Positions 1-24,000 of a stretch of 24,000 bases of DNA are shown one piece after another (within the stretch, counting starts at the first letter, position 1; every line of letters begins with the position of its first letter). The DNA is taken from assembly GCA_035341665.1 (NCBI GenBank), contig DAOQVR010000001.1:483275-507274 (forward strand), read 5' to 3'. Source of the DNA: Anaerolineae bacterium (GTDB lineage Bacteria; Chloroflexota; Anaerolineae; JAAYZQ01). The notes beneath the pieces were generated by a model. It did no database searches. It was not told the origin of the DNA and saw nothing but the letters and a program-made list of their open reading frames with translations. A program made the position numbers and the translations under genes.

Positions 1-625
1 TAGCCCCGTACCCAACGCTCGTGGGAACTGCGACAACCGGCCGGTCGACCAACCCGGCCACGACGCTTGCGAGAGCACCTTCCATACCCGCGACAACCAC
101 CAGCACGTTGGCTGCGTTAAGCTTGGGGCGGGCATCCAGGAGACGGTGAATGCCTGCGACACCGACGTCGTAGAGCCGCTCGACGGGGCTGCCCAGGGTC
201 TCCGCCGTGACTGCCGCCTCGTCTGCGACAGGGATGTCGGCTGTGCCGGCGCTCGCGACGAGCACCGTGCCAACGCCACTGCGCGGTGCGGGCCCTCCGA
301 CAACGATCATCCGCGCACTGGCGTAGTGAACAGCATCGGGGAAGGTCGCGAGCATTAGCTTCGCTACTTCTGGGCTGATGCGGCTGGCCATGACGCGGCC
401 CTCGGCCGCTAGCAGCCGCTCGACGATCCGCATGACCTGGTCAGAGGTCTTGCCCTGGCAGAAGACAACCTCCGGGAATCCAGTGCGCAGGCTGCGATGG
501 CTGTCCAGCCGCGCGAATCCGAGGTTCTCGTAAGGGAAAGAGCGCAGGCGCTCGAGGGCGTGCTCAACGCTCGATTCTCCCTTCTGGACCTCTTCCAGCA
601 GCGTACGCAGCCAGGACGACTCCAT
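1..625 (-). CDS. larB: LarB-like nickel-pincer cofactor biosynthesis carboxylase/hydrolase (PurE-related); C-terminus lies beyond the window
   Basis: The minus-strand frame is open from ATG 625-623 to the window edge. It is absent from the ORF track because there is no stop in the window. My translation is MESSWLRTLLEEVQKGESSVEHALERLRSFPYENLGFARLDSHRSLRTGFPEVVFCQGKT...VLVASAGTADIPVADEAAV...VVVAGMEGALASVVAGL...AVPTSVGYG, which is typical of LarB / AIR-carboxylase-related proteins. GGAGG lies 7 nt upstream, and the start is 16 nt after the larE stop. Confidence 0.85.
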   Translation of the reverse strand, partial: MESSWLRTLLEEVQKGESSVEHALERLRSFPYENLGFARLDSHRSLRTGFPEVVFCQGKTSDQVMRIVERLLAAEGRVMASRISPEVAKLMLATFPDAVHYASARMIVVGGPAPRSGVGTVLVASAGTADIPVADEAAVTAETLGSPVERLYDVGVAGIHRLLDARPKLNAANVLVVVAGMEGALASVVAGLVDRPVVAVPTSVGYGA

Positions 626-641
626 TCCGATACCTCCAGTG

Positions 642-1487
642 CTAGTGGCTCTCGGTGTGCGCGAGCACTTCGTTCAGACTCCCCATGCGGTATCCGGCCA
701 GATCGAGCGTGACATAAACATAACCCAGCTCACGCAGCAGTCGGACTGCCAAAGCGCGCGCCTTCGGCCGAGCTAGGCGGGCAATCTCATCCGGTGGGAT
801 CTCGATGCGAGCCAGGGGGAAGTGGTCACGCACGCGAAGCGGAATCGCCCCCCACTCCCCCTGAAGCCTTGCTTCGGCAGCCTCGACACGGGCCAGTCCT
901 TCGGCGGTGAGCGCTGTGTCGTAGGGGAAGCGGGTGGCCAGGCAGGGAGCTGCTGGACGGTCCCACGTCGGAAGGCCGCGTTGTCGAGAGAGCACGCGGA
1001 CCTCGCTCTTGGTTAGCCCGATCTCGGCCAGGGGGGCGCGGATACCCAGTTCGGCGCATGCCCGTCTGCCTGGGCGGTAATCGTGCTGGTCATCTGCGTT
1101 CTCGCCGGAGGTCACGTGCGCCAGGCCCTGTTGACGGCCAATGTCCAGCAAGGAATGGAAAAGGTCACGCTTGCAGTGGTAACAGCGATCGGGCCCGTTG
1201 GCAACTACGGCAGGGTCGGACAGGGAATCATACCGCACGACCAGCAGGCGTGCTCCCAGCGCTTCTGCTTGAGTGCGGGCGAGTGCCACCTCAGCGCGGG
1301 CTGTCAACGGTGAGTCCGCGGTAACGGCCAGGACACGGTCTGAGCCGAGCTCGTCCAGACTCACAGCCAGCAGGTAGGTGCTGTCAGTGCCTCCTGAATA
1401 GGCGACCAGCACACTGCCGAGCTCGGCGAGAGAGGCTCGCAAGGCTCTCTCTCTGGAGTCGAGGTCATGCTCGTTGTATCGCATCAT
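642..1487 (-). CDS. larE: LarE-like ATP-dependent sacrificial sulfur transferase (PP-loop ATP pyrophosphatase)
   Basis: 281-aa ORF with the PP-loop motif SGGTDS near the N-terminus. PCLATRF matches the LarE sacrificial-Cys region as I recall it. It sits directly upstream of larB on the same strand. Confidence 0.85.
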   Translation of the reverse strand: MMRYNEHDLDSRERALRASLAELGSVLVAYSGGTDSTYLLAVSLDELGSDRVLAVTADSPLTARAEVALARTQAEALGARLLVVRYDSLSDPAVVANGPDRCYHCKRDLFHSLLDIGRQQGLAHVTSGENADDQHDYRPGRRACAELGIRAPLAEIGLTKSEVRVLSRQRGLPTWDRPAAPCLATRFPYDTALTAEGLARVEAAEARLQGEWGAIPLRVRDHFPLARIEIPPDEIARLARPKARALAVRLLRELGYVYVTLDLAGYRMGSLNEVLAHTESH

Positions 1488-1508
1488 CTATCCAGGCTTC
1501 GCGGGTAG

Positions 1509-1537
1509 ATTCTAGCCGTGGTTGCAGTTCTCTCCAA
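1509..1537 (-). promoter_or_regulatory. Candidate sigma70-type promoter for larE-larB (TTGGAG-N17-TAGAAT on the minus strand)
   Basis: The -10 TAGAAT is the reverse complement of 1509-1514 and the -35 TTGGAG is the reverse complement of 1532-1537, with a 17-nt spacer. It would give a very short leader to ATG 1487. Hexamer match only. Confidence 0.3.
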
Positions 1538-1581
1538 GTCCGGCAACCCCGTTGCCTGCGCCTCGCACGGCCAAGATACGA

Positions 1582-1651
1582 ACATAACAAAGGGCATATC
1601 GGCACAAGAAGACATAACAACTGGAGCTCCCCCTGCGGTTAACATAAGCAA
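1582..1651. repeat. Three direct repeats (ACATAACAA, ACATAACAA, ACATAAGCAA) spaced exactly 30 bp apart in the phr-larE intergenic region
   Basis: The repeats start at 1582, 1612 and 1642. They sit in a locally AT-richer stretch between the photolyase stop (1673) and the larE start (1487). Confidence 0.6.
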
Positions 1652-1672
1652 CGGTAGCGTCGCGGGCTGAGA

Positions 1673-3184
1673 CTAGCCCGCAGATCGTGATCGTGCGTAG
1701 GCAGCCAACACACGTTCCCGTGCCCAGCCATGGTCGACGACGGGAAACGGGTAATCGTGCCCGACACGGCACCCTATCGCTGCCTGTAGGTCAGTGGGCA
1801 TCTCCCAAGGTGCGTGGAGGTAGCGCAATGGCACGTGGGCGAGCTCGGGAACCCAACTTCTCACGTACACGCCCTCGGGATCGTGCTTGCGGCCCTGGAG
1901 GATGGGATTGAAGATGCGGAAGTAGGGGGTAGCGTCGGTGCCTGTGCCAGCTGACCACTGCCAGCCGCCGTTGTTGGAGGATGGGTCAGCGTCGAGCAGG
2001 TGCTGCATGAACCATCGCTCACCCCAGCGCCAGTCGATGAGCAGGTCTTTCACCAGGAACGAGGCGACGATCATCCGTGCCCGGTTGTGCATCCAGCCCG
2101 TTTGCCAGAGCTGGCGCATCGCGGCGTCCACGATCGGATACCCTGTCTGTCCCGCGCACCAGGCTTCGAAGGCCGCCTCGTCATTCTCCCACGCAATGGC
2201 CTGGAGGTCGCGGCGAAAGCTGTGATCCGCCGTCTCGGGAAAGTGAGCCTGGATCGAGATGTAGAACTCGCGCCACACAAGCTCATTGAGCCAGGTATCC
2301 GCTCCATGGCGGTCCTGTTCGTCCGGCGCGTCGTCGGCCTTGCGCAGGGCGCCGACGATCACCTGCCTGGCGGAGAGCATTCCAAAGCGCAGGTAGGGTG
2401 ACAGCTGCGAGGTGCCCTCCATGTCCGGACGATCGCGGTTCTCGGCGTAGTGGTAGATGCCCAGGTCGTGGTCCGCCAGGAAGATGCCCAGCCGTCGCTG
2501 CGCCTCGGCTTCTCCGGGCACGAACAACGCATTGGGAGGAAGCTCGCGCTCGGCGTGCAGTGGCAGGCTCGCGACCTGCTGGGGAACGGGGGGCACCGAA
2601 GGCGGCTCTAGCAGGCCGCCAGGGACCGGCAGCGGACGGCTTTTCCAGGCGCGGAGGAAGGGCGTGAACACCGTGTAGGGAGTCCCATCGGCCTTGAGCA
2701 CTGCGTCGGGCGGGTGGACCGTCAGGCCCGCGACCAGGTGCAGGCGCAAAGCCGTGGCGACAGCGGCATCGCGGGACCGGGCGTAGGGCCACGGGTCTTC
2801 CTCGGCGAAGACAGCCGTGGCCCCGGTTTCACTTGCCAGCTTGGCGAGCTCCTCGGTTGGATTTCCCTGTAGGATGACGAGGCGGCTTCCTCGAGCGCGC
2901 AATTCGGCATCAAGAAGCCGCAGCCCACCAAACAAGAACGCGACACGCCTCCATGCGGCATCTCCTACCTGCTCGGACTTTAGGATCGTTGGATCCAGCA
3001 CGAAGACGGGGATGAGCTGATCGGCTGCTGCGATGGCCGCGTGCAGTGCTTGATTGTCGGCCAATCTCAAGTCGCGTCGGATCCACCAGATCGCAGTAGT
3101 CACTGGTGCATGCTCTGAGCTACCCGGTGTCCCATCTCGGGGAGGATGGCGTGTGCCAATCTGCCGGTGGCCTGCGCTACGCAA
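1673..3184 (-). CDS. phr: Deoxyribodipyrimidine photolyase, class I CPD type (FAD)
   Basis: The C-terminal half reads [85 protein letters not shown], almost colinear with E. coli Phr. The N-terminus [16 protein letters not shown] is the photolyase alpha/beta domain. ATG 3184 overlaps the upstream gene by 8 nt. GTG 3103, just before [11 protein letters not shown], is an alternative start. Confidence 0.9.
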
Positions 3185-4103
3185 CGGCTTCGCGTAGTGC
3201 TGGTTCGATCTCCGGGAAACGGAACTGGAATCCTTGCTCCAGGAGCCGCTTCGGCACAGCCTGCTGGCCTGTCAGGAGAAGATCGGCCACCTCACCGAAC
3301 GCAGCCCGCATGACGGCGCCGGGCAGGGGAAGCCATGAGGGTCGGTGTAGAACGCGGCCAAGCGCGCGCGAGAGCTCGGCATTCGTCACTGCCCGCGGCG
3401 CAGCAAGGTTGTACGCGCCTGAGGCAGCCGGGTTGTCGATGAGGAACAGGATGGCTCGCGCCTCGTCCTCGAGCTGAATCCAGGAAAGCCACTGCCGGCC
3501 GTTGCCAATGGGCCCGCCTGCGTAGAACCGGTGCTGGAGTAGCATCGGCCGGAGTGCTCCGCCTGTCTTGCTGAGCACGACGCCCGTGCGGATCACGGCG
3601 CGCCGGACGCCCAGTGCTTCAACCGGTGCGGTGGACGGTTCCCACTCTCTCGCGGCAAAGGCAGCCAGGAAGTCTTGGCCGGGGCTGCTGTCTTCTGTGA
3701 CGGGGTCGTCGGCGTGAGGGCCGTAGAAACCCACTCCGGAGGCCTGGATAACCACGCCAGGCTTCTGACTCGCCCGCTCGGTTGCTTCCACCACGGCCCG
3801 CCCCGCGTCCAGCCGGCTTTCGCGGATGAGCCGCTTCCTTGCAGCATTCCAGCGACTGGGGAGCAGCCCGTCCCCCGAGATGTTGGCACCGGCCAAGTTG
3901 ACGATGGCACCGGCCCCATCGGCCAGGTGCGCCCAGCCGTCGGCGGTGCGACCATCCCACTTCTCGGCACGGACCTCGCCTGCCAGCCCCGTTACTGCCT
4001 CGGGACGTCGGCTGAGCAGAACCACGTCGCGACCCGCAGCTGACAAGTGCGCCGAGAGCGCCCGTCCGATGAGCCCAGTCCCACCGGTGATGATCACTCG
4101 CAT
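3177..4103 (-). CDS. yfcH: YfcH-like NAD-binding epimerase family protein (SDR fold with a DUF1731-type C-terminus)
   Basis: Starts [16 protein letters not shown] (Rossmann GxxGxxG) and ends in [22 protein letters not shown] chose ATG 4103 because AGGAGG lies 7 nt upstream. The 25 extra codons in the ORF track (to 4178) lack homology. Confidence 0.8.
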
Positions 4104-4150
4104 GTTCTTACCTCCTGGCATGTGTCCTGCAGATGCGGCCGGTGCGCAGC

Positions 4151-5452
4151 CTAGCGGCCGATGCATCCACGCAGCCAATCGAGCGCCAACCCACCTTGTT
4201 GGTCGAGGTGTTTCTCAGCCGCGTGCAGATAGGCGAGGACCAGACCGGAGAACCTCGCCGAGGCGATCTCTGGCATGCCCAGTTCCTCCGTCAGGTCCCC
4301 GCACTCAAGGAGCGAGACGGCTCCAAGGGCCAGCGCGGCCTCGAGATGCTGGGAGACCTCGGTGCAGAAGCTGGTTGCCTGCGAGCGTCCAAGTCCGAGA
4401 GACGCCGAACTCCCGATAACCTCGGCCTCGATGGACAACCGGCGCTCCTGGAAGCGCACCCGTGCTACCCGAGCCTCCTCAGGAGTCGGCTCTGGGGTTG
4501 GAGCAACCCTCGAGCCGGAGAGCAGCGCATCCGCCGTGCGCAGGGCGTAGTCTATCCTCTCTCCGAGGAAGAACCCAGGAACCCTGTCGCGCAGCTTTGG
4601 ATGGCGGTTGAACACACCGCCCGCGAACGCGAAGGGAGCCAGGCCCTGAATCGTCTCGGCTCCCTCGACCAGAGTGGCGGCAGAGGGCAGGCGCTGCGCT
4701 GCCATGATGATCAGGCCGGGCCGTACGATGCTGACCGCTGTGTCCAACTGCTCCACTGGGACATCGGCACCCAGGTAGACCACGGGCCAGCCAAGGTGGC
4801 GCAGCAAGTAGGTCAACAACAGGAGCCCGAAAGTGTGGTGTTCGCCAGGCGGGCAGGCTGCCAAGACACGGTTGGCGCGGTTGGCAGGTGGACACGCCAC
4901 CAGCAACGCCTCCAATCGTCCGACGGCCAGCTCCGAGACAAAGTGCTCCTGCTGAACGGAGACCTCTCCCTGCCTCCAGAGTTCGCCCACCTCGCGCACC
5001 GCCCACTGGAGCATATCGAGGCACACGACATCGGGTCGGTAGAGGGCAAAGGCTTGTGCGGCAGCCTGGTCAGCTTTCCTCCGGTCGTACCTGAGGCAGG
5101 CAGCAAGCCACTGCTCGCGCATCGCCTCGAGAGTAGTGCCTGACGCGGGTGAATCGATGGCAGGACCGGCGGGCGAGACCCTCGCCCCTACAACCTCCAG
5201 AGGGTTGTGACCCTCAGCCTCGACTTGACGAAAGAGGGCGACGGCTCGGGCGATCGTCATGCCCTCGTGCTGCCGGGCCTCGAGCCAACGGAGAACATCG
5301 ATGTCGCGCTGCGTATAGAGCCGTTGGCCGCCGGCACTGCGGGTGGGGCAGGGTAGCCCGTATCGCCGCTCCCAGGCCCTCAGTGTGTCTGGTTTGAGGC
5401 CTGTCTGCAGGGCGACGGCTTTCAGGTTGAAGAGCGGGGCCTCTTCTGCCAC
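4151..5452 (-). CDS. carH: MerR-family, cobalamin-binding light-sensing transcriptional regulator (CarH/LitR type) with an extra ~120-aa C-terminal domain
   Basis: MerR HTH: LFNLKAVALQTGLKPDTLRAWERRYGLPCPTRSAGGQRLYTQRDI. A Wx9EH motif is present (WRQGEVSVQQEH). The B12 Rossmann motif GEHHTFG (ExHxxG) is followed by VVYLGADVP. The start is set at GTG 5452, 19 nt after the DUF1295 stop and preceded by GAGAGGAAAGG. The track's ATG 5575 would overlap the upstream gene by 104 nt. Confidence 0.8.
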   Translation of the reverse strand: MAEEAPLFNLKAVALQTGLKPDTLRAWERRYGLPCPTRSAGGQRLYTQRDIDVLRWLEARQHEGMTIARAVALFRQVEAEGHNPLEVVGARVSPAGPAIDSPASGTTLEAMREQWLAACLRYDRRKADQAAAQAFALYRPDVVCLDMLQWAVREVGELWRQGEVSVQQEHFVSELAVGRLEALLVACPPANRANRVLAACPPGEHHTFGLLLLTYLLRHLGWPVVYLGADVPVEQLDTAVSIVRPGLIIMAAQRLPSAATLVEGAETIQGLAPFAFAGGVFNRHPKLRDRVPGFFLGERIDYALRTADALLSGSRVAPTPEPTPEEARVARVRFQERRLSIEAEVIGSSASLGLGRSQATSFCTEVSQHLEAALALGAVSLLECGDLTEELGMPEIASARFSGLVLAYLHAAEKHLDQQGGLALDWLRGCIGR

Positions 5453-5471
5453 GCTAGCTGGCCCTTTCCTC

Positions 5472-6260
5472 TCAGCGCCGCTTCCTGGGAAACCAGGGGA
5501 TGAAGGCGCTGGTGCTCTGAACGTACTCGCGGTAGGCTGGCTTGGTGGTCGCGAGTGTCTTCTCGAGGAGGGCAACTCCCGAGACTCGCAGCAATAGGGC
5601 GGTCATGAGGATCGGGCTGAAGATGGTCCAAAAGCCACCGGCTGCCGAAGCGAAGAGATAGTAGGCCCACCACTGAGCCGAGTCGCCAAAGTAGTTGGGG
5701 TGACGGGTGTAGCGCCAGACGCCCCCGTCCAGGACTCGGCCCTTGTTGGCGGGGTTTGCTCGAAAGCGCGCAAGCTGAAGGTCGCCCACTGACTCGAAGA
5801 AGAACCCGATTGCCCAAAGGGGCAGGGCGATCCAGTCGAGGATCGTCAGGCGAGCTGCTTGGGACCCAATCTGGGCGGCGAGGAGCGGGGCTGAGATGAT
5901 CCACAGCAAGAGACCCTGCAACACGAACACCTTGAAGAAGCTCTTCCACCACCACTGAGAGCCTTCCTCCTCGCGCCACTTGCGGTAGCGAAAGTCCTCG
6001 CCCTTGCCCCAGTTTCGCCAAAGAAGATAGGCCGAGAGACGCAATCCCCATATCGTGACGAGAACCGCGACGAGCCACTTCCGCGCCGGGAACCCATCTG
6101 GTGTCAGGGCGAAGTAGAGCCAGTTCACGATGACAAAGCCTGTTCCCCAGAAGGGATCGACGATGCTCGAGTTTCGCAGGAGGAGACTGAGCACCCAGAG
6201 CAGGGCCATGAGGCCCATCACAACACCCAGACCTGTGAGATACACCTCGACAAAGCTCAC
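5472..6260 (-). CDS. DUF1295 family polytopic membrane protein (steroid 5-alpha-reductase / ICMT-like fold)
   Basis: Multi-TM ORF containing GLRLSAYLLWRNWGKGEDFRYRKWRE and RYTRHPNYFGDSAQWW, both characteristic of DUF1295. The GTG start overlaps the DegV stop (GTGA at 6257-6260). GGAGG lies upstream. Confidence 0.8.
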   Translation of the reverse strand: MSFVEVYLTGLGVVMGLMALLWVLSLLLRNSSIVDPFWGTGFVIVNWLYFALTPDGFPARKWLVAVLVTIWGLRLSAYLLWRNWGKGEDFRYRKWREEEGSQWWWKSFFKVFVLQGLLLWIISAPLLAAQIGSQAARLTILDWIALPLWAIGFFFESVGDLQLARFRANPANKGRVLDGGVWRYTRHPNYFGDSAQWWAYYLFASAAGGFWTIFSPILMTALLLRVSGVALLEKTLATTKPAYREYVQSTSAFIPWFPRKRR

Positions 6261-7135
6261 TTCACTGCCTCCATCTGATCGCTCCCCGGCGCTTGCCCTT
6301 TGGCTTCCACGACGACAAAGCCGGCAGCTCCCGGGCCGATGTGCGTCCCGATGACTGGTGTTACTTCCGCGACGAGCGGCTGCCCGCCGTTGGGAAAGAG
6401 GTGGGACGCCTCGCGCCAGTACGAGTCGAGCCTTTCGGGTGCGTGGGTGTGTACCAGCGCAAGTTGCTCAAACGGCGCGAGTCCGGAGATCATTTCCACT
6501 ACACGCGTCCTGGCGCCGCCGCGGGTGCGAGCACGTTCCATGCGGAATTCTCCGCCGTTCATTGTCAGGATGGGCTTGACCTGGAGTATGGCCCCCAGGC
6601 TGGATTGCAGGCGGCTGAGCCGCCCACTGCGCCGCAAGTACTCCAGTGTATCGAGCGCGGCGATACAGTGGGTGCGGGAAGCCTGGTCCTCGAGTGCTGC
6701 GAGGATCTCTGCGCGGGACCGGCCCGCAGCGGCTTGCTTGGCCGCTGTCAGGGCGAGCAGGCCTATGCCAAGTGTGAGGTTGCCCGAGTCGAACACGGTG
6801 ACCCGCACGCTGCGCATTTCTTGCGCAGCCAGGCGTGCCACGCCGACCATGGCGCTGAGCGCGCTGCCGATGTGGATCGAGATGATCTCTGTTGCTCCCG
6901 TATTGGCAAGCTCCTCGTAGACCTTTACGAACTGGCCGGGTCCAGGGACAGAGGTGGTGGGGTGCGCCCCGAAACTGGGGAGACCCTCGTAGAACTGCTC
7001 ATGGGTCATCTCGACTCCATCGAGATAGCTCTGTTGACCGATGTTGATGTATAGGGGGACTATCGTAATCCCATGAATGGAGGCCAGCTCCGCTGGCAGG
7101 TCGCAACTGGAGTCGGTCACAATTCGGATCGACAC
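6257..7135 (-). CDS. DegV family fatty-acid-binding protein (FakB-like)
   Basis: IRIVTDSSCDLP near the N-terminus, and the protein is DegV-like throughout. The start is set at GTG 7135, with AAAGAGGA 6 nt upstream. The 46 upstream codons in the track (to 7273) would overlap the heliorhodopsin gene. Confidence 0.85.
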   Translation of the reverse strand: MSIRIVTDSSCDLPAELASIHGITIVPLYINIGQQSYLDGVEMTHEQFYEGLPSFGAHPTTSVPGPGQFVKVYEELANTGATEIISIHIGSALSAMVGVARLAAQEMRSVRVTVFDSGNLTLGIGLLALTAAKQAAAGRSRAEILAALEDQASRTHCIAALDTLEYLRRSGRLSRLQSSLGAILQVKPILTMNGGEFRMERARTRGGARTRVVEMISGLAPFEQLALVHTHAPERLDSYWREASHLFPNGGQPLVAEVTPVIGTHIGPGAAGFVVVEAKGQAPGSDQMEAVK

Positions 7136-7182
7136 GCTATCCTCTTTCTGCCCGGGTTCCCGGTGCTCTGCGCGAACCTTCG

Positions 7183-7205
7183 CCTCGCCAGACGTCCTGG
7201 CGAGG
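7183..7205 (-). other. Perfect 9-bp stem-loop (CCTCGCCAG-5 nt-CTGGCGAGG) between the heliorhodopsin and degV genes
   Basis: The inverted repeat is visible at 7183-7191 and 7197-7205. No U-tract follows on the minus strand, so it is not a canonical intrinsic terminator. Confidence 0.3.
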
Positions 7206-7239
7206 GGAAAGGCGCAATCGCCGGTCAGGGATGTCGCCG

Positions 7240-8082
7240 CTAGGGCGCCAGCACGCCGGCAAAGACCTGCCAAGCCAGGAGAGTCTTGGCTACAAGGCTA
7301 AGGACGATGTACATGCGCTCGCCGAAGAGGTAGTCCTTCCACGGACCCACCTTCTTGTACTGCAGGTACATGTTCACGGCAAAGATGTTAAAGAAGACGA
7401 AGAGACTGGCGACGATCCCGTAGACAAAGTCGGGCGGCCCGCTGTTCGGCGTCGAGGCGGAGGCGATCGACCAGACAAAGTACACGACAATCACGATCCA
7501 TGGGACGATCCCGGCGAAGCAGCCATAGATGAACGAGGTCCAGTCTGTCTTCTTTGTGGTCTGATTGTGGAGCTCCATCAGCACGCCGAAGAGGTTCATG
7601 CTGGCATTCACGCCGAACATCGCGATCAGAGCACCCAGGTCTGACACGCCGGTGAGTAGTCCGATCAGCACAATCATGATGGAGGAGCTAAAGGCATACT
7701 CGTAGAATCTCGCGGGGTTCATGCCCTTTTTGAGGTGGGCCACATACCACTTGTAGCCAAACGAGGCGAGGCTGAAGTGGGCAATGGCTGAAATGAGCAG
7801 AAAGGCGCCCACTGCCGGGCCAAAGGCGAGCGAAAACGCATCCTTGAGAGTGGGCACCAGCTTCTGGGCAGCCGCGTCAAAGTTGAGAACGGTTACCGTG
7901 ACCCCATAGGTCTTGAGGTCGCCCAACACGAAGCTGAGAACGACCATCAGGACACCCTGCACCAGGTGTAGGAAGCCCATGATCAAGTTGAAGCGGCGCA
8001 GGCCCTGATACGTCTTCTCTGGAACGTCGGGAGCATTGGAGGCAACGGCGGCTTTCTTCGCGGCGACGGGTTTCTTTGTCAT
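7240..8082 (-). CDS. Heliorhodopsin (7-TM retinal protein with inverted topology)
   Basis: Colinear with heliorhodopsin 48C12 as I recall it. Matching blocks are FGVNASMNLFG, GCFAGIVPW, DFVYGIVASLFVFFNIFA and GERMYIVLSLVAKTLLAWQVFAG, the last carrying the Schiff-base Lys. The counterion Glu context FYEYAFSSSIM and both conserved His (GFLHLVQ, SAIAHF) are present. The basic N-terminus fits an N-in topology. AAGGAGAG precedes ATG 8082. Confidence 0.9.
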   Translation of the reverse strand: MTKKPVAAKKAAVASNAPDVPEKTYQGLRRFNLIMGFLHLVQGVLMVVLSFVLGDLKTYGVTVTVLNFDAAAQKLVPTLKDAFSLAFGPAVGAFLLISAIAHFSLASFGYKWYVAHLKKGMNPARFYEYAFSSSIMIVLIGLLTGVSDLGALIAMFGVNASMNLFGVLMELHNQTTKKTDWTSFIYGCFAGIVPWIVIVVYFVWSIASASTPNSGPPDFVYGIVASLFVFFNIFAVNMYLQYKKVGPWKDYLFGERMYIVLSLVAKTLLAWQVFAGVLAP

Positions 8083-8161
8083 TTCTCTCTCCTTAGGCTA
8101 TGTTCGGTTGGTGACCCCGTTGGGGCATTCAGGTGCTCTTGAGCTCTGCAAACTGAGCGCC

Positions 8162-8190
8162 ATTTTAGCACGCCGCCCAACTGTTGTCAA
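8162..8190 (-). promoter_or_regulatory. Near-consensus sigma70-type promoter facing the heliorhodopsin gene (TTGACA-N17-TAAAAT)
   Basis: On the minus strand, the -35 TTGACA is the reverse complement of 8185-8190 and the -10 TAAAAT is the reverse complement of 8162-8167, with a 17-nt spacer. This predicts a 5' UTR of about 70 nt to ATG 8082. Confidence 0.55.
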
Positions 8191-8257
8191 GGTATTGTGC
8201 GGAGTTCTTACGACTTTCTAATGCCCATGTTCGGTCGAATGGGGTGCCTGCCGCGAC

Positions 8258-9286
8258 TTGAGCTCCTCTACGTTGTGTGCTATGATTGCGACCGTGAGAG
8301 CTCTCAAGTGCGTGCTGATCCCGCTGCTGTCCATAGTGCTGGCCTTCGTCGTGGTGCCTCTGGTCATACCTGTGCCTCCGCTGGAGAGGACTGTCCCTGC
8401 CGAGGAGTTGGCGGACCCGGACAGCCGTTTCGTCGAGGTGAATGGCCTCCAGGTGCACTACAAGGTGCAGGGGGCGGGGGCTCCGGCTCTTGTGCTGCTC
8501 CACGGATTCGGAGCCAGTACCTTCTCTTTCGAAGCAGTGATGCCCTCGCTCGCCGAGCTCGGCACAACCATTGCTTTTGACCGGCCGGCATTTGGCCTTA
8601 CGGAGAGGCCGACCGTGGCCGAGTGGGGCGATCAGAACCCGTACACGATCGAAGCACAATCCGACCTGACTGTTGAGCTCCTGGAACGGCTGGGCTTGAC
8701 GGAGGCCGTGTTGGTGGGCCACTCTGCTGGCGGCTCCGTCGCCGTCGTGACTGCACTTCGCCATCCCGAAAGGGTGAAAGCCTTGGTCCTGGTGGGCGCA
8801 GCGGTCTACGAAGGTGGCACTCCTGGTTGGCTGGGCCCTCTGCTGCGAACCCCTCAGATGCGGCGGTTGGGCCCACTCATTGCACGCCGGTTCGCGCGGA
8901 CCGGGAGCGAGTTGCTCGTCCGCGCCTGGCACGACCCTTCGCGAATTTCGCCCGCGACGGCGGAGGGGTACGAGAAGCCTCTGCGGGCCCAAGGCTGGGA
9001 CAATGCGCTATGGGAGCTTGTCATGGCCAGTCAACCCCTGGAACTGGCAGACCGGCTTCGTGAGGTGCGCGTGCCCGTCCTTGTGCTCACGGGTGACTCT
9101 GACCGGATTGTGCCACCTGAGCAGAGTGCTCGCCTGGCAGCCGAGCTTGCCAATGCAAAACTGGTGACCATTGCGGACTGCGGGCACTTGCCCCAGGAAG
9201 AGCAACCAGAGGTATTCCTGGAGGCAGTTGCGGCGTTTCTGAAAGAACTTGGATTCCCAATCGCTACTGGAGGGACAGAACCATGA
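8258..9286 (+). CDS. Membrane-anchored alpha/beta-fold hydrolase
   Basis: N-terminal TM helix (ALKCVLIPLLSIVLAFVVVPLVIPV), oxyanion HGFGAS, nucleophile elbow GHSAGG, and GDSDRIV and CGHLPQEE for the acid and His. The track start at 8258 is TTG. ATG 8282 is an alternative. Confidence 0.85.
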   Translation: MSSSTLCAMIATVRALKCVLIPLLSIVLAFVVVPLVIPVPPLERTVPAEELADPDSRFVEVNGLQVHYKVQGAGAPALVLLHGFGASTFSFEAVMPSLAELGTTIAFDRPAFGLTERPTVAEWGDQNPYTIEAQSDLTVELLERLGLTEAVLVGHSAGGSVAVVTALRHPERVKALVLVGAAVYEGGTPGWLGPLLRTPQMRRLGPLIARRFARTGSELLVRAWHDPSRISPATAEGYEKPLRAQGWDNALWELVMASQPLELADRLREVRVPVLVLTGDSDRIVPPEQSARLAAELANAKLVTIADCGHLPQEEQPEVFLEAVAAFLKELGFPIATGGTEP

Positions 9287-9690
9287 CGGCAGGGTATCTC
9301 ATCAAGCTCTACCTGGCCACGCTGGTGGCATTCTTTGCAGTCGATCTCGTCTGGCTAGGCGTTGTCGCTCGGACCTTCTACCGCAAGTACCTGGGCTTCC
9401 TAATGGCCCCCAGCGTGAATTGGCCTGCAGCGCTCATCTTCTACCTGCTGTTCGTCTTGGGCATCTTGGTGTTTGCGGTTTTGCCAGGACTGGAAGCAGG
9501 CTCGCTGAATGCCACGATATGGCGTGCCGCGCTGTTCGGCCTGATCGCCTACGCCACCTACGACCTGACGAACCTGGCGACTCTGAAGGACTGGCCGCTG
9601 GTTGTGACCATCGTAGACCTGGCGTGGGGAACGACGGTGAGCGTTCTGGTTGGCCTGGCCGGTTACTTTGCCGGGAGGTGGCTGGGCTGA
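9283..9690 (+). CDS. DUF2177 family small membrane protein
   Basis: 135 aa with 4 predicted TM segments. LVAFFAVDLVWLGVVARTFYR and YATYDLTNLATLKDWP match DUF2177 as I recall it. ATGA overlaps the hydrolase stop (9283-9286). Confidence 0.7.
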   Translation: MTAGYLIKLYLATLVAFFAVDLVWLGVVARTFYRKYLGFLMAPSVNWPAALIFYLLFVLGILVFAVLPGLEAGSLNATIWRAALFGLIAYATYDLTNLATLKDWPLVVTIVDLAWGTTVSVLVGLAGYFAGRWLG

Positions 9691-9726
9691 CAGGGCCCCC
9701 TGTCGATGAGCCCCGACTGCGAAGTA

Positions 9727-11607
9727 TCAGGGGCCCGACGCATCACGCTCGTTGTGCTCCTCAACGTCGATGGCGCCGCGGTCCATGAGCACCTGACGCA
9801 GCTGCGCCAGACTGATACCGTAGTGCCGTGCTAGCTCCAGCGCGTAGCTGCGGCCCATAGGCTTGCTCCTGCTTACGCGGTAGCTGCGCCGCGCGGCCAT
9901 TTGGTCGGTACTGTGTTCTGCCGTCGCCAGGTCGATGTGCGACGAGACCAGGCTCACCACTCGGCTGTCACCTGCAGCCTCGGCATTGATAGCATCTACC
10001 TGCTCCGCCAGCTCGTGCAGGTGGGTGGCGAACACCACGCGTGCGCCCAGAGTACGCAAGGTAATCACCACGTCGCGGGACAGATACAGGCTCTCTCCGG
10101 CATGCGTGCCCGACAGCGACTCATTGAGCAAGATGAGACTGTGGCGGGTGGCCTGCTCGAAAATCCGACGAAGGCGCTGGGCCTCATCGCCAAAGCGCCC
10201 CGTGCCGCGCGCCAGTTCCTCCTCCGACGGAAAGTGGCTGAACACCCCATCCGCTGGGCTGATCCGGGCCCGGCTCCCGGGCACAAACAGACCGACCTGG
10301 GCCAGCATCTGCATGAGGCCGATCGCCTGGGTATAGGTCGTTTTGCCGCCGCGATTTGGCCCGGTCAAGATAACGATCCGGCCCTCATCATCAAGACTCA
10401 CAGTGTTCAGGACGATATGGTCCCCCTGGGTCACGGTGCCGCGATCAAGATGGTGCAGCGCCAGGTTGATGTTGTAGCCGTCGCGCACCTCGCAGACCCG
10501 CTCGGCTTCGCCGAGGATCTCGGGCAAGCAGACCGGAAGCCCGCTCTGCTGGAGCCGGCGGGCGAGACGTGCCGCCCCGGCGTAGAAGGCCAGCGCAGGG
10601 CGGATCCGAACCAACCAGCGCCGGTTCACGTGGATGTAGGCTTGCAGGGCCGCAGCGATCGGCTTTCCCACTTGCTCCATGATCCGTGATAGGTCCCGGA
10701 AGAGCGGTACCAGCATTGGGCTGGCCCGGCGCTGAGGCTGCCGGATGGTGGTGCCGCCCCCGATCATGGGCGTCGTGTGCAGCGGCATCACACTCCCGCG
10801 GCCGCTGTTGCCCAGCAGAAGCCGCAGCAACGGGGCTTCGGTGAACGGCTCATCGTTGAGTGACAGCAGCGTGGCTGCAACCGGTTGCAGATCCTGGTCG
10901 AGGTTGACCCCGATCGTGATGCTCGTCACGCCGCGAATACGGGCCAGCAGGGGTGGAAGCTCCCGCGCCAAGGTCTGAAAGCTGTCACGTGCTTCGATCT
11001 GGACCGCCCGGTCGCGCAGCACGCATAGCCCTGCCGACCTGGGCTGGTGCTTGGCCTCCGCAAAGATCCGAACCGTGGCCCTGATACAGTCGACGTAAGT
11101 CTCCAACTCCCCGAGCCACCACGCCACCTGGAACAGCTCTGGCATGTCGGGGTCCCCCATGCTGTAGACGTTCAGTTGGTCAAGCCTTGGCAGCAGCCCT
11201 TCAATGCCCTCAGCCAGTGCCTCGCTGCGGACCAAATCGCCGCAAATGGCCTGCCGGTAGCGAATCGCTTCTGGGTCTCTGCATAGGTCCAACAGCACGC
11301 GCCGGATTAGTTCCTGGTCCTCACGCTTGCCGCCGATAGCGAGTGCCTGAATCAGGGTCTCAAGCTCCAGGTCCTGAACGACTCGCTCTCCGAGCCCCAC
11401 CCCGCCAGCACCCTGGCCCGGAGGCCACAACAGGTCTAGGTCTTCGCCTTGCTCGACTTCATCCCTCACTGCCTGGCGCATCGCCTCGTCCGCTCCCTCG
11501 AGTTTGGTCGTTCGCCCGGCAGCAAGCCGGCGCACACCCAATTTGGTGCGCAGCTCCCTGAACTCCTTGGCCAGTTCCTGGCCCAACACCTCCATGCCTG
11601 GCTGCAT
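9727..11607 (-). CDS. MutS-family ATPase (domains III/V only; no mismatch-binding or Smr domain recognised)
   Basis: Walker A in LTGPNRGGKTTYTQAIG. A Walker B-like stretch LILLNESLSGT, followed by FATHLHEL. The C-terminus MGRSYALELARHYGIS is MutS-like. GAGGA lies 9 nt upstream of ATG 11607. Confidence 0.8.
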   Translation of the reverse strand: MQPGMEVLGQELAKEFRELRTKLGVRRLAAGRTTKLEGADEAMRQAVRDEVEQGEDLDLLWPPGQGAGGVGLGERVVQDLELETLIQALAIGGKREDQELIRRVLLDLCRDPEAIRYRQAICGDLVRSEALAEGIEGLLPRLDQLNVYSMGDPDMPELFQVAWWLGELETYVDCIRATVRIFAEAKHQPRSAGLCVLRDRAVQIEARDSFQTLARELPPLLARIRGVTSITIGVNLDQDLQPVAATLLSLNDEPFTEAPLLRLLLGNSGRGSVMPLHTTPMIGGGTTIRQPQRRASPMLVPLFRDLSRIMEQVGKPIAAALQAYIHVNRRWLVRIRPALAFYAGAARLARRLQQSGLPVCLPEILGEAERVCEVRDGYNINLALHHLDRGTVTQGDHIVLNTVSLDDEGRIVILTGPNRGGKTTYTQAIGLMQMLAQVGLFVPGSRARISPADGVFSHFPSEEELARGTGRFGDEAQRLRRIFEQATRHSLILLNESLSGTHAGESLYLSRDVVITLRTLGARVVFATHLHELAEQVDAINAEAAGDSRVVSLVSSHIDLATAEHSTDQMAARRSYRVSRSKPMGRSYALELARHYGISLAQLRQVLMDRGAIDVEEHNERDASGP

Positions 11608-11657
11608 TGGCAGATCCTCACCCCATCACGGCTCGCCGCACTGTGCCACTACGGCCG

Positions 11658-12302
11658 TCAAACATGATTTCGCAGCATCAGTTCCATGGGATACGGATTC
11701 AGATAGACCTGCTGCCACACCCACTCCGGCACGGAGTGCCGCCGCAGGTGATGCCTGAGAAGCGTAAGCGGCACGATCAGCGGCACCAGCTCGCTGCGGT
11801 AGTCCTCGATTAGGCCTAGTAGCTCTCGCTTGTCGTCGGCCGAGAGGTTCTTCTTGAGGTAGCCCATGAGGTGCTGGAGGACGTTGACGTGCTTGCGGCG
11901 GGTGCCCAGGAGCGCCAGGCCTTCCATGAAGAGCCGGCCGTACGTGGACGAGAGTTCCTCCCACGGGATGGTCCCCGCATTGGCCACCAGCCGGCCCAAT
12001 TGCGTGTAGTGCTTGGAGCTGTGGGCCATGAGGGTGAGCTTGTGCGCGGTGTGAAAGCGGACCAGCCCGCCGGGCGTCGGGTCGGACTTCGAGAGCTCGG
12101 TCCAGCGGTAGTAGGCAAAGATGCGCTCGACAAAGTTCTCGCGCAGCGGCAGGTCGTTCAGGCGCCCCTCCTCCTCCAACGGCAGGATCGGGAAGCGGTC
12201 GCGGGCGGCGCGGGCAAAGAGGCCGCTGCCGGTACGATCGGCCATGCCGTGCTGGTTGTAGACTTTGACCCGGAATAGCCCGGACGAAGGGGAATCCTTC
12301 TT
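11658..12302 (-). pseudogene. 5'-truncated paralogous copy (about 214 codons) of the YbgA-like gene at 14648-15673
   Basis: Colinear with the last ~214 codons of 14648-15673 at roughly 85-90% aa identity by eye. It lacks the N-terminal DUF523 part that carries the Cys residues. Homology stops abruptly at 12302. The ORF continues to a GTG at 12467 through 55 unrelated codons. ATG 12245 could yield a standalone DUF1722-like protein. Confidence 0.7.
12238..12302. repeat. 65-bp stretch identical to 15228-15292, at the truncation breakpoint of the ybgA-like fragment
   Basis: TCGGCCATGCCGTGCTGGTTGTAGACTTTGACCCGGAATAGCCCGGACGAAGGGGAATCCTTCTT is identical at both sites. The flanking homologous DNA differs at roughly 1 position in 7. 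Confidence 0.8.
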
Positions 12303-12459
12303 ATAAGAGTGGGCGCAATAGACACAACGGCTTGGCCCTGGCTGCGAGGATCTGCATTCAGAAACCGAACAATGGCGGGCGGGACGACTGGGCGCACGGC
12401 TATCCCCGGCCGCCCTACGACACGGCAACGTACTCCGTAGATGAATAGGACCTATTGTC

Positions 12460-13224
12460 CTACTCACTGGCCAATCCCATCAAGACGGGAACAAACGCAT
12501 CATTGAGCCGCCTGTAGCCCGCTGCAGTGAGGTGTAGCAGGTCCCGACTGAACTCGGATCGTGTGCTCCCAACGCCATTTGCCAGGATCGAGTAGGCATC
12601 CAAGATCAGGATGTCGTCTCCGCCGAGAGAGCGGATGAACGCACTGACTTCCTCGATAGCCACAGCGACGTCATCCGACCAATACAGCCTACGGTCCAGA
12701 GGCACTGGCCCAGTCGGAAAGATGGTGGTCAGAATTACCTTTGCTCCCGAGCCAGTGGCCTTTTCGGCGATCTGCCGAGTGTTCTCTTTGCAGTTGGCGA
12801 CGATAGCCTCTTTCTGATCAGGGAGAACAGGAATGGCCTTCAGATCGTTGATACCCACCTGAACTACGACCACATCAGGCATCAGTGGTTTGACGTGATA
12901 ATCGAAACGCAGGAGAGCTTGAGCAGAAGTCTCTGCGTAGATGCCACGATTGACGAACTCAAATTGATCTAGATCAGGTGGAGTCCAATCTGCCGCTCTG
13001 GAGTCACCAAAGAAAACCACCGTTTGCAGGCCGGGTCTGGCAAGATCTCGTTGATCGGGTGCGGTGCTGTAGTGGCTCAGCCCCAGGGGATCCAGCCGAG
13101 ATCCGTTCAGTTGCAGGTAGTACTGCATGCTCTGGTTGAAGAGTAAGTAGTTCAGCGAAATGGACCCTAGCAAGACGACTGTGAGTGCGGCAACCGCAAG
13201 TATGACTCGACGATCTGGTTTCAT
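12460..13224 (-). CDS. SGNH/GDSL-family hydrolase with an N-terminal signal anchor
   Basis: N-terminal TM helix (VILAVAALTVVLLGSISL). Block I FFGDSRA, block III VQVGINDL and block V DLLHLT (DxxH). Looks lower in GC than the flanks by eye. Confidence 0.8.
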   Translation of the reverse strand: MKPDRRVILAVAALTVVLLGSISLNYLLFNQSMQYYLQLNGSRLDPLGLSHYSTAPDQRDLARPGLQTVVFFGDSRAADWTPPDLDQFEFVNRGIYAETSAQALLRFDYHVKPLMPDVVVVQVGINDLKAIPVLPDQKEAIVANCKENTRQIAEKATGSGAKVILTTIFPTGPVPLDRRLYWSDDVAVAIEEVSAFIRSLGGDDILILDAYSILANGVGSTRSEFSRDLLHLTAAGYRRLNDAFVPVLMGLASE

Positions 13225-13315
13225 CTTTCATCAACCCGTTGAGTATTGCCATCTGCAGCGCAAGAACTGGCTATCTAGAAGTGCGATCGAAGAAGCTTCT
13301 CAAAGGCGCTCGCTC

Positions 13316-13528
13316 CTACACGTGATTCCTCAACATCAACTCCTTGAGGCAGGGGTTCAGATAGACCTGCTGCCACACCCACGCCGGTACCGGATTGCGC
13401 CGCAGGTGATGCTTCAGCAGCGTCAGTGGCACCACCAGCGGCACCAGCCCGTGCCGGTAAGCCTCGATCAGCCCCAATAGCTCCTGCTTGCCCTCGGCCG
13501 ATAGGTCTTTCTTCAGGTAGCCCAACAG
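13316..13528 (-). pseudogene. Short 3'-terminal fragment (about 70 codons) of a YbgA-like gene
   Basis: Encodes LLGYLKKDLSAEGKQELLGLIEAYRHGLVPLVVPLTLLKHHLRRNPVPAWVWQQVYLNPCLKELMLRNHV. This is about 80% identical to the C-terminus of 14648-15673 and ends at the equivalent stop codon. Upstream of 13528 the ORF (to 13750) has no homology and overlaps the 13539-13886 gene. Confidence 0.7.
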
Positions 13529-13538
13529 GGGGAGCGCC

Positions 13539-14018
13539 CTACTTGTGGCGATAGACGTCCATCGCGTTCCGCATTTCGAGATTCGGAGTGCCCAACTTGC
13601 CAAGGAGCTCGGCGAATTCGTCGTAAGAGAGATCCTCATGCACAGCGTTCGACTCAACCACAATGACAAACCACGTAGGGTTCGAGGCATCTGGCTTGGC
13701 AAAGATCGCGTCCTTGTCTGGGTAGCGTTCGCCAATGATGTACTTGTCATCCCAGCCTATCTTGACAACGCTGCCCTCGATCACTGTATGATTGCATGTT
13801 GCCTTGGGATCGTCGTAGCATGCGTGTTGTGCTCCATAGAGCCGCAGGCCACTCAGGATTGGCCGTCCGAGGGAGTATCCGCCCACGACTGCGATTGGCG
13901 TTTTCTCAACGTATACCGGGACGAGTTCAGCCGCAGGGCCTCAACAGGCCGATACAGTGATCAGGAGCAGAAACAATGCGAAGATCCGGGGACCTACTTT
14001 GCAGTTCAACAGCTGCAC
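13539..14018 (-). pseudogene. Small lipoprotein gene interrupted by an in-frame TGA directly after the lipobox Cys. The mature part resembles DUF3997-type small proteins (family call uncertain).
   Basis: GTG 14018 is preceded by TAAGGAGG, where the hicB stop is embedded in the SD. It encodes VQLLNCKVGPRIFALFLLLITVSAC, then TGA (13943-13941), then continues in the same frame into the 115-aa track ORF 13539-13886 (GGYSLGRPIL...IGWDDKYIIGERYPD...TWFVIVVESN). Confidence 0.55.
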
Positions 14019-14028
14019 CGTGGCCTCC

Positions 14029-14358
14029 TTACGACTGGCTCAGCTTTGCGCTCACGATCCGATTCAAGCTTACGCCACTTTCGGCAGCTTCCAGCGCCAG
14101 TTGACGATGGACTTCCGGTGGGATCCGTACCATGAACTTGCCGCTGTATTGTCGGATCGCGATTGGCTCGGGAACAGCTTCACCACTGGCCTCGAGATCA
14201 GCAACGACCTCAGCCACCACCCGACGAATCCCCTCAAGAGCCTTTTCTGGAGAAGAGGCCAGCCAACTGAGGCTGGCAAACTCGGCGCACAGGCCGACAT
14301 ACTCTCCATCTTCCTCGGACCACATCACGCGGTAGCCGTATCGATCATTCTTCAGCAT
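14029..14358 (-). CDS. hicB: HicB-family antitoxin
   Basis: 109 aa. The N-terminal HicB fold region is YRVMWSEEDGEYVGLCAEF..SWLASSPEKALEGI. The C-terminal RHH-like DNA-binding tail is FMVRIPPEVHRQLALEAAESGVSLNRIVSAKL. Overlaps hicA by 14 nt. Confidence 0.8.
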   Translation of the reverse strand: MLKNDRYGYRVMWSEEDGEYVGLCAEFASLSWLASSPEKALEGIRRVVAEVVADLEASGEAVPEPIAIRQYSGKFMVRIPPEVHRQLALEAAESGVSLNRIVSAKLSQS

Positions 14359-14605
14359 TGCCCTCTACCTTCAGGCGGTCAATCGCCTTCAGCACTTGCC
14401 TCACCTGGTATGTTTTTGCCATCCCCTCATGATCTTGGATATTGACTCGCGGATCTCCCTGCCAGGGTGTTTTGTAGATGCGGTGACTGCTCCCCTTGTA
14501 GCGCGCCTCACCAAAGTAGAAAGCGCAGACCCTGCAAAGATCTGCAAAACGCACCCCCTTGGGGTTGTGCCGCATCCTGGCGACCAGGTCGTCCACCTTG
14601 CTCAC
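14345..14605 (-). CDS. hicA: HicA-family mRNA-interferase toxin
   Basis: 86 aa with GSSHRIYK (HicA GSH motif). It is upstream of hicB, the usual order. GTG start. Confidence 0.8.
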   Translation of the reverse strand: MSKVDDLVARMRHNPKGVRFADLCRVCAFYFGEARYKGSSHRIYKTPWQGDPRVNIQDHEGMAKTYQVRQVLKAIDRLKVEGNAEE

Positions 14606-14613
14606 GAGAGCAA

Positions 14614-14631
14614 GGTACCACTATTGGTACC
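14614..14631. promoter_or_regulatory. Palindrome GGTACC-ACTATT-GGTACC just upstream of hicA (candidate HicB operator)
   Basis: Seen between the ybgA-like stop (14648) and the hicA GTG (14605). A TTGACA hexamer (reverse complement of 14635-14640) lies just upstream on the minus strand. Confidence 0.3.
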
Positions 14632-14647
14632 GTTTGTCAAGTGTGCC

Positions 14648-15673
14648 CTACACATGATTCCGCAGCATCAACTCCTTCGGATACGGGTTGAGGTACACCT
14701 GCTGCCAGAGCCACTCCGGCACCGCATGCCGCCGCAGGTGGTGCTTGAGGAGCGTTAGCGGCACGATCAGCGGCACTAGCTCCTGCCGGTAGTCCTCGAT
14801 CAGGCCAAGCAGCTCTCGCTTGTCCTCGGCCGATAGGTCCCTCTTCAGGTAGCCCATCAGGTGCTGCAGTACGTTCACGTGCTTGCGCCGGGTGCCCAGA
14901 AGCGCCAACCCCTCCATGAAGAGCCGGCCGTAGGTGGCTGACAGCTCGGCCCACGAGACCGTCCCCGCTCGGGCCACCAGCCGGCCCATCTCGGTGTAGT
15001 GCTTGGGGCTGTGGGCCATGAGAGTCAGCTTGTGCGCTGTGTGGAACCGCACCAATCCGCCGGGGGTCGGGTCGGTCCTGAGCAGCTCGGTCCAGCGGTA
15101 GTAGGCAAAGATCCGCTCGATGAAATTCTCGCGGAGGGGCAGGTCGTTCAGGCGGCCTTCCTCCTCCAGCGGGAGCAGTGGGAATCGGTCGCGGACGGCG
15201 CGGGCAAAGAGGCCGCTTCCCGTGCGCTCGGCCATGCCGTGCTGGTTGTAGACTTTGACCCGGAATAGCCCGGACGAAGGGGAATCCTTCTTGAACACGA
15301 AGCCACTGAGCTCGCGGGCCGCCAGCCCATCGAGGCGGCTCCTGGCCCACGCCTTCATGCGCTCCGTGTTGTCGGCGCCCGACTTCTGCGCGACCAGACG
15401 CGGGGAGTCGGGATCTCCCACGAGTCGCATGCTTTCCCTGGGAATGCCCAGCCCGATCTCAACCTCTGGGCAGACAGGCTCCCACTCTACGAACTTCCCT
15501 AGCACGTCCACCAGGAAGTGATCGAGCTTATGGCCACCATCGTAGCGCACTCTCTCACCCAGGAGACACGAGCTTATCCCCAGGCGGAGTTTCGGCGCCG
15601 GCGACCCAGCCTGCAGATCATCTCTCATCCAAGTTGCCCCCCCGAGCCCAACCTGAACCAAGGTCTGTCTCAC
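14648..15673 (-). CDS. ybgA: YbgA-like protein: DUF523 (TudS-type 4Fe-4S thiouracil desulfidase family) fused to DUF1722
   Basis: The N-terminus LRLGISSCLLGERVRYDGGHK....PVCPEVEIGLGIPRE is DUF523. The C-terminal half (RIFAYYRW...FHTAHKLTLMAHS...HVNVLQHLMGYLK) is DUF1722. The track start at 15673 is GTG, with AGGAGG 13 nt upstream. ATG 15628 is an alternative. Confidence 0.85.
   Translation of the reverse strand: MRQTLVQVGLGGATWMRDDLQAGSPAPKLRLGISSCLLGERVRYDGGHKLDHFLVDVLGKFVEWEPVCPEVEIGLGIPRESMRLVGDPDSPRLVAQKSGADNTERMKAWARSRLDGLAARELSGFVFKKDSPSSGLFRVKVYNQHGMAERTGSGLFARAVRDRFPLLPLEEEGRLNDLPLRENFIERIFAYYRWTELLRTDPTPGGLVRFHTAHKLTLMAHSPKHYTEMGRLVARAGTVSWAELSATYGRLFMEGLALLGTRRKHVNVLQHLMGYLKRDLSAEDKRELLGLIEDYRQELVPLIVPLTLLKHHLRRHAVPEWLWQQVYLNPYPKELMLRNHV
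15228..15292. repeat. 65-bp stretch identical to 12238-12302
   Basis: Direct comparison of the two regions. The offset is 2990 bp. Confidence 0.8.
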
Positions 15674-15711
15674 ATCGCGCGCCAGTCCTCCTTGGTTCCG
15701 CTCTCCGAACG

Positions 15712-15740
15712 ATTATCGCCCAGGATAGGGTTGCTGACAA
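15712..15740 (-). promoter_or_regulatory. Candidate promoter for the ybgA-like gene (TTGTCA-N17-GATAAT on the minus strand)
   Basis: The -10 is the reverse complement of 15712-15717 and the -35 is the reverse complement of 15735-15740, with a 17-nt spacer. Confidence 0.45.
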
Positions 15741-15877
15741 GCCAAGTCGCTGTTCGCGAGCAACTGCAGCTCGGAGGTTCTGTCATGCGCCGATGCTCCA
15801 GCCATCCTCCGCGGCGGTGGTGCTAGCTCGGGGTGCCCTCACGATGTGACGACCCTGCCCCAAGGCTAGAAGGTCAT

Positions 15878-15906
15878 TTGACACCTCAGAGGCCGTCTGT
15901 TATAAT
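15878..15906 (+). promoter_or_regulatory. Perfect consensus sigma70-type promoter (TTGACA-N17-TATAAT) for the formate dehydrogenase operon
   Basis: TTGACA at 15878-15883, a 17-nt spacer, and TATAAT at 15901-15906. The predicted TSS is near 15913, about 148 nt upstream of the first ATG (16061). Confidence 0.6.
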
Positions 15907-15975
15907 TTTCACAGAGTCGGTGCAGATTCGGGTGATGAGCTTCGACGTGTTACTGCGGCAGATCCAGAGGTTCAG

Positions 15976-16004
15976 CCCCAACCAAGATGGTTGGGGTTTT
16001 CTCT
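15976..16004 (+). terminator. Intrinsic-terminator-like hairpin inside the operon leader (candidate attenuator)
   Basis: CCCCAACCA (15976-15984), loop AGA, TGGTTGGGG (15988-15996), followed by TTTTCTCTGTT. It lies between the consensus promoter and the first gene. Confidence 0.5.
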
Positions 16005-16060
16005 GTTGGTCGAACTCCTGTGCCGAGGACGCTAAAGAAGCAGCATGGTCGAGGTGATGG

Positions 16061-16423
16061 ATGAATCTTCGTACAGTCGTAGCCTTGCTGAGCGGTACCG
16101 TGGGGTCGTCCGAGATCGATCTGGAGCAAGATGTCGTGGCCGGCGCGGCGGCTGATTTGATGAGCGACGTGCTGACATTCGCACGCCCCGACTGCGTGCT
16201 CCTCACTGGTCTGACACACCCCCAGGTGGTGCGCACCGCCGAAATCGCAGGCATCCAGGCAATCGTGTTTGTGCGGGGCAAGCATCCTCCCCGGGAAACA
16301 GTCGAATTGGCTGAGGAGCTCGGGGTCTCGCTCCTGTATACTGGATTCTCGATGTACCAGGCGTGCGGCTTGCTCTACTCGGCAGGACTGCCGCCCACCA
16401 TGGCGGTTAGCCTGCACGACTAG
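16061..16423 (+). CDS. DRTGG-domain protein (copy 1)
   Basis: 120 aa. VLLTGLTHPQVVRTAEIAGIQAIVFVRGKHPPRETVELAEELGVSLLYT fits the DRTGG pattern. GAGGTG lies 4 nt upstream. Confidence 0.65.
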   Translation: MNLRTVVALLSGTVGSSEIDLEQDVVAGAAADLMSDVLTFARPDCVLLTGLTHPQVVRTAEIAGIQAIVFVRGKHPPRETVELAEELGVSLLYTGFSMYQACGLLYSAGLPPTMAVSLHD

Positions 16424-16436
16424 CAGGGAAAGCACC

Positions 16437-17366
16437 ATGGCCGAGCACGTGCCGGAGGTCACCAAGGTCCAGGAGCTTGTCTACGAGCTTCGGATCGAGG
16501 ACGTGATGAGGAGGGACCTAATAACAGTGTCCCCCCAGGCCTCGATGCATGACTTGAAGGAGCTTCTGCGACTGCGCAAGATCTCCGGGGTGCCCGTGGT
16601 CGAAAACGGCAGACTGGTTGGTATTGTCAGCCTGGAGGATCTCATCAAAGCCCTCGAGCAGGGCGACATGGACGCGCTTGTGGGCAGCAAGATGACTACA
16701 CGCGTCGAGACGCTCAACGCGGACGACCCAGTCGTGCAGGCAGTCAACCGGATGAGCCGGTCAGGGTTCGGCCGGTTCCCGGTTGTCGACCGGGCGGGCA
16801 AATTGGTCGGCATCTTGACTCGCGGTGAGGTGATCCGTGGTTTGCTCAGGCGACTCGAGGTAAGCCTCCGCGAGGATGAGATCCGGCGCTACCGCGCCAG
16901 TCACATCTTTGAGGATATCGTCTCGGATCGGACCAGCCTGATTCTCCGCTACTCTGTCAGGGCGAGGGACTTCGCCAAAGGGGGCTCGGCTTCCAGCCGG
17001 ATCAAAAGGGCGATCGAAGCGCTTGGCGGCAACCCGGCACTTGCACGCCGGGTAGGGGTAGCAGCCTACGAGGCAGAGATGAACTTGGTGATCCACGCCG
17101 ACGACGGCGGGGAGCTCATGGTGGAAGCAGTTCCAGACCAGATCTACATGCTTGTCACAGACGTGGGACCGGGCATTCCAGACGTGGACATCGCGATGAG
17201 TCCCGGTTTCTCCACCGCGCCCGACTGGATCCGCGAGATGGGCTTTGGAGCTGGCATGGGGCTGATCAACATACGCAACTGCGCAGACGAGATGAAGGTG
17301 AGGTCTGTAGTTGGCTCAGGGACGTGGCTTGAGGCTTGGTTCCGTATTCCACCCAGGATGGGGTAG
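16437..17366 (+). CDS. CBS-pair protein fused to an anti-sigma/SpoIIAB-like HATPase (putative Ser kinase)
   Basis: Two CBS motifs (VMRRDLITVSP...ISGVPVVENGRLVGIVS and VETLNADDP...FGRFPVVDRAGKLVGILT). The C-terminus (AAYEAEMNLVIHA....DVGPGIPD....GFGAGMGL) is GHKL ATPase-like. ATG 16437 was chosen because the 56 upstream track codons overlap the previous gene. Confidence 0.8.
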   Translation: MAEHVPEVTKVQELVYELRIEDVMRRDLITVSPQASMHDLKELLRLRKISGVPVVENGRLVGIVSLEDLIKALEQGDMDALVGSKMTTRVETLNADDPVVQAVNRMSRSGFGRFPVVDRAGKLVGILTRGEVIRGLLRRLEVSLREDEIRRYRASHIFEDIVSDRTSLILRYSVRARDFAKGGSASSRIKRAIEALGGNPALARRVGVAAYEAEMNLVIHADDGGELMVEAVPDQIYMLVTDVGPGIPDVDIAMSPGFSTAPDWIREMGFGAGMGLINIRNCADEMKVRSVVGSGTWLEAWFRIPPRMG

Positions 17367-17417
17367 GTGTAGAGGGCGAGGAGTTCTCTCCCGGGTCAAG
17401 GGAAAACAGAGGAAAGA

Positions 17418-17783
17418 ATGACAGTTGATGAGGCAGTGGATCTCTTGGGCTTGCGGGTGTTGGCTGGTCGCGATCTTGAGCGCAAGGTCACGGGCGGCTA
17501 CGCCTCGGATATGCTAAGCTGCGTGATGGCCAAGGCCAAAGAGGGCAACATCTGGGTTACACTGCAGGCGCACCAGAATGTCGTGGCGGTGGGCTCGCTT
17601 CTGAACCTGGCCGCCATAGTCGTTACAGAGGGAGTTGAGCCGGATCACGACACGCTCGCGCGGGCGGATGAGCAAGGAGTGGTCGTGCTCTCGTCTGCCC
17701 AGGACAGCTTTGCGGTGGCTGGTCGGCTGTACGAGGCGGGAATCCGTGGTTCGCAGCCCGATGTGGCGCTATCTACTGGCTGA
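17418..17783 (+). CDS. DRTGG-domain protein (copy 2)
   Basis: 121 aa with the same architecture as 16061-16423 (ASDMLSCVM...IWVTLQAHQNVVAVGSLLNLAAIVVTEGVEPDHDTLARADEQGVVVL). Confidence 0.65.
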   Translation: MTVDEAVDLLGLRVLAGRDLERKVTGGYASDMLSCVMAKAKEGNIWVTLQAHQNVVAVGSLLNLAAIVVTEGVEPDHDTLARADEQGVVVLSSAQDSFAVAGRLYEAGIRGSQPDVALSTG

Positions 17784-18498
17784 TTTGCACCTTCACACCG
17801 TCCTGTCTCCGTGCGCGGAGGTGGAGATGATTCCGCCTCTCATTGTGCAGAGAGCGCGCGAGCTGGGACTCGAAGTGATTGCGGTGACCGACCACAATGC
17901 GATGCTAAATGCGCCGGCCGTCCAGGAGGCAGCTGGGGCGAGCCTGACCGTCCTACCTGGCATGGAAGTCATGAGCCGCGAGGAGGTGCACCTGGTGTGC
18001 CTCTTTGACCACGTTTCGCAGGCCGCCGAGCTGCAGGAGCGCGTATGGGAAGCACTCCCGCCGGGAGAGAACAATGAGGAGTACTTCGGGGCGCAATACG
18101 TAGTCGACTCAACAGGCGCATATTTGAGGACGGAAACGCGCCTTCTGTCAGCCGCCACCACGCTCTCGGTCGATGATGTCGCAATGATTGTTCATGGCTT
18201 GGGCGGGATCGTCGTGGCGGCGCATGTGGATCGCCCGTGGGCAAGCCTGATTGCGAACTTGGGCTTTGTGCCGCGCGGCCTTGCGCTTGCAGGTCTGGAC
18301 CTGTCGCGGAGAGCGAGCCTGGAGGAGGTTGAGCGCAGGCTGCCGCAGACTGTGGGTTGGGGAAAGGTGGTCAGCGGCGACGCGCACCGCCTTGAGGAGA
18401 TGACGGCAAGGACTATGCTCAAGGTCCAGGAGCCGACGGTCGCCGAGTTGGCGCTGGCCCTGAAGGCCATGAGCGGCCGGCGTGTCCAGATAGACTAG
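17761..18498 (+). CDS. PHP-domain metal-dependent phosphoesterase
   Basis: LADLHLHTVLSPCAE...VIAVTDHN is the PHP signature. ATG 17761 overlaps the preceding gene by 23 nt. The upstream track codons lie within that gene. Confidence 0.75.
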   Translation: MWRYLLADLHLHTVLSPCAEVEMIPPLIVQRARELGLEVIAVTDHNAMLNAPAVQEAAGASLTVLPGMEVMSREEVHLVCLFDHVSQAAELQERVWEALPPGENNEEYFGAQYVVDSTGAYLRTETRLLSAATTLSVDDVAMIVHGLGGIVVAAHVDRPWASLIANLGFVPRGLALAGLDLSRRASLEEVERRLPQTVGWGKVVSGDAHRLEEMTARTMLKVQEPTVAELALALKAMSGRRVQID

Positions 18499-18507
18499 GA
18501 GGGGTTC

Positions 18508-18975
18508 ATGGAGCAAGAAGCATTGGATCTGACACCGCTGAAGAAGGTGCTGGAGGAGTACCGATCTCAGCATGGGGCGGTCATCCCCGTGTTGCAGAAG
18601 GCGCAGGAGATCTATGGCTGGCTTCCCCGGGAGGTATTGGAGGCAGTCGCCAAGGGTATGCATGTCCCACTGAGTCGCATCTACGGGGTAGTCACCTTCT
18701 ATGCGCAGTTCTACCTGTCACGACGCGGTAGGCACATCGTGCGCCAATGCGACGGGACTGCTTGCCATGTGCGGGGCGCCGCCAAGATAGTGGACGTGGC
18801 ACAGAATCGGCTCGGGATTAAGACGGGCGAGACAACGCCTGATTACCGCGTAACCTTTGAGGTTGTGTACTGCCTGGGCTCCTGTGGTCTGGCTCCGGTT
18901 GCCATGGTGGACGACAAGGTCGTGGGACATCTGGTACCGGAGACAATGGTGGGCCTGCTGGACTCGCTCTCATAG
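18508..18975 (+). CDS. NuoE/HydC-like [2Fe-2S] subunit
   Basis: AVIPVLQKAQEIYGWLP..., then CDGTACHVRG and CLGSCGLAP, the NuoE Cys pattern. AGGAGG lies upstream. Confidence 0.9.
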   Translation: MEQEALDLTPLKKVLEEYRSQHGAVIPVLQKAQEIYGWLPREVLEAVAKGMHVPLSRIYGVVTFYAQFYLSRRGRHIVRQCDGTACHVRGAAKIVDVAQNRLGIKTGETTPDYRVTFEVVYCLGSCGLAPVAMVDDKVVGHLVPETMVGLLDSLS

Positions 18976-18994
18976 GGACGGTGGCGGCGCCACT

Positions 18995-19558
18995 ATGCGT
19001 GAGCTGTCGATGCACATCCTCGACTTGCTGGAGAACGCGCTGGAGGCCGGCGCGACCCTGGTCGATCTCAAGATCGATGAGGATTTGGCAGCCGATCAGC
19101 TTGTGATTGAGGTCAGTGACGACGGACGTGGAATGGATGCAGTGACCGCCCGGCGAGCGCTAGATCCATTCTACACGACGCGGACGACCCGGCACGTGGG
19201 CCTGGGGCTGCCGCTCCTAAAGGCCGCCGCCGAACGGTGCGGGGGGAGCCTGGCGCTCACTTCGAAAGTCGGCTCAGGCACGCAGGTACGGGCAACGTTC
19301 GTGCATAGCCACATGGATCGCGCACCGCTCGGCAGAATAGGTGACAGCCTTCTGGCGTTTCTGATGAGCGACATGGGGGCTGGATTGATCTACAGGCACC
19401 GGGTTGGCGAGAACGTCTTCGAGATGGACTCAACTGCAGTCAAGTCGGAGCTGGATGGGGTCCCGCTATCCCATCCTAGGGTTCGAGAGTGGCTGTACGA
19501 GGCAATTCGCGAAGGCGAGCGCGAGCTCTATTTGGAGAGTCAGGTTGATTCGACCTGA
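18995..19558 (+). CDS. Small GHKL/HATPase_c ATP-binding protein
   Basis: HILDLLENALEAGA (N box), VSDDGRGMD (G1) and GLGLPLL (G2). The start is set at ATG 18995. The upstream track codons overlap the nuoE-like gene. Confidence 0.7.
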   Translation: MRELSMHILDLLENALEAGATLVDLKIDEDLAADQLVIEVSDDGRGMDAVTARRALDPFYTTRTTRHVGLGLPLLKAAAERCGGSLALTSKVGSGTQVRATFVHSHMDRAPLGRIGDSLLAFLMSDMGAGLIYRHRVGENVFEMDSTAVKSELDGVPLSHPRVREWLYEAIREGERELYLESQVDST

Positions 19559-19580
19559 TGGAGGACTTGATGGAGGGAAA

Positions 19581-19961
19581 ATGGCCAAGCTGAAGAGCAT
19601 TGAGGAACTGCAGCGAATCCGGGAGCAAGCTCAGAAGGATTTGAAGGTGCGCACGGAGACCGGTACCAAGATCATCGTGGGCATGGGCACGTGCGGGATT
19701 GCGGCCGGGGCGCGTGAGACTATGCACGCGATCCTGGAAGAGCTCAACAAGCAGAGCATTGACGCCAACGTCACGACCGTCGGCTGCATAGGTATGTGCT
19801 CCAAAGAGCCGTTGGTTGACATCGAACAGGCGGGGAAACCCCGCATTACCTACTGCAACGTTCACCCCGACATGGTTCCCCGCATCATTGACGAGCATCT
19901 ACTGAAGGGACAGGTGGTGCAGGAGTGGGCCATGGGGCGCGTTGCAGATCAGCGAAATTGA
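19581..19961 (+). CDS. Thioredoxin-like [2Fe-2S] ferredoxin (HydD-like small subunit)
   Basis: IIVGMGTCGIAAGA ... VGCIGMCSKEPLV. ATG 19581 is preceded by GGAGGG. Confidence 0.8.
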   Translation: MAKLKSIEELQRIREQAQKDLKVRTETGTKIIVGMGTCGIAAGARETMHAILEELNKQSIDANVTTVGCIGMCSKEPLVDIEQAGKPRITYCNVHPDMVPRIIDEHLLKGQVVQEWAMGRVADQRN

Positions 19962-19989
19962 GGGCACCGATTCGACGGAGGTATGGCGC

Positions 19990-22900
19990 ATGACCGAAGC
20001 ATTGTATAGGGCGAACGTACTCCTGTGCGGTGGAACAGGGTGCGAGGCTTCAAACTCCCGCAGCACCTTTGAGTCACTGGTCCAGGAGCTGGAACGTCGC
20101 GGGCTGTCGGGTGAGGTTGAGGCGATTCACACCGGCTGTCGTGGTTTCTGTGCGATGGGCCCGGTGATGATTATCTACCCGGACGGCATCTTTTACTGCC
20201 AGGTGAAGCCGGAGGACATTCCTCTCCTTGTGGAAGAGACGCTGGTCAAGGGACGCGTGGTCGAGCGGCTGACTTACAAAGAGCCCTCGGGGCACCAGGC
20301 AGTCCCCTTCTACGGCGAGATACCCTTCTACAGCAAGCAACTGCGGATCACGCTCCGCAACTGCGGAATGATTGACCCCGAGAGCATCGATGAGTACATC
20401 GCCCGCGACGGCTACCAGGCGCTCTCGAAGGTTCTCTCATCAATGAGCCCGCAGGATGTGTACGAAGAGGTGAAAAAGTCCGGACTCCGCGGCCGCGGCG
20501 GGGCGGGCTTCCCCGTGGGTCTGAAGTGGCAGTTCACGGCCAAGGCACCGGGTGACGTCAAGTACGTGGTCTGCAACGCGGACGAAGGCGACCCTGGGGC
20601 GTTCATGGACCGCTCGCTGATCGAGGGCGACCCACACAGCCTGATCGAGGGAATGACAATCTGTGCCTACGCCGTGGGTGCGAAGGATGGGTACGTGTAC
20701 TGCAGAGCAGAGTACCCTCTGGCCATCAAGCGGCTCAAGATAGCGATCGCGCAGGCCGAAGACTACGGGCTCATGGGCGATGGCATCCTGGGTACTGATT
20801 TCTCGTTTCACCTTCATGTCAAGGAAGGTGCTGGGGCGTTTGTCTGCGGCGAGGAGACGGCCCTCCTGGCGTCGATCGAAGGTCGCCGCGGCGAGCCCAG
20901 GCCGCGCCCACCCTTCCCGGCGGTGGCTGGCCTGTGGGGAAAGCCAACGAACCTCAACAACGTCAAGAGCTACTGCAATGCCCCACCGATCATCTTGCAC
21001 GGGGCCGACTGGTTTGCCGGCATCGGCTCGCCGCGTTCGCCGGGGACCGCGATCTTTGCGCTAACCGGGAAGGTCAACAACACCGGCCTGGTGGAAGTCC
21101 CGATGGGCATTACGTTGGGCGAGATCATCTACGATATCGGTGGCGGCATTCTTGACGGCAAGCAGTTCAAAGCCGTGCAGACTGGCGGACCGCTTGGAGG
21201 CTGTATTCCGGCCGAGCACCTCAATGTGCGGGTGGACTTTGACTCGCTCAAGGAGGTGGGGGCCGTGATGGGCTCAGGCGGCATGATCGTGGTGGACGAA
21301 GACACTTGCATGGTTGAGTTCGCCAAGTTCTTCCTGACCTTCGCCACGGCCGAGAGCTGCGGAAAGTGCGTCCCGTGCCGCGTGGGAGGCAAGCGACTTC
21401 TGGAGGTCCTCACTCGGATAACCGAGGGGAAGGGCCGCATGGAGGACTTGGACACCATCCGGCAGTTGGCGTCTGGAATGGAGACCGGATCCCTTTGTGC
21501 GCTTGGGCAGCTCACTCCGGGTCCGATCAATGCAGCTCTGCGCTATTTTGAGGAGGAGTTTCGCACGCACATCGTCGAGAAGCGCTGCCCCGCGGGTGCA
21601 TGCAAGGAGCTGGTGCGCGCCCGGTGCACCAACGCTTGCCCGGCCGACGTCGATGTGCCGAGCTACTTGTCGCTGATTGCGCAGGGACGCTATGCCGAGG
21701 GGCTTGAGATTCACCGTCGTACGAATCCCTTCGCTCTGGCATGCGGGCGGGTCTGCCCCGCATTCTGCGAGGCGCGCTGCCGTCGTGCCGACATCGACGA
21801 GTCGATCGCCATCCGCTCGGCCAAGCGCTTCATGGCGGACCATGAGCTTGCCAACCCATGGACACCCCCAATCACTGGCAAACCAAAGACCGAGCGAGTA
21901 GCCGTCGTCGGTTCTGGGCCGGCCGGGCTGACCGCTGCGCTAAGGCTGGCGCAGCAGGGCTATCAGGTGACCGTGTTTGAGAAGCTGCCAGTCGCCGGGG
22001 GAATGATGGCCGTTGGCATCCCAGAGTACCGGTTGCCCAGAGACATTCTGAATGTCGAGATCGACAACATCCGCAGGGCTGGCGTCGAAATCCGCTGCAA
22101 CCAGGAACTGGGACGCGACATAACGATCGGGTCGCTGATGGATGAAAGCGGGTACAAAGCAGTGGTGCTTGCCATTGGCGCGCACAGGAGCGGCAAGCTC
22201 CGGATCGAGGGCGAAGACAAGAGTGGCGTTCTTCCGGGTGCCGACTTCCTGCGCGACGTGGCGCTGGGCAACCCGCCCGACCTGCGCGGCAAGCGAGTCG
22301 GCGTGGTCGGCGGCGGCAATGTGGCCATCGATGCGGTACGCACCGCATGGAGGCTGGGGGCAGCCGAGGTTCATGTCATCTATCGCCGTCGGAAGGAGGA
22401 TATGCCCGCCTATGCCGAGGAGATCCAGGCAGCAGCTGACGAAGGGGCGGTCTTCCACTTCCTGACCAACCCAACCCGCGTTTTGGGTGACCGAGTCGTG
22501 ACGGGTGTCGAGTGCCTCAAGCACACCCTGGGCGAGTTTGACCGAAGCGGGCGGCGGCGCCCGGTTGCGCTCTCCGGCTCGGAGTTCGTCATAGAGCTTG
22601 ACATCCTGATCCCGGCCATCGGCCAGCTGCCCGACTCCGAAGGCCTTGCAGATCAGATTGAGCTGAAGCGAGACAGCACATTGGCTGTCAGTGACGCGCT
22701 GCTCACCAGTCAGCCGGGGGTCTTTGGCGCAGGTGATGTGGTACTGGGCCCGGCCTCCGTCGTGCAGGCTGTGGCTCAGGGGAACCAAGTTGCGCGCGCT
22801 GTGGATCGATACCTCAGAACCGGGGAAACCGATCGAGTCATTACGCTTCCGGGCTATGAGGTAGTGGAACAGCAGTTCAATCTGGACGACTACTCCGAGG

Positions 22901-23103
22901 CCAAGCGGCCCAAGATGCCCGAGCGCCCGCTCGCTGAGCGGAAAGGCAGCTTTGCCGAAGTGGAGCTCGGAATGTCTGAGGATGCGGTTCGGGAGGAGTG
23001 CAAGCGCTGCCTGCGCTGCGATCTGGAGTGGCTCGGCGAGATGCAACTGGCGTTCCAGCCTGTGGCTGTCCGCGAGCTGGAAGAGGAGACAGTGGGAGTA
23101 TGA
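19990..23103 (+). CDS. NuoF/HydB-like FMN/NAD(H) subunit fused to a GltD/NfnB-like FAD/NAD(P)H oxidoreductase
   Basis: N-terminal Trx-like 2Fe-2S domain (LLCGGTGC...GCRGFCAMGP). NuoF core (GLRGRGGAGFPVGLKWQF, NADEGDPGAF, ESCGKCVPCRVG). GltD-type Fe-S region follows (NACPADVDV...CGRVCPAFCEARC). Two dinucleotide folds are present (VAVVGSGPAGLTAA, VGVVGGGNVAIDA). ATG 19990 has GGAGG 9 nt upstream. Confidence 0.9.
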   Translation: MTEALYRANVLLCGGTGCEASNSRSTFESLVQELERRGLSGEVEAIHTGCRGFCAMGPVMIIYPDGIFYCQVKPEDIPLLVEETLVKGRVVERLTYKEPSGHQAVPFYGEIPFYSKQLRITLRNCGMIDPESIDEYIARDGYQALSKVLSSMSPQDVYEEVKKSGLRGRGGAGFPVGLKWQFTAKAPGDVKYVVCNADEGDPGAFMDRSLIEGDPHSLIEGMTICAYAVGAKDGYVYCRAEYPLAIKRLKIAIAQAEDYGLMGDGILGTDFSFHLHVKEGAGAFVCGEETALLASIEGRRGEPRPRPPFPAVAGLWGKPTNLNNVKSYCNAPPIILHGADWFAGIGSPRSPGTAIFALTGKVNNTGLVEVPMGITLGEIIYDIGGGILDGKQFKAVQTGGPLGGCIPAEHLNVRVDFDSLKEVGAVMGSGGMIVVDEDTCMVEFAKFFLTFATAESCGKCVPCRVGGKRLLEVLTRITEGKGRMEDLDTIRQLASGMETGSLCALGQLTPGPINAALRYFEEEFRTHIVEKRCPAGACKELVRARCTNACPADVDVPSYLSLIAQGRYAEGLEIHRRTNPFALACGRVCPAFCEARCRRADIDESIAIRSAKRFMADHELANPWTPPITGKPKTERVAVVGSGPAGLTAALRLAQQGYQVTVFEKLPVAGGMMAVGIPEYRLPRDILNVEIDNIRRAGVEIRCNQELGRDITIGSLMDESGYKAVVLAIGAHRSGKLRIEGEDKSGVLPGADFLRDVALGNPPDLRGKRVGVVGGGNVAIDAVRTAWRLGAAEVHVIYRRRKEDMPAYAEEIQAAADEGAVFHFLTNPTRVLGDRVVTGVECLKHTLGEFDRSGRRRPVALSGSEFVIELDILIPAIGQLPDSEGLADQIELKRDSTLAVSDALLTSQPGVFGAGDVVLGPASVVQAVAQGNQVARAVDRYLRTGETDRVITLPGYEVVEQQFNLDDYSEAKRPKMPERPLAERKGSFAEVELGMSEDAVREECKRCLRCDLEWLGEMQLAFQPVAVRELEEETVGV

Positions 23104-24000
23104 CTACCATCAACCTGACTATCAACGGCCATAAGGTCAGCGCGCCTGCAGGCAGCACCGTCCTCGACGCCGCGCGGATAGCCGGCGTCAAGATCCCAAC
23201 GCTGTGCGACCATCCGGCGCTGGCACCGATCGGTGCTTGCCGCCTGTGCCTGGTCGAAGTCAAGGGGCAGCGCACCCTTCAGCCGGCATGCACCTTTCCC
23301 GCGGGCGAGGGCATGGAGGTGACGACGCACTCCCCGCAGGTCGAGGAAGCTCGCCGCTTTGTCTTGGAGCTGCTCCTCTCCGACCACCCCCTCGATTGCA
23401 TGACCTGTGAGCGCGCCGGTAGCTGTGAGCTGCAGGACCTGGCCTACCAGTACGGATTGGACAAGACGCGGTTCCCTGGTGTGCAGCACAAGTACCCAAT
23501 CGATGCCTCCAACCCGTTCTATATCCGTGACTATGACAAGTGCATTGTCTGCCGGCGCTGCGTGCGGGCATGCAATGAGATCAACGGCGTGGAGGCCATC
23601 GGGCTCATACAGCGTGGCTTCGATACGAAGGTTGGCACGCCCTTTGATGGCACGATGCAGGACAGCGTGTGCGAGTTCTGCGGGATGTGCGTCGAGGTCT
23701 GCCCGACTGGAGCGTTGGTGCCCAAGCTTCGAATAGGTCGAGGGCGCGCATGGGAAGTGCAGCGGGTGGCTACGACCTGTTCCTACTGTGGGGTTGGCTG
23801 CCAGTTTTACCTCGAAGTCAAGGACGGCAAGATAGTCGGCGTCTCCTCCAAGTGGGATGCACCATCCAACCATGGCTGGACCTGTGTGAAGGGGCGCTTT
23901 GGCTGGGACTACGTGCATCACGCCGACCGTCTCACTACACCCCTCATCCGGCGCCAGAAGGGCGAGCCTCTATCCGCGGTTAGCTGGGATGACGCGCTTG
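23100..24000 (+). CDS. fdhA: Formate dehydrogenase alpha subunit (NuoG-like Fe-S N-terminus plus Mo/W-bisPGD domain); C-terminus beyond the window
   Basis: The frame is open from ATG 23100 (ATGA overlap with the upstream stop) to the window end. My translation is MTTINLTINGHKVSAPAGSTVLDAARIAGVKIPTLCDHP...CRLCLVEV..., HPLDCMTCERAGSCELQ, CIVCRRCVRAC, CEFCGMCVEVCP, then TTCSYCGVGCQF and NHGWTCVKGRFGWDYV. The last two are typical of FdhF/FdsA-type enzymes. Confidence 0.9.
   Translation, partial: MTTINLTINGHKVSAPAGSTVLDAARIAGVKIPTLCDHPALAPIGACRLCLVEVKGQRTLQPACTFPAGEGMEVTTHSPQVEEARRFVLELLLSDHPLDCMTCERAGSCELQDLAYQYGLDKTRFPGVQHKYPIDASNPFYIRDYDKCIVCRRCVRACNEINGVEAIGLIQRGFDTKVGTPFDGTMQDSVCEFCGMCVEVCPTGALVPKLRIGRGRAWEVQRVATTCSYCGVGCQFYLEVKDGKIVGVSSKWDAPSNHGWTCVKGRFGWDYVHHADRLTTPLIRRQKGEPLSAVSWDDAL

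Follow-up and report, generated by a model that had tools for sequence, protein, structure and literature searches.

Gene content and organisation of the locus

The window, that is the whole stretch of 24,000 nucleotides analysed here, comes from an Anaerolineae-class Chloroflexota bacterium and carries a string of six co-directional minus-strand genes. In transcription order, these encode a heliorhodopsin, a DegV protein, a DUF1295 protein, a CarH-type MerR/B12 regulator, a YfcH protein and a photolyase. The features are the following:

8282..9690, plus strand: divergent pair, membrane-anchored alpha/beta hydrolase (8282-9286) and DUF2177 (9283-9690); Pfam and public gene calls
8162..8227, minus strand: head promoter and putative CarH operator; promoter scan, published operator design and orthologous promoters
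7240..8082, minus strand: heliorhodopsin, 280 aa (PF18761, E = 4.5e-97), ATG start preceded by an AAGGAG ribosome-binding site
7170..7215, minus strand: intercistronic hairpin, GC-rich, without a U tract (-28.4 kcal/mol, z = -4.2)
6257..7135, minus strand: DegV-family (FakB-like) fatty-acid-binding protein, 292 aa, GTG start (PF02645, 2.6e-74)
5472..6260, minus strand: DUF1295 membrane protein, 262 aa, GTG start (PF06966, 7.1e-73)
4151..5452, minus strand: regulator, hereafter long CarH, 433 aa (Pfam MerR_1, B12-binding_2 and B12-binding)
3177..4103, minus strand: YfcH-family NAD-binding protein, 308 aa (Pfam Epimerase and DUF1731; TIGR01777)
1673..3103, minus strand: class-I-like CPD photolyase, 476 aa, GTG start (PF00875 and PF03441, DNA_photolyase and FAD_binding_7)

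The family assignments made for all six genes in an earlier note on this DNA were confirmed by a Pfam profile search, and public gene calls made independently for this contig agree on the lengths (280, 292, 262, 433, 308 and 476 aa). Alignment of the heliorhodopsin to TaHeR (6is6, 6.5e-72) identified K266 as the Schiff-base Lys and E128 as the counterion, the two residues expected of the 7240-8082 protein. The DegV protein passes the TIGR00762 cut-off (259.6 bits), the DUF1295 protein is kin to steroid 5-alpha-reductase and PEMT, and the YfcH protein scores 307.8 bits against TIGR01777, for a cut-off of 207. Among solved structures, the photolyase is closest to class I CPD photolyases (1tez and 1owl at 2e-103, 1dnp at 1e-92). 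The string encodes proteins for three chromophore classes, retinal, adenosylcobalamin and FAD, as had been proposed. Carotenoid and retinal genes, already reported missing from the window, were found neither in the larger ORFs scanned with Pfam (up to position 23,103) nor in the public gene calls, which cover window positions 1-18,082.

Tight packing of the genes was also claimed earlier, and this stands for three junctions: DegV and DUF1295 share a GTGA overlap at 6260-6257, 19 nt separate DUF1295 from carH, provided that carH starts at GTG 5452, and 47 nt separate carH from yfcH, which starts at ATG 4103. It does not hold between heliorhodopsin and DegV, where a 104-nt gap contains the strong hairpin. 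An 8-nt overlap of yfcH and phr was read from an ATG at 3184, but this codon is TTG; GTG 3103 is the most likely start of the photolyase and leaves a gap of 73 nt.

A putative CarH operator on the head promoter

A single strong promoter had been placed ahead of the string, and a scan of window positions 1-10,000 supports it. The sigma-70-like head promoter has a -35 box TTGACA at 8190-8185, a 17-nt spacer and a -10 box TAAAAT at 8167-8162 with a TG extension. It matches 11 of 12 consensus positions, far ahead of other promoter-like sites in the scan. CarH operators consist of tandem 11-bp nnnnTnnACAn repeats, with the -35 box inside one repeat (PMC9304148). Here, a full 11-bp repeat, TACCTTGACAA, at 8194-8184 encloses the -35 box, and because this matches the published design we propose a putative CarH operator on the heliorhodopsin promoter. 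Upstream of it come a degenerate repeat, ACTCCGCACAA, at 8205-8195, and two more conserved blocks in 11-bp phase (8216-8206 and 8227-8217). Only one repeat is perfect at this promoter, and the two-repeat pattern with one mismatch is not enriched in the window alone (5 found, 6.8 expected), so the operator call rests on position and on comparative data.

These comparative data are as follows. In two relatives, L001 and L002, the orthologous promoters show a pair of perfect tandem repeats at the equivalent place; their operator block is conserved, whereas spacer and 5′UTR have diverged. In an alignment of nine head promoters, CAA-N4-TTGACAA and GTG-TA were invariant, and the architecture is common to 5 heliorhodopsin-headed and 4 degV-headed operons. 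Across 80 species-level heliorhodopsin loci, 15 of 68 TnnACA-N5-TnnACA matches fell in the 250 nt that precede the heliorhodopsin start, compared with about 0.6 per bin elsewhere. With a background of 1.3% of random 230-nt windows, such a site was scored within 220 nt upstream of carH at 10 of 26 loci (binomial p = 4e-13; one of these matches, at L054, falls outside the 220-nt interval and is probably artefactual, owing to truncation of the upstream sequence), and ahead of the heliorhodopsin gene at 10 of 80 loci (p = 7e-8). The operator always heads the heliorhodopsin-containing unit, whatever the gene order: heliorhodopsin first, carH first, or carH divergent from degV-DUF1295-heliorhodopsin. 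An operator of the CarH type would give the light-response string a concrete regulatory mechanism.

The divergent hydrolase/DUF2177 pair shares with the string the 199-nt intergenic region that bears the operator. DUF2177 is likewise divergent in L001, L085 and L086.

Recurrence of the neighbourhood

DegV, DUF1295 and CarH had been suggested as neighbours that might recur in related genomes, and the synteny survey of the 80 loci bore this out. CarH lay no more than 10 kb from the heliorhodopsin gene at 26 loci, DegV at 23, DUF1295 at 22 and photolyase at 17, in at least five arrangements. Chance would place a neighbour within 10 kb in at most ~2% of cases, even for a five-copy family; with five copies per genome assumed, the CarH count has p ~1e-23. 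The whole string is collinear in L001, another species, with heliorhodopsins 84% identical and CarH only 55%.

Starting from the regulator, the direct neighbours of long CarH are, by frequency, yfcH (immediately downstream in 6 of 7 inspected contigs and 22 of 50 eligible metagenomic loci), then degV/DUF1295 and phr. Heliorhodopsin is near long CarH at 2 of 80 metagenomic loci. Heliorhodopsin is the first gene of the string, as described earlier, but from the regulator's side it is a lineage-specific add-on at the head and not the organising gene. The string would belong to a widespread family of long-CarH operons, with yfcH, degV/DUF1295 and phr as the commonest members, and in some Anaerolineae heliorhodopsin may have joined as the promoter-proximal gene.

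Chazan et al. (2021, bioRxiv 10.1101/2021.02.16.431466) proposed light-dependent membrane-lipid remodelling, and the earlier note had a similar idea. Heliorhodopsin, DegV, DUF1295 and DUF2177 might form a light-driven machine of this kind, with regulator and photolyase as incidental passengers, a reading that we hold possible but doubtful. In that survey, DegV and DUF2177 are the most characteristic heliorhodopsin neighbours and DUF1295 is the third co-occurring family, and lipids are bound in heliorhodopsin crystal structures (same reference). Here, none of the three families is more than 2 kb from the heliorhodopsin gene, and in many loci DegV follows directly, 15-37 nt downstream. However, DegV and DUF1295 often accompany long CarH where heliorhodopsin is absent (5 of 7 inspected contigs), and they are found alongside it at 13 of 51 eligible metagenomic loci, so the heliorhodopsin-DegV link can be explained by membership in one light regulon. 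Moreover, no FakA kinase partner for DegV is present in the window. Heliorhodopsin may be physically coupled to DegV, DUF1295, DUF2177 or photolyase.

The hairpin downstream of heliorhodopsin

The hairpin at 7215-7170 begins 25 nt past the heliorhodopsin stop codon, and none of 200 shuffled sequences was equally stable. All five operons of this type have a strong hairpin after this stop codon; those of L001, L002, L085 and L086 occupy the matching position with different sequences. Its likely role is to terminate transcription partially or to stabilise the mRNA. As an efficient terminator it could uncouple the downstream genes, and this counts against a single operon. Heliorhodopsin would then be monocistronic, degV-DUF1295-carH-yfcH-phr would start from an unrecognised internal promoter, and adjacency would reflect shared light-related selection. 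The stability and conservation of the hairpin speak for this, as does the fact that degV owns a head promoter in relatives without heliorhodopsin. We nevertheless consider it unlikely. The hairpin has no U tract, neither a promoter-like site nor an operator-like repeat lies between it and GTG 7135, and the head-promoter architecture was not found in the heliorhodopsin-degV spacer. The promoter type that heads degV elsewhere is here upstream of heliorhodopsin, as though insertion of this gene had separated degV from its promoter, and carH would be left without a recognisable promoter unless read-through occurs.

The long CarH regulator

Long CarH consists of a MerR helix-turn-helix, a four-helix bundle, a Rossmann B12-binding domain and a C-terminal phycobiliprotein-like (photoglobin) domain at ~325-432. 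It aligns with TtCarH (5c8d, 2e-31), and its score against the NCBIfam CarH equivalog is far under the cut-off (143.5 for 400), which makes it a distant CarH relative. All signatures of light-responsive B12 domains (PMC11796333) are present: G156xxW159 (GxxW), E169-H170 (Wx9EH), E204xH206xxG (ExHxxG) and G228xxxP232 (GxxxP). They are invariant across 30 homologues. With the AF2 model (pLDDT 85.8), Foldseek retrieved TtCarH and the photocobilins 8j2w and 8j2y (target-normalised TM-score 0.75 over ~340 columns for the latter two). Searched alone, the C-terminal domain retrieved almost exclusively phycobiliproteins, among them allophycocyanin, phycocyanin and smURFP, while its sequence profile found no PDB relative. 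The inferred counterpart of the biliverdin-binding Asp270 of SasPcob is Ala378, a position with Asp in 23 of 29 homologues; together with the profile result, this leaves bilin binding unproven.

The low equivalog score and the additional C-terminal domain might also suggest that the protein is no photoreceptor, and senses B12 availability or redox state, or is a B12-independent CarA-like repressor. This is very improbable: every residue defining light-responsive B12 domains, including the axial His, is kept and family-invariant, the top structural matches are photoreceptors, and the operon cargo is light-related (photolyase, heliorhodopsin).

A proposed light-derepressed operon

Chance adjacency without functional meaning is refuted by the collinear L001, with its divergent CarH, by the recurrence across heliorhodopsin loci and by the long-CarH loci.

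We consider that the string is a light-derepressed operon under its own CarH-type adenosylcobalamin photoreceptor, with a probability of about 0.65. The earlier view of a co-directional, light-related unit with a single strong promoter ahead of it is upheld by the promoter scan, and the synteny shows that the unit is conserved; its genes are probably co-transcribed. In the dark, the AdoCbl-bound regulator would sit on the 11-bp direct repeats overlapping the -35 box of the 8190-8162 promoter and block RNA polymerase, and probably also the divergent alpha/beta-hydrolase/DUF2177 promoter in the 199-nt region. Light would photolyse the Co-C bond, the repressor oligomer would dissociate and transcription would begin, with heliorhodopsin as the first gene on the RNA. 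The conserved hairpin probably ends or stabilises some transcripts, which would yield more heliorhodopsin than downstream products, and read-through would allow expression of DegV, DUF1295, the regulator (autoregulation), YfcH and photolyase. There is established precedent for photolyase operons under LitR/CarH control (PMC11417400). Light induction of heliorhodopsin is not universal, since its transcripts go up in the dark in the actinobacterium Aurantimicrobium photophilum (PMC8591293).

Hydrogenase-type NuoE/F genes lie at 19404-23103, and the source therefore appears to belong to an anaerobic lineage. This was counted against the light-derepressed operon, as it makes the ecological role of a light regulon harder to see.

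Comparison with known systems

The earlier note knew of no described system linking heliorhodopsin to DegV, DUF1295 and a CarH-type regulator. This does not hold, as a 2021 publication already contains the DegV, DUF1295 and DUF2177 links and the lipid hypothesis, and the string is a well-resolved case of a known kind of system. The neighbourhoods of Chazan et al., mostly from Chloroflexi and Firmicutes, have the same three families beside heliorhodopsin, with photolyase and cobalamin-binding proteins among the neighbours. MerR regulators, photolyase, alpha/beta hydrolase and DUF2177 are among the ten frequent same-operon partners listed by Shim et al. (2024, PMC11109279). The survey of Chazan et al. 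is, however, a statistical one of families, in which the cobalamin-binding neighbour was not identified as a CarH-type repressor, and neither an operator on heliorhodopsin promoters nor a hairpin after heliorhodopsin was described. New here are the heliorhodopsin -35 box inside a CarH-type 11-bp repeat, with two perfect tandem repeats in orthologous promoters, the hairpin found in all five operons, and a long-CarH regulator of 433 aa that ends in a photoglobin domain. No paper naming both 'heliorhodopsin' and 'CarH' was found in the searchable literature. The link of a CarH operator to the heliorhodopsin promoter is open to direct test.

CarH/LitR regulons (Thermus thermophilus, Bacillus megaterium, Myxococcales, and phrB-litR-rudS of Pseudomonas) share with this operon the tandem 11-bp TnnACA repeats over the -35 box, a regulator gene within its own operon and photolyase cargo. 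Their regulators have the same MerR domain, four-helix bundle, Rossmann B12 domain, Wx9EH and axial His. In contrast, heliorhodopsin, DegV, DUF1295 and YfcH here replace carotenoid genes, and long CarH is ~140 residues longer, with its globin-like C-terminal domain and a score under the equivalog cut-off. Photocobilins (Zhang et al. 2024, PMC10979010) also have a B12-binding photoreceptor module followed by a phycobiliprotein-like helical domain, but those studied stand alone or are fused with a diguanylate cyclase, whereas in long CarH the module is joined to a DNA-binding domain, an architecture (MerR-HTH, B12, photoglobin) catalogued by Schneider et al. (2021, PMC8717448).

Finally, TfHeR of Trichococcus flocculiformis binds a CPD photolyase (Kd 21.7 uM) and boosts repair (Shim et al. 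2022, PMC9769723); as in the string here, one operon carries the genes of both proteins. The Trichococcus photolyase belongs to class II and comes from a Firmicute operon with DUF2238, whereas the one here is class-I-like, lies four genes from heliorhodopsin and shares its operon with a B12 regulator.

Gene content of the predicted heliorhodopsin operon

The genes of the window, whose GC content is about 0.62, were assigned with Pfam and NCBIfam profiles, and all the family names proposed in the earlier note were confirmed. Protein lengths are identical in the public gene calls for the same contig. The features are as follows.

Genes of the predicted heliorhodopsin operon and of its divergent arm
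7240-8082, minus strand, heliorhodopsin (Pfam PF18761)
6257-7135, minus strand, DegV (Pfam PF02645, NCBIfam TIGR00762)
5472-6260, minus strand, DUF1295 (Pfam)
[quoted passage not shown]
3177-4103, minus strand, YfcH (TIGR01777)
1673-3103, minus strand, photolyase, phr (PF00875 and PF03441)
8282-9286, divergent from the heliorhodopsin gene, alpha/beta hydrolase
9283-9690, divergent from the heliorhodopsin gene, DUF2177

The earlier note had also read most junctions correctly: degV and DUF1295 share a GTGA overlap, and gaps of 19 nt and 47 nt lie on either side of the regulator gene. A gap of 104 nt lies between heliorhodopsin and degV. The photolyase start proposed at 3184, an ATG overlapping yfcH, was ruled out: the codon is in fact TTG, the Pfam match starts about 30 residues further in, and the public calls give 476 or 463 aa. 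The N-terminus matching other photolyases begins at GTG 3103, which leaves a gap of 73 nt after yfcH. As had been noted, no carotenoid or retinal gene was visible, either among the larger ORFs of the window (scanned up to its last ~900 bases) or in the public calls covering 1-18,082. An Rfam scan of the whole window returned no family at gathering score, hence no cobalamin riboswitch or other known RNA in the 5′UTR or the spacers.

The heliorhodopsin scored 324.6 bits against PF18761 (cut-off 26.7) and covered the model over its full length (1-242 of 242). Absence of the Schiff-base lysine and counterion would have spoken against a light-response string; both are present by alignment with TaHeR, the heliorhodopsin of solved structure 6is6, K266 corresponding to the Schiff-base K238 in TM7 and E128 to the glutamate counterion E108 in TM3 (chain numbering offset +6). 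The nearest species-level relative, 84% identical, is found at a Chloroflexota locus designated L001. DegV scored 250.5 bits with PF02645 and 259.6 bits with TIGR00762 (cut-off 99.7), and stayed below the cut-off of the FakB1 equivalog NF038249 (128 bits versus 350); no gene for a FakA-type (Dak2) kinase was found among the Pfam-scanned ORFs and public gene calls of the window. The closest solved relatives of the photolyase are class I CPD enzymes (1tez and 1owl, 2e-103; 1dnp, 1e-92), and the class II model TIGR00591 gave 77 bits only. The photolyase stayed below the cut-offs of both NCBIfam equivalogs (PRK10674, 402 bits versus 506; 8-HDF type model, 434 versus 885), so that these models assign no antenna cofactor to it.

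Conservation of the neighbourhood

We searched, with the proteins of the window, 80 species-level loci around relatives of its heliorhodopsin, nearly all from Anaerolineae/Chloroflexota. Within 10 kb of the heliorhodopsin gene, a CarH-like regulator was present at 26 of the 80 loci, DegV at 23, DUF1295 at 22, photolyase at 17 and the alpha/beta hydrolase at 16, all of these counts being lower bounds because many contigs are truncated. The expectation by chance is about 2% of loci, even for a family with five copies. Linkage persists across at least five gene orders.

Gene orders observed around heliorhodopsin
Order 1, heliorhodopsin-degV-DUF1295-carH-yfcH-phr (the window, L001 and a second related locus, L002)
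Order 2, carH-heliorhodopsin-degV
Order 3, carH divergent from degV-DUF1295-heliorhodopsin
Order 4, heliorhodopsin-carH
Order 5, heliorhodopsin convergent with DUF1295-degV

L001 is collinear with the window across all nine genes, despite a regulator that is only 55% identical. The recurrence for which the earlier note had proposed a survey was thus found, and we consider that these sequence comparisons exclude a chance adjacency of the operon genes. In two relatives, the slot between heliorhodopsin and degV is occupied: by a Staygreen gene (PF12638, Mg-dechelatase family) in locus L086 (5853-6335), and by an ORF of 154 aa without family in L002 (10895-11359).

Published surveys of heliorhodopsin neighbourhoods consist of family lists, without regulatory logic. 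The earlier note knew of no described system linking these genes, a claim that did not hold. In the survey of Chazan et al. (2021), DegV and DUF2177 came out as the families most typical of heliorhodopsin neighbourhoods, with DUF1295 as third partner; photolyases and cobalamin-binding proteins were also named among the neighbours, and a remodelling of lipids dependent on light was put forward (bioRxiv 10.1101/2021.02.16.431466). Their partner set is complete here, with DegV 104 nt downstream of heliorhodopsin, then DUF1295, and the start of DUF2177 1.2 kb off on the divergent arm. In Shim et al. (2024), the frequent same-operon partners include MerR regulators, photolyase, alpha/beta hydrolase and DUF2177 (PMC11109279). 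Binding of heliorhodopsin to a class II photolyase has been published (PMC9769723), and photolyase operons under LitR/CarH control are known (PMC11417400). The locus therefore belongs to heliorhodopsin neighbourhoods and CarH regulons, both known. Our literature search returned no paper naming heliorhodopsin together with CarH, and none on a CarH operator at heliorhodopsin promoters. What the locus adds is a candidate regulatory connection that can be put to the test, together with a predicted DNA-binding regulator, so far unstudied, that resembles photocobilins.

Promoter and putative CarH operator

The earlier note placed one strong promoter ahead of the gene string. A promoter scan bore this out. 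TTGACA-17-TAAAAT (8190-8162) has a TG extension and agrees with the consensus at 11 of 12 positions; no other strong promoter-like site turned up in positions 1-10,000. The published CarH operator consists of 3-4 tandem 11-bp repeats, nnnnTnnACAn, overlapping the −35 or the −10 box (PMC9304148). Here, a perfect CarH-type repeat, TACCTTGACAA (8194-8184), holds the −35 box; the repeat just upstream, ACTCCGCACAA (8205-8195), keeps the ACA only, and two more conserved blocks in 11-bp phase lie further upstream. The orthologous promoters of L001 and L002 carry two perfect tandem repeats at the same place, and it is the repeat block that is conserved among these promoters, while spacer and 5′UTR diverge.

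Within the window alone, the two-repeat pattern gave no exact match, and 5 matches at one mismatch versus 6.8 expected; the operator is not callable from the window and comparative data are needed, because the pattern there is indistinguishable from chance. Over the 80 heliorhodopsin loci, 15 of 68 matches to TnnACA-N5-TnnACA fell within 250 nt upstream of the heliorhodopsin start, compared to about 0.6 per bin elsewhere. With a background of 1.3% of random windows, the site was found in the 220 nt upstream of carH at 10 of 26 loci (binomial p = 4e-13) and ahead of the heliorhodopsin gene at 10 of 80 (p = 7e-8). Among the ten carH matches, that of locus L054 falls outside the 220-nt interval and is probably an artefact, the upstream region being truncated there. 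Whatever the gene order, the repeats stand at the head of the unit that contains heliorhodopsin. Position and comparison together suggest a putative CarH operator on the heliorhodopsin promoter.

For the divergent hydrolase gene, no convincing sigma-70 promoter was found. Its best promoter-like site, TTGAGC-17-TATGAT with TG (8258-8286), overlaps the annotated ATG at 8282. Either the true start is GTG 8294 on a leaderless mRNA, or a weaker promoter overlaps the CarH repeats.

A hairpin between heliorhodopsin and degV

A GC-rich hairpin without U tract (7215-7170; −28.4 kcal/mol, z = −4.2) begins 25 nt past the heliorhodopsin stop. Only this local hairpin stands out, the whole 116-nt spacer giving a fold that is not significant (z = −1.45). 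L001, L002 and two further related loci, L085 and L086, also have a hairpin at this place, unrelated in sequence and with z down to −5.6. That the structure is kept while the sequence differs argues that the hairpin is functional. It could be a full terminator, which is the main rival reading; the spacer holds nothing comparable to the promoters found at the heads of these operons. Most likely, it acts in partial termination or in 3′-end stabilisation, and either role would increase heliorhodopsin output over that of the downstream genes.

The regulator is a long CarH

The regulator has, in order, a MerR helix-turn-helix, a B12-binding_2 four-helix bundle and a B12-binding Rossmann domain (PF13411, PF02607 and PF02310). 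Its best solved sequence relative is Thermus CarH (TtCarH, 5c8d; 2.3e-31). The signature of light-responsive B12 domains is complete (GxxW, W159-x9-E169-H170, E204-H-H206-T-F-G and G228-A-D-V-P232), and its residues are invariant in 30 homologues of 46-76% identity. In class I CarH/LitR regulators, Wx9EH forms the cap over the 5′-deoxyadenosyl group, and the axial His lies within ExHxxG. The signature is used here as defined in PMC11796333 (GxxW/EH/GxxH/GxxxP). With 143.5 bits against the NCBIfam CarH equivalog NF052513 (cut-off 400), the protein scores as a member of a distant CarH subfamily, not an equivalog.

Compared to Thermus CarH, the regulator (433 aa) is about 140 residues longer, an extension kept throughout the family. 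In the AlphaFold AF2 model (pLDDT 85.8 overall), the C-terminal domain, residues 325-432, is helical, with block-mean pLDDT of ~69-96. Foldseek matched the whole model to CarH, and also to the photocobilins 8j2w and 8j2y (E ~3e-13, target-normalised TM-score 0.75 over ~340 columns). Of the 50 best fold matches of the C-terminal domain modelled alone, 47 were phycobiliproteins or smURFP, with probabilities of 0.92-1.0 and E values of only 0.09-0.5. SmURFP is a biliverdin protein, and a phycobiliprotein-like relationship is what defines a photoglobin. With a sequence profile built from this domain by itself, no PDB sequence scored significantly, so that fold comparison was the only tie to phycobiliproteins and photocobilins. 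As B12 photoreceptors, the photocobilins 8j2w and 8j2y carry at their C-terminus a globin-like domain that binds biliverdin (PMC10979010), and the architecture MerR-HTH, B12, photoglobin has been listed by Schneider et al. (PMC8717448). Because of the B12 signature and these fold matches, the regulator is best described as a predicted DNA-binding, photocobilin-like long CarH.

The key bilin-binding aspartate (Asp270 in the photocobilin SasPcob, D49 in photoglobin) is replaced by Ala378 in the window protein, the position being matched by the C-x-x-D pattern and not by structural superposition. The family motif there is AAL(A/S/T)LGD, which reads ALALGA in the window protein; 29 homologues have Asp (23), Asn (4) or Ser (2) at the position equivalent to Ala378. 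A fourth chromophore is a possibility for the long-CarH family, and doubtful for the copy in the window.

Long-CarH operons and the place of heliorhodopsin

Seven contigs with long-CarH homologues were inspected. In all seven, degV lay upstream of the regulator, directly or via DUF1295 (one copy being merely an 89-aa fragment), and yfcH was directly downstream in six; a heliorhodopsin gene was present in two. When metagenomes were scanned for the family, 80 loci (39-60% identity) were recovered. Among 50 eligible loci, 22 have yfcH immediately after the regulator gene, and among 51 eligible ones, 13 have degV or DUF1295 ahead of it; photolyase was counted in 14 and heliorhodopsin in just 2. 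Head promoters could be aligned for five operons that begin with heliorhodopsin and four that begin with degV, and they share an invariant CAA-N4-TTGACAA and an extended −10. On the simplest reading, an autoregulated long-CarH operon would be widespread, its commonest members being yfcH, degV/DUF1295 and phr, and in some Anaerolineae the heliorhodopsin gene would have been placed between the promoter of this operon and degV. Membership of heliorhodopsin and DegV in one light regulon offers a plainer explanation for part of their published association.

These comparisons support a co-regulated light-response unit with a specific mechanism, whose genes would be transcribed together and repressed by the long CarH. 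A counter-example to general light induction is an actinobacterium in which heliorhodopsin transcripts increase in the dark (PMC8591293). Going further, and with a probability that we put at roughly 0.3, heliorhodopsin may be a cargo of a hitherto uncharacterised class of MerR repressors with two chromophores, adenosylcobalamin and bilin. These repressors, which can be called long CarH or DNA-binding photocobilins, would run a widespread yfcH, degV/DUF1295, phr light regulon in Chloroflexota and beyond; where recruited, heliorhodopsin would act once induced by light, either on membrane lipids along with DegV, DUF1295 and DUF2177, or in concert with the class I photolyase. If this is true, heliorhodopsin function becomes experimentally accessible through a defined light-switchable operon.

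The locus and its relatives suggest a logic that can be tested, with the heliorhodopsin gene right behind a promoter that carries candidate repeats for the B12 photoreceptor of the same operon. If confirmed, heliorhodopsin would here be made in response to light, along with photolyase and lipid-related proteins, and part of the heliorhodopsin-DegV association would reflect a common light regulon, not a direct partnership. To our knowledge, the MerR, B12 and photoglobin architecture has been little studied, and we know of no member characterised as a DNA-binding protein; long-CarH operons provide natural operator/promoter pairs for testing the regulator, possibly with optogenetic use.

In two long-CarH operons without heliorhodopsin, on contigs L087 (10296-11837) and L090 (10709-12208), the gene string continues past yfcH with an amine-oxidase/phytoene-desaturase-like flavoprotein, which is the next gene in L087 and is separated from yfcH by one small ORF in L090. 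This neighbour hints at a lipid or carotenoid-like substrate for YfcH.

Flanking regions of the window

Downstream of phr, a second CarH operator at 1581-1654 was considered and rejected, the TTATGT repeats there having a 30-nt, not an 11-nt, spacing and no fit to TnnACA. Three AACATAACAA-like copies (TTGTTATGT on the coding strand) at exact 30-nt spacing sit between the phr stop and the promoter-like site of the next gene, TGGAGA-16-TAGAAT (1536-1509), and two TTATGT cores out of three are retained, with that spacing, in L001. The repeats may be a regulator binding array, not of CarH type. The gene directly downstream of phr (642-1487) encodes a LarE equivalog (TIGR00268, 290 bits versus a cut-off of 150), in the same position in L001, and is followed by an AIR-carboxylase-like (LarB-type) gene (1-625). 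LarE is an ATP-dependent sacrificial sulfur transferase, and LarE/LarB-type genes serve in maturation of the nickel-pincer cofactor.

On the other side, between DUF2177 and the rudS fragments, 9727-11607 encodes a protein of 626 aa with the MutS domain V ATPase only, and no mismatch-binding domains; public gene calls on copies of the contig place it identically. The window has three copies of the 3′ (DUF1722) part of rudS/ybgA (11662-11961, 13320-13619 and 14652-14951), as one full gene (14648-15673, TudS desulfidase and DUF1722) and two fragments of 84% and 61% DNA identity. TudS-DUF1722 is a tRNA 4-thiouridine de-modifying enzyme, frequent in light operons. The DNA between the copies is of lower GC (0.56-0.58) and encodes a HicB antitoxin and a GDSL lipase. 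The pattern resembles that of serial insertions into the rudS 3′ end, each bringing a replacement gene end.

Finally, a plus-strand cluster at 16269-23103 encodes a CBS and HATPase_c protein, a DRTGG-domain protein, a PHP phosphoesterase, a second HATPase_c protein, a small, seemingly NuoE-like protein that matched no Pfam family and a 1053-aa fusion of NuoF and a GltD-like part. In anaerobes, loci for electron-bifurcating hydrogenases or NADH oxidoreductases typically have this layout; the presence of such a cluster beside a light regulon is curious.

Follow-up and report, generated by a model that had tools for sequence, protein, structure and literature searches.

Both the accretion of ICE/IME/CIME at the 3′ ends of protein genes and the tycheposon arrays at tRNA genes arise by site-specific insertion that regenerates the target. 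Units accumulate in tandem in both, including integrase-less units flanked by att repeats; these repeats are tens of base pairs long, and an integrase-bearing member is regularly found. Toxin-antitoxin cassettes reportedly stabilise integron arrays. In the ssrA islands of Dehalococcoides (McMurdie et al. 2011), a single-copy gene is followed by tandem units, each of them bounded by a direct repeat of the 3′ end of that gene (PMC3146451); several of these units lack an integration module and were read as cis-mobilizable or as fixed remnants, i.e. as products of accretion (PMC3146451). The rudS family has been characterised as a tRNA s4U desulfidase (PMC11417400), and that paper makes no mention of truncated tandem copies or of rudS as an insertion site. 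Here we describe an array of rudS 3′ parts and small gene cassettes in the genome of an uncultivated Anaerolineae bacterium, within a window of 24,000 nucleotides of contig DAOQVR010000001.1 (Table 1).

Table 1. Features of the rudS array, in window coordinates.
Feature	Position	Strand	Evidence
Segment missing from collinear relative L165/L166/L167	9252..14647	.	blastn collinearity, gene maps
MutS-like ATPase gene, MutS domain V only	9727..11607	-	Pfam MutS_V, NCBIfam partial matches
Copy C, rudS residues 128-341 + stop, reading frame intact	11658..12302	-	blastn, 86.3%
Conserved junction motif abutting the 5′ end of copy C	12303..12367	-	Unique in window, 0 expected by chance
SGNH/GDSL hydrolase gene, cassette 2 cargo	12460..13224	-	Pfam Lipase_GDSL_2, 1.1e-16
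Copy B, rudS residues 272-341 + stop	13316..13528	-	blastn, 81.4% over 215 nt
DUF3997-like lipoprotein pseudogene	13539..14018	-	Weak Pfam DUF3997 match, three-frame translation
hicB antitoxin gene, 109 aa	14029..14358	-	Pfam HicB, 3.9e-15
hicA-like toxin gene, 86 aa	14345..14605	-	Weak Pfam HicA_toxin match, E 0.007
Left end of cassette 1: TTGACA 7 nt past rudS stop, then palindrome GGTACCAATAGTGGTACC	14606..14647	-	
Copy A, full-length rudS (TudS/DUF523 + DUF1722 fusion, annotated ybgA-like)	14648..15673	-	Pfam PF04463, PF08349
5′ edge of repeated part in intact rudS, codon 128 onward, 65-nt tract = start of copy C	15228..15292	-	100% identity

Comparison of the full-length rudS gene with the window by blastn gives exactly two further matches, at 12302–11662 (643 nt; copy C) and 13529–13315 (copy B), with the identities listed in Table 1. 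The three copies are in the same orientation and each runs to the homologous stop codon (ELMLRNHV followed by TAG in two copies and TGA in one), where similarity ceases. The initial annotation had described a ybgA-like gene with 213-bp and 645-bp copies of its 3′ end sharing a common stop, which blastn and alignment confirm, and its estimates of about 80% and about 85–90% amino acid identity correspond to measured values of 80.0% (copy B) and 89.3% (copy C). At the nucleotide level copy C is about 85–86.3% identical to the full gene; ungapped alignment of copies A and C shows 95 mismatches in 645 nt, 66 of which are at third codon positions, and copy C retains the DUF1722 domain (PF08349) at full length (positions 1–117 of 117). 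Copy A is identical (100%) to P0001 and has hundreds of homologues at 72–86% identity, which start near M16 (~15628). The rudS neighbourhood is one of light response, with photolyase, MerR-B12 regulator and heliorhodopsin genes, in agreement with described RudS operons (PMC11417400).

The copies end at the gene terminus, where insertion had been proposed. However, the nucleotide homology of the long copy begins at codon 128 (AAG AAG GAT; 15292 in the gene and 12302 in copy C), which places the break far within the ORF and not at its end. In the TudS fold this point falls between the end of strand 124–127 and the SPSSG loop, and does not coincide with a domain border. The 65-nt tract shared by copies A and C is their longest exact run and starts at position 0 of the repeat, whereas the same segment is only 84–88% identical to orthologues. 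A motif search of the window found no junction motif at copy B, which is more likely a long fragment after 5′ deletion than a second att position; one model for such a 5′-deleted tail is a derivative in L083, where the motif is followed directly by residues 315–341.

Pfam agrees with the gene content first read from the sequence (TudS/DUF523 + DUF1722, weak HicA, HicB, weak DUF3997-like, GDSL/SGNH and MutS_V). The TTGACA and palindrome at the left end of cassette 1 represent a putative hicAB promoter/operator, an arrangement that is repeated after fragment 3 of L175; in L175 an 86-aa ORF homologous to the hicA-like gene is also present upstream of HicB. The hicB gene has 82% nucleotide identity to the segment directly 3′ of rudS in L001, and homologues in L051, L175 and L177. 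The lipoprotein gene has a GTG start at 14018, a signal peptide and a lipobox, and is interrupted, as had been noted, by an in-frame TGA at 13943–13941. The cassettes are also lower in GC than their surroundings (0.555, against 0.627 for the rest of the window), as the initial annotation had judged, and the same is true of GC3 (0.60–0.67 in cassettes, 0.69–0.78 in host genes and 0.83–0.86 in the rudS copies); the SGNH hydrolase gene, for example, has a GC of 0.544 and a GC3 of 0.60. The MutS-like gene may or may not form part of the array.

A relative without the insert is represented by L165–L167, which in blastn comparisons are collinear with the window at ~83% nucleotide identity up to 14648 and resume at 9251. 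In these genomes rudS and an abhydrolase gene abut tail to tail, and the missing 5.4 kb has the rudS stop codon as its left edge. An empty site in which rudS is followed directly by the MutS-like gene had been predicted and was not found; L165–L167 also lack the MutS-like gene and DUF2177, and so their arrangement does not correspond exactly to what excision of the cassettes would leave. The MutS-like gene, which in the window falls inside the missing 5.4 kb, is likewise absent from L001.

Arrays of the same type are present in at least 14 other Anaerolineae contigs, including one 1-Mb long-read contig (L097); array-bearing loci include L175, L176, L173, L174, L181, L194, L097, L083, L004, L001, L051/L177 and L077. 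There are up to four or five tails per array (L175 has the full gene and four intact tails, and L176 at least five tails), and the cassettes between them are mostly toxin-antitoxin pairs. It is very improbable that these structures result from rudS strain variants being collapsed or chimerically joined in metagenome assembly. The window does derive from a short-read metagenome contig (k141_1076091), and a difference of ~15% between copies is typical of co-occurring related strains, but arrays of this layout were recovered independently from many assemblies and samples, the long-read contig L097 among them, and two samples contain the contig of the window. Moreover, the cassettes consist of entire genes that have signals of their own, and a specific conserved motif is present at each junction. 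Tandem paralogues had been raised as an alternative by the initial annotation, and intact ones were seen in no relative.

Near-identical strains (97% identity) carry a different toxin-antitoxin module beside the same tail, indicating recent turnover. About half of the tails elsewhere have decayed through frameshifts and truncations or survive as remnants, the expected fate of displaced copies, and there is no gradient of decay in the arrays from young proximal to old distal tails. Tails are mosaic, with different nearest relatives for their 5′, middle and 3′ thirds, and cassette content also switches at internal points, e.g. at the border between a toxin-antitoxin module and a 142-aa ORF; ordinary homologous recombination explains these internal switches.

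A non-rudS motif of roughly 25–65 nt precedes every long tail at the other loci, whatever cassette adjoins it upstream. Its core in the window is GTCTATTGCGCCCACTCTTAT (12303–12323), with weaker conservation out to about −65, and no similarity was found to rudS or its native upstream region. The motif sits where an element-side att arm would be expected by analogy with the Dehalococcoides ssrA islands (PMC3146451). The limits of the 46 fragment matches coincide to a large extent, 21 of them beginning at residue 127 and 29 running through residue 341 to the stop. In several arrays the repeats share identical tracts at their 5′ edge (65 nt in A/C, 41 nt in L175 F/f4, 114 nt in L175 f2/f3 and 44 nt in L097 c/d). 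Recombinase core sites usually show dyad symmetry or a hairpin, whereas dyad symmetry around the junction or in the gene does not exceed that of shuffled controls, there is no conserved hairpin at the junction (RNAalifold predicts no pairs across 16 junctions), and the junction has no Rfam match.

One explanation does without any dedicated site-specific system. A partial duplication that happened once, long ago, would have placed one motif and tail downstream of rudS, and the 645-nt repeats would since have provided portable homology for RecA-type crossovers and gene conversion, both within genomes and between related ones, by which cassettes come, go and are exchanged. The junction without dyad symmetry fits this account, as do the absence of a recombinase at the loci examined, the mosaic tails, the changes of content at internal homologous points (the 142-aa ORF and a hicB-like remnant) and the long exact tracts, which resemble conversion or crossover tracts. 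Against it, those tracts cluster at the 5′ edge, and the boundary is nucleotide-exact in 21 junctions with unrelated upstream cassettes. The motif core has a mean pairwise identity of 0.74 with six invariant columns, compared to 0.52 at codon position 3 and 0.39 at fourfold sites in the adjacent 150 nt of the repeat, a difference that inheritance and conversion do not account for. The entry of new cargo is also left unaccounted for, and we consider this explanation rather unlikely.

The copies have diverged under purifying selection. Copies A and C have a dN/dS of 0.105 at a dS of 0.58, and together with the predominance of third-position differences this shows that the tails diverged while encoding a working protein; for copy B the dN/dS is 0.15. 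Pairs of tails are about equally distant from one another (dS 0.58–0.96, with overlapping intervals), and the distances do not set apart the tail of the intact gene from the distal tail as native or foreign (A or C).

Selection of this kind could also mean that the long tails are expressed as stand-alone DUF1722 proteins with a motif-encoded N-terminal extension, the arrays then being sets of tandem paralogues with toxin-antitoxin genes in between. In many tails the reading frame is unbroken for 215 codons; dN/dS is ~0.1, the DUF1722 domain is complete, and stand-alone DUF1722 proteins are known (E. coli YbgA), accounting for 21% of DUF1722 genes (PMC11417400). Variation in the last 15 nt of the motif falls mostly on third positions in the rudS frame, as do four of five variable positions in its last 18 nt (p ~0.02, a hypergeometric estimate), a hint that this stretch may be translated; an ATG lies 27 nt upstream in some copies, and products of 224 aa are predicted by gene callers. 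However, this start codon (ATG at −27) is present in only ~4 of 22 junctions, three have an in-frame TGA in the motif, and conservation upstream of −15 is opposite to a coding pattern. The copies start inside the TudS fold and carry ~45 orphan residues of it, about half are frameshifted or truncated, and divergence of the tails within full genes would predict the low dN/dS just as well. Co-orientation directly behind full-length rudS is also unexplained, and overall this interpretation is improbable. A stand-alone gene of the E. coli YbgA type was similarly set aside as a class assignment, since the complete domain is accompanied by neither a conserved start nor a sensible domain boundary.

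The explanation we favor, and to which we give about an even chance, is that cassette units, each with a rudS tail of its own, build up through recombination between codons 127 and 128, catalysed by a recombinase that probably acts in trans, with later reshuffling by homologous recombination. The mobile unit would consist of a replacement 3′ part of rudS (codon 128 to stop, 645 nt), one to a few cargo genes and the motif (~25–65 nt). We infer that a circular form of this unit recombines with chromosomal rudS at or beside the codon 127/128 boundary, such that the new tail brought by the unit would preserve an intact rudS, and the former tail would be shifted downstream to lie behind the unit's motif. 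Repeated rounds would yield the order gene, cassette, motif and tail, cassette, motif and tail. Since no unit encodes a recombinase, the enzyme for the reaction would have to come from another part of the genome and probably acts in trans. Homologous recombination, gene conversion and deletions among the 645-nt repeats could follow, giving rise to mosaic tails and truncated copies (e.g. copy B), and toxin-antitoxin cassettes may be enriched because their loss is penalised. Serial insertion of units with their own 3′ part, as the initial annotation had put it, therefore gains from the recurrence of the arrays, the constrained motif, the insert-free relative and the purifying selection; a recombinase and a distinguishable native tail are the parts that did not emerge. 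The fixed boundary, the identical tracts at the 5′ edge and the ssrA precedent in the same phylum also speak for it. Counting against it are the junction without dyad symmetry or conserved hairpin, the viral contigs free of rudS relatives and genuine motif copies, the lack of a decay gradient, the switches of cassette content at internal points, the third-position bias at the end of the motif, and the absence of the MutS-like gene and DUF2177 from the insert-free relative.

No tyrosine or serine recombinase or other integrase is present in the window, in line with the initial annotation, or within 10 kb of ~20 loci examined. The only mobile-element genes seen near the loci are an IS transposase (rve, L177) and a DDE_5 transposase with a group II intron RT (L195), which are unrelated to the junctions; viral contigs contain no rudS relative and no genuine copy of the motif. 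As in accreted elements, an intact target is at one end, co-oriented repeats of its 3′ part bound the units (in the window, L175, L173, L097, L176 and others) and a conserved sequence constrained above the neutral level adjoins the displaced long repeats; a site-specific recombinase within some units, also characteristic of accretion, was not found in the window or in the ~20 loci with 10-kb flanks.

Three other classes were considered and rejected. An integron is not supported, with no intI integrase, no predicted attC-type hairpin (RNAalifold, 16 junctions) and no Rfam match. For a diversity-generating retroelement, mismatches would be confined to adenines of the template copy with an RT nearby, whereas there is no RT in the window and the 95 mismatches involve all bases, 66 of them being third-position differences of synonymous type. 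Xer/dif sites are 28 bp with two inverted 11-bp arms, and Xer/dif modules (IMEX, pdif) were rejected on the lack of dyad symmetry above shuffled controls.

The array looks like an undescribed integron-like insertion hotspot without a visible recombinase. Like the ssrA islands it is found in Chloroflexota, with tandem units, repeats of the target 3′ part and a conserved motif immediately upstream that marks the insertion point. The targets differ, the ssrA islands using a tmRNA gene with a 20-bp repeat and the rudS array a protein gene cut at codon 127/128 with a 645-nt repeat (63% of the ORF). Sixteen ssrA islands have a CcrB-like serine recombinase module beside attL (PMC3146451), whereas none was found at rudS arrays, and the rudS units are much smaller (0.3–5 kb, mostly toxin-antitoxin pairs). 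In contrast to ICE/IME/CIME and tycheposons, there is no integrase-bearing member among those found, and the replaced segment is hundreds of base pairs of diverged coding sequence. The likeness to chromosomal integrons and CALINs is in the long arrays of small, mostly co-oriented, toxin-antitoxin-rich cassettes separated by a repeated recombination element and, for CALINs, in arrays without a nearby integrase. The rudS array nonetheless differs in having no intI and in its separator, which is a 645-nt gene tail with an unstructured motif rather than a 60–140-nt attC hairpin; its anchor is a working gene, which has to be restored with every insertion.

The initial annotation proposed that the ybgA-like gene is followed, on the minus strand, by two partial copies of its own 3' end with small cassettes between them, and this layout is borne out by blastn, alignment and Pfam searches. 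A blastn search of the window with the full gene, here called rudS, recovered the two copies and no further matches. All three copies reach the homologous stop codon in a three-way alignment, with no similarity past that point. Nucleotide homology of the long copy begins at codon 128 (AAG AAG GAT), and the break is thus well within the open reading frame. Between the copies are a clear hicB with a weakly supported hicA, a GDSL/SGNH hydrolase gene, and a DUF3997-like lipoprotein gene in which a signal peptide and lipobox are followed by an in-frame TGA. This TGA is directly after the lipobox cysteine and the rest of the downstream frame is intact; the gene is either a recent pseudogene or carries a sequencing error. 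The cassettes have a GC content of 0.555 and a GC3 of 0.60-0.67, and GC3 is 0.69-0.78 in the neighbouring host genes versus 0.83-0.86 in the three rudS copies. The hicAB cassette begins 7 nt past the rudS stop codon with TTGACA and then a perfect palindrome (GGTACC-N6-GGTACC), which is probably a HicB operator.

Coordinates of features in the window and in contigs around rudS relatives
Sequence	Feature	Position	Strand	Detail
Window	Full rudS ORF	15673-14648	minus	341 aa; TudS/DUF523 and DUF1722 domains
Window	Long copy	12302-11662	minus	blastn match to full gene, 643 nt, 86.3% identity
Window	Short copy	13529-13315	minus	blastn match to full gene, 215 nt, 81.4% identity
Window	Junction motif	12303-12367		single occurrence
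Window	Native rudS promoter	15740-15712		flagged by promoter scan
Window	KKDSPSSG loop of rudS	15292-15270
Window	TTGACA and palindrome, hicAB cassette	14606-14647
L175	TTGACA and palindrome, hicAB cassette	12546-12586
Window	TGA in DUF3997-like gene	13941-13943
Window	MutS-like gene	9727-11607		626 aa; MutS domain V only
Window	Light-response neighbourhood	1673-8992
Window	Photolyase	1673-3184
Window	Epimerase/DUF1731 protein	3177-4178
Window	MerR-B12 (CarH/LitR-like) regulator	~4151-5575
L051	Shared ~260-nt block	6250-6500
L175	Shared ~260-nt block	9700-9950
L175	Shared ~260-nt block	13723-13970
L174	Shared ~260-nt block	15569-15815
L051	142-aa ORF	338-766
L175	142-aa ORF	13166-13594
L176	142-aa ORF	1342-1770
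L177	142-aa ORF	5790-6218
L178	142-aa ORF	768-1196
L097	Overlap of split rudS ORFs	10260-10378		around codons 112-149
L195	Intron reverse transcriptase and transposase	5275-7038		RVT_N, RVT_1, GIIM, HNH; DDE_5

The 4-thiouridine modification of tRNA is removed by the recently characterised RudS, a fusion of TudS with DUF1722 that is typical of light-responsive operons (PMC11417400). The window gene is a member of this family, with its closest homologues in Anaerolineae metagenome bins; the window itself lies on a 53-kb ENA metagenome contig. Its neighbourhood includes a photolyase, an epimerase/DUF1731 protein, a MerR-B12 regulator, DUF1295, DegV and heliorhodopsin, and in this it matches the likewise light-responsive RudS operons of other phyla (PMC11417400).

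Comparison with relatives defines the limits of the insert. Contigs L165-L167 encode a RudS that is 86% identical to the window protein, and are collinear with the window at ~83% nucleotide identity from 22931 down to the rudS stop codon at 14648. The alignment resumes at 9251, inside the 3' end of an abhydrolase gene, and the intervening 5.4 kb with the cassettes, both tails, the MutS-like gene and DUF2177 is absent. In the more distant L001, hicB is directly behind rudS and is followed by other genes, and a decayed remnant of a tail with its junction motif (see below) adjoins DUF2177. The region behind rudS thus varies between relatives, with the stop codon as its left boundary. The exact empty site that had been predicted, with rudS followed directly by the MutS-like gene, was not found in these relatives; the MutS-like gene is missing from both of the syntenic arrangements, including L165-L167. 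The hicAB cassette of L001 is the same as that in the window, with hicA and its TTGACA/palindrome promoter deleted. The MutS-like protein is an orphan with a weak PADLOC match to mad8, and a pattern scan of genome contigs with it as the probe found no relatives in representative genomes. It may represent a defence or cargo gene from an older insertion.

Loci around rudS relatives were fetched and searched by tblastn, and serial rudS tails are present in many independent contigs. There is a full gene followed by four intact tails in L175, at least five tails in L176, a full gene with two intact tails and two remnants in L173, and a full gene with three tails in the 1-Mb long-read contig L097; smaller or partial versions are in L083, L004, L001, L174, L181, L194, L051/L177 and L077. 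Taken together, the loci give 46 fragment matches, of which 21 begin at residue 127 and 29 end at residue 341. In the protein database, dozens of gene calls (195-297 aa) have DUF1722 only and are as good a match to the long copy as full genes are, and a search with a junction-bearing peptide gave 262 matching short ORFs, with only short, truncated ORFs returned (44-135 aa). The full-length rudS of L097 is split into two overlapping ORFs, the result either of a frameshift introduced in assembly or of a genuine disruption. Neither L174 nor L181 has a full-length rudS within 7.8-10 kb upstream of the first tail, which implies a very long first cassette or an ability of the arrays to exist away from the gene.

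The cassettes in these arrays are mostly toxin-antitoxin pairs (HicAB, MazEF, ParE/Phd, BrnTA, PIN, DUF433/DUF5615, DUF4258), together with small unknown ORFs; an ABC transporter, an aldo-keto reductase and hydrolases are among the occasional cargo. Since a toxin-antitoxin cassette cannot be lost without penalty, such cassettes should become enriched wherever long direct repeats flank an array, and a like argument has been put forward for chromosomal integrons (PMC13108822). A 142-aa ORF is repeatedly the last gene before the motif and tail, paired with differing toxin-antitoxin modules, and has no match in Pfam, NCBIfam or PADLOC.

In front of each long tail is sequence that is not part of rudS, with a core TTG(Y)G(Y)CCA(S)TCTTA(Y) directly before AAR AAG GA and weaker blocks (GGATTCG, GTCA) reaching to about -65. 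At 21 junctions the core has a mean pairwise identity of 0.74 with six invariant positions, whereas the neighbouring 150 nt of coding sequence at these junctions have values of 0.52 for third codon positions and 0.39 for fourfold sites. The motif itself is thus constrained. Local alignments of the motif to rudS, and to the native rudS upstream and promoter region, are no better than shuffled controls; some junction peptides have a protein-level 'GFV' similarity that is an unexplained hint. A sigma-70 promoter is rejected, as the scan that flagged the native rudS promoter did not flag the motif and the spacing of candidate hexamers varies between variants. No dyad symmetry of the kind expected of a recombinase core was found at the junction, and an integron attC or other structured site is rejected on the absence of conserved pairing among 16 junctions and of any matching Rfam family.

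A block of ~260 nt is common to four junctions with differing upstream genes. It comprises what is left of the 3' end of a HicB-like antitoxin gene, then a spacer and the motif, and the cassettes have thus been remodelled upstream of the motif too. In L083 the motif is joined directly to residues 315-341, showing that short tails can derive from long ones through internal deletion. The short copy in the window, which has no motif, is likely to have arisen from a long tail in this way.

The full gene and the long copy differ with a dN of 0.061 and a dS of 0.58 (dN/dS 0.105), and 66 of the 95 differences are at third positions, showing that the divergence built up while both coded for a working protein. 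We compared segment-wise dS of these two tails with that of two relatives and of neighbouring genes. The two window tails and their orthologous counterparts in L166 and L001 are roughly equidistant (dS 0.58-0.96), within the background of neighbouring genes, neither window tail stands out as the native one, and an apparent 5'/3' mosaic of rudS also falls within the background range. A long target-site duplication is rejected because the copies differ by 14-19%, and a diversity-generating retroelement because the window has no reverse transcriptase and the mismatches, most of them synonymous, involve every type of base. Roughly half of the tails are intact and the others are frameshifted or truncated. 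Turnover is recent, since strains that are 97% identical have different toxin-antitoxin modules beside the same tail.

Tails are mosaic, with nearest relatives differing among the 5', middle and 3' thirds, and the identity matrices used to look for linkage of a tail with its upstream or downstream cassette are flat or mosaic. In several arrays long exact tracts are at the 5' edge of the repeat. The window gene and its long copy share 65 nt; in L175 the gene and its fourth tail share 41 nt, and tails 2 and 3 share 114 nt; in L097 tails c and d share 44 nt. A serious rival explanation is that the arrays were built by homologous recombination between the 645-nt repeats alone, which accounts for the mosaic tails and the internal swap points but leaves the constraint on the motif unaccounted for.

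The explanation with the best support is that cassette units have repeatedly entered rudS by Campbell-type insertion where codons 127 and 128 meet. A unit would consist of a tail, cargo genes and the motif, and each insertion would repair rudS and move the earlier tail behind the motif of the incoming unit. The weakness of this account is the enzyme: no recombinase gene was found in the window or in ~20 rudS loci, and we infer that a recombinase acts in trans. The search for an integrase-bearing element also took in genome, metagenome and viral contigs; the viral contigs turned up none, the matches being chance ones in unrelated low-GC contigs. In L195 a group II intron reverse transcriptase and a DDE_5 transposase are a few kb from a frameshifted tail, probably with no connection to the junction.

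Another rival explanation takes the tails to be short genes that are expressed. In its favour, the final 15 nt of the motif vary with a three-base periodicity in the rudS frame, and an ATG lies 27 nt upstream in a few of the copies; against it, a start codon is missing from most junctions, in-frame stops interrupt some, decay has affected many tails, and the start point falls inside the TudS domain. An AlphaFold model of the full protein (mean pLDDT 75) places residues 124-127 in a core strand of that domain, followed by the conserved KDSPSSG loop, with the helical DUF1722 part beginning near residue 172. A product beginning at 127/128 would hold ~45 orphan TudS-fold residues, an argument against a stand-alone design for the tails. 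The third Fe-S ligand of TudS sits in an SPSCG loop; in the alignment of this Anaerolineae RudS clade the loop reads SPSSG, and only cysteines C36 and C68 are invariant. Junction peptides of the fragments bring cysteines just upstream (C-x-C-V-H-S-Y).

The locus is a recurrent, population-wide hotspot where small cassettes accumulate behind a conserved housekeeping-type gene. Under the insertion model, rudS stays intact because the incoming element brings a substitute for almost two thirds of the coding sequence. Anaerolineae (Chloroflexota) are abundant in sludge and sediments and, to our knowledge, little is known of gene exchange among them. If a recombinase recognises the conserved junction, this would be a new attachment-site system and perhaps a cassette-array platform to set beside integrons; if none exists, it is a clear natural case of cassettes being captured through long coding repeats that serve as portable homology. 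In both cases the motif and codon-128 boundary are a simple signature for finding such arrays in metagenomes and a concrete substrate for recombination assays. Tentatively, and with more doubt than confidence, we suggest an unrecognised integron-like gene-capture platform in uncultivated Anaerolineae, in which the 645-nt rudS tail and ~25-65-nt motif form the site, trans-encoded or host recombination acts at codon 127/128, and arrays of toxin-antitoxin, defence or cargo cassettes are exchanged among related lineages.

A literature search found no published description of insertion at rudS/ybgA or of arrays like these, and there is a real chance that this is a new cassette-capture system. In the Dehalococcoides ssrA islands, tandem units are bounded by 3'-end repeats with a conserved element motif just upstream of each repeat, and some units have no integration module (PMC3146451). 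The insertion proposed for the rudS array has the same logic, and the array belongs to the known phenomenon of accretion of integrase-less units at a regenerated target. It departs from known examples in that no recombinase is visible at the arrays, insertion cuts a protein-coding gene at codon 127/128, a replacement tail of 645 nt comes with the unit, and the array is integron-like and rich in toxin-antitoxin cassettes.

Follow-up and report, generated by a model that had tools for sequence, protein, structure and literature searches.

Known Bfu-type enzymes

Enzymes of the Bfu/HydABC type are central to anaerobic energy metabolism, and the mechanism by which they bifurcate electrons is still debated. 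The formate dehydrogenases among them (Fdh-Bfu; Schut et al. 2022, PMC9304861) include HylCBA-FdhF2 of Gottschalkia acidurici, which has been characterised, and a Type 1 enzyme predicted in Carboxydothermus hydrogenoformans. In the published family definition, the NuoF-like subunit BfuB carries a C-terminal ferredoxin-type 2x[4Fe-4S] domain (B3/B4; IPR017896), to which experiments have mapped the ferredoxin site of Bfu enzymes. Ferredoxin is bound in Tsi NfnABC between this domain and the C-terminal domain of NfnC, and the C1 cluster swings between FMN and B3/B4 (PMC12018979). The HydB of the NiFe-HydABCSL of Acetomicrobium mobile (7t2r/7t30), an enzyme whose third substrate is H2, keeps the canonical ferredoxin-like tail. 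In NfnABC/Stn (S. ovata 8oh5, C. saccharolyticus 9bov, T. sibiricus 9n5u), BfuB also keeps B3/B4 and reduces ferredoxin, a GltD module is inserted in the BfuA subunit after A1, and the FAD of NfnA is a terminal, non-bifurcating electron entry point.

Replacement of the BfuB tail has already been published, computationally, for group A3 [FeFe]-hydrogenase clusters, where the B3/B4 domain of 'Sub-type I' BfuB gives way to a DPD_II and an FAD/NAD(P) domain (Zheng & Huang 2024, mSystems; PMC11406978). No other published description of such a fusion was found. The statement in an earlier note on this DNA, that no formate dehydrogenase of this architecture is known to have been characterised, stands: a literature search turned up no fused-family member that has been studied biochemically.

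Organization of the locus

The window, a 24,000-nucleotide stretch from an Anaerolineae bacterium, encodes a BfuC, a BfuB fused to a GltD-type module, the start of an FdhA, and accessory proteins. The features are:

16269..17366, + strand: CBS-pair and HATPase accessory gene (Pfam CBS 1.4e-31, HATPase_c_2)
17418..17783, + strand: DRTGG-domain accessory gene (Pfam DRTGG 1.1e-7; syntenic in related loci)
17635..18498, + strand: PHP-domain accessory gene (Pfam PHP 1.4e-8; syntenic in related loci)
18508..18975, + strand: BfuC (NuoE/HydC-like), C1 [2Fe-2S] (PF01257 at 6e-50)
18995..19558, + strand: small HATPase_c protein, regulatory or accessory (PF02518 at 1e-16)
19581..19961, + strand: Trx-like [2Fe-2S] ferredoxin, HydD/BfuD-like (weak PF01257 and NF041612 matches)
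19990..21624, + strand: BfuB core of the fusion, residues 1-545 (B5 domain, FMN/NADH site, SLBB, B1 cluster, B2/Zn linker)
21625..21855, + strand: GltD/DPD-II-type two-[4Fe-4S] domain of the fusion, residues 546-622 (PF14691 at 4e-20)
21895..22782, + strand: FAD and NADP(H) dinucleotide-binding domains of the fusion, residues 636-931 (PF07992 at 5e-32)
22906..23031, + strand: permuted GltD segment of the fusion, residues ~973-1014 (alignment to NfnL, GltD and NfnA)
23100..24000, + strand: FdhA, N-terminal 300 of 900 residues within the window (Pfam; the gene ends at contig position 509076)

The CBS-pair/HATPase gene is a member of a conserved accessory set upstream of HydABC-type operons, and many related loci keep it ahead of their fusion gene. 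The small HATPase_c gene, which the earlier note had not listed, likewise recurs between the same neighbours in many related loci. The true start of the PHP gene probably lies downstream of 17635, since its open reading frame overlaps the DRTGG gene. The eight top PDB matches of BfuC, including 7t2r_C (151 bits, the nearest solved BfuC), 8a6t_C, 9n5u_C and 8oh5_A, are without exception C subunits of Bfu type, with NuoE of complex I scoring lower, and the C1 ligands are kept.

The locus resembles Fdh-Bfu in its NuoE-like BfuC, in the [2Fe-2S] domain at the N-terminus of its NuoF-like BfuB and in its accessory HATPase and 2Fe-2S genes, and resembles Type 1 in an FdhA of the BfuA type, with the NuoG-like cluster chain and the pterin site in one subunit. 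Of the elements by which Schut et al. (2022) recognize BfuABC, these are found here: the Nuo51 FMN/NADH domain, SLBB, B1, B2/Zn and B5 in BfuB, C1 in BfuC (IPR002023), and the A1 [2Fe-2S] and [4Fe-4S] domains in FdhA. Unlike in Fdh-Bfu, however, B3/B4 is swapped for a GltD module.

The start codon of fdhA overlaps the stop codon of the fusion (ATGA). The part of FdhA inside the window contains a NuoG-like [2Fe-2S] domain, a His-ligated [4Fe-4S] cluster site, a dicluster domain and Molybdop_Fe4S4 (Pfam Fer2_4, NADH-G_4Fe-4S_3, Fer4_Nqo3 and Molybdop_Fe4S4). Retrieval of the remainder, which the earlier note had wanted for the choice between Sec and Cys at the active site, yielded a protein of 900 residues with an in-frame TGA as Sec355 (context HCARL-U-HS), located about 160 nucleotides past the end of the window and conserved in 16 of 16 orthologues; His356 follows it, and the Arg motif reads NPLRGQNNVQG. 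FdhA scores 790-808 bits against solved formate dehydrogenase alpha subunits, with full-length matches to 9wxb_B, 7vw6_A, 6tg9_A and 1aa6_A, and the genome encodes tRNA-Sec and SelB. FdhA is thus assigned as a Mo/W-bis-PGD type Sec formate dehydrogenase with a predicted intact site (Sec, His, Arg), in contrast with the vestigial pterin site of NfnABC/Stn. Comparison with domain families and PDB sequences showed no GltD insert in FdhA.

The fusion subunit

A single open reading frame (window 19990-23103) encodes the 1037-residue BfuB-GltD fusion. Its Pfam domains are 2Fe-2S_thioredx (7-83), Complex1_51K (161-331), SLBB (356-402), NADH_4Fe-4S (444-527), Fer4_20 (535-622) and Pyr_redox_2 (636-931), the core belonging to PF01512, PF10531 and PF10589; NCBIfam assigns nuoF_fam to 129-528 and PRK12771/PRK12814 to 515-1013. 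An AlphaFold2 model of the subunit alone (pLDDT 88.5, pTM 0.84) is confident across the junction, and Foldseek matched its core to HydB, NfnB and StnB (TMt 0.82-0.96) and its FAD/NADP(H) part to NfnL 5jca_L and 4ylf_B (TMt 0.79-0.82). These results uphold the four-part architecture described in the earlier note, and the domains agree with its proposal that one polypeptide would carry two flavins and two pyridine-nucleotide sites.

In an alignment of 51 sequences, each cofactor ligand of the core is either invariant or conserved to at least 90%. The B5 [2Fe-2S] ligands C13, C18, C50 and C54 align with HydB cysteines, the B1 [4Fe-4S] cluster has C457, C460, C463 and C503, and the B2/Zn linker of three Cys and one His (C440, H527, C533, C538) corresponds to C437, H524, C529 and C534 of Tsi NfnB. 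In the C-terminal module, the GltD-type cluster ligands are C546, C550, C589, C593, C597 and K612, the last aligning with Lys170 of Csac NfnA and at least 90% conserved in the same alignment. The FAD/NADP(H) part carries the motifs GSGPAG, GGGNVAID (GxGxxA) and YRRR, of which the G and R motifs are conserved in the 51 sequences; GxGxxA has been applied as an NADPH rule to StnC (PMC7483475).

A segment that is N-terminal in ordinary GltD/NfnL lies on the C-terminal side of the fusion, where it matches residues 8-49 of NfnL 5jca_L, 15-54 of GltD 6s6s_G and 481-571 of Csac NfnA. It holds C1007 and C1010, which are invariant in the 51 sequences and are predicted to supply the distal [4Fe-4S] cluster. 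By its order of segments and its lysine ligand, K612 in place of the NfnL Glu, the module is assigned to the circularly permuted NfnA/Stn type. The fold of the FAD/NADPH/two-cluster subunit is shared with NfnSL (NfnAB; 5jca, 4ylf; TMt ~0.8), but the Glu ligand, the NfnS partner and the unpermuted segment order of that enzyme are absent, and so, probably, is its bifurcating FAD; domain searches of the operon genes found no NfnS-like gene.

Replacement of the B3/B4 tail

The BfuB core is closest to bifurcating HydB, NfnB and StnB. Its nearest solved relative is the A. mobile HydB 7t2r_B (phmmer 847 bits, residues 4-543), with which it is about 70% identical (Foldseek 69% over 423 aligned columns). 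Alignment to all solved BfuB stops at residues ~543-546, about 55 residues short of their C-termini, and the GltD alignment to NfnA/StnC, from their residue ~101, starts where it stops; in this alignment, the C-terminal B3/B4 domain is missing from the fusion. The earlier note had proposed a HydABC-Nfn chimera, and this idea holds, the core matching HydB and the module NfnA. It had also likened the protein to Stn, with which the locus shares the BfuBC core, the permuted GltD module with its Lys-ligated proximal cluster (A7) next to FAD, the NADPH site and an FDH-like BfuA. The site of attachment differs: GltD lies within the NuoG-like StnC/NfnA (~101-575) there and on the C-terminus of the NuoF-like BfuB here, a different topology.

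In support of a replacement, relatives with cores 74-75% identical carry a canonical tail (CxxCxxCxxxCP twice) after the same RCPAxxC motif. These canonical-tail BfuB nest within the fused clade, requiring at least three tail changes on the tree; both tails therefore share one exchangeable position. Alignment and phylogeny together indicate that the GltD module replaces B3/B4 and is not an addition to a complete bifurcating core. The same domain replacement defines 'Sub-type I' BfuB. Unlike the fusion with its Sec-FDH partner, that subunit was reported solely from [FeFe]-hydrogenase clusters, and the evidence for it came only from sequence and predicted structure.

Distribution and exchange of partners

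Homologues of 1030-1060 residues with 71-95% identity form at least 120 clusters. In a species-genome collection, pattern matching picked out 598 stretches, and 587 of them code for a relative of the fusion, some of these being canonical unfused BfuB. The earlier note had allowed that the junction might be a frameshift or assembly artefact that runs two separate genes together, here one for NuoF and one for GltD. This is contradicted by the confident fold model and by the recurrence of the same full-length frame of ~1035 residues, both in those clusters and in independent assemblies that number in the hundreds and span several phyla. Of 200 Chloroflexota genomes sampled, 14 have a frame longer than 1000 residues across the junction, and the residues flanking it do not vary among 51 sequences. 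Nothing was found in favour of an artefact, which is ruled out for practical purposes.

The design noted at this locus is unique neither to this genome nor to formate dehydrogenases. At 80 related loci the partner is mostly a NiFe hydrogenase, the same kind as the HydA-like, HydS and HydL module of A. mobile; a Sec-FDH is found at about 16 and an [FeFe] hydrogenase at one. At least six switches between NiFe hydrogenase and FDH partners are placed on the fusion tree, as would fit a single core supplied by substrates whose potentials are alike. The fused core is a widespread, swappable module.

A proposed ferredoxin-free mechanism

We read the locus, with a probability of roughly one half, as encoding a cytoplasmic Bfu-type Sec-FDH that couples formate/CO2 to both NAD(H) and NADP(H), the latter replacing ferredoxin. 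The reading builds on the observed architecture, cofactor ligands, domain replacement, Sec codon and modular distribution. There would be three redox subunits: BfuC with the mobile C1 [2Fe-2S] cluster, the fusion with FMN/NAD(H), B1, the B2/Zn hinge, B5 and the two-[4Fe-4S]/FAD/NADP(H) module, and FdhA, the BfuA equivalent, with the Mo/W-pterin site. The cluster chain of FdhA would carry electrons between the pterin, where formate/CO2 reacts, and the [B1-FMN-C1] centre. From this centre, one branch would terminate at FMN and NAD(H), and the C1-gated branch, which normally leads through B3/B4 to ferredoxin, would lead through the GltD clusters to FAD and NADP(H). The net reaction would be 2 formate + NAD+ + NADP+ <-> 2 CO2 + NADH + NADPH. 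The wiring of the GltD clusters to C1, obligate coupling, direction and independence from ferredoxin are what we infer here. With formate at low concentration, the enzyme might reoxidise NADH and NADPH jointly by making formate; alternatively, it might supply the methyl branch through CO2 reduction, or operate in the opposite direction.

Retention of all B1, B2/Zn, B5 and C1 ligands supports a coupled enzyme. A different reading, which we consider unlikely, is an uncoupled, ferredoxin-free formate dehydrogenase in which FMN/NAD(H) and FAD/NADP(H) are independent ports on one iron-sulfur wire. Formate has an E0' of about −430 mV, and its oxidation by NAD+ and by NADP+ is exergonic in both cases, so that energetic coupling is not required in that direction. 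The HydABC of Syntrophomonas wolfei, which lacks B3/B4, is non-bifurcating and works with NADH alone (summarized in PMC11406978). Moreover, the FdhAB of Moorella thermoacetica (Moth_2312-2314), which links CO2/formate to NADPH in a Wood-Ljungdahl organism, is a viable NADP-dependent enzyme made of a Sec cytoplasmic FdhA, as here, and a beta subunit described as FeS and NADP-binding (PMC5736913); by that description it has, unlike the fusion, neither a NuoE/NuoF module nor an FMN/NAD(H) site. Against independent ports, the whole Bfu gating set, made up of B5, the B2/Zn hinge and the C1 domain of BfuC, has been retained, and the GltD module sits exactly at the C1-gated output position, where it has been repeatedly swapped with the ferredoxin-docking tail, which argues for a role in the gated branch and not for a side entry.

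Extending the coupled, NADP(H)-linked reading to the whole fused family, with the BfuB C-terminus as a swappable output port and NADP(H) replacing ferredoxin on the C1-gated branch throughout, is a more tentative proposal, which we put at somewhat under even odds. As the ferredoxin branch is exchanged and all other elements are kept, the family offers a natural, ready-made experiment on the gated branch. If the proposal is true, these enzymes need no ferredoxin, and formate (at this locus) or H2 (for the majority of relatives) is obligately coupled to both NADH and NADPH. Formate and hydrogen production of this NADH/NADPH-confurcating kind would constitute a new reaction class and explain NADPH disposal by syntrophs and fermenters. 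Obligate coupling would change redox-balance models for Anaerolineae, Desulfobacterota, Planctomycetota and other abundant organisms of sediments and digesters, and a ferredoxin-independent, nicotinamide-driven CO2 reductase would be of biotechnological interest.

Ferredoxin and the genome context

The earlier note had raised flavin-based bifurcation with ferredoxin as a possibility, which is now the less likely reading because the GltD module stands in place of the B3/B4 ferredoxin site. In its fullest form, a ferredoxin-dependent, doubly bifurcating enzyme would link formate, NAD(H), NADP(H) and ferredoxin, which may dock, as it does in NfnSL, at the distal GltD cluster, or exchange electrons with a bifurcating FAD; we regard this as improbable. 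In its favour, ferredoxin is reached in NfnSL through both [4Fe-4S] clusters of NfnL, whose fold the module shares; Zheng & Huang (PMC11406978) favour a second, FAD-based bifurcation centre as a possibility. The genome encodes several pyruvate/2-oxoacid:ferredoxin oxidoreductases, which make reduced ferredoxin, yet genome searches detected no NiFe hydrogenase, FeFe hydrogenase or Rnf; a route of ferredoxin reoxidation is thus needed, and the fusion enzyme could be it. Opposed to this are the absence of B3/B4, the sole experimentally mapped Bfu ferredoxin site, and the NfnA-type character of the module, whose Lys ligand and permuted topology favour a terminal NADPH port with a non-bifurcating FAD. 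NADP(H), and not ferredoxin, is probably the low-potential partner in the fused Fdh-Bfu.

The separate 2Fe-2S ferredoxin gene of the operon counts against a ferredoxin-free enzyme. Such genes occur equally in operons with fused and with canonical BfuB, and the gene is therefore not a fusion-specific substitute.

The genome contains FTHFS and ACS, consistent with the Wood-Ljungdahl pathway; for syntrophs running this pathway in reverse, the need to reoxidise NADPH along with NADH has been discussed (bioRxiv 10.1101/2021.07.06.451242). A second Sec-FDH in the genome is Hdr-linked and, with hydrogenase and Rnf undetected, it and the fusion FDH are the only visible electron outlets of the H2/formate type.

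The operon and its formate dehydrogenase

The window (G000:C1:483275-507274) lies in a 4.47 Mb assembly that is 94.6% complete, and its nearest relatives are Anaerolineae/Chloroflexota MAGs. From ~16.1 kb to past the window end the genes run in one direction, as a real and ordinary-looking operon encoding a widespread, uncharacterised variant of a known enzyme family.

Genes of the operon (window coordinates, strand, product)
16269-17366, +, CBS-HATPase gene
17418-17783, +, DRTGG gene
ends at 18498, +, PHP gene
18508-18975, +, NuoE-like gene
18995-19558, +, gene for a small HATPase_c protein
19581-19961, +, gene for a Trx-like 2Fe-2S ferredoxin
19990-23103, +, gene for the 1037-aa fusion
from 23100, +, fdhA, overlapping the fusion stop codon and continuing beyond the window

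Completed from the genome sequence, FdhA has a length of 900 aa and aligns with the alpha subunits of solved NAD-dependent formate dehydrogenases (FDHs) at ~800 bits. This protein, the gene string and the domain matches together bear out the earlier note's observation of a NuoF-GltD fusion partnered with FdhA. Residue 355 is an in-frame TGA in the motif HCARL-U-HS, and the arginine motif NPLRGQNNVQG is present. Since the TGA occupies the same codon in 16/16 orthologous fdhA genes adjoining related fusions, and the genome encodes tRNA-Sec and SelB, the active site, which could have held Sec or Cys, is Sec. A 6-bp hairpin, GUGACC-GGUCU-GGUCAC, lies 15 nt past the Sec UGA (L002:6437-6468 in the locus spanning the window, ~160 nt past the window end); its loop, GGUCU, resembles the one at the apex of the E. 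coli fdhF SECIS. Energetically, this SECIS candidate folds no better than shuffled sequence (z = 0.13).

Reality and distribution of the fusion

The possibility that the NuoF-GltD junction is a frameshift or assembly artefact, raised at the outset, is ruled out on several grounds. A search of 5.8 billion proteins returned at least 120 clusters of full-length homologues of 1030-1060 aa and 71-95% identity, and a species-genome collection contained 587 stretches encoding relatives of the fusion, a count that includes some canonical, unfused BfuB. These relatives are found in Chloroflexota, Thermodesulfobacteriota, Planctomycetota, Acidobacteriota, Armatimonadota and Poribacteria, among others. 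Of 200 evenly sampled Chloroflexota genomes, 14 (7%) have an open frame longer than 1000 aa that spans the junction, and in a 51-sequence alignment invariant residues flank the junction on both sides. The AlphaFold2 model of the fusion has a pLDDT of 88.5 and a pTM of 0.84. One sampled Chloroflexota genome encodes a junction-spanning homologue within a 1297-aa frame (G151:C3:173069-173908), ~250 residues over the usual length, which may carry a further fused domain.

A BfuB core with a replaced tail

Residues 4-545 of the fusion correspond to the HydB-type subunit, BfuB, of the HydABC-like bifurcating (Bfu) family. Among solved structures the score is highest for A. mobile NiFe-HydB (847 bits), followed by A. 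woodii and T. kivui HydB, Csac and Tsi NfnB, StnB, and T. maritima HydB, with Foldseek TMt values of 0.82-0.96. The core keeps the N-terminal [2Fe-2S] cysteines (C13, C18, C50, C54), the glycine-rich and acidic FMN/NADH motifs, the B1 cluster ligands (C457, C460, C463, C503) and a B2/Zn site (C440, H527, C533, C538) equivalent to C437, H524, C529 and C534 of Tsi NfnB. The glutamates of the ADEGDPG and GEET motifs are invariant in the NuoF half; from complex I mutagenesis we take them to suggest a preference for NADH at the FMN site.

Alignments to every solved BfuB end at fusion residues 543-546, ~55 residues short of those C-termini, and from that point on the protein aligns with the GltD insert of NfnA/StnC, starting at their residue ~101. 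Three relatives whose cores are 74-75% identical to the window protein (L077:7305-9176, L080:5641-7497 and L082:7001-8857) carry the canonical tail of two CxxCxxCxxxCP motifs after a shared RCPAxxC motif. The alignment end point and the canonical tails of these close relatives show that the ferredoxin-docking B3/B4 domain of BfuB has been replaced by the GltD module rather than supplemented by it. A simple fusion of stnB to stnC genes is ruled out. In StnC and NfnA the GltD module comes after the [2Fe-2S] A1 domain, whereas here A1 remains on FdhA and the ferredoxin-like tail of BfuB is missing, which makes this a domain replacement rather than the loss of a stop codon.

The GltD module itself is a circularly permuted one of the NfnA/Stn type. 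In the alignment K612 falls on Lys170 of Csac NfnA, the non-cysteine ligand of cluster A7, whereas NfnL has Glu at this position. The protein's final folded segment (residues ~973-1014, ER..F.EV...C1007xxC1010) matches the N-terminus of an ordinary NfnL/GltD (5jca_L 8-49, 6s6s_G 15-54), and it aligns to Csac NfnA 481-571 as well. On the basis of K612 and these permuted-segment alignments, the ligands are C550, C589, C593 and K612 for the proximal cluster and C546, C597, C1007 and C1010 for the distal one, and both sets are invariant or nearly so among the 51 aligned sequences. GxGxxA (GGGNVAID) and YRRR motifs are kept, as expected where NADPH binds; PMC7483475 applied this GxGxxA rule to StnC.

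Exchange of partners and tails

A survey of the 80 best related loci found the fusion partnered with a full-length Sec-FDH at ~16, all in Chloroflexota. The most frequent arrangement (~38/80) is instead a 594-aa HydA-like protein whose pterin domain is vestigial, together with the small and large NiFe subunits, in the A. mobile HydABCSL layout; an [FeFe] hydrogenase (L048) and HdrA/MvhD/FrhB-like genes (L038) each accompany the fusion at one locus. Partnership with FDH therefore does not define the fusion. When 60 fusion proteins are placed on a maximum-likelihood tree, well-supported branches force at least six switches between FDH and NiFe partners. A tree of the cores requires at least three changes of tail, the canonical-tail proteins nesting inside the fused clade. 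Catalytic partner and tail have thus each been exchanged repeatedly, and the FDH-partnered version is a combination that recurs rather than an isolated case.

Parts of this picture were already published. The Bfu family and predicted Fdh-Bfu enzymes have been described (PMC9304861), with a family definition that demands the ferredoxin-type domain missing from this fusion, and tail replacement was reported for 'sub-type I' [FeFe]-hydrogenase clusters from sequence and predicted structure (PMC11406978). Literature searches, with most subscription journals outside their coverage so that absence is unproven, found no description of an FDH-partnered NuoF-GltD fusion. They also gave no biochemical study of the fusion, in keeping with the earlier statement that no characterised FDH of this architecture was known to its author. 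New here are the permuted, Lys-type nature of the GltD module, the repeated tail and partner swaps on trees, the universality of the Sec codon among FDH partners (16/16), the Wood-Ljungdahl genome setting with no detectable hydrogenase or Rnf, and the occurrence of the fusion in 7% of the Chloroflexota genomes sampled.

Predicted electron routes

In solved Nfn-Bfu enzymes, electrons pass from FAD through A7, A6, A3, A2 and A1 to [B1-FMN-C1]; C1 swings to B3/B4, and ferredoxin is bound between the C1 and B3/B4 domains (PMC11829005, PMC12018979). In the fusion, the core and hinge are kept while a terminal-type NADPH/FAD/two-cluster module occupies the B3/B4 position. The simplest inference from this placement is that NADP(H) substitutes for ferredoxin on the gated branch, in which case the net reaction would be 2 formate + NAD+ + NADP+ <-> 2 CO2 + NADH + NADPH. 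An enzyme that depends on ferredoxin, or bifurcates doubly, is a less likely alternative; the operon does encode a Trx-like ferredoxin, and the fusion lacks the B3/B4 domain.

The second alternative concerns coupling. Textbook potentials are ~-430 mV for CO2/formate, and ~-280 mV and ~-370 mV for cellular NAD and NADP, respectively. By these values the forward, formate-oxidising reaction would need no coupling, and the reverse would be feasible at low formate only, gaining from the use of NADPH with NADH. An uncoupled dual-cofactor enzyme would suit such a forward reaction, yet we consider it less likely beside a gated branch in the retained core and hinge.

Genome context

The genome encodes FTHFS and acetyl-CoA synthase together on contig C18, near HdrA/MvhD-like and GltD-like genes. 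It also has several POR genes. NiFe hydrogenase, FeFe hydrogenase and Rnf (RnfD) were not detected in the 94.6%-complete assembly. A second Sec FdhA (G000:C15:4169-12118), 54% identical and lacking the N-terminal NuoG-like [2Fe-2S] part, adjoins HdrA/MvhD-like genes and a FocA formate channel, and is probably an Hdr-linked formate dehydrogenase. With FTHFS and acetyl-CoA synthase, this second enzyme with its FocA, and no hydrogenase or Rnf found, formate is the visible electron currency of this genome. For Anaerolineae MAGs it has been argued that running the Wood-Ljungdahl pathway in reverse creates a need to reoxidise NADH and NADPH jointly (bioRxiv 10.1101/2021.07.06.451242).

There is a second Bfu-type set on contig C2 (G000:C2:483-7835). 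Its NuoE-like gene, a 51% identical BfuB ending in the canonical two-cluster tail, and a short gene resembling BfuA stand before HdrA-like genes, an order similar to that of the partner genes in L038.

Neighbouring genes

Mo/W maturation genes, for which the region downstream of fdhA was inspected, are not there, and the 94.6%-complete assembly yielded no FdhD. Directly 3' of fdhA, just past the window end, lie two ferritin/rubrerythrin-like diiron genes (L002:8096-8626 and 8642-9109; G000:C1:509095-510108) with ExxH motifs and no rubredoxin domain. Both are kept after fdhA in L053 and L060; L007 has the first only, and in L003 the first comes after fdhA, with the second further 3'. Many NiFe-type operons, among them L005, L008, L009, L017, L026, L030, L036, L049 and L074, also have a homologue of the second gene, placed between the genes for the 2Fe-2S ferredoxin and the fusion. 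This calls to mind the 'Rub-Bfu' enzymes predicted by Schut et al. 2022.

FocA-like genes lie 3' of fdhA in L012, L022, L031, L035, L036, L049 and L055, and 3' of the canonical-tail BfuB gene in L080 and L082. The fusion gene and fdhA of one Anaerolinea MAG are separated by a gene for a formate/nitrite transporter (L057:9900-11072).
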